Source: an uncultured Candidatus Saccharibacteria bacterium (GTDB lineage Bacteria; Patescibacteriota; Saccharimonadia; Saccharimonadales; CAZICT01). From it: a DNA stretch of 64,000 nt. The stretch spans positions 2,013-66,012 of the forward strand of contig CAZICT010000003.1 in the NCBI GenBank assembly GCA_964537935.1. Reading direction: 5' to 3'. A program made the translations under genes and the position numbers. The notes beneath the pieces were generated by a model. It did not search any database. It worked only from the letters and a program-made list of their open reading frames with translations, and had not been told where the DNA came from. Shown here in pieces: positions 1 through 64,000 of this stretch; position 1 is the stretch's first letter; each line of letters opens with the position of its first letter.

Positions 1-108
1 TAAATTTGTTTCCAAATAGTCATATATCCATGTCTACCAAAAGAACCATTTAAAGCCGGTTTTTGCTCATATTTGACATATATAGTCTAAATTAGTTTAA
101 TATAGAAA

Positions 109-1074
109 ATGTCAACGATTGAGAGCCGCGACCCCTTGTTTGATACTGGGTTTGAAACAGAAGCATCGCCAGATCATTTTATGTCTGAGCAATCTGCTAG
201 CGTGCCTTACGAATATACTCATTACGAACTTTTTGAAATGCTTAACGATGCGTTTGCTGAAGCCATTACGATTCCACCACCAAACAAAACTTTAACAGGG
301 CCTTTTAAAGACAACATAGAACAAATACTCAAGGACATTGATGAAGAGCTTGAAGAATCTGGGCTTACTCCTGATATGTTGCAGTACGAGGCTTACCAAT
401 CTACCGAAACAATAGAGAGAATATCTGAGCTAAGCAAGGAAAAAGAGGATATTAAGGATAGATTGAAATATAAAAAGTGTAATAAGCTTTGGCGATATGG
501 CACCGAAGCGGTCGCGCCTGTTTTAGCTTCTCAAAGCTCACCATCGATTACCTTCGATAGACCGCCTTACGTCAGGCAGGAGCAACAACGGGACTGCAGT
601 GCAGCCAGCTTCTGTATGTTATTTAATGGCCTAACAGGACTCAATCTATTTCCTGATGCGGTCGCTCACATAGCAAGAGTTAACCAAGTCATTAGCCGCA
701 TCGACGAGCCTTTAGATGAGGATCTGTTAATGAGGATGTTCCAGTCTAGTAGATTTGAAAAGCAATTTGATATTAAAGTTAAGAACATACCTCTCTACGG
801 AGCGGATTTAAGGCAAATTGCCGATGTGGCACAAAAAGTCAAAGAAAGAATGCCTGACACTAAAACCTACTGTCATCTAAGATTGGGTAAGATGGGGAAT
901 TATTCAGTAAATCACAATGCAATTTTATTGGATTCCAGCCAGATGGGCGTAACTTTACTTGACCCATCAGTACTAAACGGGCCTTATTATAGAATTGAAC
1001 ACCGCAAGTTTGCCGGTCTCTGGGCAAGGGCATATATGCGCGGAAATCTCATTATTGGTTTGCCCACACAATAG
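109..1074 (+). CDS. hypothetical protein, possible papain-like (C39-type) cysteine peptidase fold
   Basis: 321-aa ORF. QQRDCSAASFCMLFNG (Gln..Cys) and later NHNAILLD (His/Asp) resemble the Q/C/H/D order of C39-like peptidases. TTGACA(73-78)-N17-TTTAAT(96-101) ends 7 nt before the ATG. Confidence 0.45.
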   Translation: MSTIESRDPLFDTGFETEASPDHFMSEQSASVPYEYTHYELFEMLNDAFAEAITIPPPNKTLTGPFKDNIEQILKDIDEELEESGLTPDMLQYEAYQSTETIERISELSKEKEDIKDRLKYKKCNKLWRYGTEAVAPVLASQSSPSITFDRPPYVRQEQQRDCSAASFCMLFNGLTGLNLFPDAVAHIARVNQVISRIDEPLDEDLLMRMFQSSRFEKQFDIKVKNIPLYGADLRQIADVAQKVKERMPDTKTYCHLRLGKMGNYSVNHNAILLDSSQMGVTLLDPSVLNGPYYRIEHRKFAGLWARAYMRGNLIIGLPTQ

Positions 1075-1168
1075 AGTACTGATTGGCTGATCATTAAAAT
1101 ATTCCAGTCTGACTCGCGAGCTAAATAAAAACGCCAAATCACCAACAAACAAAATATATTTCTTGCAT

Positions 1169-1205
1169 AAGACTCCGAGTCGACTCGGAGTTGACTCGGA
1201 GTCCT
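1169..1205. repeat. short palindromic repeat made of three ACTCSGAGT units
   Basis: aagACTCCGAGTcgACTCGGAGTtgACTCGGAGTcc. The first two units form a perfect 20-nt palindrome. The same unit family recurs at 59769-59803. Confidence 0.6.
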
Positions 1206-1417
1206 GACGAAGTAGTTAAATCAAAACTGGCAGTAGTGTTTCTTGTGGGTTTGCTTGAGTTAACCGGCAAAAGAGTAATGCAAATAAGGTTTCACTTAGC
1301 AATATAGGTTTGTCATGTTACTGAGCCTCAGGAAGATTCACTATATCTCTTTTAGTAAAAACTGAATTTTCTTTATCAGCTCACACTGTGCAATAATTAG
1401 CATAAGGAGAAATACAT

Positions 1418-1999
1418 ATGAAAAACAATCAAAAAGGTTTTGGCATCCTGGAATTGCTGGTATTAATAATTTTAGTAACGATCATAATCGTGATGGGTTG
1501 GATGATTTATAACAAAGACAAATCATCGGACTCTGCGACAGAAAACGACAGTCATAATAGTGAGGTACAAAAAACAGAAAACGACAGTGAAGCAAAGACT
1601 GAGGCAGAAACTGATATCGAAACAATTAAAGAAACAGAGTTTTTTGAAATAAAAGAAATGGGTGTGAAGTTCAAAATAACCCCTAAATTGGAAGGTCTTT
1701 ATTATCACACATCAGAGGACGGGGACACAGTTTATTTTTCAGTTGAGGCACTGAAAGGTACGGACTGTGCTGCTGAGAAAGTCGCGCAGTTTGCACTCAG
1801 CCGTTATTCTGAAGCTGAAATTGATAATGTACCTGGTTCCGAATACATCAAAAGTAGTTCAAAAGTAATAAATGGTTATTATTATGATACGGCGAGAGGA
1901 CAAGCAATGTGCACTGAAGATCCTAAAACTGCTAAAATAGTTTCCGAGTTTTATGAAGAAATTATCGTATTAGTGCCCGAAGAGCTACAGGCAATATAA
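1418..1999 (+). CDS. prepilin-type N-terminal cleavage/methylation domain protein (pilin-like)
   Basis: N-terminus MKNNQKG|FGILELLVLIILV has the class III signal pattern (Gly-1, Phe+1, Glu+5, hydrophobic helix). AAGGAG RBS lies 8 nt upstream. Confidence 0.65.
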   Translation: MKNNQKGFGILELLVLIILVTIIIVMGWMIYNKDKSSDSATENDSHNSEVQKTENDSEAKTEAETDIETIKETEFFEIKEMGVKFKITPKLEGLYYHTSEDGDTVYFSVEALKGTDCAAEKVAQFALSRYSEAEIDNVPGSEYIKSSSKVINGYYYDTARGQAMCTEDPKTAKIVSEFYEEIIVLVPEELQAI

Positions 2000-2283
2000 A
2001 AGAACTGTTTAGCCCATTATATTAAGTATTCCTTGTGATATTACTATTTAAGCACTGAGCTAGAAGATAGATTAAAAATAATTGAAGAGCGCAATAGGCG
2101 AGTAGAGGCCGACAAGGCCTGGGAAACAAGTCTGAAGCGCAAGTCTTTTAAATTATGACTTTTAAAAAAGTATGACTGCCAACCAACATTTAATTATTGG
2201 CAAACTTTGTGATTGGTGTAAAAAGACTGAACCAGGATTTTGGTCAAGATAATTGCTATACTAGGAATAGAGAAAGGGGCGAT

Positions 2284-2682
2284 ATGACCAAGATTTTTAT
2301 AACCCAGTTTGACCATGACAGGCTCATAAATTTGCTTGCAAAAAAGAGACCGCATGACAGTTATGACGAAACCCTAATGAGTGAGCTCAAGAGAGCGAAG
2401 ATTGTTGAACCGGCTGACATCCCACCGGATGTCATAACCATGAACTCTCAAGTTAGATTTCTTGACTTAAACAACAATGATTGGGATTTTTGGTTGGTTT
2501 TTCCGGAACAGGCTGACCTAAAGCAGAATAAGATTTCTGTTCTTTCCCCGATTGGCTGCGCGCTGCTTGGCTACAAAGTCGGTGATAAAGTTACGATTAC
2601 TACGCCCAAACACGGCGAACGCGAATTTACGGTAAAAGAGATATTGAGCCAGCCGGAACGCGAAGGCAAGTTTGATTTATAA
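2284..2682 (+). CDS. rnk: GreA/GreB-family C-terminal domain protein, Rnk-like
   Basis: VSPIGCALLGYKVGDKVTITTPKHGEREFTVKEI matches the GreA/Rnk C-terminal domain. The ATG at 2284 has an AAAGGGG RBS. The TTG-extended ORF from 2197 was trimmed. Confidence 0.7.
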   Translation: MTKIFITQFDHDRLINLLAKKRPHDSYDETLMSELKRAKIVEPADIPPDVITMNSQVRFLDLNNNDWDFWLVFPEQADLKQNKISVLSPIGCALLGYKVGDKVTITTPKHGEREFTVKEILSQPEREGKFDL

Positions 2683-2767
2683 TCGGATCTAATTATATAG
2701 ATAACGGCTGAGCTGCTATCGAAGATTCCTGGTTATGTCGCAGTGACTGATGCGATAGAATAAACCA

Positions 2768-4069
2768 ATGAGCAGACTGCAAAAAGATATAGCCGGCTGG
2801 TTGCTGCTTGTAGGATTTATTGCCGTACCGGTTGTGCTCTGGCAATCTTACACGGGTACATCTGCGTGGGCCAGCACCTCGAGCAGTCTTAGATCAATCG
2901 GGCAGTTGAGCGGTCTGATTGGAGCAAGCTTGTTTTCGCTTAATTTTATTTTGGCTGCACGGCTTGGATGGGTTGAGGAACTTATGAGCGGGCTACCCAG
3001 GATTTATACCTTCCATCACTTTTCCGGAATAGCGGCGCTCATTTTGCTGCTAATGCATCCGTTGTTTCTTGGGCTGCAGTATTTGCCGTTTTCATTTTCT
3101 TTAGTGGTGGATTTCTTTGTACCCGATTTTAGTGATAAGCCAAAACTGCTGGGAGCTATTGCGCTGCTGACTATTGTTGTATTGCTGTTCATAACTTTAT
3201 TCATGCGTATTGCCTACCATAAGTGGAAGGCGACCCATCAATGGCTGGGCCTGGCACTTTTGCTGGCAAGTTTGCATGTGTACTTAATTCCAGGGCACCT
3301 ATCGTCGGCGCCGGGGCTGCGCTACTACATGGTTTCGGTAATCATTGCCGGATTGGTGGCATTTACGTACCGAGTTTTGTTTGGCCGCTGGCTAATCCGC
3401 CGTTATCCGTACAAAGTCAATAAAGTAAATGTGCATGATAATGGAACGGAGGTAATCTTATCGCCGCTTGGTAAGCCGGTACGATATAAAGCCGGTCAGT
3501 TCTTTTTTATCCGGGTTCATGATGCAGCCGAGGTTAGTAAAGAATCGCATCCGTTTTCATTTACCAGCCCGCCAGGCAAAAAATATATCTCGTTTACCGC
3601 CAAGCCGATCGGAGATTATACTGCCACGCTAAAGTTGCTGTCTCCAAAAACCACGGTTGATATTGAGGGCCCCTATGGGCGCTTTATATTTAACGATGCC
3701 CGACAAAACCAGGTATGGATAGCTGGCGGGATCGGCATTACGCCGTTTATGAGCCGCGCCCGGGAGCTTTTGGACGGACAACAGGCCAGGGTAACACTCT
3801 ATTACATTGTTAGAAATAAAAAAGATGCAATATTTTTGAAAGAATTAACGGATATAGCCGCTAAAAACAATAATTTTGAGTTAAGGGTTTGGGAAAGCTC
3901 CAAAAAAGGCAGATTAAGTACCGATGACATCATCGAAGTTAACGATGCAGCCCCTCGCAGCTATTTTATTTGCGGCCCGGATTTGATGATGAAAAGCCTA
4001 AAGCAAGGACTGCTAAAAGCAGGCGTTAACCGCGGCGATATCTACACTGAAGAATTCAAGCTTTATTAA
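2768..4069 (+). CDS. ferric-reductase/NOX-family flavocytochrome (6-TM heme domain + FAD/NAD(P)H dehydrogenase domain)
   Basis: Two His pairs in TM helices (HHFSGIAALILLLMH and HQWLGLALLLASLH). HPFSFTS FAD motif, GGIGITPF NAD(P)H motif, C-terminal FICGP. Confidence 0.8.
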   Translation: MSRLQKDIAGWLLLVGFIAVPVVLWQSYTGTSAWASTSSSLRSIGQLSGLIGASLFSLNFILAARLGWVEELMSGLPRIYTFHHFSGIAALILLLMHPLFLGLQYLPFSFSLVVDFFVPDFSDKPKLLGAIALLTIVVLLFITLFMRIAYHKWKATHQWLGLALLLASLHVYLIPGHLSSAPGLRYYMVSVIIAGLVAFTYRVLFGRWLIRRYPYKVNKVNVHDNGTEVILSPLGKPVRYKAGQFFFIRVHDAAEVSKESHPFSFTSPPGKKYISFTAKPIGDYTATLKLLSPKTTVDIEGPYGRFIFNDARQNQVWIAGGIGITPFMSRARELLDGQQARVTLYYIVRNKKDAIFLKELTDIAAKNNNFELRVWESSKKGRLSTDDIIEVNDAAPRSYFICGPDLMMKSLKQGLLKAGVNRGDIYTEEFKLY

Positions 4070-4143
4070 TCATATATTAAGACCGCGAGTAAATATAAAT
4101 GCTCATGCTTGCATTAAAGCCAATTAGTTTATAAAACTACACC

Positions 4144-4887
4144 ATGTCAGAGCGCGACTTAATCAGTGAGGTGCCGAAAACGTTTTTAGGGCTTTCCGAG
4201 AAAGAAAACATAATATTCAGCCCTTCTTTGGCTGGTGAGTTATACACTGGTCCACCAGAAACACTGGAAGCGCGGACTGCTATAGCCACCCTAACGGGCT
4301 TGGTTCATGCAGCATATCGAGCCAAAAATGCGGCTGATTTGGCTCTTTCCTGGCGCAACTATAATGTTGGCGCAAGTGCAGTAATGTGTAACTTTGAGAA
4401 AGGTTATATAGGTTATCTCGACGGATATAACGTTAAGCCGTCACCAGGAGATAGTGAGATTAATCTGCACGCTGAACAGGTAGCTATTGCAAAAGGACGG
4501 ATGCGTGGCCTAAACAGAGTTATGGGTATTGCTGTTTTTGCCGATCCTGATAATGATGACGCTAATCCGCTTGGGACTGAAACATTGCGCCCCTGCGGCC
4601 GGTGTACAGAAATGTTCCAAGTGACCCCCGAAGTTGATGAACGTACGTTGGTATTGGGCACCAATTTAAATTTTACGAAATGTGAATTGTATACAGTCGG
4701 TGCGCTTCAAAAAGCCCAGACCGAGGATAATAAACTAATTCACGACAAGTTGGTTAGCGATCCATTCCCACTCGCCGCCGAAGAAGATTTTGATTATTAT
4801 GACCGTTGCCTGAAGCCACACCTCACCATGGCAGTATTTGCGCTGTACGGTATAGATCCATCGAATTTATATGCGCCCCAGAAATAA
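4144..4887 (+). CDS. cytidine/deoxycytidylate deaminase-fold zinc protein
   Basis: HAEQVAI (H-A-E) and PCGRCTEM (PCxxC) zinc-deaminase motifs, with long N- and C-terminal extensions of unknown function. Confidence 0.6.
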   Translation: MSERDLISEVPKTFLGLSEKENIIFSPSLAGELYTGPPETLEARTAIATLTGLVHAAYRAKNAADLALSWRNYNVGASAVMCNFEKGYIGYLDGYNVKPSPGDSEINLHAEQVAIAKGRMRGLNRVMGIAVFADPDNDDANPLGTETLRPCGRCTEMFQVTPEVDERTLVLGTNLNFTKCELYTVGALQKAQTEDNKLIHDKLVSDPFPLAAEEDFDYYDRCLKPHLTMAVFALYGIDPSNLYAPQK

Positions 4888-5015
4888 CCAGCTTGTTTTT
4901 TAGTCAAACGTACGGCATATAGGCATAGGAAGTAAGGGGTAAAACACTTTTTGTGCGTTATCTAACTGTTTAGTGGTGTTGGCCAAGTCATAATCTCCAA
5001 GCGAGAGGAGGTCTG

Positions 5016-5627
5016 ATGAAAGCCGTTATTTTAAACTGTTCTCTTAAAGCATCACCTGAAGCATCCAGCACCGAAGCGCTCTCAAGGGTGCTTGGTGATG
5101 AATTTTCCAAGCGAGACGTTGATTACGAAGTCATTAGAATCGCTGACCACAATATTCCACCAGGGGTAAGTTCTGACGAAGGTAACGGTGATGAGTGGCC
5201 GGCTATCAGAGAAAAGATTTTAAATGCTGAGATTTTGGTAATCGCTAGTCCGACTTGGGTGGGGCGAATGTCGAGTCTGGCCCAGCGTATTATTGAGCGA
5301 ATGGATGCCATGCTTTCTGAAACTGACGATGAGGAGCGACCTGTGGCCTACAACCACGTGGCCGGTTTTATAGCCACCGGCAATGAAGACGGCGCCAAGC
5401 ACGTTATCGGTGAAATGGAAGCGGCCCTGCTTGAACTGGGCTTTACCGTTCCGGGGCAAGCCTGGACATATTTTAACCACGGTTCGCAGATGGGTCCTAC
5501 TTACTTAGAAACCGAAGACGAAGACAAAAAGCAGCGGGCGCACCGCAACGCAACAACTGCCGCACATAACCTGGTGGCTGTGGCCCAAGCCTTGCAAGCA
5601 AACCCTATTCCTTCACCTAAACAATAA
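5016..5627 (+). CDS. NAD(P)H-dependent FMN reductase / flavodoxin-like fold protein
   Basis: MKAVILNCSLK...ILVIASPTWVGRMSS pattern typical of the family. GAGGAGG RBS. Confidence 0.7.
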   Translation: MKAVILNCSLKASPEASSTEALSRVLGDEFSKRDVDYEVIRIADHNIPPGVSSDEGNGDEWPAIREKILNAEILVIASPTWVGRMSSLAQRIIERMDAMLSETDDEERPVAYNHVAGFIATGNEDGAKHVIGEMEAALLELGFTVPGQAWTYFNHGSQMGPTYLETEDEDKKQRAHRNATTAAHNLVAVAQALQANPIPSPKQ

Positions 5628-5682
5628 CTGCATGGCCTGATCTGGAGTTAATGCTAACACTTGATTTTGCTATGCTTAAATC

Positions 5683-6213
5683 ATGAAACACGAACATGGA
5701 CCTATTGATCATTCTGATATGGTGAAGGGCGAGAGTTCTCTAAAAGAATATCTAAAACTTGTGGCTGTTGTTTTGGCTGTGACGCTTTTTTCGTGGTTCT
5801 TAAATATCAATTTCGGAGAAGGCGGATGGATGGAATTTATGCGCTGGTTCATGGGCGTGTTCTTCCTAGTATTCTCGGCTTTTAAGTTCATCGGTTACAA
5901 CATGTTCACCATCATGTTTGCCGGCTACGACGTAATCGCTAAACGCTTTAAGCCCTATTCTTATGCCTATCCGTTCATTGAGCTGGGATTGGCTATTTTG
6001 TATCTAGCCGACCTTTGGCCAGCTGGCCGTGACTCGGTCACCCTGGCGATTATGGGAATCAGCTCCGTCGGTGTGCTCCAAGAGGTCCGCCGTCGTAGTG
6101 GTGTTCACTGCGCCTGCCTGGGCAACGTCATCAAGCTGCCGCTCAGCACCGTCAGCCTGGCCGAGGATGTTGGCATGGGTTTGATGGCTTTTGCTATGCT
6201 GGTACTTCGGTAA
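5683..6213 (+). CDS. MauE/DoxX-like integral membrane protein
   Basis: Four predicted TM helices and a CACLG motif near the C-terminus, as in MauE-family proteins. Confidence 0.5.
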   Translation: MKHEHGPIDHSDMVKGESSLKEYLKLVAVVLAVTLFSWFLNINFGEGGWMEFMRWFMGVFFLVFSAFKFIGYNMFTIMFAGYDVIAKRFKPYSYAYPFIELGLAILYLADLWPAGRDSVTLAIMGISSVGVLQEVRRRSGVHCACLGNVIKLPLSTVSLAEDVGMGLMAFAMLVLR

Positions 6214-6255
6214 ATTATGTTAGGCGGCTTTATAAAGCATTGTTAAGATTAATAT

Positions 6256-7842
6256 ATGAAAAAACTTCTACTTATATTATTTGGAATACTGCCTCTATTT
6301 TTATCTTTACAGACAGTGCATGCCCAAAGTTCAGAGAAAATCATAAATTTTAAGAGCGAAGTGGTGGTGTCAGAAGATAGTACGGCGCATATTACCGAAG
6401 CTATCACTTATGATTTCGGCTCTAACCAGCGTCGTGGAATATTTCGGGACATACCTGTTACGTACATCGTATCCGGCGACCAGGGATATGAACTTTCTCT
6501 TGTAGTCTTAAGTGTTAGTCGTGACGGTCGGCCGGAGCAATATAGAAACGAAGGCAAAACCGGCAATTTTGAGCGGCTTCGCATTGGCAATCCGGATGTT
6601 ACTATCAGCGGTGCGCATACTTATGTTATTGAATATGAATTAAGTCCGATTGCAATAATGGCTGACGACGGCAATGCAATCGTCAGGATAGACGCTCCCG
6701 GAACGGGCTGGCCCGTGCCTACTGAAAAAGCATCAATTATTATCCGTGGTCCAACTGAACCGATTACACAAACGTGCTATGAGGGCGACCTCGGCAATAC
6801 TGCACAAACTTGCAAACGTAATGACCGGGATTTTCAGACTTTTTCGAGTAGCGGAGTATTAGCGGCCGGAGAAACGCTGACGGCAGAATCGGCTTTTGAC
6901 GCCGGTGCTTTTAACCGGTTTGCGGAACTAACTACGGTATCGTCCGGTGGTGACTTCCCGGTGGTGGTGGCGTGGATTTTTGGGGCCATAGGTTTGATTA
7001 TTAGCCTGTTCGTTGGTAAACGGATCATGCATAACCTCCAATACAAGTCACGCCGCGGAAAAGAGCTGGTCATTGCACAATATGAACCGCCAAAGGATAT
7101 GACTCCCGCAGAGATGGGACTGCTAATCGACAATAGCAGCAAAGGCGCCGAGTTCAGCGCTACGGTTATTGACCTTGCGGTGAGGGGATATTTGAAGATA
7201 GTGCAAACCAAGGAGAAAAAGTGGTGGAGCAATGCTGAGTATGATTTTGTAAAACAAGCAGCTGATCCGGCAGCACTAGTTCCGTATGAAAGACAGATAT
7301 ATAACGCAATTTTTGAAAAAGGTGACAAAACTTCCATGAAAACTTTAAGAAATTCCACAAAATTAAGGGGAGCTTATCAGTCACTCAGGAGTAAGCTCGT
7401 AAAACGCTTAGAGAAACGAGGTTTTTACAAGCCGGTTAGCGTGTTTGAGCGGAATTTAGACGCAAGAGTTAGTGAAGCGGGCTATAAGACATGGGCCGAA
7501 GTAGCAGGCTTTAGAAAATTTTTGGAAGTGACTGAAAAGGATAGAATGGCATTTCATGACGCACCGGAACGGACACCGGAGCAGTTCAGTAAATATCTAC
7601 CATATGCGGTGGCCTTAGGCGTGGAAAAACAATGGGCAAAACAGTTCAGAGATCTGACGATAGATACGAGCGATTGGTACGAGGGTAATACGCTCAATGC
7701 AATAATTTTTGCTAACAGCATCCACGGCTTGAGCAATAGCTTAAGTTCCATGGCTACAGCCAGTACAAGCAGCGGTTCAAGCGGTGTAGGTGGCGGTTTT
7801 TCCGGTGGCGGTTTTTCCGGCGGAGGCGGTGGCAGCTGGTAG
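6256..7842 (+). CDS. DUF2207-type membrane protein
   Basis: Signal peptide, extracellular N-domain, TM helices and a Gly-rich tail GGGFSGGGFSGGGGGSW characteristic of DUF2207. Confidence 0.7.
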   Translation: MKKLLLILFGILPLFLSLQTVHAQSSEKIINFKSEVVVSEDSTAHITEAITYDFGSNQRRGIFRDIPVTYIVSGDQGYELSLVVLSVSRDGRPEQYRNEGKTGNFERLRIGNPDVTISGAHTYVIEYELSPIAIMADDGNAIVRIDAPGTGWPVPTEKASIIIRGPTEPITQTCYEGDLGNTAQTCKRNDRDFQTFSSSGVLAAGETLTAESAFDAGAFNRFAELTTVSSGGDFPVVVAWIFGAIGLIISLFVGKRIMHNLQYKSRRGKELVIAQYEPPKDMTPAEMGLLIDNSSKGAEFSATVIDLAVRGYLKIVQTKEKKWWSNAEYDFVKQAADPAALVPYERQIYNAIFEKGDKTSMKTLRNSTKLRGAYQSLRSKLVKRLEKRGFYKPVSVFERNLDARVSEAGYKTWAEVAGFRKFLEVTEKDRMAFHDAPERTPEQFSKYLPYAVALGVEKQWAKQFRDLTIDTSDWYEGNTLNAIIFANSIHGLSNSLSSMATASTSSGSSGVGGGFSGGGFSGGGGGSW

Positions 7843-7939
7843 CCAGGCTCTTAGGTAATATAACTCAAAAAGTGTGAATTTAACCGCTGCGAACACGTAA
7901 CGCTTAGAGTAAAGTAACTTGACGTAACGGAGATATATT

Positions 7940-8251
7940 ATGGACAGCGAAGACGCCCAAAGGTCAAAACAAAACCAGGAAGCTGATGACGCTAAGCAAG
8001 AATCCCCGGATGTCGGTTTTAATTTGAAAGACCTGGCTAAAGCGCCGGTAAAGCCGCTGGAACATGTCACTTCAGAAACCGAAGAAGATACCAACAATTC
8101 GAGTGTAAAATTTTTGATGGGAGTCGGCTTGGTGTTGGCTATCGCCGGGCTGTTGATGATTGTGGCTAGCATCATGTTAGCCGGGTTTTTTGTGATGCTC
8201 CTGGGAGGCTTGGCAATTACGGCAAGCGTTTTTACGCCGCTTAAAAAATAG
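7940..8251 (+). CDS. small membrane protein (acidic N-terminus, two TM helices)
   Basis: GGAG RBS 7 nt upstream. Hydrophobic C-terminal half. Preferred over the overlapping antisense ORF 7777-8175. Confidence 0.5.
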   Translation: MDSEDAQRSKQNQEADDAKQESPDVGFNLKDLAKAPVKPLEHVTSETEEDTNNSSVKFLMGVGLVLAIAGLLMIVASIMLAGFFVMLLGGLAITASVFTPLKK

Positions 8252-8302
8252 GCTACTCAAGACCTCTGGAATTAAAAAGTTTGATTGCTATACTGGTGAA
8301 TA

Positions 8303-9664
8303 ATGCCTCCTCTATTTGACAGTATGGTAGTGCTCGCGATAGTGCTTGTGATAGCACGCTTCATTAAGCGCGGTTCGGCGGTGCTCCAGAAGCTTTTTAT
8401 ACCAAGTTCTCTGGTTGCGGGCGTTGGAGGATTGATACTAGGGCCCCAACTACTCGGAACCATTCCAGCCGAAGTTACGGACTACTGGGCGCAATTTCCG
8501 AAACACCTTATTAATATTGTCTTTGCCGGATTATTCTTAGGCAAGTTCATACCAAGCAGAAAAGAAATCTGGCGCCAGGCAGGCCCGATGATAGCGTTCG
8601 GCAATACCTTAGCTTGGGGTCAATACGTGCTAGGAATCGCTTTGACGGTATTTTTCCTGACCCCGATTTTTGATGCCAATCCGCTTGCCGGTGCGTTGAT
8701 GGAGTTAAGTTTTGAAGGCGGCCATGGCACTGCCGCTGGTTTAGCGCCGACATTTGAACAGCTCGGTTGGCCGGAAGGAACCGACATTGCCCTGGGCCTC
8801 GCAACGCTCAGTATAATCGTGGCCGTATTAAGCGGAATCGTATTCATCAACATACATAACCGCAAGCACGGTTTTTTGACTGATGAAGTAACCTGGAATC
8901 GGCAGCGCCGGCAACTGATAAGAAGTGGCTATAATCTGGTCCGGTTGGGCGAAAAAGTAAACACAAATCCCAAGGCAATCATTATTAATGTGATAGCATT
9001 CGTGGCTGCAATCGGGATAGGCTGGGGCATTTTAGAGAGCTTGGTGTTCGCTGAAGATGCTTTTATGAGGAGCTTTACGGACCTCCGTTTCTTTACTTAT
9101 GTACCGCTTTTCCCGTTTGCCATGATTGGCGGATTGATCGTTCAGCTCATACTAAAGAAGCTGAAAAAGCAGCACTTTATTCAGCGCCGGACAGCTGAAA
9201 TATTCAGCGCGATTGCGCTTGACCTGCTTATCGCCAGCGCGATTGCTACGGTGTCGTTAAGCGTAATCGGTAACAACTTGCCGATATTTATAACTTTGGG
9301 TGTCGGTGGAATAGTGTGGATACTGGGCAGTTTCATCGTGCTTGCCCCCAGGATGTTCAAGACATATTGGTTCGAAAAAGGCATAACCAATACCGGGCAA
9401 TCTATGGGAATGACTGCAACCGGCCTGCTCTTAAACCGGTTGGCTGACCCGACCAATAAATCTAAGGCCAGAGAAGGTTTTGCCTATAAACAGCTAGTGT
9501 TCGAGCCGTTTATGGGCGGGGGTTTGGTCACCGCTACGGCCGCGATAGTTATTCACGAAGCGGGGTCAATTCCGGTCCTAATCGGCTCTACTTTGATCAC
9601 TCTTTTTTGGCTTATATTGGGTCTACATCTAGGCAGACGACGTCGGACCCAGGTAAATACATAA
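8303..9664 (+). CDS. gltS: sodium/glutamate symporter
   Basis: Polytopic protein with MELSFEGGHGTAAG, typical of the GltS/ESS family. Confidence 0.8.
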   Translation: MPPLFDSMVVLAIVLVIARFIKRGSAVLQKLFIPSSLVAGVGGLILGPQLLGTIPAEVTDYWAQFPKHLINIVFAGLFLGKFIPSRKEIWRQAGPMIAFGNTLAWGQYVLGIALTVFFLTPIFDANPLAGALMELSFEGGHGTAAGLAPTFEQLGWPEGTDIALGLATLSIIVAVLSGIVFINIHNRKHGFLTDEVTWNRQRRQLIRSGYNLVRLGEKVNTNPKAIIINVIAFVAAIGIGWGILESLVFAEDAFMRSFTDLRFFTYVPLFPFAMIGGLIVQLILKKLKKQHFIQRRTAEIFSAIALDLLIASAIATVSLSVIGNNLPIFITLGVGGIVWILGSFIVLAPRMFKTYWFEKGITNTGQSMGMTATGLLLNRLADPTNKSKAREGFAYKQLVFEPFMGGGLVTATAAIVIHEAGSIPVLIGSTLITLFWLILGLHLGRRRRTQVNT

Positions 9665-9770
9665 CATTAATTAAAGTCTTTAACTGTTTTGTGAAGTATT
9701 TGTGAAAAGTCTCACTGACAACACCTATAAAATTAGGCGATAGTACAGTCTTGTAACCAGGGGAATCTAG

Positions 9771-10040
9771 GTGTTTTACGATAAGCAACTTCCGCGAATA
9801 CAAAAGCTTCATGAGCTTGGCAAGGCGATTAAAACGTTTCCGGTAACAGCCAAAGAAGTTGTGTTTATGGCTAAACGTCTAGGCTATAGTCCGCACTTAA
9901 TTGAGTTTTTGAAATTGTTTCCTGATGAAGAAGTATTCGAAGACAGGACTGACTTTATAGCGCGCTGCGAGAGCGTATGTTTGCTTATTCAGCAGGAGCG
10001 TGAAGCTCCGGAAGAGATTCTTCAAAGCCCGCCGGAATAA
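9771..10040 (+). CDS. DUF2795-like small protein
   Basis: FPVTAKEVVFMAKRLGYSPHLIEFLKLFPDEEVFEDRTDF fits the DUF2795 pattern. GTG start. Confidence 0.45.
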   Translation: MFYDKQLPRIQKLHELGKAIKTFPVTAKEVVFMAKRLGYSPHLIEFLKLFPDEEVFEDRTDFIARCESVCLLIQQEREAPEEILQSPPE

Positions 10041-10042
10041 TA

Positions 10043-10078
10043 AAAAACAGCCCGTAATAATTACGGGCTGTTTTGTTT
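10043..10078. terminator. bidirectional intrinsic terminator
   Basis: aaaacagcccgtaa/ttacgggctgtttt stem with A/T runs on both sides, between convergent genes. Confidence 0.75.
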
Positions 10079-10090
10079 TCGTCAGCTATA

Positions 10091-10396
10091 TTACCAACTG
10101 CGATCATTGCGATTGCCGCCACCGCGGTTGAAGTCGCGACGTGGTCGCTCTTCGCGAGGACGAGCCTCGTTCACGGTAATGGTTCGACCACCGAGCTCTG
10201 AATTATTCAAAGCTTTTTCAGCTGCTTTTCCTTCTTCGTCGTTTTCAAATTCGACAAAGCCAAAGCCTTTGCTGCGGCCGGAATCTCGATCGGTAATGAC
10301 TTTGGCGCTGGCAACAGTACCGTGAGCTGCAAATATATCTGCTAACTCATCGTCAGTCGTCGAGAATGGCAAACCACCTACAAATAACTTGTACAT
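10091..10396 (-). CDS. RRM-type RNA-binding protein with Arg/Gly-rich tail
   Basis: RNP-2 LFVGGL and RNP-1 KGFGFVEF motifs. C-terminal RPRRDFNRGGGNRNDR. Confidence 0.88.
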   Translation of the reverse strand: MYKLFVGGLPFSTTDDELADIFAAHGTVASAKVITDRDSGRSKGFGFVEFENDEEGKAAEKALNNSELGGRTITVNEARPREERPRRDFNRGGGNRNDRSW

Positions 10397-10573
10397 AGAT
10401 TGTTCCTTCGTTATTAATGACCAGGCACGACCCCTTACTTGTATCGCTTACACGATCAGACCTGTTCTACGAAAAACCAAGAAACAAATCGAACTAAACC
10501 AGCTAACAGTTAAGAACCTGTAAAAGCATTAAACCATATCCGTATAAATACTACAATGTTAAACATAACTATA

Positions 10574-10601
10574 TTGACAAATTAACAAACTTATGTATAA
10601 T
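10574..10601 (+). promoter_or_regulatory. sigma70-type promoter with extended -10
   Basis: TTGACA(10574-10579)-N16-tgTATAAT(10594-10601). Confidence 0.55.
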
Positions 10602-10799
10602 AATAAATGTTGATGCATCAAAACAAACAACAAAATTAAAAAAGGGAACGAAAGGTCGCTCATGTGTTAAAGCTGTTTGGTGAGCTAGCATACGAATTGT
10701 TGCCTACCACCAATGGAGACATCCTAAAGATTGACGCAGATTTGGCAGATCTTTTTTAAGGTAGCCATAAAACAAACAATCTAAAAGAAAGGAAAAATA

Positions 10800-10892
10800 A
10801 TGTTGATACAAGATATCAAGCCGCGTACCAGCGGAAACCGACGCAAGTCAAAATTGCGCTTCAAACGATCCATCTTGATCGTAACGCAATAA
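10800..10892 (+). CDS. possible 30-aa highly basic peptide
   Basis: MLIQDIKPRTSGNRRKSKLRFKRSILIVTQ. GAAAGGAAAA RBS directly upstream, strong terminator directly downstream. Below the ORF-track size cutoff. Confidence 0.3.
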   Translation: MLIQDIKPRTSGNRRKSKLRFKRSILIVTQ

Positions 10893-10894
10893 AC

Positions 10895-10940
10895 AATAAC
10901 TCCCGGTAGTATTTACCGGGAGTTATTTATTTTTAATGAT
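10895..10940. terminator. intrinsic terminator (bidirectional hairpin)
   Basis: aataactcccggta/taccgggagttatt stem followed by a T-run. Confidence 0.65.
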
Positions 10941-11096
10941 TTGATTGACTATACTTTGTTCGTCGATTGAGTAAAGTTGTTCTAAGTCAACGATAATGGT
11001 GTCGCGAATGTAGTTGAATGAAGCAACCGCTCCGACTACAAAAGTGGTATAGAAAAACAGAACAATAAGTCGGGACGCTAGTCTTCCTTCGGACAT
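10923..11096 (-). CDS. possible 57-aa single-TM protein
   Basis: Hand translation gives MSEGRLASRLIVLFFYTTFVVGAVASFNYIRD.... It ends inside the 10895-10940 hairpin. Confidence 0.3.
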   Translation of the reverse strand: MSEGRLASRLIVLFFYTTFVVGAVASFNYIRDTIIVDLEQLYSIDEQSIVNQIIKNK

Positions 11097-11232
11097 AAAA
11101 TTATTTTATGAGTAGGTCTTGCCTTAACGCAAGGTTGAGCATTTTAGGTAACTAGATTTACCTACGTTTTATTTAGATAAGTTATGGCAATGGAGGAGAA
11201 GGTAGTATATGGTTTTACGGACATAGCCTTAA

Positions 11233-11269
11233 GGACAATAAAAGGACGGCCACTGGAGGGGCCGTCCTT
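11233..11269 (-). terminator. intrinsic terminator downstream of tRNA(CAU)
   Basis: AAGGACGGCC/GGCCGTCCTT 10-bp stem followed, on the minus strand, by TTTTATTG. Confidence 0.65.
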
Positions 11270-11282
11270 ACTTGGTTCATAT

Positions 11283-11359
11283 TGGTAGCAGGGGCGAGAC
11301 TTGAACTCGCGACCCCAGGCTTATGAGTCCTGTGCTCTAACCAACTGAGCTACCCTGCC
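11283..11359 (-). tRNA. tRNA with CAU anticodon (elongator Met, or Ile2 if lysidine-modified), CCA encoded
   Basis: Reverse complement GGCAGGGTAGCTCAGTTGGTTAGAGCACAGGACTCATAAGCCTGGGGTCGCGAGTTCAAGTCTCGCCCCTGCTACCA folds as a cloverleaf. The 31:39 pair is A/G. Confidence 0.9.
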
Positions 11360-11539
11360 GTAACGCTATTCCGGATTTTTGTAAGTGATGCTTGATTCAA
11401 AAGTCCAGACTTACTTTTTGGCTGGTCGTGGAGCTTTTGCCGTTAAACAACAGGGGCAAATATAACACATTTTATCTCTTATGACTAGAGCGCCAGCTTG
11501 CATGGGAAGCGACTATTCATTTGGGATATACTATCAAGC

Positions 11540-12145
11540 ATGGTTAAAGCAAAAAGAATGACACTTCCGCAAGTATTGCCGTGGATACTAATTATTACCG
11601 GCATTATCGGTTTATTGGCTTCGTTCATACTCACATATGACAAAATTCAAGTACTTAAGGACCCCAGCTACAACCCTTTGTGTAACATTAATCCGATCTT
11701 CAGTTGTGGTTCTGTTATGGATACAGAGCAAGCAAGCCTGTTCGGAGTACCGAATACAATCTTTGGACTCGTCGGCTACGCGGTAATCATAACTACCGGT
11801 GTGATATTACTGGCGGGTGCTAAATTGAAACGATGGTACTGGCAAGGAATGCAGATAGGAGCAACAATCGGTGTAGTGTTTATGCATTATCTATTCTTCC
11901 AGGGAGTTTACCGTATAAATGCTATTTGTCCGTGGTGTTTTGTAGTTTGGATGATTACGATTCCTTTGTTTTGGTACCTTACGTTATATAACCTGCGCCA
12001 AAAGAATATAGTTTTAGCCAAAAGGGCGGAGCCAGTAAACGCTTTTGCACAAAGACACCACGGTGACATTCTAATCGTTTGGTATTTGATTATCTTCGGT
12101 ATTCTTTTGACACACTTTTGGTATTACTGGAAAACACTGATTTAA
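11540..12145 (+). CDS. vitamin K epoxide reductase (VKOR) family protein
   Basis: Loop cysteines CNINPIFSC and active-site CPWC in a 4-5 TM protein. The TTG start at 11498 was trimmed to the ATG at 11540 (11558 is also possible). Confidence 0.8.
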   Translation: MVKAKRMTLPQVLPWILIITGIIGLLASFILTYDKIQVLKDPSYNPLCNINPIFSCGSVMDTEQASLFGVPNTIFGLVGYAVIITTGVILLAGAKLKRWYWQGMQIGATIGVVFMHYLFFQGVYRINAICPWCFVVWMITIPLFWYLTLYNLRQKNIVLAKRAEPVNAFAQRHHGDILIVWYLIIFGILLTHFWYYWKTLI

Positions 12146-12146
12146 G

Positions 12147-13040
12147 ATGTTGAAGATTGATGAGCTTCCAGCCGGATGTTACGTGGTGGCTGTGTCTGGT
12201 GGTGTTGATTCGATGGTATTGCTGGATGTTTTACGACAAGCTCCAGAACTTTCGCTTGTAGTAGCCCATTTTGATCATGGTATAAGGGAGAATTCAGCTT
12301 TAGACCGCAGGCTGGTACAGGATGTATGTGCGGGCTATGGTTTGCAGTTTGTGTATGACGAAGGCAAACTCGGTCCAGGAGCCAGTGAGGCTGCTGCCCG
12401 AAAAGCTCGTTACGCATTTTTAAATAAAGTACAAAAAGCCAGCAATGCCCGGGCTATCATAACCGCACATCATCAAGACGATTTATTAGAGACTATTATC
12501 TTAAATATTCTGCGCGGAACCGGCAGAAAAGGTCTCAGCCCTCTGCGGTCGCGGAATAACGTTTTACGCCCGTTACTAAGCTGCACGAAAGCGGAAATCA
12601 TTAGTTACGCTAAACAGCATCAGTTACGCTGGCATGAAGATAGCACCAATAGAGATACAGCTTACCTACGTAATTACATAAGGCTCAAATTACTGCCAAG
12701 ATTCTCAGTGGAAGATAAGCGGCGCTTGCTTGAAATAAGCCATAATGTCCGACTTTTGAACCAGCAGATTGATGCGCTGATTATTAACCTGCTTCACGCT
12801 CATGCAGATGGTTTAAAGCTGAACAAAAAGCAACTTATCAAACTTGGTCACGCTGAAGCCAAAGAAGTTATGGCGGCATGGTTACGGACAAATGGCATTA
12901 GTGATTTTGACGCCAAAACATTAGAGCGGATAGTAGTTGGCGCTAAAACACTTCCAGCAGGACGCAAGATAGAAGTCCAAAACGGCATGATTATAGAAAT
13001 CAAAAAAAGTGATTTGGCACTCAGGCAGCACGACCGCTAG
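12147..13040 (+). CDS. tilS: tRNA(Ile)-lysidine synthetase
   Basis: PP-loop VAVSGGVDSMVL and HFDHGIR motifs. Confidence 0.88.
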   Translation: MLKIDELPAGCYVVAVSGGVDSMVLLDVLRQAPELSLVVAHFDHGIRENSALDRRLVQDVCAGYGLQFVYDEGKLGPGASEAAARKARYAFLNKVQKASNARAIITAHHQDDLLETIILNILRGTGRKGLSPLRSRNNVLRPLLSCTKAEIISYAKQHQLRWHEDSTNRDTAYLRNYIRLKLLPRFSVEDKRRLLEISHNVRLLNQQIDALIINLLHAHADGLKLNKKQLIKLGHAEAKEVMAAWLRTNGISDFDAKTLERIVVGAKTLPAGRKIEVQNGMIIEIKKSDLALRQHDR

Positions 13041-13074
13041 CATTAGTTGTCAGCGGTCTGTATAATATTTTCGT

Positions 13075-14949
13075 ATGGATAAAAAACCGTTTCAGAAATT
13101 ACCGAATAAGGGTGGACGAGGACCGAAGCGAAGTGGCTTCAAGAACTTCGGATTTATTGCATTGTTAATTTTGTTCGGAATGATTATTTATGCTGCTTAT
13201 AATCAGCCGAACAATCTTGAAGAAGTACCAATATCACAAGTCGTCCAAGAAGCTAACGACGGCAAGTATGAACGCATTGAAGTAGATGGCAGCACTCTGA
13301 CGATTACTGAAAAAGGCGAAGAAGATCCGTCCCTGCGTTCATATAAAGACCCTCAGGTCAGCCTGCGCGATGAAGGTGTCGACTATACAAAAGTGGCCGT
13401 TGATACCCAGCCGCCGTCTAATACCGGCGGAATCTGGCTGACTCTGGCTGGCTCTCTGTTACCGGTAATAATTATTAGTGCCGTATTGTTCTTTATGCTT
13501 CGCAGTGCCCAAGGTCAAGGCAACCAGGCATTAAGCTTTGGTAAAAGCCGTGCGCGGTTGTATGGCAATGAAAAAGATAAAGTTACGTTTGCTAATATCG
13601 CCGGGTCCGACGAAGCCAAACAAGACCTACAGGAAGTCGTTGAGTTTTTGAAGTATCCAAAGAAGTTTGAATCGGTTGGCGCTCGTATACCGAAGGGCGT
13701 ATTGCTGGTAGGGCCACCTGGAACCGGTAAGACAATGTTAGCGCGTGCAGTAGCCGGCGAGGCGAATGTACCGTTCTTCAGCATCTCCGGCTCGGAATTC
13801 GTTGAAATGTTTGTAGGTGTAGGTGCCTCCCGTGTAAGAGATTTATTCGCTAAAGCAAAAAAGAATGCTCCATGCATAATTTTTGTTGATGAAATAGATG
13901 CTGTTGGCCGACGACGCGGTAGCGGTATGGGCGGCGGTCATGACGAGCGGGAGCAGACGCTTAATCAAATCCTTGTAGAAATGGACGGATTTGAGCAGGG
14001 TACCAATGTAATCGTACTGGCGGCAACTAACCGAGCTGATGTGCTTGATCCGGCGCTGTTGCGTCCGGGACGATTTGACCGCCGGGTTAATATCGGATTA
14101 CCAGACCGTAAAGACCGTGAAGCGATTTTGAAAGTACATTTTTCCAAGAAGCCTATTTCCAAGAACGTCGACCTAAATGCTTTAGCTGGAAAGACTGCCG
14201 GATCATCCGGTGCGGATCTGGCTAACATTGCCAACGAAGCTGCTATTGTGGCGGCGCGCAACAACCGCAAAGAAATCAACCAACATGATGTGACTGAAGC
14301 CTTTGAAAAGGTTGCAATCGGTCCTGAGCGTAAGGGCAAAATCATGAGTGAAAAGGAAAAAGAACTGACCGCTTACCATGAGGCCGGGCATGCTATTGTC
14401 GGCCATGTTCTGCCTGACAGTGACATGGTTCATAAAGTTACGATTATTCCGCGAGGCGGAACAGGTGGAGTTACATGGTTCATACCTCCGGAAGATAAAA
14501 GCTACCATAGCATTATTGAGTACAAGGATGTGCTTGCCCGTATGCTTGGCGGGCGTATCGCCGAAGAGGTTATATACGGTTTAGACAGAGTAACGACCGG
14601 TGCCGGCTCTGATCTGCAAAAAGCATCTGAATTAGCCCGAGAGATGGTAATGAATCAGGGTATGGGCAAAAAACTGCGTGACCAGGTGTTTAAGAGCGAG
14701 GAAGGCATCATGATGGAGCGTATGATGCATGAAAGACATTATTCTGAAGAGACTGCCAAGCTGATTGATGATGAAGTCGAAGCACTTATCACCGAAGCGG
14801 CTGACCGGGCTCGCGAAGTGGTAAAAGCAAACAAAGACAAATTGGAAAAACTGAAGGACGCACTACTCGAAAAAGAGACCGTCGAAGCCGAAGAAGTTAT
14901 AGAGATTCTCAACGGTTCGATCCTACCAAAAGCCGCTGCCCTCTACTAA
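13075..14949 (+). CDS. ftsH: ATP-dependent zinc metalloprotease FtsH
   Basis: Walker A GPPGTGKT, second region of homology, HEAGHAI zinc motif. tgTATAAT at 13059-13066 lies 8 nt before the ATG. Confidence 0.97.
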
Positions 14950-15056
14950 GTTTTGATAAACCATACCTTCGAATTGAAGCCATAATCCTAAAAAGAAATA
15001 TAAAAAATGAATTTCTCTGGCCAATCGTTTCCATCCTCGCCTATAATGTGTGATGA

Positions 15057-16646
15057 ATGAACAGATTGCTCAGCCGCGCCAATAAGCGAATTTCCCTGGG
15101 CGGCGCAGCCGCTCTATTGATTGCCACCTCAATTCTCGGTCAGCTGCTCGGTTTTTTGCGAACCAAATTGGTAAACGCTAACTTTCCGGCCTTTGGCCCT
15201 GAAAGTACTGACGCATATTTTGCGGCTTTTAAGATTCCTGATTTCTTTTTCTTCACGATCGCTGCCGGTGCGCTCGGCGTAGCTTTCATGCCGGTGTTGG
15301 CGGATCACCTTGAAAGAGGTGACAAAAAAGGCATGTGGGATATGACCGATAGCCTGATGAACCTTCTGGCAATAATCATGGCAATCATCGGATTTATCAT
15401 TCTCATTTTTGCCGAGCCGCTACTACACTACATCGTGGCGCCGAACTTAACACCCGAGCAGCTACACAATGCGGCGACAATCATGCGGCTAATCGCTTTC
15501 AATCCACTCTTGTTCACTATTTCTGGTATCATTACCAGCGCCCAACAGACATTAGGCAGGTTTTTCTTCTACGCAATCGCGCCGCTGTTTTATAACAGCG
15601 CAATCATTGCCGGAATATTTATATTCCGCGATAGCATCGGACTTATCGGTATAGGCGTCGGTGCCCTGATAGGTGCTGTACTCCAGCTGTTAATAGCGTT
15701 ATTCGGGCTCAACGGAACAGGATTTCGTTATCGGCCGATTATTAAATGGAAGAGCCCGGATTTCCGGCTTATACTCCGTCAATTGCCTGCTCGTTCGGTT
15801 GACCAAGGTCTTGATTCGATCAACAGTATAGTCGAAACAAACTTTGCCCGGCGGCTTGGCGAAGGTAACATTACGTTTTATGAGAATGCCTATTTGCTGC
15901 ATACCGCGCCGATTCTGCTTATCGGTACGACGATCTCAACGGCTGCATTTCCTCGGTTAATCGAACGCCTGGCACAAAACCGTAGCGATCTATTCAGAAG
16001 AGACTTTTTAAAAGTACTGCGCGTGATGATTTGGATAACGATGCCGGTTGCGGTGGTAGCATTTTTTGCCCGGGCGTATCTGGCACGTTTAATTTATGCT
16101 GACCAGGCTCCGGTTATTGCCACTATCCTTGGCTTCTTGGTTGGGGCAATATTTTTCAGAACGATTTACGCTTTAATATCACGCTGGTTTTATGCTCAAA
16201 AAGATACAAAAACACCTTTATTTGTGTCCTTGTTTGCCATAGCACTTAACATCTATTTAGCATTTGTTCTATCGCAAAAAGATATGTACGGGGTAGCCGG
16301 ATTGGCTATGGCGCAGTCAATAGTTGCGGCCACAGAAGTGTTAATTTTATCCGGAATTATGTTTATCCGTGACCGCAAGCTTATCGATCCTGAGTTCTGG
16401 AGTGCGGTAGTTCGAACCATTTCAGTAACCGGCTTCAGTGCGTTGACGGCTTATATAATGATTTCTTTTTTCCCGCTCCAGGCCGCCGACCGGGGTATTA
16501 TTACGCTAGGTTTTAAGCTGAGCGCAATCGCGGGAGCTACTCTAGCGGTCCATATGCTGGTATCGACACTAATCGGATTAGAAGAAACCCAACCGGTTAT
16601 TGCAAAAGTTAAACGTATAGTCACCCGTCCGGTACGGCTTCAGTAG
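15057..16646 (+). CDS. murJ: lipid II flippase MurJ
   Basis: 529-aa polytopic protein with a MurJ/MviN-type N-terminus (ILGQLLGFLRTKLV...). Confidence 0.9.
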   Translation: MNRLLSRANKRISLGGAAALLIATSILGQLLGFLRTKLVNANFPAFGPESTDAYFAAFKIPDFFFFTIAAGALGVAFMPVLADHLERGDKKGMWDMTDSLMNLLAIIMAIIGFIILIFAEPLLHYIVAPNLTPEQLHNAATIMRLIAFNPLLFTISGIITSAQQTLGRFFFYAIAPLFYNSAIIAGIFIFRDSIGLIGIGVGALIGAVLQLLIALFGLNGTGFRYRPIIKWKSPDFRLILRQLPARSVDQGLDSINSIVETNFARRLGEGNITFYENAYLLHTAPILLIGTTISTAAFPRLIERLAQNRSDLFRRDFLKVLRVMIWITMPVAVVAFFARAYLARLIYADQAPVIATILGFLVGAIFFRTIYALISRWFYAQKDTKTPLFVSLFAIALNIYLAFVLSQKDMYGVAGLAMAQSIVAATEVLILSGIMFIRDRKLIDPEFWSAVVRTISVTGFSALTAYIMISFFPLQAADRGIITLGFKLSAIAGATLAVHMLVSTLIGLEETQPVIAKVKRIVTRPVRLQ

Positions 16647-16671
16647 CACCTCTGATATAATCGAGAGACGT

Positions 16672-18453
16672 ATGAACCAGGAATACATCCGAAATTTTTG
16701 TATAATTGCGCATATTGATCACGGTAAATCTACGCTTGCCGACAGGTTGCTTGAGATGACTGATACGGTCGAAAAGCGGCAAATGAAAGAACAGCTGCTT
16801 GACAAAATGGACCTGGAGCGCGAAAAGGGTATTACTATCAAATTAACACCGGTACGCATGAAGTACGAAGATTATGAACTAAATTTGATAGATACGCCCG
16901 GGCATGTGGACTTTAGTTACGAAGTGTCGCGTAGCTTACAGGCCTGTGAAGGAGCGATTTTAGTTGTTGACGCTTCGCAAGGTATTCAAGCGCAGACTCT
17001 AGCAAATGTTTATCTTGCTATGGCACAAGACCTTACTATTATCCCGGTCCTCAATAAGATCGATCTACCAGCTGCCGATGTCGATCGGGTTAGTGCTGAA
17101 GTTGTGAATTTATTGGGTTGCAGCAAGGATGACATACTGCAAGTTTCAGCCAAAACGGGACAGGGAGTTGAACAGGTACTTAAAAGAGTAATCCAAGATA
17201 TTCCACCGCCAAGAGGATCTGAAAGTTCAGAAGCCAGAGCATTGATTTTTGACAGCTACTATGATGATTACCGCGGTGTTGTTCTGTATGTCCGGGTGTT
17301 TGACGGTGAGATTTCAAAGAATTCACAAATCCAAATGATGGCTACGACTGTTGACGGCCTGGCACTGGAAGTAGGGGCCTTAACGCCCGGTATGATACCA
17401 GCGGCAACTCTACGGACTGGAGAGATTGGCTATATTGTTACCAATTTGCGCAGCACGCGTGAGGCAAAAGTTGGTGACACTGTAACTTTGCATAAAAAAC
17501 CAGCAACTTCTGCCCTACCTGGCTACAAAGACGTAAAACCATTCGTCTATGCCGGGTTCTTCCCTGAGAGCAACGAACAGTATCAAGAACTCAAAGAGGC
17601 AGTCGAAAAGCTATCTCTCAGCGATTCGTCGCTGCAGTTTAGTCCAGAGAATTCACCGGTGCTCGGTTTTGGTGTACGAGTTGGCTTTTTGGGCTTACTA
17701 CATATGGATATTGTGCGTGAACGATTGGAGCGTGAGTACGGGCTCGAGTTGGTGGTCACTAACCCTTCTACAGACTATGAAATCACACTCAATAGCAACG
17801 AAGAGATTGCCATACGATCAGCATCTGACTTGCCCGACACGGCACAAATAAGAGAAATTCGCGAGCCATGGATTAAGGGCGAGATAGTAGCACCAAAAGA
17901 ATTTGTCGGTGCGGTAATACAGCTTATTGCCAGCAAGCGCGGGTTACAAAAAAACTTGAGCTATGTCGATGCACAGCTGGCGCTTATTTCATTCGAGGCA
18001 CCGTTAGCGAACTTGCTTACTGACTTCTATGATCAGCTCAAGAGCGTAACTTCCGGTTACGGGTCTTTTAATTATGAGTTGGCCGACTACCGTCCGGAAG
18101 ATCTCGTGAGGCTTGATTTCTATATCGCCGGTGAAAAGGTTGATGCACTGAGCGTTATGGTCCACCGCAGTGAAGCCCAGAGCCTGGGCCGGCAAACAGT
18201 CGAAAAGTTAAAAGAGGTAATTCCGCGACAAAACTTCCAGGTAAGCTTGCAGGCCGCGATTGGCGGAAAGTTTATTGCTCGTGAGGATATAAGTGGGTAC
18301 CGCAAAGACGTGACGGCCAAACTGTACGGAGGAGACGTATCTCGCCGCAAAAAGCTTCTCGCCAAACAAAAGAAGGGTAAAGAACGTATGAAGCGTTTCG
18401 GTAAAGTGGATATTCCAGCCGAGGCTTTCACCGTCATGCTCAAGCGTGATTAG
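16672..18453 (+). CDS. lepA: translation elongation factor 4 (LepA)
   Basis: IRNFCIIAHIDHGKSTLADRLL G-domain and the LepA C-terminal domain. Confidence 0.97.
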   Translation: MNQEYIRNFCIIAHIDHGKSTLADRLLEMTDTVEKRQMKEQLLDKMDLEREKGITIKLTPVRMKYEDYELNLIDTPGHVDFSYEVSRSLQACEGAILVVDASQGIQAQTLANVYLAMAQDLTIIPVLNKIDLPAADVDRVSAEVVNLLGCSKDDILQVSAKTGQGVEQVLKRVIQDIPPPRGSESSEARALIFDSYYDDYRGVVLYVRVFDGEISKNSQIQMMATTVDGLALEVGALTPGMIPAATLRTGEIGYIVTNLRSTREAKVGDTVTLHKKPATSALPGYKDVKPFVYAGFFPESNEQYQELKEAVEKLSLSDSSLQFSPENSPVLGFGVRVGFLGLLHMDIVRERLEREYGLELVVTNPSTDYEITLNSNEEIAIRSASDLPDTAQIREIREPWIKGEIVAPKEFVGAVIQLIASKRGLQKNLSYVDAQLALISFEAPLANLLTDFYDQLKSVTSGYGSFNYELADYRPEDLVRLDFYIAGEKVDALSVMVHRSEAQSLGRQTVEKLKEVIPRQNFQVSLQAAIGGKFIAREDISGYRKDVTAKLYGGDVSRRKKLLAKQKKGKERMKRFGKVDIPAEAFTVMLKRD

Positions 18454-18542
18454 ACTAAATCTTTACCATACATTTGACGTTAGGTGTGATATATTTAGCA
18501 GTTTTTTTGTTTTTTTGAGGGCATAATTCTCTTATTCAGCAA

Positions 18543-18749
18543 ATGAAAGGAATCATAATGAATGAGTCCAGTGCCAGCGTGTCCCAAAAAATATTTCGAT
18601 ATACTAAAAACCTGATCATGCTCATAGGTTTAATGCTATTTTTTACTCTTAGCGCACAAGCAGTCAACAGTATAGATAGCCCGGGGATTATTGAAGGCGA
18701 GCAGACGCCAAAATTTTTAGTCGACAATATGATAAAGAAAGTGTTTTAA
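18543..18749 (+). CDS. small secreted/membrane protein
   Basis: Signal-like LIMLIGLMLFFTLSAQA. The start may instead be the ATG at 18558, which follows GAAAGGA. Terminator follows. Confidence 0.4.
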   Translation: MKGIIMNESSASVSQKIFRYTKNLIMLIGLMLFFTLSAQAVNSIDSPGIIEGEQTPKFLVDNMIKKVF

Positions 18750-18762
18750 ATAATCTGATCTA

Positions 18763-18803
18763 AAAAAGCCCTCGCTGCTAATAAGCGAGGGCTCTTATTT
18801 TTT
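18763..18803 (+). terminator. intrinsic terminator
   Basis: AGCCCTCGCT/AGCGAGGGCT stem followed by TTATTTTTT. Confidence 0.78.
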
Positions 18804-19007
18804 GTTTGTGACCTTATTGTAACCTCAAACGTTGGTAATTGCACCCGTCATTCATATGAGGCCGCATGAGTATATAGAGTGGATTTTCCACAGGTGGTGG
18901 CTGAAGAGCGGTTAGATAAATGGGTATGTCCTTTTGGTTGATAAAACATAGTGCTATGAAGAAAAACATTACCCGAAGGATTATTTAAAATAGCCGTCAA
19001 AAAACAA

Positions 19008-19034
19008 TTAGCACTCTTGACTCATGAGTGCTAG
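19008..19034. promoter_or_regulatory. CIRCE operator (HrcA binding site)
   Basis: TTAGCACTC-ttgactcat-GAGTGCTAG against consensus TTAGCACTC-N9-GAGTGCTAA (17/18). TATAAT at 19044-19049 follows. Confidence 0.88.
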
Positions 19035-19051
19035 ATACTCTATTATAATGT

Positions 19052-19070
19052 CATTGGCACTGTGCCAATG
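19052..19070. promoter_or_regulatory. 19-bp perfect palindrome between the -10 and the hrcA start (second operator or 5' UTR hairpin)
   Basis: CATTGGCAC-t-GTGCCAATG. The overlapping stretch 19054-19080 can also be read as a degenerate CIRCE, TTGGCACTG-N9-GAGTGCAAG. Confidence 0.55.
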
Positions 19071-19082
19071 AGAGTGCAAGCT

Positions 19083-19784
19083 ATGACCGAACGACAAGCC
19101 AATATATTGAAAGCAATAGTCGAACAATATGCCGAGGTGGCTAGCCCGGTAGGTTCAAGCTTGCTTGCCAAGGTCTTTAACGTTTCATCAGCTACGATTC
19201 GGGCTGAAATGGCAGAATTAGAAAGGCTTGGTTACATTCACCAGCCGCACACCAGCGCCGGTCGTGTTCCGACGGATAAGGGATATCGATTTTACGTCAA
19301 CCATATTTCTGAGCAACAAGAAAGCATTGAAGAAAAACGAGCAGAGCGCGCGCTTGGTACACGCGTACATCATGGTGGAGTACCGGAGCGAACGATCCGT
19401 AACGCTGTTGATACGCTGGTTGAACTTACTCATAACCTAGGCTTAGCCACAATCGGCAGCCAACTGTATATAAGCGGGTTATCTAATTTATTCGGACAGC
19501 CGGAGTTTGTCAGCGGATCACATGTCCAGCAAGTTGCGAGGTTGCTGGACAACCTTGAGCCGTGGCTTAGAGAAGCTGCGCCAAATGAACCCCTTAGTGT
19601 TTACATAGGTTCTGAAAATCCGATTGGCCGGAGTGCACGCGCCAGCCTGATAATCAGCCGGTTCCGCAGCCCTTATAGCGACCATAGTTATATAGGCGTA
19701 CTGGGTCCAACCAGACAACAATACCGTGAAGTTATCGGACTCGTGCGTTACGCCGGTCAAGCACTAGAGGAGGCATTGTTATGA
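19083..19784 (+). CDS. hrcA: heat-inducible transcription repressor HrcA (short form)
   Basis: MTERQANILKAIVEQY...ATIRAEMAELERLGYI...GRVPTDKGYRFYV wHTH. The GTG-extended start at 19062 was trimmed. Confidence 0.85.
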   Translation: MTERQANILKAIVEQYAEVASPVGSSLLAKVFNVSSATIRAEMAELERLGYIHQPHTSAGRVPTDKGYRFYVNHISEQQESIEEKRAERALGTRVHHGGVPERTIRNAVDTLVELTHNLGLATIGSQLYISGLSNLFGQPEFVSGSHVQQVARLLDNLEPWLREAAPNEPLSVYIGSENPIGRSARASLIISRFRSPYSDHSYIGVLGPTRQQYREVIGLVRYAGQALEEALL

Positions 19785-20287
19785 CAAAAAAGTCAGAAAA
19801 TCGTAAATCAAAAGTATCGTTAGATGAGCTTCAGGTACAGCTGGAACAGGTGACAGAGGCATTGCAGCGCGAACGGGCTGACAGCGAGAATATCCGCCGT
19901 CGTCATGACGAGCAAATTGCTTCGCTGAACACAGTAGTCAAAGCCGGCGTGGTAAGTGATCTACTGCCGGTGGTCGACAACTTCGACCGGGCGCTCAAAC
20001 ACGTTCCGAAGGAGCTGGAGAACAACGATTACGTCAAAGGTGTTCGTAATATCGTCAAACAATTCGAAAAAACGCTGGGCGATATGGGTGTGGAGCGTAT
20101 CAAAACGGTCGGCGAGGTGTTCGACCCAACCGTGCACGAAGCCGTAGCCATGGAAGATGGCAAGGGCGACATGGAAGTCGTATCAGAGGAGTTGCAATCA
20201 GGCTACAGGCTCGGCGAACACGTTATCCGCCCCGCGATGGTAAAAGTACGGCTGGAATCCTCACGGAACGTGAAGGATAGAAGTTAG
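19781..20287 (+). CDS. grpE: nucleotide exchange factor GrpE
   Basis: LLPVVDNFDRAL and the C-terminal beta domain. ATGA overlap with hrcA. Confidence 0.92.
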   Translation: MTKKSENRKSKVSLDELQVQLEQVTEALQRERADSENIRRRHDEQIASLNTVVKAGVVSDLLPVVDNFDRALKHVPKELENNDYVKGVRNIVKQFEKTLGDMGVERIKTVGEVFDPTVHEAVAMEDGKGDMEVVSEELQSGYRLGEHVIRPAMVKVRLESSRNVKDRS

Positions 20288-20370
20288 AAAGTGGCGAGGA
20301 GCTAAGACGGTGTATAGTTTGAAAATTGTAAATTGCTAACTGAAAACTAAGCGACAAAGGAGCGTCTATC

Positions 20371-22290
20371 ATGGGAAAGATTATAGGAATTGATTTAGGT
20401 ACAACCAACTCGGCCATGGCCGTTATGCAGGCCGGGAAAGCGGAAATTATTGCCAACTCTGAGGGCCAGCGCACTACGCCGTCGGTCGTAGCCGTTAATA
20501 AAAACGGTGAACGACTGGTCGGTCAGGTAGCTCGCCGCCAGCAGGTGACAAATTCCGCCAATACGATTTATGAAGTCAAGCGCCTGATTGGCCGCAAATT
20601 CAGCGACAAAGAAGTCCAGCGCGATCTCAAGCTGATGGGTTATGAAATCGTCAAAAGCGGAACCGGCGTTAAGGTCAAAATGGCCGATAAGGAATACAGT
20701 CCGGAAGAGATCAGTGCCATGGTGCTCGGTAAGCTCAAGGCTGATGCCGAAGCTTTCTTGGGCGACAAAGTAACCGAAGCCGTCATTACCGTACCGGCTT
20801 ACTTTGATGATTCACAGCGTACTAGTACTAAGGACGCCGGTAAGATTGCCGGTCTGGAAGTTAAGCGCATCATTAACGAGCCGACGGCCGCGGCTCTGGC
20901 TTATGGCCTTGATAAGAAAGCCAAGGATGAAAAAATTGCTGTCTACGACCTAGGTGGCGGTACGTTCGACATCTCTATCCTGGAACTCGGTGATGGCGTG
21001 TTCGAGGTCAAATCAACCAATGGCGACACCCACCTTGGCGGCGCCGACTTTGACCGTGTGGTTATCAATTACTTTGCCGACGAGTTCAAGAAAGAGCACG
21101 GCATTGACATAACCGACGACAAAGCTGCTATGCAACGTCTGCGCGACGAAGCCGAAAAGGCCAAGATCGAACTGTCCACTACCACTGAGGTTGACGTCAA
21201 CCTGCCGTTCTTGACGGCTGACGCTGACGGGCCAAAACACTTTGAGACCAAGCTGACTCGTGCCAAGCTGGAAAGTCTGGTAGGAGAGTTGATTGATAAG
21301 ACCGCAGTTCCGTGTGAAAAGGCGCTCAAAGATGCAGGCATCAAAGCCAGCGAGATTGACGCCGTTGTACTGGTGGGCGGTATGACCCGCATGCCGGCCG
21401 TTCAAAAGAAAGTTGAAGAGATATTCGGTAAAGAACCGATGAAAGGCGTTAACCCGGATGAAGTCGTGGCGATTGGCGCGGCTATCCAGGGCGGCGTACT
21501 GCAGGGCGATGTCAAGGACGTGCTGCTGCTGGACGTCACACCCTTGTCACTCGGTATCGAAACCCTGGGCGGTGTTGCCACCAAGCTGATTGAACGCAAC
21601 ACTACCATTCCGACCAGCAAGTCAGAAACCTTCAGCACCGCGGCCGACAATCAGCCGCAGGTGGAAATTCACGTTGTTCAGGGTGAGCGCGAAATGGTGG
21701 CTGACAACAAGAGTCTGGGCCGATTCGTTCTGGACGGTATCCCGCCGGCCCCGCGCGGCGTACCGCAAATTGAAGTGACATTTAACATTGATGCCAACGG
21801 TATTCTGAATGTCAGCGCCAAAGACAAAGGCTCCGGCAAAGAGCAATCAATCACCATCCAAAACAGCGGTAACCTGGACAAGACCGAAGTTGAAAAGATG
21901 GCCAAGGAAGCCGAGGCCCACGCCGAAGAAGACAAGAAAAAGCGTGAAGCCATCGAGGCCCGCAACGTGCTCGACAGCGCCGTTTATCAGGCTGAAAAGA
22001 TGAAGTCCGACCACAAGGACAAGCTCAGCGAAGACGATACCAAGAAAATCGACGAAGCCGTCGAAGCCGCCAAGAAGGTGGTTGGCGACGAAAAAGCCGA
22101 TAAAGAAGCTCTGGAGGCAGCGGCTAAAAGCCTAAATGATGTGCTGATGCCGATTGGGGCTAAGATGTATGAAAGCGCTCAAGGCACGACAGATGAAAGT
22201 TCGAAGGCGGAAGGTGGCGAAAGTAAAAAAGGCAAGGCTAAAGACGGACCCGTAGAAGGTGAAGTCGTCGACGAAGACAAGGAAAAGTAG
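20371..22290 (+). CDS. dnaK: chaperone DnaK (Hsp70)
   Basis: [18 protein letters not shown] and other Hsp70 signatures. AAGGAG RBS. Confidence 0.99.
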
Positions 22291-22305
22291 CGAGCGGATC
22301 TTTGG

Positions 22306-22347
22306 GACAAATTTGAGCAGGCACAAATACTGGCTGCTCAATTTGTC
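22306..22347 (+). terminator. long stem-loop after dnaK (possible terminator or attenuator, no clear U-tract)
   Basis: gacaaatttgagcag ... ctgctcaatttgtc, a stem of about 14 bp. Confidence 0.45.
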
Positions 22348-22473
22348 TACCAAGGGGTTTCTCATATAAAAATACCCGATATTGGTAATTCGCCTAAACA
22401 TAACTAGTTATTTAGTAAAAAAATTAGCCAAATTAAGCCCTGGCAAGATGTTACGATAGAGCAGGAGGGTCTT

Positions 22474-23052
22474 ATGGGGAATACCCCAAATATCGTAAAC
22501 GCTGAATCACAGGTATTTACAAAAAGTCTTGAAACAGCCAAAGGATTGCTCAAAGAAACTTTGCCTGAAGAGTCTTTGGTTAGAAATATAGGCTCACTTA
22601 CAATTCGAGCTAGGATTTTTCAAGAAATCGATATGCTAGAGAGAGTGGATTTGGCTATAGGTGAATTTGAGCCAGATGCACGACACCGTTCCATGCTACC
22701 GAATTTTCAAATCCTGGCCGTCAGGCATGAGCATTCAAGCGCAATCAACCCGGAAATAATCCGAGGACAACAGGCATCATTTTATACAAGTCTAAAGAAA
22801 AAAGGCGCGACTGGCGGGAAATTCGAACGTCATATTACCGATCCGGAAATACCAATTAAAGAATTTTTGCAAACATCGTTTGAATCATATTTTAGTTTTT
22901 TCCATGAGACGGTTTCACGGCAACCGCTACATGATCAACGAACTACATCTTTAATCGGCAGAATTATCAGTAGCGCAGTGTCTCACATTGATGAGAGTAA
23001 GCCTGCACAAAAAGCCCATAAGATATTGCCTTCCACCATGTCAAACGTTTAA
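22474..23052 (+). CDS. hypothetical protein inserted between dnaK and dnaJ
   Basis: 192-aa ORF with a GGAGGG RBS. I recognise no motif. Confidence 0.6.
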   Translation: MGNTPNIVNAESQVFTKSLETAKGLLKETLPEESLVRNIGSLTIRARIFQEIDMLERVDLAIGEFEPDARHRSMLPNFQILAVRHEHSSAINPEIIRGQQASFYTSLKKKGATGGKFERHITDPEIPIKEFLQTSFESYFSFFHETVSRQPLHDQRTTSLIGRIISSAVSHIDESKPAQKAHKILPSTMSNV

Positions 23053-23061
23053 AAGTCTATA

Positions 23062-23088
23062 CTGGCACTCACTATGCTCAAGTGCTAA
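23062..23088. promoter_or_regulatory. CIRCE-like operator upstream of dnaJ
   Basis: CTGGCACTC-actatgctc-AAGTGCTAA, 15/18 to the CIRCE consensus with correct N9 spacing. It overlaps a TAAAAT -10-like box. Confidence 0.65.
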
Positions 23089-23100
23089 AATATATAGCGT

Positions 23101-24204
23101 ATGGCCAAGAGAGATTATTACGAAGTATTAGGTGTGTCAAAAAGTGCGAGCGCTGATGAAATAAAAAAGGCGTTCCGGCGCCTGGCGGTTAAGTATCACC
23201 CGGATAAAGAAGGCGGTGATGAGGCCAAATTCAAGGAAATCAACGAAGCCTACGAAATCTTGAAAGATCCAAGCAAACGTCAGCGTTATGACCAGTTTGG
23301 TCATGCTGGCGTGGGTGGAGCAAGCGGTGCCGGTAATCCGTTCGAAGGCTTTAGTGGCTTTGGCGGTCAGGGACAAAATATCCATTTTGATTTTGGTGAC
23401 TTGGGGCTAGGTGACATCTTCAGCAGTTTCTTTGGCGGCGGTGGGCAAAGGCGCAGCCAGCAGGCTCGCGGCCGAGACGTGGAGACTTCAGTAGAAATTA
23501 CTTTCGAACAAGCAGTGTTCGGCACGGAAGCAGAGCTTAACTTGAACCTGGAAGATGAATGTGAGCACTGTAAGGGAAGTACGGTTGAGCCGGGTTATGA
23601 GCTAAAGACTTGCGATACGTGCAAAGGCCGGGGCCAGGTGGTGACGGTGACTAAGACCATTTTTGGCAACATCCAACAAGCCAGTGTGTGTCCAAAGTGT
23701 AACGGACGAGGCAAGATACCAGAAAAGGAGTGTAGTGTTTGTGGCGGTAAGGGAACTCAGCGTAAATCACAGGATGTAACACTCAAGATACCAGCCGGCA
23801 TCGATGACGGCGCTACTATTCGTTTAAGGGAGCACGGTGAAGCTATAGCCAATGGTCCGAAGGGCGATCTGTATGTCAATATTCGAGTGAAACCTCACAA
23901 AAAATTCACTCGGGAAGGCGAGCTTATATTAAGCGAAGAGCGTGTCAGTATGGTAGATGCTGCACTTGGTACGGAAATTAAGGTTGATACAGTTGACGGA
24001 CCGGTGACTATGAAAGTACCGGCCGGAACACAAAGCGGAACAGACTTCAAGCTATCCGGCCACGGTGTTCCACACATAAGGCGGGATACTCGCGGCGCCC
24101 ATATCGTTACTTTACACGTCGAAACACCATCCAAATTAACTAAAAAGCAAAAAGAATTACTTGAAGAATTTAAGGGAAGCAATAAACGAGGTTTTTTCAG
24201 TTAA
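23101..24204 (+). CDS. dnaJ: co-chaperone DnaJ
   Basis: J-domain HPD (KYHPDK), G/F region, four CxxCxGxG zinc motifs. Confidence 0.97.
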
Positions 24205-24281
24205 GTAATTATCCCTCAAGTTGAAGGCATGCTAGCGCAGTTTTTATTCCGGCGTGGTATAGTTTTTACTAAAGGCTAACG

Positions 24282-26597
24282 ATGCTTGAGCTTATAGGGA
24301 TTATTTTCATCATCGGTTTTGCGGTAGGTTGGCTCACTTCCAAAAAGGAAGTCGATAATTTGCGGATTCAGGTGGCCCAGCTGTCGGCTGCTTTGCAGGC
24401 ACAAACTACAAAGCATAATGTGCAGCATCATCAGCCAGAATCGAAGCATCAGACCAATGTACAGTTACAGCAAACAGCAGTGCAAGACAATCAAGATTCT
24501 TTTCAGCAAGATGCTGTCATAAACCACGTTGATAATGCTGTTATTCTCCTATATTTGGGTGCTTTTTTATTTCTTGGAGCAGTCGGTTTATTTTTGGCTT
24601 TCGGCGGCCTACCGGGCGCAGCCAAGACGTTATTGGTTGCCCTGCTAGTAGTGTGTTTTTATGCTACGGGCCTACAGTTATCCAATCAAACACGCTTAAA
24701 ACCGGCTGGTGTGGCTTTCTTGGGAATCGGAATGGTGTTAATGCCATTTTTAGGACTGGCTGCACACGTTTATCTTTTCGACCGGCAGGCTGGAGCGTTA
24801 GTATGGACACTAACATCAGTTTTAAGTATCGGTTTATATACTCATGCACTTATTAAAACCAGGCAGCCGTATGTTAATTACTTTATGCTGGCAGCAGTAC
24901 TGTCTTTGTTCGAGGCAGGTGTCGCATTAGTCGAGTTACCGGTATATTACTTTGCCTGGATGATGGCACTCGTTGGAATTATCTATTTGTTGGTGCTGCG
25001 AATTAAAGGCATATGGTTGGATGTGCAACAGGCGCTCAAGGTGTCATCCAGTGTGCTTGTACCGGCGGCTATAGCGTTCAGTATTTTCAGTGTACCGGTT
25101 TACGGTTTATTTGAGCTTTCACTTACTTTAGCCTTGGCAGGTGCCTACTACTGGCTCGCAGTCTATCTTGAAGCAGCCGGTAATCAGCAGGACGAATACG
25201 TAGCGCTTGCTGATATGGCAAGTATTGCTGCGGTGTTAAGTTTTGTATATTCATTCAGCCATGATTTTACTGTTTTCTCTGTCATTGCAATCAGTATTGC
25301 GTTCGGACAACTGTTGTTTTTGGCATACCGTCATCTTAAGGGTGAGGCTTTGGCGGGAGCTTGGAGCAACATAGGAGCAGTAACCGCCATCGTTCCGTTG
25401 GTTGCAGTTTTGTCATCACTCGATAATGCGCCGCTTTTAACTTCTGTGTTTGCGACTGCGATTGCCGTATGGACAGGCCTATTTTTAGTAATGAGCAGGT
25501 CAGCTTACCTGGCTGCTGCACTTGGAGGATCACTCCTGCTACCGCTTATTATGGGCTTCTATCTGTTTGAACCCGAATGGTCAGCGCACATATTTGTGAT
25601 TGTTTATGGTGTGATTACAGGACTAATATTTATTATGCGTCGTATTTTGCAAAATTTTGATCACTTTGACAGAGTAATTAAAACTAGTTTTTATTTAGCA
25701 CTTATAATCGCCTTGTATTCATCCATGTTTGGCGGATTATATTTGTTTTCAGTATCACTATTGATACTCTCCGCTGTCTTTATAGCGCTTTCTTATTACG
25801 AACCGCAAACACAGCGCCGTACTTTATTCGTGCTTGGTTTGGCCTCTCAGCACTTGGCAACGATATGTCTGGTAGCTGGAGCCACATCGAGTTCAAGTGA
25901 ACAGATGTATGTGTTGCCGGTTAGCTTATCACTGCTTGGGTTGTTGCATTATGGTGCGGCAATGGTGTTGGATGTCAGTGAGTTGCGGCGCCAGTACATC
26001 CGTTTTTCAGCGATTGGAGCATTTGCGATAGCAGCCGCCACGGTAATGGTTTACGAGCAGACCACCTTCCCAATGATTTTGGCACTATTTGCCACAGCCG
26101 GACTGCTATATTTTGAAGGACAGCACAATAAAAGCGTTACGATGCAGGAGTTTGCACTTGGTGTCGCTATGGCTGCGATACAGTGGTTACTCTATTTGGT
26201 AGGCTTGAGGGAATTTTTGGTATATTCACATCTGTGGGCTCTTTTCTTTGCTAATCTTGCTGTTCAACGATATGCACGAGGAGACCTCGCCAAAGAGTAT
26301 AGCTATACGTTGACCGCACTTATGATTTTGTCGTTGCCGTTAGCTATTGTAGCGCTTGGTAATCAAGGGCAATTGTACGGATGGCTTCTAATTATTGAGC
26401 ACTTGCTGCTACTGCTGTTAGGTATGGTCATTAATCGCCCGCTCGTACGCCAGTGGGGTTTGTGGGTATCTGTTATGGCGGTTTTATATCAATTACGCGA
26501 CCTGACATTTTTGGCCCTGGGTTTCTTAGCGATAGTATTAATTAGCATAGCCATTCGTGTTCTACAAAAGAACTATGATGATAATGGCAGTAAATAA
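24282..26597 (+). CDS. large polytopic membrane protein, unknown function
   Basis: 771 aa. N-terminal TM helix, Gln/His-rich linker, then about 20 hydrophobic helices. Confidence 0.7.
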   Translation: MLELIGIIFIIGFAVGWLTSKKEVDNLRIQVAQLSAALQAQTTKHNVQHHQPESKHQTNVQLQQTAVQDNQDSFQQDAVINHVDNAVILLYLGAFLFLGAVGLFLAFGGLPGAAKTLLVALLVVCFYATGLQLSNQTRLKPAGVAFLGIGMVLMPFLGLAAHVYLFDRQAGALVWTLTSVLSIGLYTHALIKTRQPYVNYFMLAAVLSLFEAGVALVELPVYYFAWMMALVGIIYLLVLRIKGIWLDVQQALKVSSSVLVPAAIAFSIFSVPVYGLFELSLTLALAGAYYWLAVYLEAAGNQQDEYVALADMASIAAVLSFVYSFSHDFTVFSVIAISIAFGQLLFLAYRHLKGEALAGAWSNIGAVTAIVPLVAVLSSLDNAPLLTSVFATAIAVWTGLFLVMSRSAYLAAALGGSLLLPLIMGFYLFEPEWSAHIFVIVYGVITGLIFIMRRILQNFDHFDRVIKTSFYLALIIALYSSMFGGLYLFSVSLLILSAVFIALSYYEPQTQRRTLFVLGLASQHLATICLVAGATSSSSEQMYVLPVSLSLLGLLHYGAAMVLDVSELRRQYIRFSAIGAFAIAAATVMVYEQTTFPMILALFATAGLLYFEGQHNKSVTMQEFALGVAMAAIQWLLYLVGLREFLVYSHLWALFFANLAVQRYARGDLAKEYSYTLTALMILSLPLAIVALGNQGQLYGWLLIIEHLLLLLLGMVINRPLVRQWGLWVSVMAVLYQLRDLTFLALGFLAIVLISIAIRVLQKNYDDNGSK

Positions 26598-26693
26598 ATA
26601 TTTACTTACCTAGCTCGTAACACTACATAAGACATATTTGGCCATATAAAAAAATATGTACAAATCGTTTATGCTAGTAAATAATATTTACTA

Positions 26694-26807
26694 ATGAATA
26701 GCGACAATAATGGCCAACAGGGGTTTATCACTATGATAGTTTTATTATTACTTATTGTAGTGGCGGTTGTGTGGCTTGCATATTCACGAGTCAGCGGTGC
26801 TCAATAG
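26694..26807 (+). CDS. possible 37-aa single-TM peptide
   Basis: MNSDNNGQQGFITMIVLLLLIVVAVVWLAYSRVSGAQ. Preceded by the palindrome at 26676-26692. Confidence 0.3.
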   Translation: MNSDNNGQQGFITMIVLLLLIVVAVVWLAYSRVSGAQ

Positions 26808-26816
26808 TACGGTATT

Positions 26817-26845
26817 TTGACAAAGAGTTCTTATAGTGCTATAAT
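26817..26845 (+). promoter_or_regulatory. consensus sigma70 promoter giving a leaderless transcript
   Basis: TTGACA(26817-26822)-N17-TATAAT(26840-26845). The ATG at 26852 is 7 nt after the -10 and has no SD. Confidence 0.7.
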
Positions 26846-26851
26846 ATAATA

Positions 26852-27265
26852 ATGACTCAAAAGCACAATTCAGTACTTGGTTCATTTGAGCAGGTGACTT
26901 TTCCGGACTATAACGATTATTCAGTCGTTGCCAAAATTGACACCGGAGCATTTACCGGAGCACTGCATTGCACAAAAGTATTTTTAGACGAATCTGGCAA
27001 AGAGCCTGTGCTTCATTTTTCACCGTTTGATCATCCGGAAATAGAAATGACTGAGACGGATTTTAATACCGGCGAAGTTCGCAGCAGCAACGGTGATACT
27101 GAAACGCGTTATTTTATTAACACTGAAATCCTAATCGACGGTAAAAAATATCCAATTACTCTCACGTTAGCAGATCGAAGCGAAATGAAATGGCCGGTAC
27201 TTATTGGCCGTCGTTTCTTGCGTGATCACAAGTTTTTAGTTGACGTGAACAAACCCGCAAAGTAA
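26852..27265 (+). CDS. RimB-like retropepsin-fold peptidase (putative ATP-dependent zinc protease family, PF05618-like)
   Basis: VAKIDTGAFTGALH (D-T-G) and the position directly upstream of rimK. Confidence 0.72.
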   Translation: MTQKHNSVLGSFEQVTFPDYNDYSVVAKIDTGAFTGALHCTKVFLDESGKEPVLHFSPFDHPEIEMTETDFNTGEVRSSNGDTETRYFINTEILIDGKKYPITLTLADRSEMKWPVLIGRRFLRDHKFLVDVNKPAK

Positions 27266-27266
27266 G

Positions 27267-28190
27267 GTGACAATAATGAATATAGTTATTTTATCCCGAG
27301 GACCGGGCAATTACTCAACGAAACGCCTCATGGAGGAGGCTAAAAAGCGCAGTCACACTGTTCAGGTTATTGATTATTCACGCTGTTATGCCACGATTGA
27401 GAAAAGTAATCCGATCGTAAGTTATGAAGGTACGGATCTGATCGGGGTAGATGCTATCATACCGCGTATCGGCAGCAGCTTTACTCGCTACGGATCGGCT
27501 ATCGTTCGTCAGTTTGAGATGCAAGGTGTCTATACTACTACCAGCTCGATAGCACTTGTGCGATCGCGTGATAAACTTCGCAGCCTGCAAGTACTGTCAC
27601 GTGCCGGTGTAGGTATACCTAAAACAGTATTTTCGCGCGGTATGAGTACTGAGGTAGACGGGTTAATCGAAGATCTCGGCGGTATGCCGGTGATTATCAA
27701 GCTGGCTCGAGGTACTCATGGCAACGGTGTTGTATTAGCCGAGACTAAAAAGGCTGCCAAGTCAGTACTCCAGGCTTTTTATGTGATGGATGATGACGGT
27801 ACAAATATTTTGCTCCAGGAATTTATTAAAGAGTCTGCCGGTACGGATATTCGTGCTTTCGTAGTGGGCGGCAAAGTAGTTGCCAGCATGCAACGCCAGA
27901 GCCTGGACGACGATTTTCGCTCTAATCTACATCAAGGCGGAACAGGAAAGCCAATAAAATTGACCGATGACGAACGTAAAACTGCGGTTAAAGCAGCAAA
28001 AGCTATGGGGCTACCAATCTGCGGTGTGGATATGATGCGCTCCAGCCAAGGTCCTTTAGTGCTTGAGGTAAACGCCAGTCCTGGATTTGGAATAGAGCAG
28101 GTCACAAACCGAAATGTAGCCGAAAAAATCATAGAATACGTTGAGCAAAACGCTAAAGGCAAGCGGCGCAAAGATCGTGTCGGTGCATAA
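27267..28190 (+). CDS. rimK: RimK-family alpha-L-glutamate ligase (ATP-grasp)
   Basis: ATP-grasp motifs throughout (PVIIKLARGTHGNGVVL, GVDMMRS..GPLVLEVNASPG). Start is the GTG at 27267 or the ATG at 27276. Confidence 0.9.
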   Translation: MTIMNIVILSRGPGNYSTKRLMEEAKKRSHTVQVIDYSRCYATIEKSNPIVSYEGTDLIGVDAIIPRIGSSFTRYGSAIVRQFEMQGVYTTTSSIALVRSRDKLRSLQVLSRAGVGIPKTVFSRGMSTEVDGLIEDLGGMPVIIKLARGTHGNGVVLAETKKAAKSVLQAFYVMDDDGTNILLQEFIKESAGTDIRAFVVGGKVVASMQRQSLDDDFRSNLHQGGTGKPIKLTDDERKTAVKAAKAMGLPICGVDMMRSSQGPLVLEVNASPGFGIEQVTNRNVAEKIIEYVEQNAKGKRRKDRVGA

Positions 28191-28671
28191 GAAGTTTTAT
28201 GCCGGCCTTATATGCTTGATATTAATTGGAGCAGCCTCTTTCTGGCTGTATCATGATGGTAAAAATCAGACTGATTCAAACAACCAGCCTATAGCGCAAG
28301 AATCTGCAGAAAAAACCACCGTCGGCCGCATAGGTGATGGCTATTTTAACTTTGAGGTTGCTGATAGCCCATTTGAGCGCCAACAGGGATTGTCGGGCAG
28401 GCAGCCGCTACCGCTTTCTGATGCGCTACTATTCGTATTCGACGAGCCGGGTAAGCATTGTATTTGGATGAAGGATATGCAGTTTAATATTGATATTCTG
28501 TGGTTTGATAACCAGAAAAGACTTGTTTACGAAAAACGCTATATATCACCTGATACTTTTCCGCAATCGTTCTGTCCAGATGATGACACCCTGTATGTGG
28601 TCGAAATGACAGCTGGAGCGGCTGATAATAACCAGATAAAGCTTGGTGATAAATTAGAGATTGCGCTTTAG
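28141..28671 (+). CDS. DUF192 domain protein with N-terminal TM anchor
   Basis: LLFVFDEPGKHCIWMKDMQFNIDILWFD is typical of DUF192 (COG1430). The start is uncertain because the TTG at 28141 overlaps the rimK end. Confidence 0.68.
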   Translation: MSKTLKASGAKIVSVHKKFYAGLICLILIGAASFWLYHDGKNQTDSNNQPIAQESAEKTTVGRIGDGYFNFEVADSPFERQQGLSGRQPLPLSDALLFVFDEPGKHCIWMKDMQFNIDILWFDNQKRLVYEKRYISPDTFPQSFCPDDDTLYVVEMTAGAADNNQIKLGDKLEIAL

Positions 28672-28701
28672 CTTATTTATACCGGTTGCTATCATACATT
28701 T

Positions 28702-29190
28702 ATGATTCCGATTATCGTTATCGCACTTTTTGTGTTTGTGCCTGTTCTGTGGTCAGTAATTTTTCGCGTGAACGTGTTATTTTTGTTTATCGGTATCGTA
28801 ACCGGTGAGCTGATTGTCAGATTTTTGAGTGATGATGCGATTTTGGCGATCAACGCTTTCTATAACAACCAATACGTACCGCTTGCCGCACAATTAACAC
28901 TCTTGCTTCTTCCGGTCATGGCTACACTTCTATTTATGCGTAAAACACTGCCTGCCCAAAAGCTTGCACTGCAATTCTTGCCAATACTTGCCTGTGGGCT
29001 GCTGCTTGCCGTTTTGGCAGTGCCGCTATTTCCAAGCGAGTTTCAACAACAAGTGTTCGATCTTCCTTTTGGGAACATGTTCAATGAGGCCCAGGATATA
29101 GTTGTGGGCTTTGCGGCTGTTACCGTACTACTAACTGGCTGGCAAGGCTACCGCGTTAAGGGTGAGAAACACGGCAAGCATCACAAATAA
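28702..29190 (+). CDS. membrane protein, unknown function
   Basis: 162 aa, 4-5 hydrophobic helices. Confidence 0.6.
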   Translation: MIPIIVIALFVFVPVLWSVIFRVNVLFLFIGIVTGELIVRFLSDDAILAINAFYNNQYVPLAAQLTLLLLPVMATLLFMRKTLPAQKLALQFLPILACGLLLAVLAVPLFPSEFQQQVFDLPFGNMFNEAQDIVVGFAAVTVLLTGWQGYRVKGEKHGKHHK

Positions 29191-29193
29191 CTA

Positions 29194-29388
29194 TTAAGAT
29201 TTGTTATTACCGGCAAGCGCAGTTACACCAATCGTTGCAAGTGCGGCTATGCCAACGACAAGCACAGTCTTGCCAAGTGTTGTTTTGAGCTCTTCAAACT
29301 CCACTGCACCGAGCACAAGTGCAATAAGCAACGCAGCTACGACGACAATTACGATAATTCCACTAATTTTTAATGTCTTATTTCCCAT
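29194..29388 (-). CDS. small two-TM membrane protein
   Basis: AAGGAGG RBS 5 nt upstream of the ATG. Hydrophobic 64-aa product. Preferred over antisense ORF 29201-29452. Confidence 0.6.
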   Translation of the reverse strand: MGNKTLKISGIIVIVVVAALLIALVLGAVEFEELKTTLGKTVLVVGIAALATIGVTALAGNNKS

Positions 29389-29448
29389 AACAACCTCCTT
29401 ATTACCTATAAATATAGCCTGCTTTGATGAGTTATCACAAGCTGTTGC

Positions 29449-29970
29449 TTAAAAAGTGTCAGGCTCCTTTGGTGGTTGTGGCAAGGATGGTTGGGCGAAC
29501 TGTCCATTTTGTTGAAATGGATTTTGAGCAATATTAATGAAATTTAAAGATTGTTGTGCAATATATACGGCAACAGGAGATAATAGTAGGAAAAAAACTA
29601 TTAAAAGTACAGCATCGGCTCGTCCGTTTGTATAAGTGTTTATCGCCTGTGAAAGCTTAACTATAATCCATATACCAACAACGAAATAAACAAAAAAATA
29701 TAAGAGTAGTGCAAAAAACGCTAAAGAAAGGCCCAATAGCGTGTCATTTGCCGTATAAGTTATAGAAACAAGCATTACAATTAATACTATGGCTGCTAAG
29801 AAAGGACTAAGAAAAAACCACACTAAAAACTTTGGACTTGGCGCTTTGATACCTCGGCTGTAGAGGTCACGGCAAGTTATATACAGCCAATACACAGAAT
29901 AAAAAGGTACAAACGTATATAGAAGGGCAGTGGCTAAAGGATTACGCTGCTTCATCATAGTGGGTTGCAT
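29449..29970 (-). CDS. DUF4234-like membrane protein
   Basis: NPLATALLYTFVPFYSVYWLYITCRDL resembles the DUF4234 signature. Four TM helices and a Gln/Pro-rich tail. Confidence 0.55.
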   Translation of the reverse strand: MQPTMMKQRNPLATALLYTFVPFYSVYWLYITCRDLYSRGIKAPSPKFLVWFFLSPFLAAIVLIVMLVSITYTANDTLLGLSLAFFALLLYFFVYFVVGIWIIVKLSQAINTYTNGRADAVLLIVFFLLLSPVAVYIAQQSLNFINIAQNPFQQNGQFAQPSLPQPPKEPDTF

Positions 29971-30011
29971 TATTGTAATAATAGCACTTAATTTTAATAT
30001 TTAACTAAGAG

Positions 30012-30041
30012 TTGACTTTACAGATAAAATACGGATAATAT
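30012..30041 (+). promoter_or_regulatory. sigma70-type promoter facing the tRNA-Lys locus
   Basis: TTGACT(30012-30017)-N18-TAATAT(30036-30041). Confidence 0.5.
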
Positions 30042-30125
30042 AAGGAGTTAATTTTCTATTTAGCCATGCAGCCTTCCAGAATTTTAAACCAAGCAGCTTG
30101 TCTGCTGTTTAAAGTTTTGTGAGAA

Positions 30126-30184
30126 GGGCGGATAGCTCAGCCGGCGGAGCCTTGCTGCAGGACAATAAGCACTTTTAGGTGCTT
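30126..30184 (+). pseudogene. tRNA-like 5' fragment (acceptor strand + D-arm) followed by a UUU anticodon-like hairpin
   Basis: GGGCGGATAGCTCAGCCGGCGGAGCC shares ATAGCTCAGCCGG with tRNA-Lys. AAGCA-CTTTTAG-TGCTT (30167-30184) has a 7-nt loop with U33 and UUU. No T-arm or 3' acceptor strand is present. Confidence 0.45.
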
Positions 30185-30245
30185 TAACCGGCAAAAGCCA
30201 GAACTTTTATAATTTGATAACCGTTGATACACTTCCGTTAGTTAC

Positions 30246-30322
30246 GGGTCCATAGCTCAGCCGGTTAGAGCACCTGCCTTTTAAGCAGGGTGTCGTGGGT
30301 TCGAGTCCCACTGGACCCTCCA
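30246..30322 (+). tRNA. tRNA-Lys(UUU), CCA encoded
   Basis: GGGTCCATAGCTCAGCCGGTTAGAGCACCTGCCTTTTAAGCAGGGTGTCGTGGGTTCGAGTCCCACTGGACCCTCCA gives a perfect cloverleaf. Confidence 0.96.
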
Positions 30323-30329
30323 AACCAAG

Positions 30330-30350
30330 AACTCCCTTTTGGGAGTTTTT
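30330..30350 (+). terminator. intrinsic terminator after tRNA-Lys
   Basis: aactccc-tttt-gggagtt followed by ttt. Confidence 0.7.
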
Positions 30351-30393
30351 AGTTTGGTTGCTTTAATGAGACTCAAACCCATGGCACTCCAAA

Positions 30394-30514
30394 AGGGTGT
30401 CGTGGGTGAAGATTGCCGGTGGCAATCTGCAAGAGAACCTTCACCTGACAGCTGTGCTGTCTTGGCAGAAGTTCTGGGCCCGCAGAATGTGGGCGAGTCC
30501 CACTGGACCCTCCA
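30394..30514 (+). ncRNA. partial tRNA-Lys 3' copy whose T-loop is interrupted by a four-helix element of about 86 nt (unclassified structured RNA)
   Basis: 30394-30407 and 30494-30516 are identical to tRNA-Lys. 30408-30493 replaces a single T-loop nucleotide and folds into four hairpins. A homologous element lies at 61938-62023. Confidence 0.6.
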
Positions 30515-30523
30515 AATAAAATG

Positions 30524-30550
30524 ATTCATCTAATAGATGGGTTTTTTTAT
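30524..30550 (+). terminator. probable intrinsic terminator
   Basis: attcatc-taata-gatgggt stem (two G:U pairs) followed by T7. Confidence 0.5.
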
Positions 30551-30614
30551 TTTTAAGGTCAGGTTTCGACCTATGCTTTATTAAGTATTCAATTTGCTAC
30601 ACTAACTTCATAAT

Positions 30615-32066
30615 ATGAAACAAATGCGCAAATTGCGCCGTACTACTGTATTAATGTGGATCTTGGCCGCATTTTTGTGTGGATTGGTAATAGGAAAAAC
30701 CGGACTTGGCAGTTTTTATATAAGTGCAATTTTCATGCTGGGCGTAATAGCTCTTATGTTACGAAAACTGCAGCTTAGAGCGATTATCATATGGGCAAGC
30801 ATAGGGTTTTTGCTCGGGTACATTAGAGGCAGTTACTTCTTTGGCTTGCTTGCTCCATATCACGCTTTGGATGATCAGCGGGTTACTGTTACCGGAATCT
30901 CAGATAGTGATGCGGTGTATAACGATCGCCAGCAGCTCGAATTTGACCTCAGAAACATATCGTTTTCTGAGCCGGTTGATGCATCTCCACCGGGCGTTAT
31001 GAGAATCAGTGGCTTTGGGGTACCAGCGGTTTATCGTGGCGATAAGGTGCAAGCAACAGGCAGACTGTATGTTTCGCGTGGCTCACGACAAGCCGGGATA
31101 AGTTTTGCGCAGATTGAAGTTATCAAACCCACAACATCGAAATTCGAACGTTTGCGCAGACAGTTTGTTGCCGGAATGTCGACGGCGCTACCTGAACCTC
31201 ACGCATCATTAGCGCTAGGGATTTTGATTGGTCAACGCACAACTTTGCCAGAGCGTATAAATGATCGTATGAGCAAGGTAGGATTGACGCATATTATTGC
31301 AGTTTCAGGATATAACCTAACGATAATTATCGAAGCAGTACGACGAGCCGGCAAAAAGCGCTCAAAATATCAAAAATTGCTTTTTTCTGGAGTGCTGATG
31401 GTTGCTTTCTTGTTCATAACCGGCTTCAGTGCTTCAATTGTTCGCGCAGCCGTAGTGAGCAGTTTGAGCCTTTTGGCTTGGTATTATGGACGAACAGTGC
31501 GCCCGGTCTTACTGCTATTAATCGCGGCGGCTGTTACTGCCGGAATATACCCTTCATACATTTGGTCTGATATTGGCTGGTATTTATCATTTGCTGCTTT
31601 CTTCGGGGTTTTGGTAGTGGCTCCATTAATTACAGCGCGCTTTTGGAAAAATAAAGAACCCCGCCTAATTAGTTCGGTACTACTTGAAACGATTTGTGCG
31701 CAAATTATGGCAGCACCGATAATTCTCTATATTTTTAATGAAACTTCACTGATTGCTGTACTGAGTAATTTGTTAGTTGTGCCGATCATACCTCTGGCCA
31801 TGCTTTTATCGCTTATTGCCGGGCTGGCTGGTATGGTCATACCGATGTTAAGCGGTTGGCTGGCTTGGCCGGCGAGAGCGATACTTACCTATGTTCTGGA
31901 TATAATTAAGATTTTAGCTGAAGTACCGTATGCGCTTGTTAAAGCAACAATGTCCTGGCAAACGCTAACGTACGTTTATTTGATCGTAGTATTCATTACG
32001 TTCGTACTATGGCGTCGCCACCTTCGTCAGCGTGCTATAATAACAGATAAGATAAGCACTAACTAA
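30615..32066 (+). CDS. comEC: ComEC/Rec2 family DNA internalisation channel (no metallo-beta-lactamase domain)
   Basis: DUF4131-like N-terminal region plus the competence domain (GLTHIIAVSGYNLTII, SASIVRAAVVSSL). Confidence 0.85.
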   Translation: MKQMRKLRRTTVLMWILAAFLCGLVIGKTGLGSFYISAIFMLGVIALMLRKLQLRAIIIWASIGFLLGYIRGSYFFGLLAPYHALDDQRVTVTGISDSDAVYNDRQQLEFDLRNISFSEPVDASPPGVMRISGFGVPAVYRGDKVQATGRLYVSRGSRQAGISFAQIEVIKPTTSKFERLRRQFVAGMSTALPEPHASLALGILIGQRTTLPERINDRMSKVGLTHIIAVSGYNLTIIIEAVRRAGKKRSKYQKLLFSGVLMVAFLFITGFSASIVRAAVVSSLSLLAWYYGRTVRPVLLLLIAAAVTAGIYPSYIWSDIGWYLSFAAFFGVLVVAPLITARFWKNKEPRLISSVLLETICAQIMAAPIILYIFNETSLIAVLSNLLVVPIIPLAMLLSLIAGLAGMVIPMLSGWLAWPARAILTYVLDIIKILAEVPYALVKATMSWQTLTYVYLIVVFITFVLWRRHLRQRAIITDKISTN

Positions 32067-32080
32067 GGAGTAGATTAAAT

Positions 32081-32821
32081 TTGGCTGGACATTCAAAATG
32101 GGCAAAAATCCATCGCGGCAAAGCAGTTGAAGATGCAAAACGCGGAGCAGTATTCACTAAACTAGGCAATGCGATTGCAATCGCTGCTCGTGCCGGTGAA
32201 GATCCTGATATGAATTTTGCGCTTCGGTTGGCGATTGATAGAGCAAAAGCCGCCAATATGCCTGCCGCCAATATCCAACGGGCAATTGATCGGGGAGCCG
32301 GAAAACTGGGCGGTGAACAAATTCAGGAAGTCTTGTATGAAGGCTATGGACCGGGCGGAGTGGCTATTTTGGTTGAAGCGGCCACGGATAATATTAATCG
32401 CACATACCCTGAAGTGCGTCTGGCGTTTAGCAAGCACGGCGGAAACATCGCAGAAAAGGGCGCAGTTGCTTTTCAGTTCGCACAAATGGGCATGATTCGT
32501 GTTAAGGGCACTGGCGACGAACTGATGCTGCAACTCATGGACGCCGGCGCAGAAGATATCCAAGAAGAAGATGAAGAATCGATTGTTTACACAGACCCTA
32601 AAGAACTGGCTAAAGTACGAGATGCGTTAAAAGATCAAGGTATTGATATAATTGAAGCTGAATTGACGTACGTTCCGCAAAATACCATAGAAATAACCGA
32701 CGAAGCCACCGCCGGCAAAGTTCTACGCTTAATGAACGCGCTGGAAGATCTTGATGACGTTAGCCAGACACATACGAATTTTGAGATCTCGGACGAATTA
32801 TTACAGAAGCTAGATACATGA
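32081..32821 (+). CDS. yebC: YebC/PmpR family DNA-binding regulator
   Basis: MAGHSKWAKIHRGKAVEDAKRG. TTG start with an AAGGAG RBS. Confidence 0.95.
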   Translation: MAGHSKWAKIHRGKAVEDAKRGAVFTKLGNAIAIAARAGEDPDMNFALRLAIDRAKAANMPAANIQRAIDRGAGKLGGEQIQEVLYEGYGPGGVAILVEAATDNINRTYPEVRLAFSKHGGNIAEKGAVAFQFAQMGMIRVKGTGDELMLQLMDAGAEDIQEEDEESIVYTDPKELAKVRDALKDQGIDIIEAELTYVPQNTIEITDEATAGKVLRLMNALEDLDDVSQTHTNFEISDELLQKLDT

Positions 32822-33291
32822 GAATATTAGGAATTGATCCCGGAACAGGAATTTTGGGGTTTGGGATTATTGATGTAGATACCAGGAATAAAGCAGTGTT
32901 GGTAGACGCCGGCGTAATCCGGACACCAGTTAAGCAACCTGATAGCGACCGGCTGCTTACAATTTTTGATGAGCTTAGTGAAATAATCACACAGTTCACC
33001 CCGTCTGTAATGGCGGTTGAGAAGCTCTTTTTTGCTCAAAATGTTACGACCGCCATGAGCGTAGCCCAGGCGCGGGGCGTCGTTCTGCTCTGTGGCAAGC
33101 AAAATCAATTAGATTTATACGAATACACACCACTCCAGATCAAACAGGCACTTACCGGATATGGTCGTGCGGACAAAAAACAGATTCAGGAAATGGTCAG
33201 GATTATTTTAAATCTCAAGCAACCACCTAAGCCCGATGACTGTGCCGACGCTCTTGCCGCGGCTTTATGCCATGCCCAAAGCATGAGATAA
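32818..33291 (+). CDS. ruvC: Holliday junction resolvase RuvC
   Basis: MRILGIDPGTGILGFGII and the catalytic acidic residues. ATGA overlap with yebC. Confidence 0.93.
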   Translation: MRILGIDPGTGILGFGIIDVDTRNKAVLVDAGVIRTPVKQPDSDRLLTIFDELSEIITQFTPSVMAVEKLFFAQNVTTAMSVAQARGVVLLCGKQNQLDLYEYTPLQIKQALTGYGRADKKQIQEMVRIILNLKQPPKPDDCADALAAALCHAQSMR

Positions 33292-33298
33292 TAAGGTT

Positions 33299-33880
33299 AT
33301 GATTGTTTGGCTCGACGGCATTGTCGCCGAAAAAATGAACGAAGGTATAGTACTGAATGTACGCGGTGTGGGCTATGGTGTGCTGGTGGCTCTAGGAGAC
33401 TATGCACGGTTAACAGCTGGCGAGCCGGCAAGGTTATACATACATGAACATATCCGCGAAGACATGCATGACCTATACGGCTTTGTCCGCCAGGAAGACA
33501 AACAGTTATTCGAACAGCTGTTAAGCGTTAAAAATGTTGGCCCAAAAGTGGCACTGGCAGTAATGAGTATAGGCTCGAGCGAGGCGGTGCGTGGAGCGAT
33601 TGCAAATGGCGACGTAAAGCTTTTGCAAAGTGCTAAGGGAGTAGGCAAAAGAGCTGCCGAACAAATGGTCGTTGAGCTCAGGGATAAAGTCGGCCTGGTT
33701 GCATCCGACGCCGCAGAAGGCATAGTGAGCCGCGGAGGAGTAAATATGGCTGATGAAGCCGTCCAGGCTTTGATAACGCTTGGTTATTCAGAGTATGATG
33801 CTCAAGCGGCATTAAGCGGCATTGACGCCGAGCTGCCGACCGAACAGCGCATTACCATAGCACTGAAAGGGAAGCAGTAA
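33299..33880 (+). CDS. ruvA: Holliday junction branch migration protein RuvA
   Basis: OB fold N-terminus, HhH motifs ([24 protein letters not shown]). Confidence 0.93.
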
Positions 33881-34911
33881 TGGCGATTGAGCGGATTGTA
33901 CAACCAGTCATAGACGACGATGTTCAAGAGGTGGAATTCGAAGTAACGTTGCGTCCAAGAGATTTCGATAATTATATCGGTCAAAAAAGAATAAAAGAGA
34001 ATTTAATGCTGGCTATAGCTGCTGCCAAAAAACGAGGCGAACCGATTGATCATGTGCTGTTGTACGGGCCACCGGGCCTCGGCAAGACAACTCTTGCAAG
34101 TGTGATAGCCAATGAAATGAGTGCCAATATCCGTGTTACTTCCGGCCCGGCTGTTGAGCGTGCCGGTGATCTGGCGAGCTTGCTGACCAATCTTCAAGAC
34201 GGTGATGTTTTGTTCATTGACGAAATCCACCGATTGCACCGCAGCGTGGAAGAAGTTTTATATAGTGCTATGGAAGATTTCAAGCTGGATATTATGCTTG
34301 GCAAAGGACCAAGTGCCCGCTCGCTTCGGCTTGACCTGCCTCGATTTACTATCATCGGCGCCACGACACGTACTGGTGCATTAGCGGCTCCGCTTCGTGA
34401 TCGATTTGGCCTACAACACAGGCTGGAGTTTTATACTCCTAAAGAAATTGCTCAGATAATCATAAGGGCGGCTCAGATTCTGGGGGTGAAAATTGATGAA
34501 ACGGCCGCCGAGCATTTAGCAAAACGAGCTCGCCTGACGCCGCGTATAGCAAACCGTTTACTCAAGCGGGTGCGCGACTACGCAGATGTCAACGGCGACG
34601 GAATTATCGATGAAAATATTGCTTATTCGGCACTTGGTATGCTTGAAGTTGATGAGTTAGGCCTTGATCCGGCAGACAGACGTGTGCTTGAAAAAATTAT
34701 CGAACACTACAACGGTGGACCGGTAGGTCTAGAAACAATAGCCGCGCTTACAGGCGATGAAAAATCAACAATCGAAGATTTTTTTGAGCCGTATCTAATG
34801 CAAATAGGTTTGCTGGAGAGAACACCCAGAGGACGTAAAGCCACACTTAAAGCCTATGACCATCTGGGTAAGACTAAAAGCGATAACTCTAATCAGTCGT
34901 CAATGCTTTAA
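33880..34911 (+). CDS. ruvB: Holliday junction DNA helicase RuvB
   Basis: [11 protein letters not shown] Walker A, DEIHRL Walker B. TAATG overlap with ruvA. Confidence 0.97.
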
Positions 34912-34923
34912 AATAGGAACCGT

Positions 34924-35505
34924 ATGCAACAAACTAATTTATCAAAACACGGGAAGAAGTGTCTGAGCCTAATTGAGTTTGACGAAGAAGAAAAGGTTAT
35001 TGCTGAAATCCGTAGGCATCCGTTTGGCCTTTTTCTGATTTATACTACCGGCTTAACCATCGCCGTTATAGTATTTGCGGCCCTTGTTGGTGGCGGCTTA
35101 TTGGCTGAAGGCGACCGAGCTGATTTTGGTTTTGATATCGGTGTGCTTAAGACGATTTTGGTAGTGGCCGGTACGGTATTAGCCGGTTTAGTGCTTGTCG
35201 GTACGGCAATAGCCGGTTATTTATATAAAAATAATGTCGTGATTCTAACAAGCGAAAAAATCGCCCAGTTTTTATATACTTCATTGTTTGACCGCAAGAT
35301 TTCCCAGCTTAGCATTGGCGATGTGCAAGACGTGACTGTGTCACAAAAAGGTGTATTTTCTCGCATCTTCAATTACGGCACACTGGTTATTGAGACAGCC
35401 GGCGAACAGCAGAACTACATGTTTACCTATACGCCGGATCCGTATAATACGTCCAAAAAAATCGTCGGAGCGCATGAGGAAAATTTAAAAAAGTACGGCA
35501 ACTAA
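34924..35505 (+). CDS. bacterial PH-domain (YdbS/YdbT-like) membrane protein
   Basis: EEKVIAEIRRHPFGLF, two TM helices, then a PH-like C-terminal region. Confidence 0.6.
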   Translation: MQQTNLSKHGKKCLSLIEFDEEEKVIAEIRRHPFGLFLIYTTGLTIAVIVFAALVGGGLLAEGDRADFGFDIGVLKTILVVAGTVLAGLVLVGTAIAGYLYKNNVVILTSEKIAQFLYTSLFDRKISQLSIGDVQDVTVSQKGVFSRIFNYGTLVIETAGEQQNYMFTYTPDPYNTSKKIVGAHEENLKKYGN

Positions 35506-35511
35506 GCACTG

Positions 35512-35811
35512 TTACTCGGCGAACGGATTTTCACGGGCCTGCTCGAAAATACTCTTTACTTCTACGCTGCGTTCTTCCAGTCGGAGCATAGTATCTATGG
35601 CCGACTCATCTATTTTGGGGCGTTTTACCTCCAATAGCTTTTCAGTCAGGGCTGACTCTTCCGGGTCGGCTTGGGCCAGTGAATTAATCCGATAAACGAA
35701 TAGTATGTAGACGCTGCATAAGCCGACGATAAGTATTATCGGTAAATAACGCTGGATCGATTTAGCGCTTTGTTTTATTAGGGGCAGTATGTCTTTTACT
35801 TCTAAATTCAT
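35512..35811 (-). CDS. small single-TM protein, last gene of the pilus operon
   Basis: 99 aa. Its start overlaps the stop of the pilO-like gene. Confidence 0.5.
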   Translation of the reverse strand: MNLEVKDILPLIKQSAKSIQRYLPIILIVGLCSVYILFVYRINSLAQADPEESALTEKLLEVKRPKIDESAIDTMLRLEERSVEVKSIFEQARENPFAE

Positions 35812-36404
35812 GGTCTTATATACACCCTGATATCTAAATTAAAATCAACCATCGTGCGGTCACTGGTATTGGGGGTGATATTAATTGATGCTACTTGCGC
35901 GGTACGTCGATTGTTTTCAAGATTTTTAAGAAAGGTCAGTAATCGGTCATAACTAACTGGTGAGCTGTTCCTGATGCCGATTGTCATCTCATATACATCT
36001 TTCATGCCTTCAACTGGCGCAAGTTGGGATATCGGCGCTGACTTGGAGTTTGATTTGGCACTTTTTTCACCAAGGGAAGAAGCCGGGAAGCTAAAACCGG
36101 CAATCGATACACCGGATTCTTCGGCGATTAAGGTGATTTCCCTGATTGTTCCGGCCTGATCCTTATCTTGGGGCACGATTGCCCTGGCTAACCCATCAAT
36201 AGATTTGAATTCTTCAACGTCACGTCTGCCTTGGGCGAGTGCGAGTTGTTGCTCTACGAGAAATTCATCCTCAAGTTTAAGTTTTATTAACTCATTTGAT
36301 TTCTCTGTGAGCAGTTGATTGCCAAAATAACCTCCTGCACCACCAATGCCAAGCGATACAACGAATAAACCCAAAAGCAGATAGAACATCTTCTTGCTAG
36401 TCAT
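35808..36404 (-). CDS. pilO: PilO-like type IV pilus assembly protein
   Basis: N-terminal TM helix plus coiled coil. Position after pilN with overlapping start/stop. Call is based on context rather than sequence. Confidence 0.5.
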   Translation of the reverse strand: MTSKKMFYLLLGLFVVSLGIGGAGGYFGNQLLTEKSNELIKLKLEDEFLVEQQLALAQGRRDVEEFKSIDGLARAIVPQDKDQAGTIREITLIAEESGVSIAGFSFPASSLGEKSAKSNSKSAPISQLAPVEGMKDVYEMTIGIRNSSPVSYDRLLTFLKNLENNRRTAQVASINITPNTSDRTMVDFNLDIRVYIRP

Positions 36405-36993
36405 CGCTGTCTCCTTGTTTGGGTATCAGGAGGTAGGATGAGCTATCACCAAAAAGGGCACGAACTGTGACACCACAGGGATATTCTGAGTTAGTTGTAT
36501 TGTTGCAGCTAATATTTTCGATATCGGCCGTTTCGAAAATCTGATTATTTGGGTCTTGGAGGTTAACGATGATTTGTGATCCGGTCTGTAGGTCTCTGGC
36601 TTGGAAAATTAGGTCGATACCGCCATTTACTTCAGTTAAGTTTATCCCGGTAAGCACTGCTCCAGACGGAATTGATGAACCTATTTGAGCCAGCAGTTTA
36701 GAGAATAACACTTGCTTTGACAGCACTTGAGTAACGAGCTGAACGCTCTCGCTTATGTTGGTTACTTGTGACTGGGTTTCTTCTAAGTTTTGCACCTCAA
36801 GCTGTAATCTCGTTTCTTCAAGTCTTTGGGCATAAGTGTTGACGGACTGAGACAGGTAAATATAACCGGCGGCAATAATAAGCCCTAAACCGAGTATGCC
36901 AGCTGCTAGAAAAATAAGCCACTTGAGTAAAAACGTATTTTTACGAGCATAAAGCAACGTTTGTTTATAATCGGGTGGCAGCAAATTTATCAT
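36397..36993 (-). CDS. pilN: PilN-like type IV pilus assembly protein
   Basis: MINLLPPDYKQ N-terminal motif, single TM helix, coiled coil. Confidence 0.7.
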   Translation of the reverse strand: MINLLPPDYKQTLLYARKNTFLLKWLIFLAAGILGLGLIIAAGYIYLSQSVNTYAQRLEETRLQLEVQNLEETQSQVTNISESVQLVTQVLSKQVLFSKLLAQIGSSIPSGAVLTGINLTEVNGGIDLIFQARDLQTGSQIIVNLQDPNNQIFETADIENISCNNTTNSEYPCGVTVRALFGDSSSYLLIPKQGDSDD

Positions 36994-38066
36994 ACGAAAA
37001 TCTCCTTGGAGTTCGTCAAAGCCAGACCCGCCACTGTGACATACATTGATTTCTCGGCGCTATTTGGCGGTTGAAGTTTACCGAAATCAAGGTGTTGCCA
37101 AGGGTCACACATTCGAACCGGCAAGCGGAGCAGATTGGTCATATATTCGGATAGTCCCGGCATGTTTGCACCACCGCCCATGGTTACGACTTGAGCAATT
37201 TTTTCTTCGCTTCCAGAGCGCTCTTCGTAATAGCGAATCATACGCCTTACTTCACTGATAAGCTCATCAAGAACCGGTGCCAATCCTTCAGTGATTTCTT
37301 TTTGTTTCTTGCTTAGCCCAAGTCCGTATTTGGTTTTAATTATGTGTGCTTCTTGCTTGCTGACCTTTAGCTTATCAGCGATAAGGCTGCTGAAGCTATC
37401 ACCTCCACCGGGAACGGTTCCGGTAACAACAATCCCGTCGTCGTAGATGGTTATATCACTTGAAAGAGAGCCGAGGTCGATTAATACCGTTGGGATTTTG
37501 CTGCGTTCGGAGTGTTCAAAAAGTCGTCCAGCCGATGCGATGGTGGTTTCGAACATCACTGATTCAACGCCGATAAGACGTGTAAATTGAAGATATGATT
37601 CAACGATTTTTTTAGGTGCGGCAACTGCTAACAATTCAGTTGATTTGCTGTCTCGTTTTAACACCGTGTAGTCCATGTATAATTCGTCAACCGGCATCGG
37701 TATGTATTGCTCGGCTTCAAGCTTTACCGCCTCATCCAGTTCACTTTCTTTGAGTTTTGGCAGGCTCATAAGCCGGTTGAAAGTTTTACTGGCGGGTATG
37801 GCGACTGCGACTCGGCGGGTTGTAATTTCACCGATAAGATGTTTTTCAAATAGTTCTTTGGCACTTTGGGCGAGTGCGACAGGGTCTTTGATTAAACCGT
37901 CTTCAATTGCACCTGCTTCAAAAGCAGTTACTCCATATCCGGTGATTTTTTGTTTGCGACCCACAGATTCGATTTGCATAGCTTTTAGACTACTGAAACC
38001 AATATCCAGTCCAAACAACGGTCGGTCGTGATATAAATAAGTAGTATTGTTCATGCTGCCCATCAA
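36990..38066 (-). CDS. pilM: type IV pilus assembly ATPase-fold protein PilM
   Basis: Actin-like fold motifs (GLDIGFSSLKAM, LIDLGSLSSDITIY). Confidence 0.85.
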   Translation of the reverse strand: MMGSMNNTTYLYHDRPLFGLDIGFSSLKAMQIESVGRKQKITGYGVTAFEAGAIEDGLIKDPVALAQSAKELFEKHLIGEITTRRVAVAIPASKTFNRLMSLPKLKESELDEAVKLEAEQYIPMPVDELYMDYTVLKRDSKSTELLAVAAPKKIVESYLQFTRLIGVESVMFETTIASAGRLFEHSERSKIPTVLIDLGSLSSDITIYDDGIVVTGTVPGGGDSFSSLIADKLKVSKQEAHIIKTKYGLGLSKKQKEITEGLAPVLDELISEVRRMIRYYEERSGSEEKIAQVVTMGGGANMPGLSEYMTNLLRLPVRMCDPWQHLDFGKLQPPNSAEKSMYVTVAGLALTNSKEIFV

Positions 38067-38145
38067 AGCATAACAGCTTTAACCTGTAGTATAGCAGATT
38101 ACCCGGGGCTCGTCTTAGCTGAACTTATGCGAAATTCAATTAACA

Positions 38146-38173
38146 AAAAACACCTCTTTTCAGAGGTGTTTTT
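38146..38173. terminator. bidirectional intrinsic terminator after pilA
   Basis: aaaaacacctct-tttc-agaggtgttttt. Confidence 0.75.
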
Positions 38174-38190
38174 ATATTAAGCAGAATTAC

Positions 38191-38682
38191 TTAGTTGCCG
38201 AGAGAAGTTTCTACAAGCAGTGAGCGGCCTGCTAGGTCGTCAGTTCCTGCTGTTGCACCGTCAACTTCACCTTCGTATACGGCTGTTAGTGTGTAGCCAG
38301 TACACGGAGATTCAGCACTAGCGTCACAGTCTGCTGGCGTAACCTCGTAGCTGTATGCACCGACAGCTGGAGCAGCAACAAGCGCGCTGGTATCACCATT
38401 TGGATCACGGAGAGCATCTTCTTCAAGTCCGCCCATGCCGTTATTTGAACGCCACTCTCCATCATTTATGTTAGTCAGGGTTGGATATGTGCCATTCTCG
38501 GTCTCATACACCTCTAGTTGTGTGCGTAGAGAATTAATGTCTGCTTGACGGTCAGCATTGCGTGCTTTGCGCTGTGCACCGCCTACGGTTGTTAATACGA
38601 TTGCCGCCAATATACCGATAACGACAATAACTATCAGAAGCTCCACGATAGTGAAACCCTGTTCTTTACGTTGTAGAGTCAT
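38191..38682 (-). CDS. pilA: type IV pilin (major pilin candidate)
   Basis: MTLQRKEQG|FTIVELLIVIVVIGILAAIV class III signal. GAAAGGGTGG RBS before the ATG at 38682. The ORF-track start at 38733 was trimmed. Confidence 0.82.
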   Translation of the reverse strand: MTLQRKEQGFTIVELLIVIVVIGILAAIVLTTVGGAQRKARNADRQADINSLRTQLEVYETENGTYPTLTNINDGEWRSNNGMGGLEEDALRDPNGDTSALVAAPAVGAYSYEVTPADCDASAESPCTGYTLTAVYEGEVDGATAGTDDLAGRSLLVETSLGN

Positions 38683-38794
38683 TGTGAGGACCCACCCTTT
38701 CTTAAGTGTGTTTATACTTTTTGATCTTACCAATAGGTAAGTATCTGCAGTAAAGTATAACCATTAACGCAATCAGGTCAATAGTAAACCAGGG

Positions 38795-40000
38795 CTATCC
38801 GCCTGTGTTTTGGCTTAATGAAGCCATCGGACCCATAACGCTTATAGCTATAACGCCCACCATGCTCCCTAGAAATACAATCATGACCGGCTCTATAATT
38901 GAGCTAAGGCTGTCCAGCGTGGCAGCCACATCTTCTTCATAAAAATCGGCAACTTTAATCAGGATGGTATCTATCTGACCGGTTTCTTCTCCGACCGCTA
39001 ACATCTGGGCGACAATTGGCGGGAAGTGCTTACTATGCGAAAGTGGTTCGCTAAGTTGTTTTCCGCTCTTTATAGCCTTGGCTGCTTCTTTTAGTTCTTC
39101 TTCTATAACTTTGTTACTGACAGCCGCACCTGTAACCTCCAAGGCGTCAAGCACGCCAACGCCTGCAGACATAAGAGAAGCAAATGTGCGGGAAAACCGT
39201 GCAATTGCGATTTTTACGATAATTGTTTTAACGATGGGCGCCTTCAATAGGAAAGCATGAAACTTATATTTGCCGGCTGGCGATTTAATATAACGCCGAA
39301 AACTGAAAACTGCTAATCCAAGGGCTGCAAATATAAGAATTGCATTCGACTGCATGAAGTCACTAAAATTCAATAATGCTTGAGTATAGACAGGCAATTC
39401 CGCGTCTGCTCCACCAAGATCTTTCAGTATGGCTCCAAGCTTCGGGATAACGAAAAACATAATTCCAAAGAACGCAACGATAGTAATCACTATCAGAACG
39501 GTAGGGTAGGTCATGGCACTTTTTACTTTCTTCCGCATTCCGGCGTCTTGTTCCACCTGGGAAGCCAGGCGTTTTAGGATTTCATCCAAGATACCGCCGG
39601 CTTCACCGGCGCGAACCATGTTTACATAGACGTCTGAAAATACACTCGGGTGTTTTGCAAACGCCTCGGCCAGTGATTGACCGCCTTCGACATCTTTGGT
39701 AACCGCTGCCAAGACCGATTGAAAATATTTGTTTTCGGTTTGGGTTTGCATGGTGTTAAGTCCGCGGGTCAATGGCACACCGGCCGAAGTCATGGTTGAA
39801 AGCTGCCTGGTAAAGATGACGAGGTCTTTAAGCTTAACCTTGCCGCCGCGCTTTGCTTTGCCGCCGTCATTGGCCTTAATAACAACCGGCTTTAAGCCTT
39901 GGTTTGCGAGCGTGGCAGCTAGTGCCTCGCGGTTAACTGCGTCAGCAAGTCCCTTTACAGTTTTACCTTCTTTACTAACAGCAGTGTAAGCAAATTTCAT
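38795..40000 (-). CDS. pilC: type IV pilus platform protein PilC (GspF family)
   Basis: Two GspF repeats and three TM segments. Confidence 0.92.
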   Translation of the reverse strand: MKFAYTAVSKEGKTVKGLADAVNREALAATLANQGLKPVVIKANDGGKAKRGGKVKLKDLVIFTRQLSTMTSAGVPLTRGLNTMQTQTENKYFQSVLAAVTKDVEGGQSLAEAFAKHPSVFSDVYVNMVRAGEAGGILDEILKRLASQVEQDAGMRKKVKSAMTYPTVLIVITIVAFFGIMFFVIPKLGAILKDLGGADAELPVYTQALLNFSDFMQSNAILIFAALGLAVFSFRRYIKSPAGKYKFHAFLLKAPIVKTIIVKIAIARFSRTFASLMSAGVGVLDALEVTGAAVSNKVIEEELKEAAKAIKSGKQLSEPLSHSKHFPPIVAQMLAVGEETGQIDTILIKVADFYEEDVAATLDSLSSIIEPVMIVFLGSMVGVIAISVMGPMASLSQNTGG

Positions 40001-40002
40001 AG

Positions 40003-41814
40003 CTAACGCTCCGCGGTTACGCGCAATATTTCCTCAACAGAAGTCTGTCCTCTAAGTGCTTTAATAAATCCGTCCAGTTGCATCGTTATCATGCCTTGCT
40101 GGATCGCAATATTCTGTATCTGTTCGCTGGTTCCATTGGCGACTATAAGTTTTTGAACTTCCTGGGTATTAGAAAGAACTTCATACACACCCATACGTCC
40201 TTTGTAACCGATGTGTCCGCAACTTTCACAGCCGCCTTCATGGACCTTGAACAAACGGGTAATTTTTGACTCGGTAGTAGATAGGCTGGAGGTATCGGTT
40301 TTGCTTTTACCGGTGTTAGTCTTTCCGATACCTCCTTCTAAGGCCTGTTTTTCGAGGTCATGTATGCGTTTCATTACTGAATTGTCATCAGTATTAAAGA
40401 TATTGGCAAGCTGTTTTAAGGTGGCAGCATCGGGCGTGACTTCCTCACGGCAGTCAACGCATAAGCGTCGAACAAGACGCTGACCAACCACTGCTCTAAC
40501 GGTGCTGGCTATCAAAAAAGGCTCAATTCCCATATCTAGTAACCGCGGCAAACAAGTAGCAGCATTATTGGTGTGAAGTGTCGCAAAAACCAGGTGACCC
40601 GTAAGGGCGGCCTGTACGCCAAGTCCCGAAGTTTCGGAATCGCGAATCTCACCTACCATGATAATATTCGGATCTTGTCTAAGGAGTGCGCGCAACCCGG
40701 CTGCAAATGTCATGCCGGCTTTTGGATTTACTTGAGTTTGATTAGCGCCGGGAATTCTGTACTCTACCGGATCTTCAATAGTTGAAATGTTAACAGTCGG
40801 CTTGTTAAGCAGGCTTAATATACTAAATAGACTGGTTGATTTTCCCGAACCGGTCGGTCCGGTAACCAGTATCATTCCATGAGGTTGTTTAATGGTTCTA
40901 TTTATCGATTCTAACGAGACGCCCCAGTAACCAAGCTCCTCAAGCGAAGATGCTTTAGACGATTCATCTAAAATACGCATCACAACCTTTTCTCCGTCGC
41001 TCACCGGCAGAGTCGAAACACGCAGCGCATACAACGAGTTGCCGATTTGGATCTTGAACCGGCCATCTTGCGGCGCCCGTCGTTCGTCAATCTTTAAGCT
41101 GGATAATATTTTTATGCGCGACACCAGTGCACCATGGACCTTTTTAGGTAATTTATTGGCTTCCCGCAATACTCCGTCAACGCGGTAACGAACGATAACA
41201 TAATTTTCACGCGGCTCAATATGAATATCACTTGCATTACTTCTGATGGCATACTCAATAATAAGATTAACTGTTTGAGCAATAGGCGAATCTTCGGCCA
41301 GATCTTCTTCGTCAATTTCATCAATTACATCAAAGTCATCGTCTTCAGCGGAAACTACTTTGGTGAGTTCGTTGCCGATGCTGCCGCGATATTGGTCAAG
41401 TGCGGCCTGGATAGTGCTATTGGCGGTGATGTGCACCTTGGTGTTGGTACCCAGCTGCTTTTTTAGAAAGCTTACCGCTTGGATATCGTCCGGATCTTCC
41501 ATAGCCAGAAGCTTGGTGCCATCCTCTTCTACGCCGAACAGCACCACGTTATATTGACGGGCAATTCGCTCAGGTATCAGCTTGAGAATTTCGTGCTTGA
41601 TCTCCTTGGGGTTAAGTTCGATATACGGTACGTCGATTTTTTCGGCATAGAGCTCTGTCAGCTCCTTTTCGGTAATCAGATTATTTTGAATAACCAAATC
41701 CTGCAAGGGCTTCTTTTCGGCTATTTCCTGTTCGCGCAAGCCGGCAAGTTGTTCTGGTGACAACTTACCAGCGTCACTTAACAGCTTTTCTACTAGTACG
41801 TCTGAAATTCTCAT
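40003..41814 (-). CDS. pilB: type IV pilus assembly ATPase PilB (GspE family)
   Basis: T2SSE N-domain, Walker A GPTGSGKST, Asp/His boxes, tetracysteine CVDC..CESC motif. Confidence 0.95.
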   Translation of the reverse strand: MRISDVLVEKLLSDAGKLSPEQLAGLREQEIAEKKPLQDLVIQNNLITEKELTELYAEKIDVPYIELNPKEIKHEILKLIPERIARQYNVVLFGVEEDGTKLLAMEDPDDIQAVSFLKKQLGTNTKVHITANSTIQAALDQYRGSIGNELTKVVSAEDDDFDVIDEIDEEDLAEDSPIAQTVNLIIEYAIRSNASDIHIEPRENYVIVRYRVDGVLREANKLPKKVHGALVSRIKILSSLKIDERRAPQDGRFKIQIGNSLYALRVSTLPVSDGEKVVMRILDESSKASSLEELGYWGVSLESINRTIKQPHGMILVTGPTGSGKSTSLFSILSLLNKPTVNISTIEDPVEYRIPGANQTQVNPKAGMTFAAGLRALLRQDPNIIMVGEIRDSETSGLGVQAALTGHLVFATLHTNNAATCLPRLLDMGIEPFLIASTVRAVVGQRLVRRLCVDCREEVTPDAATLKQLANIFNTDDNSVMKRIHDLEKQALEGGIGKTNTGKSKTDTSSLSTTESKITRLFKVHEGGCESCGHIGYKGRMGVYEVLSNTQEVQKLIVANGTSEQIQNIAIQQGMITMQLDGFIKALRGQTSVEEILRVTAER

Positions 41815-41964
41815 TGCTTGAAGCCATTATAGTTCAATTAAGCGTAAGCGATAAGACCTTTCTTAAACAGACAACTTACTTAATGTCATAAATTAATTAT
41901 TGAATATATAGGAGCCGGTTTTGTTATAATAAATTATGAAAAGGGAAAGTGAGGGAGTCTGCAC

Positions 41965-42993
41965 ATGGCCGCGAATAAAGATAATAGCGCGAAGAAATCT
42001 GACGCTCAAAGCGAAGGCAAAACTAAGGCCCTTGGTTTGGCATTAGAGACGATTGAGAAACAGTTTGGTAAAGGTTCGATAATGAAATTGGGCGAGTCCC
42101 AGAGAGTGAACGTCGAATGTATACCAACCGGCAGCCTGAGCCTGGATATAGCCCTTGGCGGTGGCTTGCCGAAAGGACGAATTATTGAAATCTATGGTCC
42201 GGAAAGTTCCGGTAAGACCACACTTACCTTGCATGCTATTGCTGAAGTCCAAAGACAGGGCGGCACCGCAGCGTTTATTGACGCCGAGCATGCTCTTGAC
42301 CCTTCGTATGCTAAGCGGATTGGCGTTGATGTTGAGAATTTACTATTAAGCCAGCCTGATAACGGTGAACAGGCTCTTGAAATTACAGAAACTTTAGTTC
42401 GTAGCAATGCGGTTGACCTAATAGTAGTCGACTCGGTTGCCGCTTTGGTCCCAAGAGCTGAGATCGAGGGCGACATGGGTGACAGTCATATGGGGCTTCA
42501 GGCCCGCTTAATGAGCCAGGCTTTGCGTAAATTGACCGGAGTTATTTCTCGTAGCAAAGCTACTGTCATTTTTGTAAACCAGATACGTATGAAGATTGGT
42601 GTGATGTTTGGCAACCCAGAAACAACCACCGGTGGAAACGCCCTGAAGTTCTACGCTTCAGTTCGTATGGATATTCGTCGTACCTCTCAGATAAAAGTAG
42701 GGGATGAGGTTATCGGCAACCGCACGCGCGTAAAGGTAGTCAAGAACAAGATCGCACCTCCGTTCCGTCAGGCTGAATTCGATATCATGTACAACAAGGG
42801 CATCAGTACCTCCGGTGATGTTCTTGATCTGGCCGTAACCCATAATATAGTCGAAAAGTCCGGTGCCTGGTTCGCATATAATGACCAGAAAATCGGCCAA
42901 GGTCGGGAAGCGGCGAAGAGCTATCTGGAAGAAAATCCGAAAATTTTGGATGAAATCGCCAAAAAAGTACGGACTTCGGCCGAAAAAGAATAG
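41965..42993 (+). CDS. recA: recombinase RecA
   Basis: [10 protein letters not shown] Walker A and the full RecA core. Confidence 0.99.
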
Positions 42994-43094
42994 AAAATTA
43001 ACACTGATTTTTTAGGTCTTCTTAAGCACCTCTCAATTATGTTTTTCCATATGGTCAAAATCGCAGATTAGGCGTATAACTGATCTTAAGAATC

Positions 43095-43343
43095 ATGGAA
43101 CAAATAACAGATAACAGAAACAGTCGGTGCGTATACGAAGAATTTGTAGCTGAGCGCGCACGCACCAACATGGAGGACGGAATATATGCCTGTGATGATT
43201 GCGGAGGAGCGACATTGATTATTGTAAGAGACGGAGAGTATCGGGGGGTGATTTTCCCGACTCGATTCCTGGAATCCGGTGATCTGGTAGGGATTGAGAC
43301 AATTTATGGCAATAATGAAGATGAATATAAATTAGCCGGATAA
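43095..43343 (+). CDS. hypothetical small protein
   Basis: 82-aa ORF with a CDDCGG motif. I recognise no family. Confidence 0.45.
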   Translation: MEQITDNRNSRCVYEEFVAERARTNMEDGIYACDDCGGATLIIVRDGEYRGVIFPTRFLESGDLVGIETIYGNNEDEYKLAG

Positions 43344-43432
43344 TAGCACGTAGACTTACATAGCATAAGCTAGCAAGAATGAATCACCAAGCGGTCGAAG
43401 AAAGGGCGTAGACGGTATCTATATTAAATTAT

Positions 43433-43816
43433 CTAAGAAGGAGGGTCGTAGGTACGGTCTGCGTAGTTATGGTTGGGCCAAATTTGCTCTAAAGTAATTA
43501 AATCTTGCGCGGCATTGAATTGTCGCCACAGCTCTTCGTCAGAATCATTTCCGAGTAGCTCGACAAAGTCTATAGCTTCATCGGCCTGGAAAGGTTTGGC
43601 AGGTTCTTCTTCAGTCACGTATTCGATCACAACATCAGTCTGTTCCAGTAAGCGCAGGTGTCTCTCATCTGCTTCTTTTGTAACGAGCACTTTCCCTGCT
43701 GGGCATACAAAAGAGTATTCAGCACGAGTGTGCTCTGCATCGGTGATGGCACGTACATCTCCCTCTGTTACAGATTGTTCACCGTGTTGAGGACAATTTG
43801 ATTTTATAACTGTCAT
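43433..43816 (-). CDS. hypothetical acidic protein
   Basis: 127-aa ORF with N-terminal C-x2-H ... C-P pattern and a very acidic C-terminal half. Confidence 0.5.
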   Translation of the reverse strand: MTVIKSNCPQHGEQSVTEGDVRAITDAEHTRAEYSFVCPAGKVLVTKEADERHLRLLEQTDVVIEYVTEEEPAKPFQADEAIDFVELLGNDSDEELWRQFNAAQDLITLEQIWPNHNYADRTYDPPS

Positions 43817-43878
43817 GACTATATCGTTCGCTATTATGGTATATGCTATACCGCAAAGAGGATATTTTCGACACTGTT

Positions 43879-44490
43879 ATGAAGGTTACTGATATCAAGC
43901 AGCAAGTTAAGCGAAGCGACCGCTACTCGATTTACATCGACGGTAAGTATGCCTTTTCGCTGTCTGAGCTTGAGCTGGTGAATTCCGGCCTTCGCGTGGG
44001 AAGGGAGTATTCAGAAACCGAAATTGCCGAACTCCAGGATACTGCCCTAATAGATAAAGCTTATGATCGTGCCTTAAACCAACTGGCCCGCCGGCCGCGC
44101 AGTGAATGGGAGTTAAGGGACTATCTACGACGAAAAGAGTATCAACCAGAGATAATCGAGACGGTAATCGACCGCTTAAGGGACCGCGGTTATATAGACG
44201 ATGCCGACTTTGCGCAGCGCTGGGTAGAGAATCGTCGCCTGCTTAAGCCGATTAGTAAACGTCGATTAACACAAGAACTCAAGCAGAAACGAGTCAGTGA
44301 TGAAATTATTTCTAACACTTTAGCAAGTGACGAGACTGATGAGCGAGCGGTACTGAAGGAATTAATCGAAAAAAAACGCCGGCAGACACGCTATCATGAC
44401 GAACAGAAGTTGGTGCAATACCTCATGCGCCAAGGATATAATTATGAAGATATAAAAAGTGTTTTGAGCGAATTAGCTTCCCAGGAGTGA
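43879..44490 (+). CDS. recX: RecA regulator RecX
   Basis: Three-helix repeats (YLRRKEY..IIETVIDRLRDRGYIDDADFAQRWVENR). The start may be 43843. Confidence 0.8.
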   Translation: MKVTDIKQQVKRSDRYSIYIDGKYAFSLSELELVNSGLRVGREYSETEIAELQDTALIDKAYDRALNQLARRPRSEWELRDYLRRKEYQPEIIETVIDRLRDRGYIDDADFAQRWVENRRLLKPISKRRLTQELKQKRVSDEIISNTLASDETDERAVLKELIEKKRRQTRYHDEQKLVQYLMRQGYNYEDIKSVLSELASQE

Positions 44491-44997
44491 AGGGATTGGC
44501 ACGGCCTTCGCAGGACGCAAGATATCTTTGACGATAATTTTCTTATTGGTTATCTCAATAATTTCGTTACGATCAACACTTAACTGACCGGTATTGAGGC
44601 TTTTTAGTATGCTGCGAGCGACATATAGTTTTTGTATATAAAGAGATTGGTCATCAAAGGCGTAATCAACTACTTTACCGATTCGCTGCTTACTTTCGGT
44701 ATAGACGGCTTTTCCGACCAGCTCAAATCTCAGCTCAATCAACTCTTTAAGGCGTATAAGGTCTTCTTCTTCGCTTAACACTTCATGGTCGTTAACCACT
44801 ATTCCATTGGCAAGGATTTCACGTATTTCCAGCGCCACAAGGATAAGCTGCTTTTTTTCAAACCTGTCCTGGCAAAATAACCCCTCAATCTTAAGATTAT
44901 TGGGATTAATAATCTCACCGGTACTTGTCGCGACCGAACCACCGGTCCGAAGTGACAGGATAGGAGTATTGACGAGTGTCGTGCGAAGCTTAAGCAT
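44473..44997 (-). CDS. PRC-barrel domain protein (two copies)
   Basis: Two repeats of a PRC-barrel-like pattern (VNTPILSLRTGGSVA.., GKAVYTESKQRIGKVVDYAFD). Its 3' end overlaps the recX 3' end. Confidence 0.55.
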   Translation of the reverse strand: MLKLRTTLVNTPILSLRTGGSVATSTGEIINPNNLKIEGLFCQDRFEKKQLILVALEIREILANGIVVNDHEVLSEEEDLIRLKELIELRFELVGKAVYTESKQRIGKVVDYAFDDQSLYIQKLYVARSILKSLNTGQLSVDRNEIIEITNKKIIVKDILRPAKAVPIPSLLGS

Positions 44998-45074
44998 TAC
45001 GGTTCCAGTATAGACAATTCAAACGTGTGGATAAATGCTTGCACACAATTAAGTATCATAGAATACTTCATACT

Positions 45075-46559
45075 ATGAAACGATTAAGATGTGGTGCCTT
45101 AATCCTTGTGGTGATGCTGTTGCCTGGTACGGCCCACGCCCAAATCGTAGAAGACTTGCCTGAAGAAGCGCCTTTTTCGCCGAGAATTTTTATCCAAGCC
45201 ATTCAGGTTAGCGGCAAAGAGTTTGTGGCACTTAAAAACAACAGCGAAGAAGAACTTTCGCTCGGTAATTATCGTATCCAGTATTTCAACGACTATGACG
45301 TGGCCGCCGCATCAAGTAGTAAATTGATTGATCTGTCAGAAATTATTTTGCCAGCCGAAGCAACTTTGTTATTGCTTACCGAGCCGACATTTGTGTGTGA
45401 AGGAATGGTGGTAGGCAGTGCCAGCTTGGGCTTTGCCGATAAAAAGGGGCTAGTCCAAGTCGTGCGCGAAACACAGCTAGTTCCCGGCGGGCCGGTTTCT
45501 GTGGAAGTGGAGGATGCGATTGGCTGGTCAGACGAAGCTGAGCCACCAGAGGAAGTCGAGAAGACTCCTGAAAGTAAAGATCAGTTCTTTTGGCGAAAGA
45601 TTACTGAAGAGTTAGATAGCGATCTGGAAACGGCCCCGTTGCCATTTAGTGAATGGTCATGGCAAATCGCAAAAACAGATGAAGAAAATGTGTGCGACAT
45701 AACACTTGTAGACAACAGTCCGATTAATGAAGATGAGCAAACAGAAGCAGCATTACCACCGCTTACTTTGGCGCCAAAAGTTGAACCGCCTGCAACCATT
45801 TTGCCAAAAACTACACAAGTGGTTGCCGCAAAAACAACTGCCAAGAAGCCGGTTTATCCGGCCAGGAGCATAGGGTTGACTGCGCCGCAGATCACCGAGC
45901 TGCTGCCTAACCCGGGTCCGCCATTAACCGATGCCGACGATGAATTTATCGAACTTTATAACTCGAATGACAAAATATTTGAGCTGAGCGGCTTTAAATT
46001 AGAAGTAGGATCAACCTCAAAACGGACTTATACCTTTCCGCAAGGAACACTTCTAAAGCCAAAATCATTCACGGCGTTTTACTCGACTGATATAAGCGTG
46101 AGTTTGGCTAACACCAAAAGCCAAGTCAGGCTACTTGATCCATTCGGTAATATGATTAGTGAAGCTGAGGTTTATGAAAAAGCCAAGGATAATCTGGCTT
46201 GGGCGCTAGCTAGCGGTAAATGGTATTGGACTACAACCGTTACACCGGGCGCGGCGAATGTTATAAGCGAACCGGCCGCCACAGTAAAAGCAGCCTCAAC
46301 ATCTAAGGCTAAGGCCGTATCAGCTACTTCTTCTGGAGGCAGCACAACGAATGGCTCAGGCGCCGGATCAATCGCACCTGATCCGCTTCCGGAAGAAAAC
46401 AACAATGATTCGCTTCACCCGATAGTGCTTGCTGGCGTGGGTATGCTCGCGCTAGGATATGCCTTGTATGAGTATCGTCAAGACATTGCGCATCGAATCA
46501 ATCAATTCAGACAATACCGAGCAGATCGGCGAAGCCATAGGACGTCGGCTCAGGGGTAG
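45075..46559 (+). CDS. lamin-tail-domain (LTD) surface protein with C-terminal TM anchor
   Basis: Signal peptide MKRLRCGALILVVMLLPGTAHA. ITELLPNPGPPLTDADDEFIELYNSND LTD signature plus a weaker N-terminal LTD. TM helix near the C-terminus. Confidence 0.7.
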   Translation: MKRLRCGALILVVMLLPGTAHAQIVEDLPEEAPFSPRIFIQAIQVSGKEFVALKNNSEEELSLGNYRIQYFNDYDVAAASSSKLIDLSEIILPAEATLLLLTEPTFVCEGMVVGSASLGFADKKGLVQVVRETQLVPGGPVSVEVEDAIGWSDEAEPPEEVEKTPESKDQFFWRKITEELDSDLETAPLPFSEWSWQIAKTDEENVCDITLVDNSPINEDEQTEAALPPLTLAPKVEPPATILPKTTQVVAAKTTAKKPVYPARSIGLTAPQITELLPNPGPPLTDADDEFIELYNSNDKIFELSGFKLEVGSTSKRTYTFPQGTLLKPKSFTAFYSTDISVSLANTKSQVRLLDPFGNMISEAEVYEKAKDNLAWALASGKWYWTTTVTPGAANVISEPAATVKAASTSKAKAVSATSSGGSTTNGSGAGSIAPDPLPEENNNDSLHPIVLAGVGMLALGYALYEYRQDIAHRINQFRQYRADRRSHRTSAQG

Positions 46560-46956
46560 GGAGGTTTTTGAACTCAACAGCGACCTCGGGGGAGGCAAAA
46601 CTACCTTTGCCAGAGGTCTGGCGCGTGGCGCAGGCAGTAGTGATCATGTTGCCAGTCCTACGTTCACGATTAGCAGACAATATTACGCTGACCAGCTCAC
46701 TATTTATCATTATGATTTCTATCGATTAAGTGAAGCCGGCCTTATGCAGTTCGAACTAAGTGATGCTTTTGACGATCCTTCTGGCGTGGTGGTCGTAGAA
46801 TGGGGAAAGATAGTACGGGGTGTTTTACCGGAATCACGGGTTACAATACATATTACGCGTACAAACGAGAGCGAACGGATTATTGAAATAACATACCCGG
46901 AAGAACTAGACTATTTATTACAAGACTATGCTGATACTAACAATACGAACCGATAA
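46468..46956 (+). CDS. tsaE: tRNA t6A37 biosynthesis ATPase TsaE
   Basis: L.SDLGGGKTTFARGLARG P-loop and HYDFYRL motif. The start is uncertain (46459, 46468 or TTG 46486) and overlaps the upstream gene. Confidence 0.8.
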   Translation: MSIVKTLRIESINSDNTEQIGEAIGRRLRGREVFELNSDLGGGKTTFARGLARGAGSSDHVASPTFTISRQYYADQLTIYHYDFYRLSEAGLMQFELSDAFDDPSGVVVVEWGKIVRGVLPESRVTIHITRTNESERIIEITYPEELDYLLQDYADTNNTNR

Positions 46957-47320
46957 ACCTGAAGCCGAACTGGGCCTCTATGAAGGCAAAAACAAACTTA
47001 AGAGTCTGGTTTGGGTTGCGCACAGAAAACTGGCAGAGCAGTTGCTTGGCAAGATAGAAGATCTTTTAGCCGACCAGCAAAAAACTTTTCCTGATATCAA
47101 AGCTATAGCTGTCTACGAAGGGCCAGGCAGCTTTACCGGTCTTAGAATTGGAGTTAGTACAGCAAATGCGCTTGCGTACGGCTTGAATATTCCAGTTATT
47201 GCTAAAGGTGGTAATGATTGGGAAGAATCTGCAATCGATGAACTTCTGCAAGGAAACGCGCATCCTACGGCAATTCCTAACTACGGTCAAACGGCTCACA
47301 TCACACAGCCCAAGCGTTGA
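46928..47320 (+). CDS. tsaB: TsaB (YeaZ)-like protein, N-terminal domain only
   Basis: YEGPGSFTGLRIGVSTANALAYGLNIPVI. Only 130 aa. Confidence 0.78.
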   Translation: MLILTIRTDKPEAELGLYEGKNKLKSLVWVAHRKLAEQLLGKIEDLLADQQKTFPDIKAIAVYEGPGSFTGLRIGVSTANALAYGLNIPVIAKGGNDWEESAIDELLQGNAHPTAIPNYGQTAHITQPKR

Positions 47321-47397
47321 TAATTGTAGACTCCTGTTGCATTGATTGGTTTTTTGCTACAATAAACCGTAAGAATAATCGAAAATAAATAACCTAT

Positions 47398-48354
47398 ATG
47401 TCTAGCCAAAGAAGTCAAACGCATAATCGAACTATCAGACGCGGACAATATGACACGCACCGTCACTCGCAAAATTCGGCGCGCCTTCAGCCTAGCGACA
47501 AAAGCAAAACAGTTACGGGTAAATCAGAAAAAAACGACCAAAAACCCAAGTCAAAAAATACCACTACGGCGCCCAAAACAAAGTCTAAACCGGCATTACC
47601 ACGTCAATCGCGGTCTATGGTGCTTGCTCGACCATCCCTAAAACCAAAAAAGAAAAAAATTCGTAAAAAAAGTCTCAGGCGTCCAAAAGTAGGCCTTAAA
47701 CATGCGGTTCTACTTTTTATGGTAATAGTTAACGCTGTGCTAAGCGCTGTATATGTAGTGCCCCACTTAAGAGGTGAGCATAGTGAAGACCCAATGGATG
47801 TAGTAGCCGTCAATACTATAACGACGGATTCGGCGGACATTCAAAACAGTGGCCATGCAGATGAAACTGAAGTACTTGGCGAGGTCATATCAAATTACGA
47901 AGTAGCCCATGATCTACCGCGACTGCTTATTATTGACAAGATCGGTGTAAAAGCGCGCGTGAAACGGGTCGGTGTCGGTCCTGCAGGAGCCATGCTGACG
48001 CCGAGCAACATCAACGATGTCGGTTGGTATGATGGCAGCGTCAAGCCAGGTGAAAAAGGCGCGGTTGTACTTAACGGGCATATCACCGGCGCATCAAGGC
48101 CGGGAGTGTTTGACAGGCTCGGTTCACTGAAAGAGAATGATGTACTTAAGATTGAGCGCGGCGACGGAAAAATTGTCAATTATAAAGTCGTCGGTTTTGA
48201 TAGCGTTGAACGAGGAAAGCTTAAGTTAGATACTTTGGTCGAATCAAAAGACCCGAGCAAACCTGGCCTGAATATAGTGACGGCCTCGGTTAGATTCGAC
48301 GTACGAACCAACAAATTTGAACCACATTTAATCCTCTACACCGTACAGCAATAG
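47398..48354 (+). CDS. sortase-fold (class E/F-like) membrane protein lacking the catalytic cysteine
   Basis: Lys-rich N-terminus, TM helix, then VGWYDGSVKPGEKGAVVLNGHITG..VFDRL..L..ND and NIVTASVRFD where sortases have TLxTC. The product contains no Cys at all. Confidence 0.6.
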   Translation: MSSQRSQTHNRTIRRGQYDTHRHSQNSARLQPSDKSKTVTGKSEKNDQKPKSKNTTTAPKTKSKPALPRQSRSMVLARPSLKPKKKKIRKKSLRRPKVGLKHAVLLFMVIVNAVLSAVYVVPHLRGEHSEDPMDVVAVNTITTDSADIQNSGHADETEVLGEVISNYEVAHDLPRLLIIDKIGVKARVKRVGVGPAGAMLTPSNINDVGWYDGSVKPGEKGAVVLNGHITGASRPGVFDRLGSLKENDVLKIERGDGKIVNYKVVGFDSVERGKLKLDTLVESKDPSKPGLNIVTASVRFDVRTNKFEPHLILYTVQQ

Positions 48355-48542
48355 CTATTGTTGACCAAGCCTGTTCTATGAGCGTATATTTGTAGTCAGG
48401 ATTTGATGCTGGGAGAAAAAGCCAAAAGCAAAGTCCACTTTGTTATATTTAATGTTTGATTATCTAAAGATATTGTCAAAGAGCTAATGAAGTGAAAGTG
48501 ATTGCTCGCTAGACATCTTTAGTGCCGATAGAAAGGGAAAAT

Positions 48543-50057
48543 ATGGAACCTATCACTCTTCTGCTGGTAGCGGTTGGAGCAGCGGCAGGGTTTGGCGCGA
48601 GCACGTACGCGACCAAAAAGAAGCTGGGCTCTGCGGAAGCACAAGTTGAAAAAGAACTGAAGAAAGCTCGTAAGGAAGCAGAAAAATTATTAGAAGAAGC
48701 AAGAACCGAAGCCGCGGAAATCGCTGAAACAGCCCGTAAGGATGAAAGTGCACGGCGTAAGGAATTGAAGACAATCGAGCAGCGGTTATTGGACCGTGAG
48801 GAAAACCTTGATAAAAAACTCGATGATCTTGATAAGCGGACTGAATCTTTGCGCAAGGGTGAGGATGAAGTTGAACAGCTTAAAAATGAAATTCGTGAAA
48901 TTAGAGTTCGTCAGCAGGACAAGCTGGAAAAAATCGCTAAGCTTACCAAAAAAGAAGCTGCAGAAAAGCTTATGCAGATGACAGAACGCGATATACGCAA
49001 TGATCTGACCGGGCTTATCAATAAACTGCAAAACGAAGCCAAAGAGCTTGCTGAGGAAAAGGCGTCGACGATTATCGTTGAGGCCATGGAGCGTATGGCA
49101 AGCGAAGTGACTGCCGAGCGAACAGTAACAGCGGTCAAGCTTGATGATGAGGATATGAAGGGCCGTATCATCGGTAAAGAGGGGCGAAATATCCAGGCAT
49201 TACAACGTGCCACAGGCGTAGATATCATGGTGGACGATACTCCGGGCATGATAATCTTAAGCTCCTTTGATCCGGTACGGCGTGAGGTAGCTCGTCGGGC
49301 GCTTGAAATGCTGCTCAAAGACGGTCGTGTACATCCTGGCCGAATCGAAGAAGTCGTTGAAAAAGCTCAAAAAGAAGTCAACAAAGATGTTATCCGCGCC
49401 GGAGAAGATGCTGCCCGTGAAGTCGGCATCATCGGTATTCCAAAAGAAATTTTACAGCTGCTTGGAGAACTTAAGTTCCGCACCAGTTACGGTCAGAATG
49501 TACTCAAGCATAGTACTGAAATGGCGCACATGGCCGGAGTAATTGCCGAACAGATAGGCGCGGACGTGAAGACCGCCAAATATGCAGCCCTAATACACGA
49601 TATCGGCAAAGCATTGACTCATAAAGTCGAAGGTAAGCATCACCATATCGGTGCTGAAATTGCCCGTAAATATGGTGTGCCGGATCCGATTGTTCACGCT
49701 GTAGAAGCTCACCACGACGACATAGAGGCTACTACGGTTGAAGCTTTGGTTATCCGTGTAGTTGATGCCATCAGCGCAGCCCGTCCCGGTGCTCGTAATA
49801 TTTCTGCTGAAAACTTTGCGGAACGCATGCGCGACCTTGAGAACGTCGCCAACAGCTTTGAGGGCATTGAGAAATCTTATGCCATAAGTGCCGGCCGTGA
49901 GGTACGGGTCTTTGTCCGTCCTGGAGATGTTGATGACCTGACCGCTATCAAGCTGGCCCGCGATATTGCCACCAAGATCGAGTCAACGATGCAGTACCCC
50001 GGTACCATCAAGGTTAACGTTATCCGCGAAACCCGTGCTATAGAATTCGCCAAGTAG
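48543..50057 (+). CDS. rny: ribonuclease Y
   Basis: N-terminal TM helix, coiled coil, KH domain (GRIIGKEGRNIQ), HD domain (HDIGK). The GTG start at 48522 was trimmed to the ATG after GAAAGGGAAAA. Confidence 0.96.
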   Translation: MEPITLLLVAVGAAAGFGASTYATKKKLGSAEAQVEKELKKARKEAEKLLEEARTEAAEIAETARKDESARRKELKTIEQRLLDREENLDKKLDDLDKRTESLRKGEDEVEQLKNEIREIRVRQQDKLEKIAKLTKKEAAEKLMQMTERDIRNDLTGLINKLQNEAKELAEEKASTIIVEAMERMASEVTAERTVTAVKLDDEDMKGRIIGKEGRNIQALQRATGVDIMVDDTPGMIILSSFDPVRREVARRALEMLLKDGRVHPGRIEEVVEKAQKEVNKDVIRAGEDAAREVGIIGIPKEILQLLGELKFRTSYGQNVLKHSTEMAHMAGVIAEQIGADVKTAKYAALIHDIGKALTHKVEGKHHHIGAEIARKYGVPDPIVHAVEAHHDDIEATTVEALVIRVVDAISAARPGARNISAENFAERMRDLENVANSFEGIEKSYAISAGREVRVFVRPGDVDDLTAIKLARDIATKIESTMQYPGTIKVNVIRETRAIEFAK

Positions 50058-50059
50058 AC

Positions 50060-50551
50060 ATGCCGTTCTTTAGCCACGAAGAAAACAGACGCCATCATAA
50101 CAGCCTGCCAGCCAAGCCGATGTCAGCCGGCGTGGTTTTTAGGGACGAGTCCGGCAAGATTATGCTGGTTAAGCCGAATTACCGCGACTTTTGGATTGTT
50201 CCTGGCGGTAATATCGATGAAAACGAATCGCCGCTTAACTGTGCGGTCCGTGAAGTAAAAGAAGAAATTGGTCTAGAGATTAGGCCTAGGCAATTGTCTT
50301 TCCGCTTAGTGGATTACCGACCAACACATGACGGTTTTAGCGACAAACTTAATTTTTACTTTGACGGCGGTACATTGAACCCAGAGCAAATCGACCAAAT
50401 CAAATTACAAGAAGAAGAATTGGACGAATACCGTTTTGTAACGCTTGATGAAGTTATAGAACTGAGTAGTGACTGGACAGCTCGACAGATACGGTTTGCC
50501 ATAAGTCAGGGCGGCCCGTTTTATCTAGAAGGCGGCCGACAGGTAAAGTAG
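50060..50551 (+). CDS. Nudix hydrolase
   Basis: Nudix box GGNIDENESPLNCAVREVKEEIGLE. Confidence 0.88.
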   Translation: MPFFSHEENRRHHNSLPAKPMSAGVVFRDESGKIMLVKPNYRDFWIVPGGNIDENESPLNCAVREVKEEIGLEIRPRQLSFRLVDYRPTHDGFSDKLNFYFDGGTLNPEQIDQIKLQEEELDEYRFVTLDEVIELSSDWTARQIRFAISQGGPFYLEGGRQVK

Positions 50552-50616
50552 ATTAATTAAATTTAGCTAAGTATTTGAACAATTTCCGTCACCGGTTATA
50601 CTTAAACATAAGTAAT

Positions 50617-53600
50617 ATGACAAGGTGCATGGGGATTCTGCATAGCAGTGGTGCGGTCTGGCGTAAGTCAAGGTCAGTCAGATTATTCGGAATCATTGCA
50701 ACACTACTAGTCAGTCAATTTAGTTTTCTGATTATGAGCACGACCAAGGTGGGTGCAGCGCCTGGTGATGGGCATATGCTGTTATTTTGGGATGGCGGAT
50801 CGGCTCCAAGTGGCTGGTCTTGTGTTTCTTGTAGTCCTGGCGATCCGTTTTATCAACGTTTCCCAAGAGCAAATCAAACTTACGGAGCTGTCGGTGGTAG
50901 TGCATCTCACAGTCATACGGTAACTGCAGTAGCAGATGCCTCAACTGCGACCGCCTCATTTGCTACAAGTGGAACTGCCATAGCCGACCGCACCCATAGC
51001 CACTCTGCTAGCGCGACAGTTAGCACAGTTTCCAGTCTGCCTGGCTATCGACAACTCAACATAATTCGACGTGATAATCCAGGGGAGCCCGGCACACTGC
51101 CAGCAGGAGCTATCGCTTTATTTGACGAAGCGGTGCCAAGCGGTTGGACGAGGTACGCTGCTCAAGACGGATATTATCCTTATGGGGGCTCCAGCGCTGG
51201 ATCCACCGGCGGCAATAACAATCACAACCATACCGTAAACGGAAGCCTGGATACAGCTAGCGGCATCACTCAAGGACAGGTTAACTTTTTTGGATCTCCT
51301 TCGGCGCGCTCCAACCACACTCATACTTTCAGTGGAACCAACAACTCGGTCAATCATGAACCGCCATACATTACAGCCATATTCGGAAAGCTCAACTCAG
51401 TGTCGACGTCTCCCGATGGCATGTTAGCCATGTGGGATGATGATGCGCCAAGCAATTGGACGATACAATCCGGCAGTTCAGGCAGTTTTTACCAACGGTT
51501 TATTAAGGGATCGGCTACCTACGGAAGTATTGGTGGCACGTTAAGTCATACACATAATGACCATAGTGTAGTTTCTAGCGGTCCTTCCGGCGGTTCGCTA
51601 AGTAGTTTAGGTGGAAGTCAAACAGCTTCAGGCTCTCATACTCATCAAGTGCATTTAACTAATTATTCAACCGAAGATAATATACCGCCTTATCGTGATG
51701 TAATAATTGCCAAGCGCGTACCGCAATCAGAAACCAATCTAGCGGCTTATAGGGTCTATAAAAACCATAATTCAACTGATATAGGTGAGCCATTAGCCAA
51801 TCAAAACACGATTGGCACGACCCCTAAAAAAGGCCGCACTTTTCGGGTGCGTATGCTCATAACAGTTACCAGCGCCAATCTTGGTATAGCCAATAAGGTA
51901 TTCAAGCTTCAAGTAGCCGAGCGCTCCGGCACGTGTGATACCGGTTTTATTGGTGAGACGTATAGCGACATTACTTCATCTGAAGGTAATATTAGATTTG
52001 CTGATAATACAAACGCTGCAGACGGCGCCAGTCTCACAGTCAATGCTGCCGATCCAACCAGCAGCAACCCAATAATTGCTCAAACCTACGAAGAGGATAA
52101 TACCTTTACCAATAATGCCGAAATCGCAATCGGCCAAGATGGTATGTGGGACTTTGCACTTGTTGATTATGCATCAAACGCATCCACCAGCTATTGCCTC
52201 AGAGTTGTGTATGGTGACGGTACGCTGCTGGATGACTATAGTGTCATTCCTCAAATAATTACCGATGATGGAAGCGGACACATGCTGCTGTACTATGCCG
52301 GAACAACCGTACCCTCCGGTTGGGAGTGTGTTTCATGTTTGCCAGAGGATGATCTCTACCAGCGTTTCGCACGCGGTTCAGATGCTTATGGCGCCAAAGG
52401 CGGATCGGCAACTCATAGCCACAGCGCTGACGGAAGTGTCGGTGGATCAAGCACTAATACTGTCAGCACCAATGCCAATAATGGAATATCAACCAATAGT
52501 CACACCCACACATTCAATCCAATAATCAGCAATACTAATTTATTGCCCCAGTACCGACAGTTAAAAATCATTCGAGCCGAAGTTAGCGGAGTACCCAACC
52601 AGCTGCCTGCTGGAGTTATTGCGATTTTTGACGGCACATTGCCGACTGGATGGACGCGTTATTCAGCTCAAGACGGGTATTACATAAGGGGTGAAAATAC
52701 CGTAGGAACAACAGGCGGAAGCAATACTCACAGCCACTCCATAACCGGAACCACAGGGGCGGCAGTAGGTGAAGCTGGGTCAGGCGGCGGCATATTTGGA
52801 TTAGTTTCGGCGGCCGTGCATGGACACACTCATAACGTCAACGGATCTACCAACTCGGTTAATCATGAACCGTTATATCGAGCGGTCATACTGGCCAGAT
52901 TGAATTCTGCCAGCCCGGCTCCCCTAAATATCATTGCGATGTGGGATGAGACTCCGCCGCTTTCCTGGACTCGTATGTCCGACGAAGGAGGTCCTTTATA
53001 CGAACGATTTACCAAAGCAGCGGCTACCTACGGTGGAACCGGTGGCAACGCCAGTCACTCCCATGCCAATGTAAACATCAACACTTCGGGTCCGAGCATA
53101 ACTACCAATGTTGCCAATAACGGCACTAACTCAAGCGGTTCTCATACGCACACTGTTACGGTGTCGAACATATCGTCTGAAGACAATCTTCCGCCGTATA
53201 CGGATGTAATTTATGCCAAGCAGGGCGCACTAAACACAGCACCTTATTCACCGGCTAACAGCCAGCAGTTACGTTCGAGCGATAATAGCCCAATTACGGT
53301 AGGCGCCTACTCAAACGGTTCACAGGTTACTTTCAGAGCTGAAGTCGAGGATCCTGATCCGGTAGACAGTCTACAGTTGTGTATAGAGATTGAGCTAATC
53401 GGGACAAATTTTGATAACAATCCCACGCAGTGTGGTGCCAGCGTGGACTACACAGGAGAACCGGTAGAGGCTGAAATGACGATCAATGGCCTGAGCGATG
53501 GGGCAAGCTACCACTGGCAGGCACGAGTTAAGGACGGCGGCGGCGCGATCTCTTCGTGGACAGCTTTTGGAGGTAATCCGGAAAATCAGGCTGATTTTAT

Positions 53601-54429
53601 AATGGACAGTTCGGCGCCGACCGGCTCGGTTTATGATGGTGACATCACTGGTTCCGATCAGGAATATAACGACGGGGCACTGGATAATTTATCGGCAAAC
53701 TGGGAATTTACAGATAGCGGCTCTGGGTTAATGGGTTATGAATATGCGATTGGAACAGCGCCTTCATCCACGGATATCAAACCGTATACCAGCGTTGGAC
53801 TGAATGACAGTGTGACAGCGCCTTCCTTGGCGCTTACCACCACGCAGGTTTATTATTTCAGTATTCGAGCTGTCGATAACGCTGGCAACGAAAACGTTAT
53901 TTCATCGGACGGCCAGCTGGTAGCTCCGTCAATATCATTCTCGGCAAGCACCGGCAGCATAACCTTTAACGGACTTAACCCTGGTAATGGCTACACCGAT
54001 ACGCAAACCACAACACTACAAACGACCACCAACGCCAAAAACGGCTATGTTATCAGAGCATACGCAACCGGCTTACTTACTTCTTCGAATGGGGAAACAA
54101 TCGATATGTTTGATGGCGGTACATATGCAAATCCCGATAGATGGAATCCAAATGACAAGGGGTTTGGCTACACTTCCAGCGACACCCTTGTGCAAGGTGT
54201 CAACAAATTTCATGCACCTATGTGTTTTGACGGCGGTACCAATTCTTGTTTTGCACCTTATTCCTTAACGTCACCAGGTGACATTGTTGCCGATAATCCT
54301 GGCCCGGTTTCCGGAACAGCAATATTAAATGAGATATTCACTATCACGCATAGAGTTACTACAAACAACGTGCAAGAGACGGGTAAATATACAACTACTC
54401 TGGTGTTCAATGCTTCGGTTTCGTTTTAG
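50617..54429 (+). CDS. giant secreted/surface protein with 2 x 3 tail-collar-like HxH modules and Ig/Fn3-like C-terminal domains
   Basis: N-terminal hydrophobic segment. Six modules of the form x-F/W-D..P.GW..(x)..Y.RF..YG..GG..HxH...HxH...(E/D)xxPPY. The start is uncertain (50575 TTG, 50617 or 50629 ATG). Confidence 0.75.
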   Translation: MTRCMGILHSSGAVWRKSRSVRLFGIIATLLVSQFSFLIMSTTKVGAAPGDGHMLLFWDGGSAPSGWSCVSCSPGDPFYQRFPRANQTYGAVGGSASHSHTVTAVADASTATASFATSGTAIADRTHSHSASATVSTVSSLPGYRQLNIIRRDNPGEPGTLPAGAIALFDEAVPSGWTRYAAQDGYYPYGGSSAGSTGGNNNHNHTVNGSLDTASGITQGQVNFFGSPSARSNHTHTFSGTNNSVNHEPPYITAIFGKLNSVSTSPDGMLAMWDDDAPSNWTIQSGSSGSFYQRFIKGSATYGSIGGTLSHTHNDHSVVSSGPSGGSLSSLGGSQTASGSHTHQVHLTNYSTEDNIPPYRDVIIAKRVPQSETNLAAYRVYKNHNSTDIGEPLANQNTIGTTPKKGRTFRVRMLITVTSANLGIANKVFKLQVAERSGTCDTGFIGETYSDITSSEGNIRFADNTNAADGASLTVNAADPTSSNPIIAQTYEEDNTFTNNAEIAIGQDGMWDFALVDYASNASTSYCLRVVYGDGTLLDDYSVIPQIITDDGSGHMLLYYAGTTVPSGWECVSCLPEDDLYQRFARGSDAYGAKGGSATHSHSADGSVGGSSTNTVSTNANNGISTNSHTHTFNPIISNTNLLPQYRQLKIIRAEVSGVPNQLPAGVIAIFDGTLPTGWTRYSAQDGYYIRGENTVGTTGGSNTHSHSITGTTGAAVGEAGSGGGIFGLVSAAVHGHTHNVNGSTNSVNHEPLYRAVILARLNSASPAPLNIIAMWDETPPLSWTRMSDEGGPLYERFTKAAATYGGTGGNASHSHANVNINTSGPSITTNVANNGTNSSGSHTHTVTVSNISSEDNLPPYTDVIYAKQGALNTAPYSPANSQQLRSSDNSPITVGAYSNGSQVTFRAEVEDPDPVDSLQLCIEIELIGTNFDNNPTQCGASVDYTGEPVEAEMTINGLSDGASYHWQARVKDGGGAISSWTAFGGNPENQADFIMDSSAPTGSVYDGDITGSDQEYNDGALDNLSANWEFTDSGSGLMGYEYAIGTAPSSTDIKPYTSVGLNDSVTAPSLALTTTQVYYFSIRAVDNAGNENVISSDGQLVAPSISFSASTGSITFNGLNPGNGYTDTQTTTLQTTTNAKNGYVIRAYATGLLTSSNGETIDMFDGGTYANPDRWNPNDKGFGYTSSDTLVQGVNKFHAPMCFDGGTNSCFAPYSLTSPGDIVADNPGPVSGTAILNEIFTITHRVTTNNVQETGKYTTTLVFNASVSF
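50764..51717 (+). repeat. intragenic repeat set A (three tail-collar-like modules)
   Basis: GDGHMLLFWDGG..SGWSCVSC.. through ..DNIPPYRDVIIAKR. Collinear with set B at 52270-53223. Confidence 0.8.
52270..53223 (+). repeat. intragenic repeat set B (three tail-collar-like modules)
   Basis: GSGHMLLYYAGT..SGWECVSC.. through ..DNLPPYTDVIYAKQ. Module-by-module counterpart of set A. Confidence 0.8.
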
Positions 54430-55357
54430 GTTTTGGCTGGTCTTTGTAGGTTTTTTGTTGTTTTTGCCGCTAAAAAACCATAGCTTGAATGCCCAGCAAA
54501 CCGTGGCGCCAACCATAAATGTCGCACCGGCCGTGATTGAAACTACTGTTAAGCCGGGAGAGGAGATCGAGCGGTTCGTGACAATTCGTGTGGATGGAGA
54601 AAATAGCCTGCCAATCAGTGTCCAAGTCCATCCTTTGTACGTGAACAGCGAATTACTTGACCCTTTAGACACCTCGAGATACGACTTCAAAAAACACATT
54701 TCGATAGACAATACCGATTTTATTGTTAATCCTGGAAAACCTGCCAAAATAAGGCTCAAGATCACTCCGCCGGAAGATTCGAGTGGCGGTTACTACGCCC
54801 AGCTGAACGTAAGGAGCCTGTATATTGAGGATACGCCCAGCTCACCTAGTAGCGCCAGAGTATTTCCGGAAGTGAGCGTGCCGATATTGCTTTCAACTAA
54901 CCAGGAAGTTATTAATGACGCACAGATTCCAACCAAAAATATATTTCCCTGGCAGTCAGCACCAAATCAAACCAGAGTTGCCACATTCGAGCTCGAAAAC
55001 ACCGGCAACATTCATAATCTTATGACTCCACAGGTGATTATTACCAGAAATGGACAAGAGGTTGAAAGCTTTACCGCGCAACCGTTTGTACTGTTGCCTA
55101 ATTCCCGGAAGCAGGTTGATATAAGTTGGCAGGTGCCGCAGGACTATGGGGTATACGAAGCGTCTATCAGTATGCAGCTTGGCGGTGAAGGGTTTACGAT
55201 TGATACTCCTAAGGAAAGGGTTATCGTTATGCCCAGCCCGCTTAGCATGCTGATATTTATAATTCTCATATGCTTGGGCGCTTATATTTTAGTTAATAAA
55301 AACAGGTTTATAAAGGCAGTAAAGGTACTTATTAATCCGGATAAAAAAATAACTTAA
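54410..55357 (+). CDS. DUF916/DUF3324-like (CscA-like) surface protein with C-terminal TM anchor
   Basis: Signal peptide MLRFRFRFWLVFVGFLLFLPL, two beta-sandwich-like halves, C-terminal TM helix plus basic tail. The ORF-track start at 54329 was trimmed. Confidence 0.5.
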   Translation: MLRFRFRFWLVFVGFLLFLPLKNHSLNAQQTVAPTINVAPAVIETTVKPGEEIERFVTIRVDGENSLPISVQVHPLYVNSELLDPLDTSRYDFKKHISIDNTDFIVNPGKPAKIRLKITPPEDSSGGYYAQLNVRSLYIEDTPSSPSSARVFPEVSVPILLSTNQEVINDAQIPTKNIFPWQSAPNQTRVATFELENTGNIHNLMTPQVIITRNGQEVESFTAQPFVLLPNSRKQVDISWQVPQDYGVYEASISMQLGGEGFTIDTPKERVIVMPSPLSMLIFIILICLGAYILVNKNRFIKAVKVLINPDKKIT

Positions 55358-55425
55358 TCTTCTTGTGCTTTTTAAAATGTTTATGTAAAGTATATTTAAC
55401 TTCAGACTATGAAGAGCAACACTAA

Positions 55426-56490
55426 ATGGGGGAAACAATGAAGACTATGACTGGTAGGCCAACGGCGCTTGTGGTGTTGGCTGCTTTATTAATGGCGACG
55501 CTTATTCCGGCAGCTCGGGTTATTGCTTTGACGAATAGCTCTCTTGCTCTGTCCGATCCGCGTACCAATCAAACAAACGTCAGTTATACGTTGAGCGTAA
55601 ACGGCTTGGCCGGCTCATCAATACAATGTATTGATATCTTTTTAAACACAGCTGCCGATGGCTCCGGCTCGGCGGTGCCTGGTATCGATACGTCCTCATT
55701 TGACCTTAGCAGTTCAACCGCTCTTACAGTGGGTTCATGGACTGAGAACACATCGGTAAACGGCCGGCTTCGCATCACGAGTGCAGGTGAAACGCCCAGC
55801 GCAAACGGCAACTTTGTATTTACGGGTATAAATAACGGCTCGAACACCGGAACCACTTATTACGCGGTATTTACCTCGTACTCAACTTCCGGGTGTACCG
55901 GTGGCAGCGAAGTTGACGAAGTATCGGTAGCTTTCGTTTACACCGATGGTGAATTGGTTGAACTTACCGTAGAACCAACATTGACCTTCAGCGTTAACAG
56001 CGTTGGATCAGGAGAAGACGTAAATTCTGTTCAAACCACTGCGGCTTCTTCTGCCAGTGGTATAGATTTCGGCAATAATGTAACTCAAGCCGCAAACGGG
56101 ATTTCAGCACACGATCTTGTTGTGACCACCAACGCGGTCGGCGGCTACACCGTATATATTCGCCACACCGGTAATCTTTCAAACGGTTCGCATGACATTG
56201 ACAATCATAGTGGTACCAATGCGTCACCAACTAGTTTTCCGGGTGTAGGTACCGAGGCTTGGGGATATGCGACTGAAGACAGCTCGCTCGCAGGCGGCAC
56301 GGCTAATCGCTTTACGACAGGCAATAACTGGGCTGGCTTTAGCGAAACCAACCAACCGGTAATGGACAACACCTCAGCTACGGTCGGTACCGACACGACT
56401 CGCGTCGGTCACCAAGTAGGTATTGCTGCTACCACCCCGGCAGGCTCATACCAAACCACCATAGTCTACACGGTTACCTCCACATACTAG
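55426..56490 (+). CDS. secreted beta-rich surface/fibre subunit candidate (WxL- or SCPU-like C-terminal strand)
   Basis: Signal peptide, Ser/Thr/Gly/Asn-rich, ends TTPAGSYQTTIVYTVTSTY. The start may be 55438. Confidence 0.45.
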   Translation: MGETMKTMTGRPTALVVLAALLMATLIPAARVIALTNSSLALSDPRTNQTNVSYTLSVNGLAGSSIQCIDIFLNTAADGSGSAVPGIDTSSFDLSSSTALTVGSWTENTSVNGRLRITSAGETPSANGNFVFTGINNGSNTGTTYYAVFTSYSTSGCTGGSEVDEVSVAFVYTDGELVELTVEPTLTFSVNSVGSGEDVNSVQTTAASSASGIDFGNNVTQAANGISAHDLVVTTNAVGGYTVYIRHTGNLSNGSHDIDNHSGTNASPTSFPGVGTEAWGYATEDSSLAGGTANRFTTGNNWAGFSETNQPVMDNTSATVGTDTTRVGHQVGIAATTPAGSYQTTIVYTVTSTY

Positions 56491-56556
56491 TAGTGCTTTG
56501 CATATCGGTGTGTCCGGTCTACAATATATTCAACAGTTAAAAAATACGGTGTTTGA

Positions 56557-57510
56557 GTGAGGAAACGACAAATCTTTTATGCGGCAGTTGCTTTCGTAGT
56601 CTCGGGAGCAACTGCTGTATTTGGTATCAACCTAATTCATGCCCAAGAAACTGAAAATCAGATTACATTGGCTGTTTCACCCCAGAGCCTGGATCTGACC
56701 GCTAATCCGGGCGAAAAGCTTACCAACACATTCCGTCTTACTAATGCTTCGAATGAAGCGGTCGAAATCGCAGTAGCTACAAAAAACTTTGTCCCGAGGG
56801 GCGAAGAAGGAGCAGTTGATCTTACGACCGATACGACCGGATTTTCGTTGGCGGAATGGATGGAGGTTCAGCCGCAAACCGTAAACCTCGGTGCGGGGAA
56901 GACAGAAGATTTTAAGGTTGATATCTCAGTCCCGGACGAAGCAGAACCGGGCAGTCACTTTGGATCGGTGGTATTCAGTACGGTGCCACAGGAAAGGGAA
57001 GGTACGGCAGCAGCAGTTTCTCAGGAAATTGCTCCGGTTATCCTGGTGCGTGTAGCTGGCGAAGTGGAAGAGTCGGCTCGCATAGTCGATTTTAAGGCCG
57101 ATAAATCTTTTTATAGCAACGAAGATAGCGTTACGCTCACGTCACGCATAGAAAATACCGGCAGTGTTCACTTCAAGCCGGCCGGAAAAATCGAAATAAA
57201 AAACATGTTCGGTAAAAAAGTCACAGAAATCGAACTTGATAAAAGGAATGTGCTTCCGGGGTCAGTCAGACAAATACCAACTACATGGGATAGCAGCGGT
57301 TTTAAGATTGGTCGGTATAAAGCGACACTCACGCTGGTTCTAGGTGACGGCAATATTATAGAAACAGACGAAACAACCATAACGTTCTTCCCGTACCAAG
57401 TTATCGTACCGGTAATACTCGTGATTGCGTTGGTTGTGTTTGGGATTGTCAGATATCGACAGCGCATAAAGTTGGCCCTAAGAGTACTTAGAGGCAAAGA
57501 CAATTCGTAG
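56557..57510 (+). CDS. DUF916/DUF3324-like (CscA-like) surface protein with C-terminal TM anchor
   Basis: ITLAVSPQSLDLTANPGEKLTNTFRLTN..., ..EPGSHFGSVVFS.., C-terminal TM helix plus RYRQRIK. Paralogous architecture to 54410-55357. Confidence 0.5.
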   Translation: MRKRQIFYAAVAFVVSGATAVFGINLIHAQETENQITLAVSPQSLDLTANPGEKLTNTFRLTNASNEAVEIAVATKNFVPRGEEGAVDLTTDTTGFSLAEWMEVQPQTVNLGAGKTEDFKVDISVPDEAEPGSHFGSVVFSTVPQEREGTAAAVSQEIAPVILVRVAGEVEESARIVDFKADKSFYSNEDSVTLTSRIENTGSVHFKPAGKIEIKNMFGKKVTEIELDKRNVLPGSVRQIPTTWDSSGFKIGRYKATLTLVLGDGNIIETDETTITFFPYQVIVPVILVIALVVFGIVRYRQRIKLALRVLRGKDNS

Positions 57511-58889
57511 TGTTTCGATTATTGCGAAACAACAGTAAAGCTCTTTGTGTCGTGGCGTGTGCCGCGGTTATGGCGAATTTATTTTGGAATGGTAGCCTTA
57601 CGGCTCAGACGCCAGTTAGACTGACAGTGCCGGATACAGCCGTACGCATCAGTGGTTTTGCGGCTCCTAAGGCGCTTGTGACCGCCAAGCGTGATGGAAC
57701 GGTAGTCGGTTCTGTTACCGCCAATAGCCAGGGAGGTTTTGAGTTCGTGTTCGGTTCGCAAACACCCGGAATCTACAACTACAGTGTTTTTTATGAGCAC
57801 CTTAATGGTTTGCGTTCAGTTGAAGAAACGATGTCGGTAAGCGTACAAAACAAACAAACCACCGACATCAGGATTTATTTGCGACCGCTTGTTTTACCTC
57901 TTTTGGACGACGAAGTCGTTCAGGGCGGCATTTTACAAGTGCGCGGTCACACTGCGGCTGGTGGAAAAGTCGTTTTAACTATAGACGAAAACAAGCAGGA
58001 GCTGTCAGCGACTGCCGATTCAAGCGGGTTCTATGAGTTTTTGATTGATACCAAAAACTTGAATACCGGACGGTACCATTTCAAAATAACCGCAACCAAA
58101 GATGGGCTATCAAGCGACCGAACGTCACCGGTTTCTTTTACGGTTCATGCCAGCAACAGTACTGATGCCGATCCGACAGACGATGTGACTGTCCAGCCGG
58201 AACAACTGCCGCCGCCAACAGTTTCTTCACCTCAGGACGGAGAGACGATTGAGGGTAAAAGCGTCACGATTTATGGACGTTCCTCTCCCGGTTCGCAAGT
58301 TAATATTTATACCGATGACAATCTGATAGCCTCGGTCCTGACCGGCGAAGACGGTTCGTGGAACTACAACTACACCGCCAATACTCCTAAGGTCTCTTTC
58401 TCTTTCTCAGCGTGCATCGAAAGCCGATGTAGCATTATTACAAGAAGCATCACAGTTTCTTTCGCTGTTCCCGATTCATGCTCAGTAGAGCTTGAGCTGA
58501 GTGCGCTTAGGTTTTGGGATATTGCAGCCGGCAGCCAAATAGAGCTGGAGGTTATCAGGGCCTCAGGCAACGGCGAGTTCACCATAGATTGGGGCAACGA
58601 CAGCACTGAAACATATTCACATGATGGAAAGTTACCCCGTGTCTTTAGGGGCCGCTACGACTTTCCCGGCTTATACCAGGGAAAAATTACATACCGGCAA
58701 TATTCGACAGCTACCACCAGAGCTTGCAGTGCGGAGCGTGTATTCAGTATCAATGTTCGAAACGAGCTTAGTAAAAGCGATTTTAGCCCTGCTTTGCGAG
58801 TCGGCATATTCAGCCTGGCGCTAGTAAGTGTTTCCGGTGCGCTATGGTTCACCCGCAGCAAGTGGCTGGCTTTACTGTTACGAAAATAA
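57510..58889 (+). CDS. Ig-like repeat surface protein with C-terminal TM anchor
   Basis: Signal peptide. Repeated beta-sandwich segments (VRISGFAAP..VTA, LQVRGHTAAGGKVVLT, ETIEGKSVTIYGRSSPGSQVNIY). Its GTG start overlaps the upstream stop. Confidence 0.5.
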   Translation: MFRLLRNNSKALCVVACAAVMANLFWNGSLTAQTPVRLTVPDTAVRISGFAAPKALVTAKRDGTVVGSVTANSQGGFEFVFGSQTPGIYNYSVFYEHLNGLRSVEETMSVSVQNKQTTDIRIYLRPLVLPLLDDEVVQGGILQVRGHTAAGGKVVLTIDENKQELSATADSSGFYEFLIDTKNLNTGRYHFKITATKDGLSSDRTSPVSFTVHASNSTDADPTDDVTVQPEQLPPPTVSSPQDGETIEGKSVTIYGRSSPGSQVNIYTDDNLIASVLTGEDGSWNYNYTANTPKVSFSFSACIESRCSIITRSITVSFAVPDSCSVELELSALRFWDIAAGSQIELEVIRASGNGEFTIDWGNDSTETYSHDGKLPRVFRGRYDFPGLYQGKITYRQYSTATTRACSAERVFSINVRNELSKSDFSPALRVGIFSLALVSVSGALWFTRSKWLALLLRK

Positions 58890-58931
58890 TTGCTTTGTCT
58901 TCTTAGCCACTAGAACTGCTAAGATAGATAT

Positions 58932-59720
58932 ATGAGAATTCTTTATGTCGGCGATATTATGGGGCGGCCGGGAATTGATACCGTCGCTCAGATTTTACCG
59001 GAAATGCGGTCGCTTCACGAACCTGACTTGATAATTGCCCAAGCCGAAAACGTAACCGAGGGTAGGGGTATGTCAGGTGAAGATATGCAAGAGCTGCAGA
59101 GTCTTGGGATTGATTGCTTTACCGGCGGCAACTGGAGCACGTTCCGGGACGGCGTATTGAACGATACCGATCCGGTAACGCGTCCGGCCAATTATACGAC
59201 TGAAACTCCCGGGAAAGGTTACCGTTATATCGGAACGTCCCTAGGAGAGGTGCTGGTAATCAGTTTGCTTGGAAAGATCGTTGGCAAAGATGCGGATAAG
59301 ATTATTAAAAATCCGCTGCAAACTATCGATGAGATTCTGGAAAAAGAGAACGACCGTAAAAAAATTGCTACCGTGGTTAATTTTCACGGTGACTACAGTA
59401 GTGAAAAGCGAATAATCGGCTACTATCTGGACGGCAGGGTGTCTGCGGTAATCGGCGATCATTGGCATGTGCCAACAGCTGATGCCATGGTTCTGCCAAA
59501 GGGTACGGCTCATATTACAGATGTAGGAATGTGTGGCAGCTTGCACTCAAGCTTGGGAGTGAAGCTTGAGAGCGTAATTCCCAGGTGGCAAAAGGGAAAG
59601 ACGACCAGAAACGTCATTGAAGACGCAAAACCTTATCAATTTAATGCAGTGCTGGTCGAAATAGACAAAACTAGCGGCCTAGCCAGCAATATTACTCATA
59701 TTCAAAAAATAATAAGTTAG
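58932..59720 (+). CDS. ymdB: YmdB-like metallophosphoesterase (2',3'-cyclic-nucleotide phosphodiesterase family)
   Basis: MRILYVGDIMGRPG, AENVTEGRG, GNW, HWHVPTAD motifs of TIGR00282-type proteins. Confidence 0.9.
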   Translation: MRILYVGDIMGRPGIDTVAQILPEMRSLHEPDLIIAQAENVTEGRGMSGEDMQELQSLGIDCFTGGNWSTFRDGVLNDTDPVTRPANYTTETPGKGYRYIGTSLGEVLVISLLGKIVGKDADKIIKNPLQTIDEILEKENDRKKIATVVNFHGDYSSEKRIIGYYLDGRVSAVIGDHWHVPTADAMVLPKGTAHITDVGMCGSLHSSLGVKLESVIPRWQKGKTTRNVIEDAKPYQFNAVLVEIDKTSGLASNITHIQKIIS

Positions 59721-59768
59721 TTATTTTTAAGCTGCGCTTCAGTCTGCCACAAGTACCAATCCAGCAGC

Positions 59769-59803
59769 AGACTCGGAGTTGAATCGGAGTCGACTCCGAG
59801 TCT
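59769..59803. repeat. short palindromic repeat made of three ACTCSGAGT-type units
   Basis: agACTCGGAGTtgaATCGGAGTcgACTCCGAGTct. Same unit family as 1169-1205. Confidence 0.6.
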
Positions 59804-59901
59804 TGTGATAATAGGCATATAATTATGGACTGACATCCCAGGATTATAAATTAACCCGGACAGAGGTTTTAAAGCTTGTTTATGATATGTGGCTGATAAG
59901 T

Positions 59902-60090
59902 TTATATATCCTGACGGCCACGGAATCCTACAAAGGCGATAAATACGCTCGCGACCATATTGAAGATGACAATTTTTATTACTGGCAGTTCACTTTCTAT
60001 TGCCAGCAGCGCCGCGCTACCAAGCCAAACCGTCACAATCACTCCAGCTGTGTAAGGATATTTAATAAACAGCAAAAATTCCTTAAGCAT
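59902..60090 (-). CDS. small two-TM membrane protein, translationally coupled to the ABC1 kinase gene
   Basis: Its ATG lies inside GATGCTTAA, which overlaps the stop of the upstream gene. Confidence 0.5.
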   Translation of the reverse strand: MLKEFLLFIKYPYTAGVIVTVWLGSAALLAIESELPVIKIVIFNMVASVFIAFVGFRGRQDI

Positions 60091-61624
60091 CGTTGGCTCC
60101 CTTAATATCCATTACTTTATTACCTCTGGCCTTATTGAGCAACTGTTGGAATAGCTTCGGGTCACGTTCGGCTACCCGCTCCAGCCAGTTGCTGACGGTG
60201 TCAATCGCGTCCGATATGCTCATGGAATCTTCACTATTGCCGTGCATAAGCTCCGGGTGTTCCTGGCGTACCTGCTCGACAACACGTCGTAACACTTTAG
60301 GTAGTACGACACTTTGACGGCCCAACGCTTCTACCAGCGTCATGTAGGTTTGGGCGGCTCTTATAATTTCCGAAGCCTCAAGCTTCATAACCAACCCGAA
60401 ACGATTATCTTTATTGACCATGCGATTTATGACTTGCAGGATTCGTCCGTCTTTAACCAGCGAATTAATATTTCGTGTCCCCACAGCCTCGCTTAGTGCC
60501 GCCTGGGCAATTTGCCCGATTTCAGCTGTAAAATTAGTCTGCATACTCCTTTCGCCCGGCACAAAATTACTTAGCTTACGAAGAGCCCGGTAAAGGTCGC
60601 TTGCAAAAAAGCGCATAAATTGTTCGAAAATACGAACAATACTGTTACTGTCCTGGTAGAATTCGCTCCACCCTTCCAGTAGTCCGAAAAAAGCTGCTTT
60701 GTTATATGGAGTGGACGCGGATATGCCAAAGTCAATTACACCCACGCGGTTTTCTGTCATAAGCCTGATGTTCCCTGGGTGCGGATCGCCCTGAATCCTT
60801 GGCAAATTAAAAATACCGTTGATAGCCTCAAACCCGAGAGTTTCTAGTTGCGTGTCGAGGTCAGAACCAAGTTTTTCAGCCACATAGGCCACCGGTTCAA
60901 TGCCCTGCTCCTGCAATTTAACTATCTGAGCCACCGAAATGCCTTCGATGTATTCCTGAACAATGATGTTAGGAGTGCACAGGTCTATAAAAGTTTCCGG
61001 AATAACGAGTTTCGGGTTGTTTTTGTAGTATTGATATAGCTCGTTAGCGAATTCGGCTTCGGCTACGTAGTCAGTCTCTCGTAATGTGGACGAAACAAAT
61101 TCTCTTATGGCCTGATTGATGTCCATGTCCATATTCGACATCATGTGTCCGTAAAATCGTTTAGTGAACGCGCTGAGTAACTTCAGGTCATAACGCAGCA
61201 GTTCGCGCACCATAGGACGTAACACTTTGACGACTATCGGCTTGCCGCTTACATGGGTGCCGTAATAGACCTGGCCAAAACTGCCAGCCGCAAATGGCTC
61301 AGGGTTTATGCCAGTGATTTCACTTAACTTTTCTGGCGGTAGCTCGTGGCGCAAAATTGCGACCACATCTAAGGGTTCGCTGTCTAAGTTTTCAAAAATC
61401 TTCAGACGCTCTGGATTGTGCCAGCGACGCATTATTTCACTTTTAAGCAACACACCCTGAAGAAATTTTATGTACACACCACCCATTTTCATAAACTCTT
61501 CACAAACGTAGCCGTACATCCGGCCATCGTTGTATTTACGATTTAAATAATAAGCCCTGGTGATCATGCGGGCTAACCTGGCTGTGCGCTTGCGTTTGAT
61601 GGCTGCCACACTCTGCGGCCGCAT
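60083..61624 (-). CDS. ABC1/UbiB-family atypical protein kinase
   Basis: FAAGSFGQVYYG..VVKVLRP, GDPHPGNIRL and IDFG motifs. Confidence 0.9.
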   Translation of the reverse strand: MRPQSVAAIKRKRTARLARMITRAYYLNRKYNDGRMYGYVCEEFMKMGGVYIKFLQGVLLKSEIMRRWHNPERLKIFENLDSEPLDVVAILRHELPPEKLSEITGINPEPFAAGSFGQVYYGTHVSGKPIVVKVLRPMVRELLRYDLKLLSAFTKRFYGHMMSNMDMDINQAIREFVSSTLRETDYVAEAEFANELYQYYKNNPKLVIPETFIDLCTPNIIVQEYIEGISVAQIVKLQEQGIEPVAYVAEKLGSDLDTQLETLGFEAINGIFNLPRIQGDPHPGNIRLMTENRVGVIDFGISASTPYNKAAFFGLLEGWSEFYQDSNSIVRIFEQFMRFFASDLYRALRKLSNFVPGERSMQTNFTAEIGQIAQAALSEAVGTRNINSLVKDGRILQVINRMVNKDNRFGLVMKLEASEIIRAAQTYMTLVEALGRQSVVLPKVLRRVVEQVRQEHPELMHGNSEDSMSISDAIDTVSNWLERVAERDPKLFQQLLNKARGNKVMDIKGANDA

Positions 61625-61818
61625 TATTTCCTGCCAAATCCGATTAAGAACAGAACGATTGTAGAAACCATGACCACCAGGTAAAGTTGAAACACTTCAG
61701 TGGCGTCTGTACGTGTCAATGCAATCAGGATAATTGCGACCCATATCAATAGGATCGTAAAGAAGATTGACACATATTTCATATGCTTATTATAACATGA
61801 AATCAGTACACGGGCCAT
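61624..61818 (-). CDS. small two-TM membrane protein upstream of the ABC1 kinase
   Basis: Its stop overlaps the kinase start (TAATG). The likely true start is MKYVSIFF at 61782. Confidence 0.5.
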   Translation of the reverse strand: MARVLISCYNKHMKYVSIFFTILLIWVAIILIALTRTDATEVFQLYLVVMVSTIVLFLIGFGRK

Positions 61819-61845
61819 TATTTGTAGCGAAAAAACAGGGAATTA

Positions 61846-61853
61846 TGTATAAT
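61846..61853 (+). promoter_or_regulatory. extended -10 promoter (TGTATAAT) upstream of the tRNA-Pro locus
   Basis: tgTATAAT lies 27 nt before the tRNA-like 5' end at 61881. Confidence 0.55.
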
Positions 61854-61880
61854 GTTCCTCTGTCGTACAGATTAATTTAC

Positions 61881-62029
61881 CGGGGATTGGCGCAGTTGGC
61901 TAGCGCGCTTAGGTCTTTGGACCGCGAGGTCGGAGGTGAAAACAGCCTGTGGCTGTTTGCAAGGAAGCCTTCCGATGCCAACTGGTTGGCAATTGTGAAG
62001 CTTCGGGGTCGCGGAACGTGACCGAGTCC
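61881..62029 (+). ncRNA. tRNA-Pro 5' copy (defective anticodon arm) fused at the T-loop to a four-helix element of about 86 nt (unclassified structured RNA)
   Basis: 61881-61910 and 61919-61937 are identical to tRNA-Pro. The insert at 61938-62022 starts at the same T-loop position as 30408-30493. Only CGAGTCC of the tRNA follows. Confidence 0.6.
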
Positions 62030-62064
62030 GTAGGAGTCGAACCTTTATAGTAGAATGTTGATAT

Positions 62065-62141
62065 CGGGGATTGGCGCAGTTGGCTAGCGCGCGCGGTTTG
62101 GGACCGCGAGGTCGGAGGTTCGAGTCCTCTATCCCCGACCA
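62065..62141 (+). tRNA. tRNA-Pro(UGG), CCA encoded
   Basis: CGGGGATTGGCGCAGTTGGCTAGCGCGCGCGGTTTGGGACCGCGAGGTCGGAGGTTCGAGTCCTCTATCCCCGACCA folds as a cloverleaf. Confidence 0.96.
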
Positions 62142-63769
62142 CGATCGAAATCATTCGATATTAAGAACCCTTTCCAGGGTTCTTTTAATTTGAAATCAAC
62201 TTTGTACCCCTGTTTTTTGTCCTTGAGCGGGGCAGTAATAGTGAAGTTCGAGAAAAAGTTTTTTAATACGTTGTTCATTAGCTCAATATCATGTATTTGC
62301 GGGATTGTAACAGATGCATTTCCAATAAGTTCGAGATATTTCTCATAAGTTATTACCGAGCCTTTTAGTGCTTTCCTCCGGTCAGTTGCTTTCTTGAATT
62401 GGTTTTCTAACTTCTTCAGCTCTTTCTGCATTGCATCCAGATCATAGTGTTGCTTCATGCTAGGATCATTGGCCACTAAGTTCTTAGCATTTTCATATTT
62501 TTCCTCTTTAGTGGCGATAACCTTCATGAGTTCAGCAATCTGTGAAGAGAGTTTTCGTGCGCGTTTCTTGTTAGTCTCTTCAACACGCTTAACATGTTCC
62601 TTGTAGTTTGACCGAGTTGTAAAGCGGTACTTGTTAAAGAAGTCTATTACTTCATTCAGGACCACCTTTGCACGAATGCTCTTGTTTTTGAACGGACAAG
62701 TGAATGTCTCGCATTTGTAATAGTAGTAATACTTAGTTCCGGGCTTCAGTTTCTTAGATGTTATCCCTGAAGCAAATGGTTTTCCGCAGTGACCACAGTC
62801 AATCATACCTCTTAAAAGCATGGCTCTCGTGGTTCTTGGGTTTTTAACCAGCATAGAGGACTCCAGGCGACCTGATTTGAAGCTAGACACCCTATTTATC
62901 TTCATGAAGTCTTCAACGGTCACAGCAGGCTCAAAATCATAATAATCGTGCAAATTGACCGTATGTTTCCCGTACTTTAGTACTCCGGCGTAGGTAGGGT
63001 CCTTCAAGAGTTTTGAAATAGCATCTTTATCCCATTTGAACCGTATGTGTTCTTTTCTATATGGCTTCACCGTGTAAGTAGTTGTGTTTAGCCATTTTGC
63101 TATATCAGCTTGTGTCTCCTTATTAAGCCGTTCTTCGAAAACACGTTTTATTAAAATGAAGTTCTCACCATCAGGTTGCAGCCTCCGTTGTTCATCAATA
63201 TAGTATCCATGTTTCTTTTTACCTAGGAATTGACCGCTTTCAGTGATCCTTTTATTGCCTCTTGTTACAGACTCGCTCAAATGCTCAGAGTATTGCTTAG
63301 AGAGAACGAAGGATATGCCTAATGTCATTTTTCCAGTAGGTGTATTTTCGAAAGAACTTGTAGCAAACTGGAGATCCTTGATAATGCCTTTATCCAGAAG
63401 GTCAATGATCTCTCCGGCCTCTTTCATATTTCGAGAGAGTCTATCAGGATGCCAGGAGAGGATTGCGTCAGCTTTACCATCAATGATTTCTTTAATGACG
63501 CTCCTAAACTCAGGACGCGTCTCCGATTGTTTTGCGGAGGCCTTTTCTTTAACGACTTTTACGATGTTAAGAGATCGAGGATTTGCTATCCGTTCCATAC
63601 ACTCCTTAATTTGATCAGGTATGGACCTCTCTTGACGCTCCTCGTCATAGGTAGATTTCCTAGCGTATAAAATGTATCGGAGGTTAGTGACGTCAATTTC
63701 AGAAGGACTATCATCTTGAAGACTACCTTGAAGTAGTTCGTGAAGCTCTTTAGGGTTGCTGGGTAGCAT
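62129..63769 (-). CDS. large serine recombinase (resolvase catalytic domain + recombinase domain + zinc-ribbon/coiled-coil)
   Basis: YILYARKSTYDEERQERSIPDQ (catalytic Ser), ILSWHPDRLSRN, Cys cluster CGHCGKPF...YYYKCETFTCPF. The last four codons overlap the tRNA-Pro 3' end. Confidence 0.9.
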   Translation of the reverse strand: MLPSNPKELHELLQGSLQDDSPSEIDVTNLRYILYARKSTYDEERQERSIPDQIKECMERIANPRSLNIVKVVKEKASAKQSETRPEFRSVIKEIIDGKADAILSWHPDRLSRNMKEAGEIIDLLDKGIIKDLQFATSSFENTPTGKMTLGISFVLSKQYSEHLSESVTRGNKRITESGQFLGKKKHGYYIDEQRRLQPDGENFILIKRVFEERLNKETQADIAKWLNTTTYTVKPYRKEHIRFKWDKDAISKLLKDPTYAGVLKYGKHTVNLHDYYDFEPAVTVEDFMKINRVSSFKSGRLESSMLVKNPRTTRAMLLRGMIDCGHCGKPFASGITSKKLKPGTKYYYYYKCETFTCPFKNKSIRAKVVLNEVIDFFNKYRFTTRSNYKEHVKRVEETNKKRARKLSSQIAELMKVIATKEEKYENAKNLVANDPSMKQHYDLDAMQKELKKLENQFKKATDRRKALKGSVITYEKYLELIGNASVTIPQIHDIELMNNVLKNFFSNFTITAPLKDKKQGYKVDFKLKEPWKGFLISNDFDRGRG

Positions 63770-63926
63770 GAGTCCAGCTTACCAAAGTTCGAGAGCTTTT
63801 ACGTAAAAGAAATTAAAGGAAAACTTTTCTACCAGAAGAGTCGAAGACATACATTTCTTCAGTAGTAGATTGCTTGGTTTTCTTTTTAGGCATAGATATA
63901 GAGTAGCTTTTCTGGTCATCCCCGAC
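62131..63926 (-). mobile_element. putative minimal integrative element (recombinase only) in the tRNA-Pro 3' end
   Basis: 9-bp direct repeat ATCCCCGAC at 62131-62139 (in the tRNA) and 63918-63926. The interior looks AT-richer by eye and holds only the recombinase gene plus about 150 bp. Confidence 0.4.
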
Positions 63927-64000
63927 AATAATTTTTTCTGTATATAGAAGGACGGTAGTTAGTCAGGTCGTCGGGCGCCGTCGATGATTGTAGCTAAGGG

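What the first reader, a model, noticed from the sequence alone, without database searches (positions are those of the whole stretch)
30394..30514. Partial tRNA-Lys 3' copy with the same structured insert in its T-loop, about 70 nt downstream of the intact tRNA-Lys
AGGGTGTCGTGGGT (30394-30407) and CGAGTCCCACTGGACCCTCCAAA (30494-30516) are exact copies of the variable loop/5' T-stem and the T-loop/3' T-stem/acceptor/CCA of tRNA-Lys(UUU) (30246-30322). Between them, 86 nt (30408-30493) replace a single T-loop nucleotide, at the same position as in the tRNA-Pro-derived copy at 61938. The insert folds as four hairpins: AGATTGCC-ggt-GGCAATCT; AGAAC(C)TTC...GAAGTTCT enclosing GACAG-ctgtg-CTGTC; and GCCC-gcagaatgt-GGGC. 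No acceptor 5' strand, D-arm or anticodon arm lies upstream, so it cannot be an intron-containing tRNA gene on its own. The unit is bracketed by terminator-like hairpins (30330-30350 and 30524-50), which suggests a separate short transcript ending in a tRNA-like T-arm/acceptor/CCA. The tRNA-derived flanks match the neighbouring tRNA 100% while the inserts have diverged by about 40%. That implies local duplication or gene conversion with the adjacent tRNA, or selection on the flanks.
Basis: partly seen in the sequence, partly recalled or inferred. Interest (0 to 1): 0.8.

Follow-up and report, generated by a model that had tools for sequence, protein, structure and literature searches.

The report
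tRNA-linked structured RNA module of Saccharibacteria
The "partial tRNA-Lys with an insert" is real and is one copy of an apparently undescribed, strongly conserved ~95-nt folded RNA module that Saccharibacteria carry inside decoy copies of parts of their tRNAs, next to the real tRNA genes; what it does is still unknown.

Summary
Window 30394-30516 holds exact 14-nt and 23-nt copies of tRNA-Lys(UUU), split at the T-loop by 86 nt. The insert is not a local oddity. A covariance model built from it finds more than 80 copies. Every copy with a named source genome is from Candidatus Saccharibacteria. Across 69 distinct copies, 97.5% of pair cells are paired and 33 of 35 pairs show compensatory changes. 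Rfam, the phage and plasmid collections and the literature searches gave no match.

All 55 copies with a tRNA gene within 400 nt are co-oriented with it and sit inside a partial copy of that same tRNA. Most are in the T-loop; some are in the D-, anticodon- or variable-loop. A degenerate antisense copy of the tRNA segment always lies between the real tRNA and the module-bearing copy. Together they fold into a five-helix junction. An orthologous RimK-tRNA-Lys-ComEC locus lacks the unit. A near-identical module sits in tRNA-Met-type flanks in another genome.

It is not a tRNA half, an intron or an att scar. My best reading is a cis-acting RNA element of tRNA transcription units, possibly once mobile. 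The family and structure are shown; the function is inferred.

The parts
30246..30322 (+). Intact tRNA-Lys(UUU), the donor of the copied flanks
   Evidence: ARAGORN; Rfam tRNA 73.8 bits. The sequence is identical to tRNA-Lys in L143 and L144.
30327..30350 (+). Terminator 1 of tRNA-Lys, at the apex of a long imperfect palindrome
   Evidence: Terminator scan. The stem ACTCCC/GGGAGT is shared with the tRNA-Lys terminators of L016 and of L145, which has no module, so it appears ancestral.
30353..30387 (+). R: degenerate reverse complement of tRNA-Lys positions 76 to 44 plus trailer (the antisense segment)
   Evidence: the repeat finder I1: arms 30290-30336 and 30341-30387, 74% complementary. An R segment is present in all 25 downstream-type units, at about 72% identity to the reverse complement of the local tRNA.
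30380..30404 (+). H0 hairpin: the end of R pairs with the copied variable loop and T-stem 5' strand
   Evidence: Minimum-free-energy folds.
30394..30407 (+). 5' flank: exact copy of tRNA-Lys variable loop, T-stem 5' strand and U54
   Evidence: the repeat finder D3, 100% identity to 30287-30300.
30405..30500 (+). Structured module as matched by the model (the insert proper is 30408-30493). Junction strand UGA; P1 30410-30428; GCAAG 30429-30433; P2 30434-30475; GG; P3 30478-30494.
   Evidence: Model R1, 101.9 bits, E about 3e-23; covariation.
30494..30516 (+). 3' flank: exact copy of tRNA-Lys C56 to A76 (T-loop 3' part, T-stem 3' strand, acceptor 3' strand, discriminator, CCA) plus AA. It is predicted to pair with R.
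   Evidence: the repeat finder D1, 100% identity to 30302-30324; fold.
30524..30550 (+). Weak AT-rich terminator-like hairpin followed by a T-run (terminator 2)
   Evidence: Sequence; extended palindrome I2. Not called by the consensus scan.
61881..61937 (+). Pseudo-tRNA-Pro 5' part (acceptor 5' strand, D-arm, altered anticodon arm, variable loop, T-stem 5' strand), with a TATAAT box 28 nt upstream
   Evidence: the repeat finder D1 and D2, 97% and 95% identity to tRNA-Pro; -10-like box.
61935..62029 (+). Second module copy (upstream type), in the T-loop of the pseudo-tRNA-Pro
   Evidence: Model R1, 109.6 bits.
62023..62045 (+). Short direct T-loop remnant (CGAGTCC), a small hairpin, and an antisense copy of the tRNA-Pro T-arm (AGGAGTCGAACCT)
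   Evidence: the repeat finder I2: 62032-62044 is 92% complementary to 62116-62128 in the real tRNA-Pro.
62065..62141 (+). Intact tRNA-Pro(UGG)
   Evidence: ARAGORN and Rfam.

Best explanation
The locus is a downstream-type copy of a Saccharibacteria-specific family of roughly 95-nt structured RNA modules.

Anatomy of the module: three hairpins, P1 to P3, joined by invariant junction strands (G)GUGA, UGCAAG and GG(G).

The module sits in one strand of a duplex built from a local partial copy of the neighbouring tRNA and a degenerate antisense copy of that same segment. The order along the DNA is always real tRNA, then antisense, then module-bearing sense copy, or the mirror image upstream of the tRNA.

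The unit is transcribed in the tRNA sense. At this locus that is most likely by read-through of the leaky tRNA-Lys terminator, ending at the second hairpin. The transcript folds into a five-helix junction: outer helix R:3' flank, H0, P1, P2, P3.

Inferred role: it is a cis-acting RNA element of the tRNA transcription unit. The module-capped decoy competes with the real tRNA for the antisense segment. The module acts as a folded cap, or as a binding or sensing domain, that sets this balance. The effect would fall on folding, processing or stability of precursor tRNA.

On this reading the tRNA-like ends are the decoy and the footprint of how the unit arose (inverted triplication by template switching, followed by module insertion). 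They are not a tRNA half. The module itself has been exchanged between loci during evolution.
For: SHOWN.
- Family. A pattern scan of 185,579 species genomes gave 13 true loci, all Candidatus Saccharibacteria. The model finds more than 80 copies at E below 1e-16.
- RNA structure. 97.5% of pair cells are paired; 33 of 35 pairs have double changes; 425 cells are compensatory; 0 of 500 shuffles reach these values; slid controls give 27-43% paired. The top 15 mutual-information pairs are all helix pairs. A G.U pair in P3 is kept in 63 of 69 copies, which points to the tRNA-sense strand.
- Context. All 55 copies with a tRNA within 400 nt are on the same strand as it and carry flanks copied from it. 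Spacing is stereotyped: 71-87 nt downstream or 29-47 nt upstream.
- Antisense in the middle. An R segment is present in 25 of 25 downstream units. In 16 of 18 upstream units there is an exact reverse-complement match of at least 8 nt between the module and the real tRNA (window example, I2).
- Folds of 9 downstream units and several upstream units give the same junction.
- Selection acts on the module. Flanks range from perfect to decayed while module scores stay above 95 bits.
- -10-like boxes lie upstream of the pseudo-tRNA parts.
- Presence/absence at the orthologous locus.

INFERRED: transcription by read-through, competition between the decoy and the real tRNA for the antisense segment, and any sensing or binding role of the module.
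Against: There are no expression data.

R is only about 72% complementary. Its acceptor-stem part is about 50% mismatched, so R:tRNA or R:decoy helices are weak at their outer end, and duplex energies are often little better than shuffled controls.

Terminator 1 lies between the tRNA and R, so only read-through transcripts could use the switch.

The module also occurs in non-tRNA multi-copy elements, nested in related modules and in tandem arrays. It is 96% identical between a Lys context and a Met-type context. This behaviour fits a mobile repeat as well as, or better than, a dedicated tRNA regulator.

Some relatives do without the unit at the same locus.
Confidence: 0.45

Rival explanations
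1. Same identity (a structured-RNA or ssDNA repeat family), but selfish. The module is, or was, a small non-autonomous mobile element that invades loops of tRNA-derived and other hairpins. It survives only in spare partial tRNA copies and has no role for the host. Its structure is kept because propagation needs it.
For: - Several insertion sites, always just after G or GG: T-, D-, anticodon- and variable-loops and non-tRNA hairpins.
- Nested insertion and tandem arrays.
- Presence/absence at orthologous loci, and a possible empty or excised site, GG|CGAGTCC, in L144.
- Modules do not cluster by tRNA type. The window Lys module is 96% identical to one in Met-type flanks, and 92-93% identity is seen between Lys and Met contexts on one contig.
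- Multi-copy non-tRNA elements built from shuffled blocks.
Against: - No identical copies at different loci, so there is no sign of recent activity.
- No transposase, reverse transcriptase or endonuclease gene recurs nearby.
- Absent from the phage, plasmid and viral collections.
- No terminal inverted repeats or target-site duplications were seen.
- Nearly all copies, including those not selected by the search pattern, keep full pairing through compensatory changes. Dead selfish copies would not be expected to do that.
- The strict real tRNA / antisense / decoy order is not predicted by this model.
Confidence: 0.27
2. One reading: an independent small RNA whose business end is a tRNA-Lys-like T-arm/acceptor/CCA 3' terminus. 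It would mimic or act as a decoy for enzymes or toxins that act on tRNA 3' ends, or would generate a tRF-3-like fragment. The insert would be an accessory domain.
For: - The 23-nt 3' flank including CCA is 100% identical to the tRNA.
- 11 of 25 downstream units keep at least 19 nt of perfect identity to their own tRNA's 3' end.
- By my inspection of the downstream sequences, those units are typically followed within about 10 nt by a terminator, as real tRNA genes are. This was not scored systematically.
- The flank is far better kept than the antisense copy of similar or greater age.
Against: - No acceptor 5' strand. The antisense copy is about 50% mismatched in exactly that part and would also pair with CCA.
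- 14 of 25 downstream units have a decayed acceptor/CCA part but an intact module.
- Upstream-type and non-tRNA copies have no 3' tRNA end at all.
- Neither ARAGORN nor Rfam tRNA scores the unit.
Confidence: 0.13
3. An att-site scar: the direct repeat of a tRNA 3' end left by a tRNA-targeting integrative element, with the insert as unrelated filler.
For: A partial direct copy of a tRNA 3' end downstream of the intact gene is the classic attL/attR signature. A large serine recombinase gene abuts tRNA-Pro in the window.
Against: - Only 71 nt (a terminator plus the antisense copy) separate the tRNA from the repeat. There is no cargo and no integrase at the Lys locus.
- The same spacing and architecture recur at more than 25 loci for 8 tRNA types.
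- The insert is a conserved structured RNA.
- Upstream-type units carry 5' tRNA parts, which att duplication does not produce.
Confidence: 0.03
4. An intron (self-splicing or protein-spliced) in a tRNA or split-tRNA gene, or a riboswitch controlling the downstream comEC operon.
For: Patescibacteria are rich in tRNA group I introns (PMC13011429). The antisense strand could act as a splint aligning the two 'exons'. The unit lies upstream of comEC on the same strand.
Against: - The host is never a complete tRNA, and an intact tRNA of the same identity is always adjacent.
- There is no group I or group II hit even at E up to 10, and 86 nt is too small for those catalytic cores.
- Downstream genes differ between loci and no neighbouring gene family recurs.
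- Upstream-type units precede tRNAs, not mRNAs.
- No aptamer/terminator overlap is evident.
Confidence: 0.04

Closest known systems
Non-canonical tRNA introns of Thermoproteales archaea that have transposed between tRNA genes (bulge-helix-bulge introns; from my own knowledge, with background in PMC4090602 and PMC4033280)
   Same: Short inserts at D-loop, T-loop, variable-loop and anticodon-loop positions of tRNA sequences. Related inserts are found in different tRNA species, which implies movement between tRNA loci.
   Different: This is a bacterial (CPR) lineage with no known splicing endonuclease. The hosts here are partial, non-functional tRNA copies next to an intact gene. The insert is a large conserved three-hairpin domain. 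An antisense copy of the tRNA segment belongs to the unit. No bulge-helix-bulge motif was identified.
Bacterial intergenic structured repeats: REP/REPIN, BOX (S. pneumoniae), Correia, and Rickettsia palindromic elements
   Same: Multi-copy, non-coding and hairpin-forming. They show presence/absence polymorphism and modular or nested arrangements, occur in reduced genomes (Rickettsia palindromic elements), and can act at the RNA level.
   Different: Those are mostly simple palindromes or copies with conserved sequence. This module is a multi-helix junction with invariant junction nucleotides, a conserved G.U pair and abundant compensatory change. It is tied to partial copies of the adjacent tRNA in a fixed sense-antisense-sense order. 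No partner transposase is known.
tRNA 3'-end direct repeats (attL/attR) made by tRNA-targeting integrases
   Same: An exact copy of the 3' part of a tRNA, from the variable loop to CCA, lies downstream of the intact gene.
   Different: There is no integrase or cargo between the repeats (71 nt only). The copy is interrupted in its T-loop by a conserved RNA domain. An inverted copy is present. Mirror-image units carry 5' tRNA parts.
Attenuator/T-box-type alternative-pairing leaders, and Y-RNA-like YrlA RNAs (RF02553)
   Same: Works like: three segments in which a middle strand can pair with either of two partners. The RNA is tied to tRNA identity. A long stem carries a tRNA-related module.
   Different: No sequence or model similarity: YrlA scores 14 bits against a cut-off of 69, and that weak hit lies on the tRNA itself. 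There is no specifier or antiterminator logic and no Ro/Rsr link. The regulated object would be a tRNA, not an mRNA.
Group I introns in Patescibacteria tRNA genes (PMC13011429)
   Same: Same phylum-level lineage. Structured RNA interrupts tRNA sequences that standard annotation tools miss.
   Different: Those are introns of more than 200 nt in the anticodon loop of complete, functional tRNA genes, and they self-splice. This is a roughly 90-nt module, mostly in T-loops of incomplete copies, with no group I core hit.

Membership tests
tRNA gene (RF00005 / ARAGORN) | Complete cloverleaf: acceptor stem with both strands, D-arm, anticodon arm and T-arm | tested here: not met
   ARAGORN finds only the tRNAs at 11283, 30246 and 62065. 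Rfam gives no tRNA hit on 30394-30516 or 61881-62045 even at E up to 10 or 1.
Intron-containing tRNA (group I / group II) | Catalytic intron core, and a complete tRNA once the insert is removed | tested here: not met
   No intron family hit. Removing the insert leaves only tRNA positions 44-76 at the Lys locus, or about positions 1-62 at the Pro locus.
Archaeal-type bulge-helix-bulge tRNA intron | Bulge-helix-bulge motif at both junctions, and a splicing endonuclease in the genome | not tested
   No bulge-helix-bulge motif is evident in the folds, but I made no formal search. The endonuclease could not be surveyed genome-wide. The host tRNA is incomplete in any case.
Integrase att-site duplication at a tRNA | Direct repeat of the tRNA 3' end | tested here: met
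   Exact 14-nt and 23-nt repeats.
Integrase att-site duplication at a tRNA | Integrase gene and island cargo between the repeats | tested here: not met
   71 nt between the tRNA and the repeat, containing only a terminator and the antisense copy.
YrlA / Y RNA-like (RF02553) | Match to the family model at its gathering score | tested here: not met
   14.2 bits against a cut-off of 69, and the hit lies on the tRNA, not on the module.
Any Rfam 15 family | Model match over the insert | tested here: not met
   Nothing at gathering score. Nothing meaningful at E up to 10 or 1 on three different contexts.
MITE / REP-like mobile repeat | Multi-copy, with insertion polymorphism | tested here: met
   At least 2 copies per 64 kb here and 3 on one 128-kb contig. 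L143 lacks the unit at the orthologous locus.
MITE / REP-like mobile repeat | Terminal inverted repeats, target-site duplication, and a cognate transposase | tested here: inconclusive
   No terminal inverted repeats or consistent duplication at the junctions. No recurrent neighbouring protein family. A transposase encoded elsewhere in the genome cannot be excluded.
[quoted passage not shown] | Unpaired AGNNA and UGNNA pentaloops | tested here: not met
   The candidate UGAAR and UGCAA stretches have their first or last residues in covarying Watson-Crick pairs of P1 (columns 6-29 and 7-28). The consensus comes from PMC3664808.
The new family defined here (model R1) | P1-P2-P3 junction with GGUGA, UGCAAG and GG(G) strands, embedded in a partial copy of the adjacent tRNA | tested here: met
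   101.9 bits. Flanks are 100% tRNA-Lys. The antisense segment is present.

The most novel reading that the evidence does not exclude
The module is the folded cap of a previously unknown kind of RNA device: a sense-antisense-sense switch built from copies of a tRNA. Through it, genome-reduced Saccharibacteria would control maturation of individual tRNAs. Alternatively, or in addition, it is a new class of small structured mobile RNA that invades loops of tRNA-derived hairpins, a bacterial counterpart of transposing archaeal tRNA introns.
Probability: 0.3. Interest if true: 0.9.

Novelty: categorically new. Interest (0 to 1): 0.8.

Why it matters
Saccharibacteria (TM7) are a large, mostly uncultured lineage of episymbionts with genomes of about 1 Mb. 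Even so, they keep many copies of a roughly 200-nt non-coding unit beside their tRNA genes.

The module has covariation support as strong as well-established riboswitches, yet it matches no Rfam family and none of the literature I could search.

Its architecture has no described counterpart that I could find: a conserved multi-helix domain inserted in one strand of a duplex made from a tRNA segment and its antisense copy, always arranged as real tRNA, antisense, decoy.

If the unit acts on tRNA precursors, it would be a new mode of tRNA gene control. If it is mobile, it would be a new kind of RNA-structured element that targets tRNA loops in bacteria.

There are practical consequences too. These units break short-read assemblies at tRNA loci and produce pseudo-tRNA fragments that can confuse annotation. 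Genetically tractable Saccharibacteria now exist, so the question can be tested directly.

Tried and rejected
- Orthologue fetch by ComEC in GTDB genomes found no relative by tblastn. The closest ComEC proteins are 58% identical or less, so the window's species has no close representative.
- The first genome pattern also hit a conserved PBP2 coding region in Comamonadaceae and one Thermoanaerobaculales gene. These have no hairpins and were discarded.
- The single viral-contig hit is a chance match with no structure. Phage and plasmid BLAST found nothing.
- Rfam gave nothing at gathering score or at permissive E-values in three contexts.
- A shared neighbouring protein (transposase, reverse transcriptase, nuclease) was sought by all-against-all clustering of ORFs within 2.5 kb of 80 copies. 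Only orthologous duplicates turned up. Neighbours are housekeeping genes.
- TnpB/omega-RNA-like 'scaffold plus 3' guide' idea. The 21-nt 3' flank fits, but upstream-type copies have only about 7 nt of direct flank and no nuclease is linked. Dropped.
- IS200/IS605-type insertion at a fixed target motif. The junction sequences differ between T-, D-, anticodon- and variable-loop sites. Dropped.
- Double T-loop (tRNA-elbow binding) idea. The candidate residues lie in covarying pairs. Dropped as untenable on present evidence.
- DGR-like adenine mutagenesis in the antisense copy. The spectrum is the opposite: expected T is almost never changed and the drift is toward T/A.
- The idea that the 3' copy plus terminator 2 is the ancestral tRNA end. 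Rejected because terminator 1 is shared with relatives that lack the unit.
- Extra pseudoknots. A mutual-information scan shows only the helices.
- The tRNA-like fragment at 30128-30200 is not significantly structured.
Full report
**1.
ARAGORN and Rfam place an intact tRNA-Lys(UUU) at 30246-30322. The 14-mer AGGGTGTCGTGGGT occurs at 30287-30300 and again at 30394-30407. The 23-mer CGAGTCCCACTGGACCCTCCAAA occurs at 30302-30324 and again at 30494-30516. Each occurs only twice in the window. Between the copied segments lie 86 nt (30408-30493), which replace T-loop nucleotide 55. The tRNA-Pro-derived copy upstream of tRNA-Pro (62065-62141) carries a homologous insert at the same T-loop position, at 61935-62029. 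Two independent Logan assemblies are identical to the window from inside the insert onward. They break there, as expected at a repeat. An assembly artefact is therefore excluded.

**2. The insert defines a large family.**
I built a pattern from the positions shared by the two window copies and scanned one genome per species (185,579 species). It returned 18 loci. Five were a conserved PBP2 coding region of Comamonadaceae and one was a Thermoanaerobaculales gene. The other 12 loci (13 copies) had the hairpins and were all Candidatus Saccharibacteria.

A covariance model (R1) was built from 15 genome copies. In that alignment 19 of 35 pairs already showed compensatory changes. R1 finds more than 80 copies at E below 1e-16 in the fetched loci, and exactly two in the window.

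On 69 distinct copies:
- 97.5% of pair cells form standard pairs.
- 33 of 35 pairs show changes on both sides, with 425 compensatory cells.
- None of 500 shuffles reaches these values, and slid controls give 27-43% paired.
- The top 15 mutual-information column pairs are all helix pairs, so there is no sign of a pseudoknot.
- A G.U pair in P3 is kept in 63 of 69 copies. This would be a C.A mismatch on the other strand, so it points to the tRNA-sense strand as the functional one.

Rfam 15 has nothing for the module in three different contexts. Phage, plasmid and viral collections have nothing. Five literature searches found no description. The Patescibacteria tRNA group I introns are a different thing.

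**3. Anatomy of the module.**
The consensus is GGUGA-A[P1: 8 bp, triloop NGU]U-GCAAG-[P2: GAAAC-C-UUC ... GAAG-UUUC enclosing a variable extension]-GG(G)-[P3: 6-7 bp, triloop GAA, with the G.U pair]. P3 is followed directly by the host sequence. Of 95 positions, 41 are at least 90% conserved, although the search pattern forced some of these. In the window copy, P1 is 30410-30428, P2 is 30434-30475 and P3 is 30478-30494. The T-loop C56 (30494) pairs with G30478.

**4. Context.**
Every one of the 55 copies with a tRNA gene within 400 nt is on the same strand as that tRNA, and its flanks are copied from it.

- *Downstream-type units* (25 copies, 23 distinct loci; Lys, Pro, Ala, Val, Met, Trp, Gln, Tyr) start 71-87 nt after the tRNA, beyond its terminator. 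They carry variable loop and T-stem 5' strand, then the module, then T-loop 3' part, T-stem 3' strand, acceptor 3' strand and CCA. The window Lys unit is of this type.
- *Upstream-type units* (Pro, Lys, Trp, Glu, Gln, Arg) end 29-47 nt before the tRNA. They carry the tRNA 5' part up to the interrupted loop, then the module, then only about 7 nt of direct continuation. The window Pro unit is of this type.
- *Junction.* The sequence after the module follows the local tRNA's T-loop (CGAGTCC, CGAATCC, CGATCCC, CAAGTCC, CGACTCT). The junction is therefore host-derived.
- *Other insertion sites.* The module also sits in the D-loop, sometimes giving two modules in one pseudo-tRNA. It sits in the anticodon loop of tRNA-Pro(GGG) copies and in the variable loop. 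In every case it follows a G or GG.
- *Non-tRNA settings.* It occurs in non-tRNA multi-copy intergenic elements assembled from shuffled blocks, nested in a variant module, and in tandem arrays of pseudo-tRNA-Gln fragments.
- *Neighbouring genes.* No protein family recurs within 2.5 kb, and the neighbours are housekeeping genes.

**5. An antisense copy belongs to the unit.**
In the window, 30341-30387 is 74% complementary to 30290-30336. Terminator 1 is thus the apex of a 47-nt-arm palindrome, and 30353-30387 (R) is a degenerate reverse complement of tRNA-Lys positions 76 to 44 plus trailer.

An R segment exists in all 25 downstream units, at about 72% identity to the reverse complement of the local tRNA. 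In 16 of 18 upstream units, an exact reverse-complement match of 8-13 nt to the interrupted arm lies between the module and the real tRNA. In the window, AGGAGTCGAACCT at 62032-62044 is 92% complementary to the real T-arm. The order is therefore always real tRNA, antisense, module-bearing sense copy, or its mirror image.

Folding gives one common architecture. The module is an insertion in one strand of a duplex formed by the sense copy (Y before the module, X after it) and the contiguous antisense copy. Downstream units close the Y helix with a loop (H0, 30380-30404) and leave the X helix open as the outer stem; that stem includes the CCA. Upstream units do the reverse. Non-tRNA copies show the same plan: H0, then a closing helix GCGGGU/ACCCGC.

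R is best kept next to the module (T-loop and variable-loop parts). It is about 50% mismatched in the acceptor part.

**6. Evolution.**
L143 (GCA_040960765.1) keeps the synteny RimK, small ORF, tRNA-Lys(UUU), ComEC, YebC, RuvC with an identical tRNA-Lys. It has only a terminator and an R-like relic, with no sense copy and no module. That relic shares derived states with the window's R (TTTAATG, CACTCC), so R predates the split of the two lineages.

L144 has R followed by GGGAAGG|CGAGTCC with no module. This is either an empty site or a precisely vacated one, and it is a single observation. L145 has only a terminator, and that terminator is homologous to the window's terminator 1. Terminator 1 is therefore ancestral, and the cassette lies downstream of it.

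In the window the sense flanks are 0% diverged over 37 nt, while R is about 26% diverged. The flanks are therefore younger, converted, or selected. Across the family, 11 of 25 downstream units keep at least 19 nt of perfect 3' identity. The others are decayed, yet their modules still score above 95 bits. Selection therefore clearly acts on the module and is at most conditional on the outer flanks. In upstream units the acceptor 5' strand and T-stem 5' strand track the local tRNA, while the D-loop and anticodon loop drift.

Modules do not cluster by tRNA type: mean identity is 0.72 within a type and 0.69 otherwise. The window Lys module is 96% identical to a module in tRNA-Met-type flanks in another genome. 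Lys and Met modules on one contig are 92-93% identical. Modules have therefore been moved or converted between loci.

**7. What it is not.**
- Not a tRNA or a tRNA half that could work alone.
- Not a group I or group II intron. There is no core, the host is never complete, and an intact gene is always adjacent.
- Not an att scar. Only 71 nt separate the repeats, there is no cargo, and the architecture is repeated at many tRNAs.
- Not a member of any Rfam family.
- Not phage- or plasmid-borne in the collections searched.
- Not protein-coding. Only spurious ORFs overlap it.

**8. Mechanism.**

*Shown:* a conserved RNA fold on the tRNA-sense strand; obligatory linkage and co-orientation with a tRNA gene; the sense-antisense-sense layout; presence/absence polymorphism; exchange of modules between loci.

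*Inferred:*
- The Lys unit has no room for an obvious promoter between terminator 1 and R, so read-through of terminator 1 is the likeliest source of its transcript.
- Upstream units often have a TATAAT-like box 19-28 nt before the pseudo-tRNA. The real tRNA has its own box 9-16 nt upstream.

*Preferred reading (about 45%).* The unit is a cis-acting RNA device. The antisense segment can pair either with the real tRNA or with the decoy. In the Lys case, pairing with the real tRNA extends terminator 1 into a 47-nt-arm hairpin. The module is the folded cap, or a binding or sensing domain, that sets this balance and thereby affects precursor folding, processing or stability.

*Main rival (about 27%).* The same family is a selfish, formerly mobile structured repeat with no host role.

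The origin of the layout is compatible with an inverted triplication by template switching at the terminator palindrome, followed by module insertion. This is conjecture.

**9. Novelty.**
Nothing I could search describes the module or the architecture, and I rate it categorically new. There is a caveat: unpublished or non-open-access descriptions cannot be excluded.

Noticed in passing
window 62129-63769 (-): A large serine recombinase gene (Resolvase, Recombinase and Zn_ribbon_recom domains) whose stop codon overlaps the 3' end of tRNA-Pro (62065-62141). It may mark an element integrated at tRNA-Pro and extending beyond the window end.
   Followed up: partly
window 30128-30200 (+): A 5' tRNA-Lys-like fragment, GGGCGGATAGCTCAGCCGG, matching 16 of 20 nt of the tRNA-Lys 5' end. 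It is followed by 43 unrelated nt and then CCGGC, the reverse complement of GCCGG. It looks like an upstream-type relic without the module. The fold is not better than shuffles. A promoter-like TTAACC-18-TATAAT for tRNA-Lys overlaps it.
   Followed up: partly
L034 560-1450; L105 1000-1170: A variant module: same P1, GCAAG and P3, but P2 is replaced by CCGGAAGCCGG / ATGACGAACGTCAC / CGACUGAGGCGG, and P3 carries a long loop. It lies in three tandem pseudo-tRNA-Gln 5' fragments with a period of about 182 nt upstream of the real tRNA-Gln. A full standard module is nested inside one of the variant copies.
   Followed up: partly
L063 4590-4810, L047, L060, L074, L126 (two copies, opposite strands), L131: A multi-copy non-tRNA intergenic element containing the module (H0 UCACG/CGUGA, closing helix GCGGGU/ACCCGC, extra hairpins after P3). 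Further conserved blocks lie upstream and occur in different combinations, giving a modular repeat system. There is no Rfam match.
   Followed up: partly
L144 100-165: Downstream of an identical tRNA-Lys and its terminator lies an R-like segment followed by GGGAAGG|CGAGTCC. This is a T-arm copy lacking both TT and the module. It is either an empty site or a precisely vacated one. It is a single case.
   Followed up: partly
window 30506-30560: The second terminator-like hairpin is again the centre of an extended imperfect palindrome (27-nt arms, 74% complementary). The palindrome includes the end of the copied tRNA 3' flank and repeats the layout around terminator 1.
   Followed up: no
L140, L141 (Logan assemblies SRR7082966 and SRR7082982): Contigs identical to the window start at 30472 and 30493, inside the unit. 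Short-read assemblies evidently break at these tRNA-derived repeats.
   Followed up: yes
L074 8833-8972 (-): A lysM-TM7 RNA (RF03005, 103.8 bits) on a contig that also carries the module. This supports a Saccharibacteria origin for that metagenome contig.
   Followed up: no

Follow-up and report, generated by a model that had tools for sequence, protein, structure and literature searches.

A compact Saccharibacteria gene cluster that probably encodes a minimal, usher-free Pam-type pilus

Results

The window analyzed here, a stretch of 64 kb from an uncultured Candidatus Saccharibacteria bacterium, contains five tightly packed genes, all on the + strand, that span positions 50617-58889 between rny and ymdB (Table 1). 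Each product has a predicted signal peptide; a hydropathy scan found a signal-peptide-like N-terminal hydrophobic segment in all five proteins and a C-terminal hydrophobic segment only in B (269-301), D (272-304), and E (427-447). The genes overlap at two points, the ATG of B lying 20 nt inside the 3' end of the giant gene and the GTG of E sharing one base with the TAG of D. In these respects (the ORF coordinates, the tight packing with overlaps, and the exclusively exported products of the five genes), the original prediction was confirmed. No usher-like gene occurs in the cluster or its flanks, all five products being accounted for, and no further copies of the five families were found elsewhere in the window. 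Terminator or promoter signals that would delimit an operon did not rise above chance at the cluster.

Table 1. Features of the cluster and its flanks (positions within the window)
Feature	Position	Strand	Remarks
Sortase gene	47398-48354		PF04203, 2.7e-12; two genes upstream of the cluster
rny	48522-50057		RNase_Y_N, KH, and HD domains
Nudix gene	50060-50551		
Giant protein gene	50617..54429	+	ORF; alternative start 50575
First HxH triplet, giant protein	50764..51735	+	aa 50-373, three ~107-aa modules
Second HxH triplet, giant protein	52273..53241	+	aa 553-875
Pilin-like C-terminal domain, giant protein	53914..54429	+	~aa 1100-1270, presumed donor-strand acceptor
B, chaperone-like protein 1	54410..55357	+	
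C, pilin (most likely)	55426..56490	+	
Pilin linker	55939..55980	+	aa 172-185, TDGELVELTVEPTL region; presumed donor strand
D, chaperone-like protein 2	56557..57510	+	
E, anchor (most likely)	57510..58889	+	
Mature N-terminus of E	57609..57650	+	TPVRLTVPDTAVRI; resembles pilin linker, presumed terminating donor strand
ymdB	58932-59720		PF13277, 1.9e-71

The Ser/Thr/Gly-rich protein C is most likely the major pilin, with a PamB-like two-domain build, judging from its sequence and predicted structure. Serine, threonine, and glycine make up 39% of the protein, and its C-terminus (...TVTSTY) lacks a hydrophobic tail. The signal peptide is followed by an N-terminal sandwich (aa 39-171), a linker (172-185), and a C-terminal domain (186-354). 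The AF2 model (pLDDT 90.5) places nine strands before a coil linker, the two-domain arrangement of Pam pilins, and the linker has a lower pLDDT in this monomer model. In the family alignment, the linker and the first strand of the C-terminal domain are strongly conserved, with G175, L180, L186, and F188 invariant and V178, P184, and T185 conserved at >90%.

The pilin had been proposed to be WxL-like or SCPU-like. It matched no Pfam family at all at E<=1, and therefore neither WxL nor SCPU; it matched instead NF058581 (CPR_Pam_pilin_C, "Pam pilus system pilin subunit"), with an E value of 2.8e-6 and 27.5 bits against a curated cut-off of 55, in an alignment that covers positions 4-148 of 148 and is co-terminal with the last residue of the pilin. 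The same model was matched by 47 of 56 pilin-family members (best, 7e-10); among 10 distant relatives, 9 scored 21-41 bits and none reached the cut-off of 55. A Foldseek search of the PDB returned only weak two-Ig matches (TM ~0.2), and the pilin-family profile found no WxL chain in the PDB. The lack of any Pfam family at E<=1, together with the absence of Csu pilins from the top 50 Foldseek matches, gives no support to an SCPU/Csu identity. The family as a whole comprises 1326 representative clusters among 1.84 billion proteins.

The giant protein, of 1270 aa from the ATG at 50617 (the alternative start is a TTG), consists of a signal peptide with its hydrophobic segment at aa 20-42 (hydropathy scan), two HxH triplets together with spacer and Ig-like domains, and, at the C-terminus, an acceptor domain of the pilin type. 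Its gene is counted with the system although it falls outside the core coordinates (54410-58889) of the original prediction. Its 12 HxH motifs are spread over six modules of ~107 aa, two per module, and 11 module positions are invariant in all six (P15, W18, G41, G44, G45, H49, H51, H78, H80, P93, and Y95); the modules had no sequence match in Pfam, PHROG, or the PDB. An HMM built from pilin C-terminal domains only matched aa 1130-1266 of the giant protein (34 bits, E 1.6e-11) and, when run against all ORFs of the window, its C-terminus at E 3.7e-10, and BLASTP aligned the C-termini of the giant protein and the pilin end to end. Because its C-terminus is a pilin-type domain, the giant protein is probably the tip adhesin of a pilus. 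Relatives encode homologues (46-54% identity) upstream of chaperone 1, and in ~40 related loci the same HMM matched the last ~170 aa of a large upstream protein; in other lineages, LamG lectin or NHL domains precede the acceptor domain.

B and D are most likely membrane-anchored chaperone-like proteins resembling PamC/PamD and WxLIP, as sequence comparison and the model of D suggest. They share 22% identity over their full length (E 2e-9), which makes them paralogues, and the D-family profile matches B at E 1e-32. D scores above the cut-off of PF06030 (DUF916), with 32.0 bits against 27.3, and 47 of 58 members of its family match this model, whereas B reaches only E 0.1. Of the DUF916/DUF3324 likeness originally predicted for the anchored paralogues, the DUF916/WxLIP part was thus borne out, while the DUF3324 half of D gave only a weak match (PF11797, E 0.17). 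The AF2 model of D (pLDDT 92.7) has two beta-sandwich domains and then a C-terminal helix at 280-312. Its best Foldseek matches in the PDB are the Enterococcus faecium WxLIP entries 9i1y and 9i25 (E 1.8e-12, TM ~0.4), followed by CfaA (7e-12) and by CsuC, FimC, Caf1M, and FaeE (1e-9 to 1e-8); EfmWxLIP1 is also the top PDB sequence match of the D-family profile. The cluster chaperones matched none of the NCBIfam models for Pam chaperones, but the pair has the Pam layout, namely, two PapD/FimC-like two-domain proteins with a signal peptide and a C-terminal TM helix. In related loci, B always comes immediately 3' of the tip gene, and the gene order leads us to presume that B serves the tip protein and D the major pilin. 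Public gene calls place the start of B 16 codons further downstream, for a protein of 299 aa.

E, an Ig-repeat protein apparently related to PamR, is most likely a PamR-like terminator and membrane anchor. It has the PamR architecture (an Ig/FnIII protein with an extra N-terminal strand and a C-terminal TM segment): behind the signal peptide come an N-terminal strand that resembles the pilin linker, then Ig domains, the region related to PamR at aa 234-392, and the TM segment at 427-447. Pfam finds three Big_6 domains and one Big_13 domain. The match to NF058578 (PamR) has an E value of 3.5e-5 and 22.8 bits against an equivalog cut-off of 300, and 15 of 23 E homologues match this model, the best at 2.7e-19. 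The motif [VI][EQ]LT[IV] occurs in 12 of 39 pilins, each time within the linker, and in 7 of 35 anchor homologues, each time in the stretch aa 30-46; none of 50 tip-like proteins has it, and it turned up in 1 of 94 chaperones and in 3 of 635 other ORFs. The E protein of the window reads VRLTV, which is not an exact instance of the motif, and an ungapped BLOSUM test of its N-terminus was not discriminating (median 16, versus a 95th percentile of 18 for other ORFs).

The order tip-chaperone-pilin-chaperone-anchor is kept in loci of Saccharibacteria, WWE3, Woesebacteria, Parcubacteria, and Kaiserbacteria, and it holds in several CPR classes while pilin identity falls from 62% to ~30%. In the closest relatives, the cassette usually adjoins rny and the position of ymdB alone varies. 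In five close relatives, the cluster follows rny and the next ~3-8 kb downstream contain no ymdB, while at locus L002 rny and ymdB are adjacent and the cluster lies 3' of ymdB. These gene orders mean that rny-ymdB synteny is broken at the present locus, as the description of the cluster as an inserted island implied. The cluster is nevertheless not a recent acquisition, because the cassette is vertically conserved across Patescibacteria and, at 0.45-0.50, its GC content does not stand out from the remainder of the window.

Discussion

[quoted passage not shown] Since it probably builds such a filament, it is most likely a new example of a known system, divergent and minimal, and not a new system. 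The Pam pilus was first described in 2026 in Candidatus Mycosynbacter amalyticus, where the pam operon encodes pilins, two PapD/FimC-like chaperones with a TM helix, an RbmA-like protein with a TM helix (PamR), and a tip subunit and has a conserved "tail fibre-like" neighbor (Troman et al., bioRxiv 10.64898/2026.03.03.709456). PamA and PamB have a nine-strand N-terminal domain, a linker, and a C-terminal domain, and the donated linker is among the most conserved pilin regions; the assembly model of that preprint is based on AlphaFold predictions (bioRxiv 10.64898/2026.03.03.709456). The M. amalyticus cluster has the same parts list as the one described here, so that while the idea of a gene cluster for a cell-surface structure is supported, the accompanying remark that the system was not known from CPR-type genomes is no longer up to date. 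The link to the M. amalyticus proteins (PamB/PamA are WP_260763280/287) runs through the NCBIfam models NF058581 and NF058578, with all scores below the curated cut-offs.

In the assembly proposed here, the pilin would polymerize by donor-strand exchange into an extracellular filament. All five products, with their signal-peptide-like N-termini, would be exported via Sec. B and D would remain tethered to the membrane by the C-terminal helix seen in the predicted model, and each would lend a strand to its client, whose incomplete C-terminal Ig-like domain it would thereby hold. The giant protein would start the fiber, since it has the pilin-type acceptor domain (a profile match) without the linker motif, and its variable N-terminal part, here the two HxH triplets, may bind the host cell. 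The single pilin would then add copy by copy, the conserved inter-domain linker of each entering the C-terminal domain of the previous subunit, until E stops growth by donating its linker-like N-terminal strand and, through a C-terminal helix of its own, keeps the fiber attached to the membrane. The likely function of the filament is first contact with a host bacterium, the role proposed for Pam in Ca. M. amalyticus (bioRxiv 10.64898/2026.03.03.709456).

The chaperone data could also be read as those of a WxL/Csc-type complex, in which anchored DUF916/DUF3324 proteins dock nonpolymerizing surface proteins onto the wall and no filament is made. This reading draws on the PF06030 matches of D and its relatives and on WxLIP being the top structural and the top PDB sequence match of the D family; WxLIP is likewise TM-anchored, and a strand that it supplies is predicted to complete the WxL fold (PMC10599100). 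The client side argues otherwise. No WxL domain was found in the giant protein, B, the pilin, or D (Pfam, E<=1), among the Pfam matches listed for E, or among the PDB chains matched by the pilin profile, whereas both the two-domain build of the pilin and its model match point to Pam. The DUF3324 match is marginal, no LPXTG precedes the C-terminal hydrophobic segments of B, D, and E, and since none of the five proteins ends in such a signal, there is no CscD-like partner. We therefore regard a WxL/Csc-type complex as improbable. It is very unlikely that the five genes are unrelated exported adhesins and Ig-domain proteins lying side by side without a common assembly pathway: Ig-like folds are common, many of the matches are weak, and no terminator or promoter signal marks an operon, but the five-gene order outlasts pilin divergence to ~30% identity in several CPR classes, the genes overlap, and the tip and pilin share a C-terminal domain. 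Least credible is a sortase-assembled Gram-positive-type pilus, which the upstream sortase gene, whose position upstream of rny is conserved in relatives, and the Ig repeats of E (of the kind found in such pili) might suggest, because inspection of all five protein sequences found no LPXTG-like sorting signal, the pilin has no hydrophobic tail, rny intervenes between the sortase gene and the cluster, and the cassette occurs without a nearby sortase in locus L008.

With a Pam-type filament as the preferred reading, the locus has some wider implications. Pam pili are thought to be the means by which some ultrasmall parasitic bacteria first touch their hosts, and the variable adhesin fused to the pilin acceptor domain is where host specificity would be expected to reside. 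With a single tip, a single pilin, two chaperones, and one anchor, the locus is a pared-down version of the system, which makes it a convenient place to test the proposed order of assembly. What goes beyond the Pam preprint, which makes no mention of WxL or DUF916 (bioRxiv 10.64898/2026.03.03.709456), is the link of the chaperones to WxLIP and the adhesins fused to a pilin acceptor domain. Through Pfam DUF916, the CPR chaperones are connected at the sequence level to the WxL loci of enterococci, listeriae, and lactobacilli, which are poorly understood and might be read differently in this light; none of the papers covered by a literature search linked DUF916 with chaperone-usher systems. It is conceivable, although we lean slightly against it, that Pam pili and the WxL/Csc complexes of Firmicutes have branched from a single old assembly pathway of single-membrane bacteria, in which a membrane-tethered PapD-like (DUF916) chaperone donates a strand that completes the fold of its client and no usher is needed. 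If so, large interchangeable adhesins, carrying HxH modules at this locus and LamG or NHL domains in other lineages, would join fibers via a fused pilin acceptor domain.

Comparison with known systems

The chaperone-usher pili of Gram-negative bacteria (Fim, Pap, CFA/I, Csu, and Caf1) share with this cluster the chaperone fold (Foldseek E 7e-12 to 1e-8) and the logic of incomplete Ig-like subunits, a tip adhesin that goes first, and a terminator subunit. They differ in that the cluster has no usher and there is no outer membrane, its chaperones are membrane-tethered, its donor strand would be an internal inter-domain linker instead of an N-terminal extension, and its pilins have no sequence similarity to theirs. 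WxLIP (CscA), which combines DUF916, DUF3324, and a TM helix and occurs in the WxL/Csc loci of Enterococcus, Lactiplantibacillus, and Listeria (PMC10599100), resembles D in having two Ig-like domains and then a TM helix and in being encoded next to an exported client, and it provides the best structural and sequence match of D (PDB 9i1y and 9i25). However, the clients there are WxL domains, with no known polymer, and here Pam-type pilins; the phylum differs; and the DUF3324 half of D is barely recognizable by sequence.

The closest counterpart is the Pam system itself. M. amalyticus has three pilin genes (PamA, PamB, and PamE) where this locus has one; its PamT is a single-domain protein, whereas the tip acceptor is here fused into a 1270-aa adhesin; and the anchor, at 459 aa, is longer than the 297 positions of the model and contains additional Big_6 domains. 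The genes come in a different order, and the flanks are rny, Nudix, and ymdB instead of ATP synthase or CorB (no ATP synthase genes were noticed in the partly annotated 64-kb window). Both systems nevertheless belong to a Saccharibacteria-type CPR host and lack an usher. In each, the tip subunit offers an acceptor domain and lacks the donor linker (here in fused form), the pilin joins its nine-strand sandwich to a C-terminal Ig-like domain through a conserved linker, the two PapD-like chaperones have a signal peptide and a C-terminal TM helix, and the PamR-related Ig protein has a TM helix as well as an additional strand at its N-terminus.

Identification of a Pam-like gene cluster

In a 2026 preprint, the filaments of Ca. 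Mycosynbacter amalyticus, the products of its Pam system, were solved by cryo-EM (10.64898/2026.03.03.709456). There, the pilins PamA and PamB consist of an N-terminal sandwich of nine strands, a linker strand donated to the neighbor, and a truncated Ig-like C-terminal domain (CTD). The chaperones PamC and PamD resemble FimC/PapD and carry a TM helix at the C terminus; the tip subunit PamT has just the acceptor domain; PamR resembles RbmA and has, in addition, a strand at its N terminus and a TM helix; and PamE is a further named part (10.64898/2026.03.03.709456). A conserved "tail fibre-like" neighbor of the pam genes is also described, and homologs were found only in CPR, chiefly in Saccharimonadia and Microgenomatia (10.64898/2026.03.03.709456). 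We class the gene cluster between rny and ymdB as a divergent Pam-type system. It was placed there through architectures and NCBIfam models, because pilin, chaperone, anchor, and tip architectures are all present and there are significant matches to two models specific to Pam, all of them below the curated cut-offs.

The original prediction described the sequence correctly, since its open reading frames, overlaps, signal-peptide-like N termini, and anchors were all found. B starts 20 nt before the end of the giant gene, and the GTG start of E and the stop codon of D have one base in common. In a hydropathy scan, all five middle products had an N-terminal hydrophobic segment of the signal-peptide kind, and only B, D, and E among them had a C-terminal hydrophobic segment followed by basic residues. 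A promoter and terminator scan for operon signals gave a result no better than shuffles.

Features of the cluster and its surroundings (window coordinates)
Feature	Coordinates	Strand	Remarks
Type IV pilus gene set	36397-41814	-	by eye from sequences
Lamin-tail protein, tsaE, tsaB, sortase	45027-48354
rny	48522-50057	+	ORF and Pfam
Nudix gene	50060-50551	+
Giant (tip) protein	50617-54429	+	1270 aa
B, chaperone-like 1	54410-55357	+
C, probable pilin	55426-56490	+
D, chaperone-like 2	56557-57510	+
E, PamR-like anchor	57510-58889	+
ymdB	58932-59720	+
tRNA-Pro	62065-62141	+
Large serine recombinase-like ORF	62129-63769	-	546 aa, by eye from sequence

The probable pilin and the two chaperone-like proteins

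The Ser/Thr/Gly-rich protein C had been thought to be WxL- or SCPU-like. This assignment fell: at a threshold of E ≤ 1, Pfam gave nothing for C, neither WxL nor SCPU. What did match was NF058581, the NCBIfam model "Pam pilus system pilin subunit" (E 2.8e-6, 27.5 bits versus a curated 55), over profile positions 4-148 of 148 and up to the last residue of the protein; 47 of 56 relatives of C matched it too. In the AF2 model of C (pLDDT 90.5), a signal helix is followed by nine strands that make up the N-terminal domain (aa 39-171); residues 172-185 form an unstructured linker, and residues 186-354 form the CTD. The alignment is strongly conserved from the linker into the first CTD strand, with G175, L180, L186, and F188 invariant and V178, P184, and T185 >90% conserved. 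Against a PDB copy without any Pam structure, C had no real sequence match, either singly or as a 56-sequence profile, and its model gave only generic two-Ig matches by Foldseek.

B and D are paralogs with 22% identity across their full length (E 2e-9), and a profile made from D relatives matched B at E 1e-32. They had been called DUF916/DUF3324- or CscA-like. The DUF916/CscA part of this call is sound because PF06030 (WxLIP_PGBD, formerly DUF916) scores 32.0 bits on D (cut-off, 27.3), among PDB structures the D model is best matched by E. faecium WxLIP, both in its free form and "bound to long WxL" (9i1y and 9i25; Foldseek E 1.8e-12), and the best match of the D family profile among PDB sequences is EfmWxLIP1 (E 0.013, collinear across both domains); DUF3324 (PF11797) reached only E 0.17. 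PF06030 matched 47 of the 58 members of the D family. In the AF2 model of D (pLDDT 92.7), a pair of beta-sandwich domains precedes a C-terminal helix, and the next Foldseek matches of the model are the CFA/I chaperone CfaA (7e-12), followed by CsuC, FimC, Caf1M, FaeE, and DraB (1e-9 to 1e-8). The predicted fold of D is that of chaperone-usher chaperones, and the D/B chaperones are the nearest known relatives of WxLIP. An NCBIfam scan of the chaperone family found no Pam chaperone model.

The giant protein as a putative tip adhesin

In the giant protein, aa 1130-1266 were matched by a profile made solely from pilin CTDs (34 bits, E 1.6e-11; when all ORFs of the window were searched, E 3.7e-10). 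At about 40 related loci, the same profile matched the C-terminal ~170 residues of the large protein whose gene immediately precedes that of chaperone B, always reaching the final residue in proteins of 250-3499 aa, and this end-to-end pattern was also present among the best-scoring of 1326 representative clusters in a search of 1.84 billion proteins. The N-terminal parts differ by lineage, with HxH modules in the window and related locus L004, another 1700-1900-aa body in L003, L006, and L010, LamG/ConA lectin domains in L038 and L045, and NHL-type repeats in other relatives. A constant pilin-type C terminus with a variable N terminus is what a tip adhesin should show, and the giant protein would be such an adhesin, joined to the fiber by its acceptor domain.

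In the HxH region, six ~107-aa modules form two triplets, each module having two HxH motifs and the invariant series P, W, G, GG, HxH, HxH, P.Y. No known family was found in Pfam (whole protein and five segments) or PHROGs; a six-module profile retrieved only affinity-tag artifacts from PDB sequences, and a search of 5.8 billion proteins returned only nine short unnamed fragments. A likeness to phage tail-collar/tail-fiber HxH domains is presumed, in keeping with the term "tail fibre-like protein" used in the preprint. That the region is a single-chain mimic of a trimeric phage fiber with His6 metal sites is only a guess.

Two tip-adhesin genes stand in tandem in L004 (6-9016), one of the HxH type (1250 aa) and one of another type (1686 aa). 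Tandem duplications of tip or pilin genes occur among this locus, L012 (10028-12391), L029, L030, and L032, and some relatives have two pilin genes in tandem. The window cassette, with one tip and one pilin, is the minimal form.

The PamR-like anchor

E contains three Big_6 stretches and a Big_13 domain (Pfam), and the PamR model NF058578 matched its aa 234-392 (E 3.5e-5). That model also matched 15 of 23 E homologs from related loci (best, 2.7e-19), all well below the 300-bit equivalog cut-off. According to the preprint's idea, PamR terminates the fiber by giving its N-terminal strand (10.64898/2026.03.03.709456). In the closest relatives, the mature anchor N terminus reads V-[EQ]-L-T-[IV]-P-D-T, close to the pilin linker, V-[QE]-L-T-[IV]-D-P-T. 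The motif [VI][EQ]LT[IV] occurred in 12/39 pilins (always in the linker), 7/35 anchor homologs (always at aa 30-46), 0/50 tip-like proteins, 1/94 chaperones, and 3/635 other ORFs (213,601 residues); the window anchor has VRLTV in its place. A BLOSUM 14-mer test of the anchor N terminus for donor-strand mimicry did not separate anchors from background. The shared motif is suggestive and, as a sequence likeness, would back strand donation by PamR.

In the BLOSUM test, fairly high scores were reached by the chaperone N termini (median 14, maximum 27). Their first strands, QITLAVSPQSLDL in D (aa 32-48, window 56650-56700) and PTINVAPAVIETT in B (aa 28-44, window 54490-54540), resemble the pilin stretch from the linker to the first CTD strand (VELTVEPTLTF). 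This could be strand mimicry or the common start of an Ig domain.

Synteny and origin of the cluster

We compared 61 loci from GTDB species representatives, each with a pilin relative. Where loci were long enough, the order was tip, chaperone 1, pilin (one or two copies), chaperone 2, anchor, and it recurred in Saccharibacteria, WWE3, Woesebacteria, Parcubacteria, Kaiserbacteria, and Microgenomates records at pilin identities from 62% down to ~30%. Each chaperone gene follows a presumed client gene, suggesting that B may serve the tip and D the pilin.

The original prediction had the cluster inserted between rny and ymdB. The pair is indeed split in this genome, but a recent island is ruled out by ordinary GC (0.45-0.50 across the cluster versus 0.39-0.52 across the window) and by conservation of the cassette across relatives. 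In L001, L003, L006, L010, and L018, the cluster comes after sortase-rny, with no ymdB in the locus DNA examined; in L002, rny and ymdB are adjacent (tsaE-tsaB-sortase-rny-ymdB-cluster), and L008 has other genes upstream. Downstream of the anchor, relatives have membrane protein, VIT-like, MgtC-like, and murA genes (names read from sequences), not ymdB. Given the position of the cluster beside rny in relatives, its conservation, and its GC, it is therefore an old resident beside rny, and the Nudix gene lies outside it.

Some observations concern the loci themselves. In L002 (1961-8155), a long-read MAG, rny and the giant gene are split into several frames; the breaks resemble frameshifts introduced by the assembly, which leaves the gene order usable there but not the ORF lengths. 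The cassette also occurs under non-CPR titles (uncultured Gammaproteobacteria, Pseudomonadales, Methylomirabilota, and Acidimicrobiales; GC 0.34-0.50) in L020, L022, L024, L027-L035, L037, L040, L050, L053, and L060. Mislabeled or mis-binned MAGs seem the likelier explanation; if the labels were true, the confinement of Pam to CPR would fall.

The closest database relatives of the window are Saccharibacteria/Saccharimonadales MAGs, and elsewhere it carries recA, dnaK, similar housekeeping genes, and type IV pilus genes (read from sequences). The type IV set comprises PilB-, PilC-, pilin-, PilM-, PilN-, and PilO-like genes, and two different filament systems therefore lie <20 kb apart in the genome. 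Upstream of rny lies the gene of an exported 510-aa protein that contains two lamin-tail domains (PF00932, 9.4e-19) and has a hydrophobic segment at its C terminus, followed by tsaE, tsaB, and a sortase gene (PF04203); the sortase-rny order is kept in L001, L002, L003, L006, and L010. Past ymdB, the tRNA-Pro gene overlaps the 3' end of the recombinase-like ORF by 13 nt, and GC falls to 0.42 in the final 2 kb of the window; the tRNA-Pro/recombinase-like region may mark the boundary of an integrated element.

Comparison with known surface systems

The original prediction had likened the cluster to Csc/WxL-type complexes, a reading we rejected, as neither a WxL domain nor an LPXTG partner was found at the locus. 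A sortase pilus was likewise rejected: the cluster proteins carry no sorting signals, and no sortase substrate was identified among them.

The main discovery, the Pam pilus, is already published; the new parts are the chaperone-WxLIP link and the fused tip adhesins, both points worth following. The WxLIP link is not mentioned in the Pam preprint (10.64898/2026.03.03.709456), and the literature searched held no DUF916-chaperone-usher connection. The window cluster has the same kinds of parts as Pam, and it would work like chaperone-usher pili but without an usher, which is what Pam is proposed to be.

Follow-up and report, generated by a model that had tools for sequence, protein, structure and literature searches.

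Saccharibacteria have genomes of about 1 Mb and shed non-essential DNA. Transposable tRNA introns of Thermoproteales archaea, reportedly described by Fujishima et al. in 2010 and by Randau and Soll in 2008, occupy non-canonical positions, form a bulge-helix-bulge and are cut by the EndA splicing endonuclease. Gene fragments of tRNAs are said to be left behind by integrating elements, as Williams is reported to have described in 2002. Rickettsia palindromic elements and IS200/IS605-derived PATEs are small palindromic insertion elements. Bacterial group I introns are also present in tRNA genes, those of Patescibacteria included (PMC13011429).

The element described here belongs to a family that is absent from Rfam 15, and no description of it was found in the literature searched, from which most subscription journals were missing. 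Modules containing it adjoin two of the three tRNA genes in the 64-kb window (the whole stretch of DNA analysed). Each module combines a cassette, termed INS, with a truncated tRNA-sense duplicate of the neighbouring tRNA and a short inverted T-loop/T-stem piece. Both cassettes occupy T-loop position 54/56 of a truncated duplicate beside the intact tRNA (Pro-UGG, Lys-UUU). The parts of the Pro module and its surroundings are the following.

61848–61853, plus strand: -10-like box TATAAT, directly preceded by TG, 27 nt upstream of the partial tRNA-Pro (sequence)
61881–61937, plus strand: partial tRNA-Pro(UGG) duplicate, tRNA positions 1–54 (sequence, repeat search)
61938–62023, plus strand: INS cassette, Pro copy, 86 nt (fold, covariation, model match of 121.8 bits)
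61940–61947/61951–61958, plus strand: P1 of the Pro cassette, loop UGU (fold)
61959–61963, plus strand: junction GCAAG of the Pro cassette
61964–62004, plus strand: P2/P3 long hairpin of the Pro cassette
62005–62006, plus strand: GG of the Pro cassette
62007–62013/62017–62023, plus strand: P4 of the Pro cassette, loop GAA, conserved G·U
62024–62029, plus strand: GAGTCC, tRNA-Pro positions 57–62 (3' part of the T-loop followed by the first nucleotides of the T-stem 3' strand)
62033–62046, plus strand: inverted T-loop/T-stem piece GGAGTCGAACCTTT (flank fold with the cassette masked)
62051–62056, plus strand: -10-like box TAGAAT in the spacer upstream of the intact tRNA-Pro (sequence)
62065–62141, plus strand: intact tRNA-Pro(UGG), source of the cassette-hosting fragment (ARAGORN, Rfam)
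62163–62184, plus strand: terminator-like hairpin 3' of tRNA-Pro (terminator scan)

The second copy, at tRNA-Lys, is made up as follows.

30246–30322, plus strand: intact tRNA-Lys(UUU), partner gene of the second copy (ARAGORN, Rfam)
30327–30350, plus strand: terminator-like hairpin between tRNA-Lys and the module (terminator scan)
30368–30389, plus strand: inverted arm of the Lys module (sequence, fold)
30395–30407, plus strand: sense arm, tRNA-Lys positions 42–54 (variable loop, T-stem 5' strand, T54)
30408–30494, plus strand: INS cassette, Lys copy, 87 nt (fold, model match of 122.6 bits)
30410–30417/30421–30428, plus strand: P1 of the Lys cassette
30429–30433, plus strand: GCAAG of the Lys cassette
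30434–30475, plus strand: P2/P3 of the Lys cassette
30476–30477, plus strand: GG of the Lys cassette
30478–30484/30488–30494, plus strand: P4 of the Lys cassette
30495–30514, plus strand: tRNA-Lys 3' fragment, positions 57–76 including CCA (sequence)

A second, U-rich hairpin region is visible in the sequence 3' of the tRNA-Lys 3' fragment and was not called by the terminator scan. ARAGORN and Rfam called the intact tRNA-Pro(UGG) and tRNA-Lys(UUU) and left the partial copies uncalled.

A first-pass annotation of this DNA had placed a conserved four-helix element in the T-loop of a defective tRNA-Pro copy. On checking, its coordinates, its sequences and the T-loop position were correct, as were an insert of 86 nt between GGAGGT and GAGTCC, its identity of approximately 60 % to 30408–30494 and the absence of such a companion at tRNA-Met(CAU) (11283–11359). 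The partial copy has an intact acceptor 5' strand, D-arm, variable region and T-stem 5' strand, together with a rewritten anticodon arm that is also present in an orthologous copy (L041). Its first block of exact repeat with the intact gene is 28 nt long rather than the 30 given before; the second exact block, GGACCGCGAGGTCGGAGGT, stands. It had further been stated that no anticodon arm could form, yet a 4-bp hairpin, GGTC/GACC, is still possible in the altered region. The P1 sequences had been attributed to the wrong copies, AGATTGCC being that of the Lys copy, and the conserved fold was upheld with the amendment that P2 and P3 form one long interrupted hairpin instead of two helices. For the extended -10 box, the perfect TATAAT with its adjacent TG was found 27 nt upstream; there is no -35, so that the consensus scan called no full sigma-70 promoter. 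From its sequence, this box (61848–61853) is possibly the promoter of the Pro module.

The Pro and Lys cassettes share three hairpins (shuffle z-scores of -3.1 and -3.8), and RNAalifold on the two window copies gave 29 pairs, 10 of which have changes on both sides. A covariance model made from these two copies only (model R1) produced 89 matches in 72 sources, almost all of them Saccharibacteria MAGs. The 87 matches beyond the window copies are spread over approximately 58 Saccharibacteria MAG loci, with E-values down to 1e-29. Since a model from two copies finds 87 further copies elsewhere, the observation is far beyond chance. The same model gave approximately 48 strong matches on metagenome contigs, which were chosen only through the 3' half of the element; sampling was by exact-pattern scans, which bears on the taxonomic range and the copy number per genome.

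In two sequence sets, pairing was 97.4 and 96.5 %, compared with 28–49 % when the partners were slid, and double changes were present in 20/23 and 19/23 pairs. The covariation score was reached by none of 500 shuffles. A search by mutual information recovered P1–P4 only, that is, nested helices with no pseudoknot, loop–loop contact or tertiary covariation. The consensus of the cassette is U-GAR, P1 with loop NGU, GCAAG, P2/P3, GG and P4 with a GAA loop and a fixed G·U. The junction nucleotides UGAR, GCAAG, GG and GAA are conserved, the internal ones as much as those at the ends, and among copies the middle has been replaced but the terminal P1 and P4 have stayed conserved. A similar pattern of compensatory change could arise from gene conversion among copies. 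The first-pass view of a conserved structured element, not junk, is borne out by the covariation and by the strand-specific G·U pairs described below, and two of the checks that it had suggested, a two-copy model search of other genomes and covariation among homologues, came out in its favour (87 copies; compensatory changes in 19–20 of 23 pairs). The family yields a well-supported covariance model ready for curation.

With Rfam 15, the whole window contained only 3 tRNAs at the gathering threshold, and at E ≤ 10 nothing overlapped the cassette at either locus, ribozyme and intron families included, in agreement with the earlier impression of no known RNA family. Eighteen other loci and 15 betaproteobacterial loci likewise gave tRNAs only. 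The best weak match was to LAGLIDADG-2, at 26.7 bits against a gathering score of 94.9. YrlA reached 14.2 bits against a gathering score of 69, over the genuine tRNA-Lys, and ARAGORN found no tmRNA; tRNA-like ncRNAs of these kinds need an acceptor stem, an intact T-arm and domains specific to their family, and the T-loop is interrupted here, so the modules do not belong with them. A group I intron does not fit a cassette of 86 nt with three simple hairpins and no Intron_gpI match, in host copies that lack the 3' or 5' part of the tRNA. The exons are also too incomplete to rebuild a tRNA around an archaeal-type bulge-helix-bulge intron: the Pro copy is without a tRNA-derived T-stem 3' strand or acceptor 3' strand, and the Lys copy is without tRNA positions 1–41. 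No bulge-helix-bulge was evident on an informal reading of the predicted folds. Known self-cleaving ribozymes (hammerhead, twister, twister-sister, hatchet, pistol, HDV-like, hairpin) had no match at E ≤ 10 and no pseudoknot covariation. A DDE-type MITE was rejected, as the ends UGAR.. and ..GUGAC are not inverted repeats and there is no target-site duplication. Integron attC-like, IS91 (GTTC) and box C/D or H/ACA-like elements were dropped as candidates for a mismatch in junction positions or polarity.

The first-pass annotation did not include the inverted T-loop/T-stem piece (62033–62046; 30368–30389), by which the T-stem of the Pro copy is predicted to be closed and not open. The inverted piece is predicted to pair with both flanks of the cassette, closing a five-way junction of Ha (T-stem), P1, P2/P3, P4 and Hb. 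In the Pro module, CCTTT (62042–62046) pairs with GGAGG (61932–61936) as Ha, which re-forms the T-stem, and GGAGTCG pairs with CGAGTCC as Hb with one G·G mismatch, the 5' strand of Hb consisting of C62023 and GAGTCC (62024–62029). The AA of the inverted piece is unpaired or pairs with U54. The same inverted piece, (C)TCGAACC..., recurs in all T-loop type A copies. In the Lys module, Hb is formed by GAGACTC (30368–30374) and GAGTCCC 3' of the cassette with one A·C mismatch, AA (30375–30376) is unpaired, and Ha is formed by ACCCATGGCACTC (30377–30389) and GGGTGTCGTGGGT, with all three departures from perfect complementarity G·U-compatible. On these predicted folds, a defective tRNA copy is too simple a description of the host, and the module would be a closed five-way junction.

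The matching of the arms is specific to each unit. The native arm duplex of the Lys module has a predicted energy of -15.1 kcal/mol compared with a cross-unit mean of -6.6, and over the family the native sense and antisense arms pair at -8.4 kcal/mol compared with -6.0 for cross-unit combinations (Wilcoxon p = 6e-7). Flank folds show the clamp helices in nearly every copy, and in a structure-blind MAFFT alignment their pairing was 66 %, against 33–53 % when slid. The flank helices contain 126 G·U pairs and 8 A·C mismatches; G·U lies so far above A·C that the tRNA-sense strand is the folding one, whether in the form of RNA or of single-stranded DNA. The G·U pair of P4 is kept in 73/86 and 72/72 sequences of the two sets. 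The cassette reads in the tRNA sense wherever tRNA-derived flanks are recognisable, and approximately 70 of the 89 matches have an intact tRNA no more than 400 nt away on the same strand.

The same junction appears in two circularly permuted forms, one upstream (type A, as in the Pro copy) and one downstream (type B, as in the Lys copy). Such permutation is typical of hammerhead and twister ribozymes. It would suit a new small ribozyme or intron-like RNA in which the five-way junction is a catalytic core that cleaves or ligates at the cassette boundaries or at the unpaired dinucleotide opposite the cassette; as an internal guide, the inverted piece would align the flanks, and insertion at the RNA level by reverse splicing or ligation would be fixed via reverse transcription. 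This proposal is also consistent with the strictly sense orientation, with targets that are single-stranded loops of a folded tRNA, with the conserved junction nucleotides and with a continuous strand that pairs with both flanks and leaves 1–2 unpaired nucleotides opposite the cassette. However, the cassette lacks any Rfam ribozyme or intron match even at E ≤ 10 and any pseudoknot or tertiary covariation, the host tRNA copies are incomplete, so that splicing would give nothing useful, the preferred nested target is the 5' helix strand of P4 and not a loop, and no reverse transcriptase gene is linked at the approximately 58 loci. We regard it as improbable.

The distribution of host tRNAs points to spread of the cassette itself. 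More than 20 tRNA isoacceptors/anticodons serve as hosts, and five tRNA regions are occupied, namely the D-loop, positions 24–26, the anticodon loop, the variable loop and the T-loop. At least six cassettes have been inserted into another cassette, all at the same P4 site, where the target is a helix strand (P4 5' strand) rather than a loop. Three cassettes lie in one pseudo-tRNA-Glu (L030), identical units are arranged in tandem at four loci (L006, L018, L059, L068), and the Lys cassette of the window is near-identical to that of L034, which has a different tRNA context. The earlier idea of a T-loop-targeting mobile or intron-like element accordingly survives as regards mobility, given the many tRNA hosts, the several loop positions and the nested and tandem copies, and fails as regards T-loop specificity, given the D-loop, positions 24–26, anticodon-loop and variable-loop sites. 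At the junctions, 0–3 target nucleotides are missing and none is duplicated, and the 5' flanks of the cassette end in ..GG(U/C) or ..AG(U), a weak G-G-Y preference. No transposase was found in the examined regions of the 64-kb window or in the family loci. All-vs-all ORF clustering over approximately 58 loci linked no protein family to the cassette and recovered syntenic housekeeping genes only, each in eight loci or fewer.

Both loci carry a module of one large RNA-element family. Our preferred reading, held tentatively and with a little less than even confidence, is that a duplicative, RNA-structured cassette colonises redundant tRNA fragments and acts as RNA. The cassette would be mobile and enter loop positions of tRNA-like sequence in the sense orientation, candidate routes being recombination or template switching via conserved T-loop/D-loop sequences, or insertion at the level of single-stranded DNA or RNA. 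Its persistence would be limited to redundant tRNA fragments with an intact gene alongside, since insertion in the sole gene copy would be lethal. The module would, we infer, be transcribed with the tRNA locus and act as a folded RNA, most likely as a protein-binding or processing domain, and selection would for that reason preserve its helices as well as the clamps formed with the tRNA-derived flanks. No standard transposition chemistry explains why a partial duplicate and an inverted piece regularly occur together. No clean pair of an empty and a filled site was recovered in the comparison of related loci, and it is for this reason that we can only infer the insertion unit and mechanism. Three candidates for an empty site were set aside: the tRNA-Pro of L017 is not syntenic with the window, the ComEC relatives are at most 56 % identical and have no tRNA-Lys neighbour, and L047, compared with L018, is a decayed remnant, not a clean site. 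Logan contigs break off inside the element.

Partial tRNA duplicates beside intact genes are the classic signature of integration at tRNA genes (PMC9897764), and the modules could in principle be recombination-site debris, with the partial tRNAs as attL/attR scars and the cassette as a conserved part of the attachment region. A large serine recombinase gene (62129–63769, minus strand) abuts tRNA-Pro, and the first-pass annotation had suggested a link to it; at two loci (L015, L034), moreover, two type B units flank a 0.9-kb cargo with a further tRNA 3' fragment. Yet the recombinase lies beyond the intact tRNA in a separate 8.3-kb segment bounded by tRNA-Pro(UGG) and tRNA-Pro(CGG), and no recombinase family recurs at the approximately 58 other loci. 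Partial and intact copies are only 35–130 nt apart with no integrase between them, and D-loop, anticodon-loop and variable-loop sites also hold cassettes, as do other cassettes. The covariation and strand-specific G·U pairs indicate a single-stranded fold of the sense strand, not protein-binding duplex DNA. Neither IMG/VR (exact-pattern scans with two patterns) nor the INPHARED phages (blastn) gave a match, so a phage or viral origin is unsupported. The debris explanation is thus largely refuted, and we consider it very improbable. The region between the two copies (30.4–61.9 kb) was also rejected as an island bounded by them, as it holds comEC, yebC, ruvCAB, type IV pilus genes and RNase Y.

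Selection acts to maintain the fold, as a comparison of orthologous loci showed. Among five orthologous tRNA-Gly(GCC) modules, neither leaders nor spacers can be aligned, yet all have retained the cassette together with the altered anticodon hairpin, and P1 has changed in a compensatory manner. A shorter relative with covarying hairpins is located 3' of tRNA-Leu(CAG) in Betaproteobacteria, and its confinement to a single conserved locus gives it the appearance of a gene, not of a mobile element. These observations would suit a host-beneficial family of tRNA-linked RNA genes, in which a chimeric tRNA-derived RNA, produced from the tRNA locus, would join the 5' or 3' part of the cognate tRNA to a common effector domain, the cassette. 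Such an RNA could be a decoy, sensor or regulator for tRNA-recognising factors (modification or processing enzymes, ribotoxins, integrases), or it could control maturation of the adjacent tRNA through competition of the inverted arm with the genuine or decoy T-arm. Purifying selection at orthologous loci with saturated spacers, the bias of the clamps to G·U over A·C with helix-specific arm matching, which points to selection on the folded sense strand, and the conserved junction nucleotides UGAR, GCAAG, GG and GAA are all consistent with this explanation. Unrelated inserts are also found at the same T-loop position within the same architecture, which suggests that the architecture itself matters, and the insertion positions appear, judging by tRNA modification sites, to coincide with the loops contacted by tRNA-binding enzymes. 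Against it, the nested copies, the three cassettes in one pseudo-tRNA, the tandem arrays and the decayed remnants resemble proliferation litter, type B modules lie behind a terminator, and no partner protein or phenotype is known. The tRNA-mimic regulatory RNA that had been among the first candidates is therefore a live rival, although on balance we judge a host gene family to be rather unlikely. A host function would account for the long retention of the modules and their compensatory changes, in genomes of about 1 Mb, at least as well as a selfish element would.

A broader proposal, in which we place more doubt than confidence, is a new class of tRNA-gene-associated modules in more than one bacterial phylum, being either a catalytic or RNA-level mobile element or a programmable tRNA-mimic RNP. 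In such a class, a common cassette with a P1/P4 core would be grafted into tRNA-derived loops and clamped by the inverted arm; in an RNP, the flanks would give specificity and the cassette would be the shared protein-binding scaffold.

Many Saccharibacteria tRNA genes are flanked by modules despite the small genomes. If mobile, the modules would exemplify a new strategy by which selfish DNA or RNA exploits tRNA genes yet leaves them intact, and would be a new source of tRNA fragments that confuse annotation and break assemblies. If functional, they would make up an extensive family of tRNA-derived RNAs, found throughout the lineage, that have an effector domain in common and a relative in Betaproteobacteria, and would point to new tRNA biology (processing, decoys against tRNA-targeting enzymes, regulation) in a phylum of the uncultivated majority.

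Circularly permuted ribozymes such as hammerhead types I–III and twister resemble the modules in having a multi-helix junction with conserved junction nucleotides and different helices open or capped, and in tandem copies; unlike the known ribozyme classes, the cassette has no sequence or structure match and no tertiary covariation. The attL/attR fragments (PMC9897764) are similar in that partial 3' copies begin in or near the T-loop. In the present modules, by contrast, a conserved structured cassette splits the partial copy, the inverted arm beside it stays complementary through G·U-compatible changes, and the island between the copies measures 35–250 nt and has no integrase.

The palindromic elements and PATEs are approximately 100 nt long, have many copies per genome and encode no protein, and in this they resemble the cassette. 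The cassette shares the structural features of IS200/IS605-derived PATEs and IS200/IS605 ends, with no TIR or target duplication, strand specificity, conserved ends, a variable middle and subterminal hairpins at both ends (P1 begins 3–4 nt from the 5' end and P4 finishes at the 3' end). In contrast to these PATEs, it has no clear 4–5-nt target motif, is confined to tRNA-derived sequence and has an inverted piece of the target in its flanks.

Group I introns share with the cassette a structured RNA with a covarying fold, in the sense orientation, in a tRNA gene of a CPR bacterium. However, they exceed 200 nt, have a P1–P9 core, lie in the anticodon loop of complete genes and are detectable with Rfam, whereas the cassette is mostly in T-loop positions of incomplete copies. 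The transposable introns of the Thermoproteales likewise comprise short related sequences in the sense orientation, in several loops (D, anticodon, variable and T) of many tRNAs within one lineage, with evidence of spread between tRNA genes. The tRNA genes in which those introns lie are complete and functional, and a protein endonuclease excises the introns at the bulge-helix-bulge, whereas the cassette resides in truncated, non-functional copies beside the intact gene of a bacterial host and has a three-hairpin fold of its own.

Two of the three intact tRNA genes in the window, tRNA-Lys-UUU and tRNA-Pro-UGG, are accompanied by a module comprising an inserted cassette, a partial duplicate of the tRNA and an inverted T-loop/T-stem piece.

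Intact tRNA genes (ARAGORN and Rfam), tRNA-derived pieces and cassettes in the window
11283-11359, minus strand: intact tRNA-Met-CAU
30246-30322: intact tRNA-Lys-UUU
30327-30350: terminator of tRNA-Lys, between that gene and its module
30368-30389: Lys inverted arm, GAGACTC-AA-ACCCATGGCACTC
downstream of the tRNA-Lys terminator, 5' of the cassette: Lys sense arm GGGTGTCGTGGGT, equal to tRNA-Lys 42-54
30408-30494: Lys-copy cassette, 87 nt
directly 3' of the Lys-copy cassette: GAGTCCCACTGGACCCTCCA, equal to tRNA-Lys 57-76
61881-61937: partial tRNA-Pro copy, positions 1-54, upstream of the intact gene
61938-62023: Pro-copy cassette, 86 nt, between GGAGGT and GAGTCC
62033-62046: Pro inverted arm, GGAGTCGAACCTTT
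62065-62141: intact tRNA-Pro-UGG

The partial tRNA-Pro copy consists of 28 exact nucleotides (counted as 30 in the first-pass annotation, which otherwise placed the repeat correctly), a rewritten anticodon arm and 19 exact nucleotides ending in GGAGGT. Aligned to one another without large gaps, the Pro and Lys inserts are about 60 % identical and share one fold, made up of an 8-bp P1, a long P2/P3 hairpin and a 7-bp P4, with fold energies 3.1-3.8 SD below those of shuffles. Ten pairs are altered on both sides. The alignment, common fold and double-changed pairs therefore confirm, with small corrections, the earlier observation of two related inserts with helix-by-helix compensatory changes.

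Neither copy matched any Rfam 15 family, even at E <= 10, consistent with the element having been placed in no RNA family from sequence alone. A covariance model built from both window copies (R1) found no third copy in the window. To sample the family, an exact pattern from the cassette 5' half was run on species-representative genomes, returning 71 loci, of which approximately 58 were Candidatus Saccharibacteria or Saccharimonadales MAGs and the remainder a handful of chance matches, as expected. R1, a two-copy model of the kind envisaged in the first-pass annotation for searching related genomes, gave 89 matches on these loci, scoring from 122 down to 22 bits and often several per locus. 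In the R1 alignment, which like all model-made alignments leans to the R1 structure, 97.4 % of cells were paired compared with 28-49 % for slid partners, covarying double changes were seen in 20 of 23 pairs, and the covariation score was reached by none of 500 shuffles. As this sample had been selected via P1, GCAAG and CCTTC, the test was repeated using a 3'-half pattern on metagenome contigs, leaving P1 and P2 unconstrained. This gave at least 120 matches, about 48 of them strong by R1, with 96.7 % pairing in P1 and 94.9 % in P2; all 16 P1 and P2 pairs covaried, and the 5' nucleotides conserved in the first sample were also conserved in the second. Both samples thus depended on exact-pattern searches and on a model seeded with the two window copies; the slid and the shuffled controls agree with the result, as do the structure-blind alignments.

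The consensus reads (G)GU-GAR, P1 (tip GCC-NGU-GGC), U-GCAAG, P2 with a bulged C, P3 (loop CUNG), GG and P4 (CGC-N-GAA-N-GUG). Mutual information returned the nested P1-P4 helices alone and no pseudoknot. A conserved RNA fold of this kind could represent a new ribozyme or an RNA-level intron-like element, which we consider improbable given the lack of both an Rfam match and a pseudoknot. No known ribozyme class was matched by the cassette. A group I or archaeal-type intron was rejected because the hosts are incomplete, Rfam is empty and the cassette is too small, the shortness having been pointed out previously for group I.

An intact same-strand tRNA gene of matching identity was located less than 400 nt from about 70 of the 89 matches, with several of the others lying at locus ends or beside remnants. 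Hosts covered more than 20 anticodons, including Lys, Pro, Met, Val, Trp, Leu, Glu, Gln, His, Arg, Gly, Phe and Ile. Two arrangements were found. In type A (Pro-like), a promoter-proximal partial 5' copy is followed by the cassette, a short tail, a spacer with a -10-like box and the intact gene. In type B (Lys-like), the intact gene and its terminator are followed by the inverted arm and then a short sense arm, after which come the cassette, the CCA-bearing tRNA 3' end and a further terminator. The commonest cassette site was between T54 and C56, and 0-3 target nucleotides were absent at the junctions. The P4 G·U pair was retained in 73 of 86 and 72 of 72 sequences in the two samples; the fold therefore belongs to the tRNA-sense strand.

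Cassette sites outside the T-loop, type A in every case
D-loop 17-20: tRNA-Glu, tRNA-Met
positions 24-26: Gly-GCC, Phe, Gln
anticodon loop: Pro-GGG
variable loop: Val

The cassette had been described in the first-pass annotation, but a nearby segment complementary to the tRNA sequence on both cassette sides, present in nearly all copies, had been overlooked. In the Pro arm, GGAGTCG pairs with CGAGTCC (helix Hb), and CCTTT re-forms the T-stem with GGAGG (helix Ha), with AA facing the cassette. The Lys arm pairs with GAGTCCC and with GGGTGTCGTGGGT; all three imperfections in its Ha are G·U-compatible and its Hb has one A·C mismatch. With the arms pairing to both flanks, the module is therefore a closed five-way junction of Ha, P1, P2/P3, P4 and Hb. 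The two types are circularly permuted versions of this junction: Ha is open and Hb capped in type A, and Hb is open and Ha capped in type B. The clamp helices are supported by three tests. Across 78 non-redundant flanks, they contained 126 G·U pairs versus 8 A·C single mismatches, an asymmetry that only selection on a folding sense strand would predict. Arms in their native sense/antisense combination paired at -8.4 kcal/mol versus -6.0 kcal/mol for arms swapped between units (Wilcoxon p = 6e-7). When 31 type B units were aligned with MAFFT without reference to structure, Ha/Hb pairing was 66 % versus 33-53 % when slid, and the covariation score was reached by none of 500 shuffles. Just 5' of the Lys inverted arm, TTGCTTTAATGAG (window 30363-30375) resembles the boxA antitermination consensus, which we take to be TGCTCTTTAACAA; this likeness, present in the Lys copy only, is probably coincidental.

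The fold is also retained at fixed loci. In five genomes a shared module occupies position 25/26 of tRNA-Gly(GCC), an unusual site. Leaders and spacers cannot be aligned among these modules, yet each keeps the cassette together with a rewritten anticodon hairpin (ACTTGCCAGGCCAAGGA), with P1 being variously AACTGCC/GGCAGTT, CATCGCC/GGCGATG, GCCCGCT/GGCGGGC and AGCTGCC/GGCAGGT. The window Pro module shares its rewritten anticodon arm with locus L041, and the two modules differ through paired changes in P1 and P4. Such differences could owe something to gene conversion from other copies; nonetheless, it is clear that the modules are maintained in folded form in genomes of very small size.

Signs of proliferation were seen at several levels. 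Cassettes inserted within cassettes occurred at no fewer than six loci, always in the P4 5' strand (GGG|NN|GCRGAA), and one pseudo-tRNA-Glu (L030, region 7640-8000) has three cassettes, in the D-loop, anticodon loop and T-loop. Identical tandem units of 170-220 nt were present in L006, L018, L059 and L068, and three diverged units in a row in L065. The window Lys cassette is nearly identical to one with a tRNA-Met-type context (L034), and the window's own two cassettes differ by 40 %. P1 and P4 are conserved while the middle is replaceable, even between adjacent recent duplicates (L068). An R1 match was absent from 17 of 70 partial tRNA duplicates; some of these hold related inserts retaining only the GAA+P1 end (L012, L022, L024, L068) or only a P4-like end (L045), and others have short unrelated hairpins at the same T-loop position. 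The variant inserts reuse the layout of intact tRNA, terminator, inverted T-loop, hairpins and tRNA 3' fragment.

Variant-insert loci
L012, after tRNA-Lys
L022:7579-7720
L024:5430-5620
L068:4780-5100
L045:4306-4500
L032:3361-3500
L033:2308-2470

At L015:2300-3600 (minus strand) and L034:63-1250, a 0.9-kb segment lies between two near-identical type B units of about 200 nt. Within the segment are a third tRNA 3' fragment, which differs in identity (GGTTCGAGTCCTAGCTATTGGACCA), and, on the opposite strand, an ORF for a 205-aa membrane protein. This layout suggests another element integrated into the pseudo-3' end.

The modules thus have a conserved sense-strand multi-helix fold with clamped tRNA-derived flanks, occur in many hosts and positions, nested and in tandem, and are retained under selection with no linked enzyme gene. 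We tentatively favour a duplicative RNA-structured cassette that enters tRNA-like loops and is preserved only in redundant fragments that neighbour an intact gene. Both types could arise simply from single-crossover or template-switch recombination via the conserved T-loop or D-loop on either cassette side, a crossover 3' of the cassette giving type B and one 5' of it type A, and the near-palindromic T-loop (TTCGAA) would favour fold-back to yield the inverted arm. The RNA fold would later be maintained because, we propose, the module is produced as RNA alongside an essential tRNA and fulfils its own role. Modules are presumably transcribed, type A being preceded by -10-like boxes and type B probably depending on terminator read-through. 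No clean pair of filled and empty sites was recovered among the loci compared.

A relative was found outside Saccharibacteria, in approximately 20 high-GC contigs among the metagenome matches (L083, L087, L094, L096 at 9333-9458, L100, L102, L116, L117, L124, L126, L132, L133, L142, L143, L149, L151 and L153 among them). One (L132) carries RNase R, with nearest named relatives in Betaproteobacteria and Burkholderiales. All of these matches lie just after tRNA-Leu(CAG) and its terminator. This shorter module starts with the acceptor 3' strand complement, a covarying hairpin and the T-stem 3' strand/T-loop complement (GGGACTCGAA), continues with a second covarying hairpin with (U)UGCAAG as its loop, GG and the same P4 (GGUCGCGGAACGUGACC), and ends with GAGUCC plus the remaining tRNA 3' end, often with the terminator repeated after it and sometimes in tandem. 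RNAalifold on nine sequences gave 30 pairs, 16 of them compensatory, and no Rfam match was found at these modules. The smallest core that these modules share with those of Saccharibacteria is therefore a three-way junction (Hb, P1 and P4), to which Ha and P2/P3 are expansions. This single conserved locus looks more like a gene than a mobile element, which is in favour of a host-beneficial family of tRNA mimics, decoys or regulators, overall a rather unlikely reading of the modules.

Regarding a mobile cassette, the surroundings were searched for an associated enzyme. Clustering of all locus ORFs gave no recurrent recombinase, transposase, reverse transcriptase or other family beside the modules, and no matches were found in IMG/VR or phage genomes, so that a phage or viral link is not supported. 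The large serine recombinase at 62129-63769 (minus strand; Resolvase, Recombinase and Zn-ribbon domains), to which the first-pass annotation had linked the element in one of its candidate explanations, lies beyond the intact tRNA-Pro in a separate 8.3-kb segment ending at tRNA-Pro(CGG), and that link was rejected; with no recombinase recurring beside modules, the suggestion that they are integrase scars is very improbable. The recombinase ORF runs into the tRNA-Pro(UGG) 3' end, and the segment (L078, 8310 nt), which extends past the window end and holds about seven further, mostly unannotated genes including an AAA_14/DUF4143 ATPase, may form a small island delimited by the two tRNA-Pro genes. 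An island bounded by the two window copies was rejected, the interval carrying comEC, yebC, ruvCAB, type IV pilus genes, RNase Y and dnaK. A DDE MITE was rejected because inverted termini and target duplication are absent.

Other features of the region were also recorded. A 38-nt block of 11-nt GACTCGGAGTY units, each palindromic, occurs as two inverted copies 58.5 kb apart (1166-1203 and 59770-59807), just after the ORFs 109-1074 and ymdB (58932-59720); the block is probably a bidirectional, terminator-like repeat. The ORF at 50575-54429 (1284 aa), which matches no Pfam family, is internally duplicated in direct orientation over about 1.5 kb (51097-51555 versus 52603-53064, 70-79 % identity) and is followed by more Pfam-less ORFs and Ig-like or WxL-interacting surface proteins (54329-58889). 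Logan contigs L001 and L002 begin some 120-145 nt upstream of comEC, and L078 terminates within tRNA-Pro. Assemblies of this organism from short reads are interrupted within or next to the cassette, and also where tRNA-Pro sequence is shared. It follows that the modules break up MAG assemblies and that contig ends will under-represent them.

No earlier description of the cassette was found in full-text searches of mainly open-access literature. The closest known systems are the tRNA fragments left by integrating elements (PMC9897764) and the group I introns in Patescibacteria tRNAs (PMC13011429), neither of which fits the cassette.
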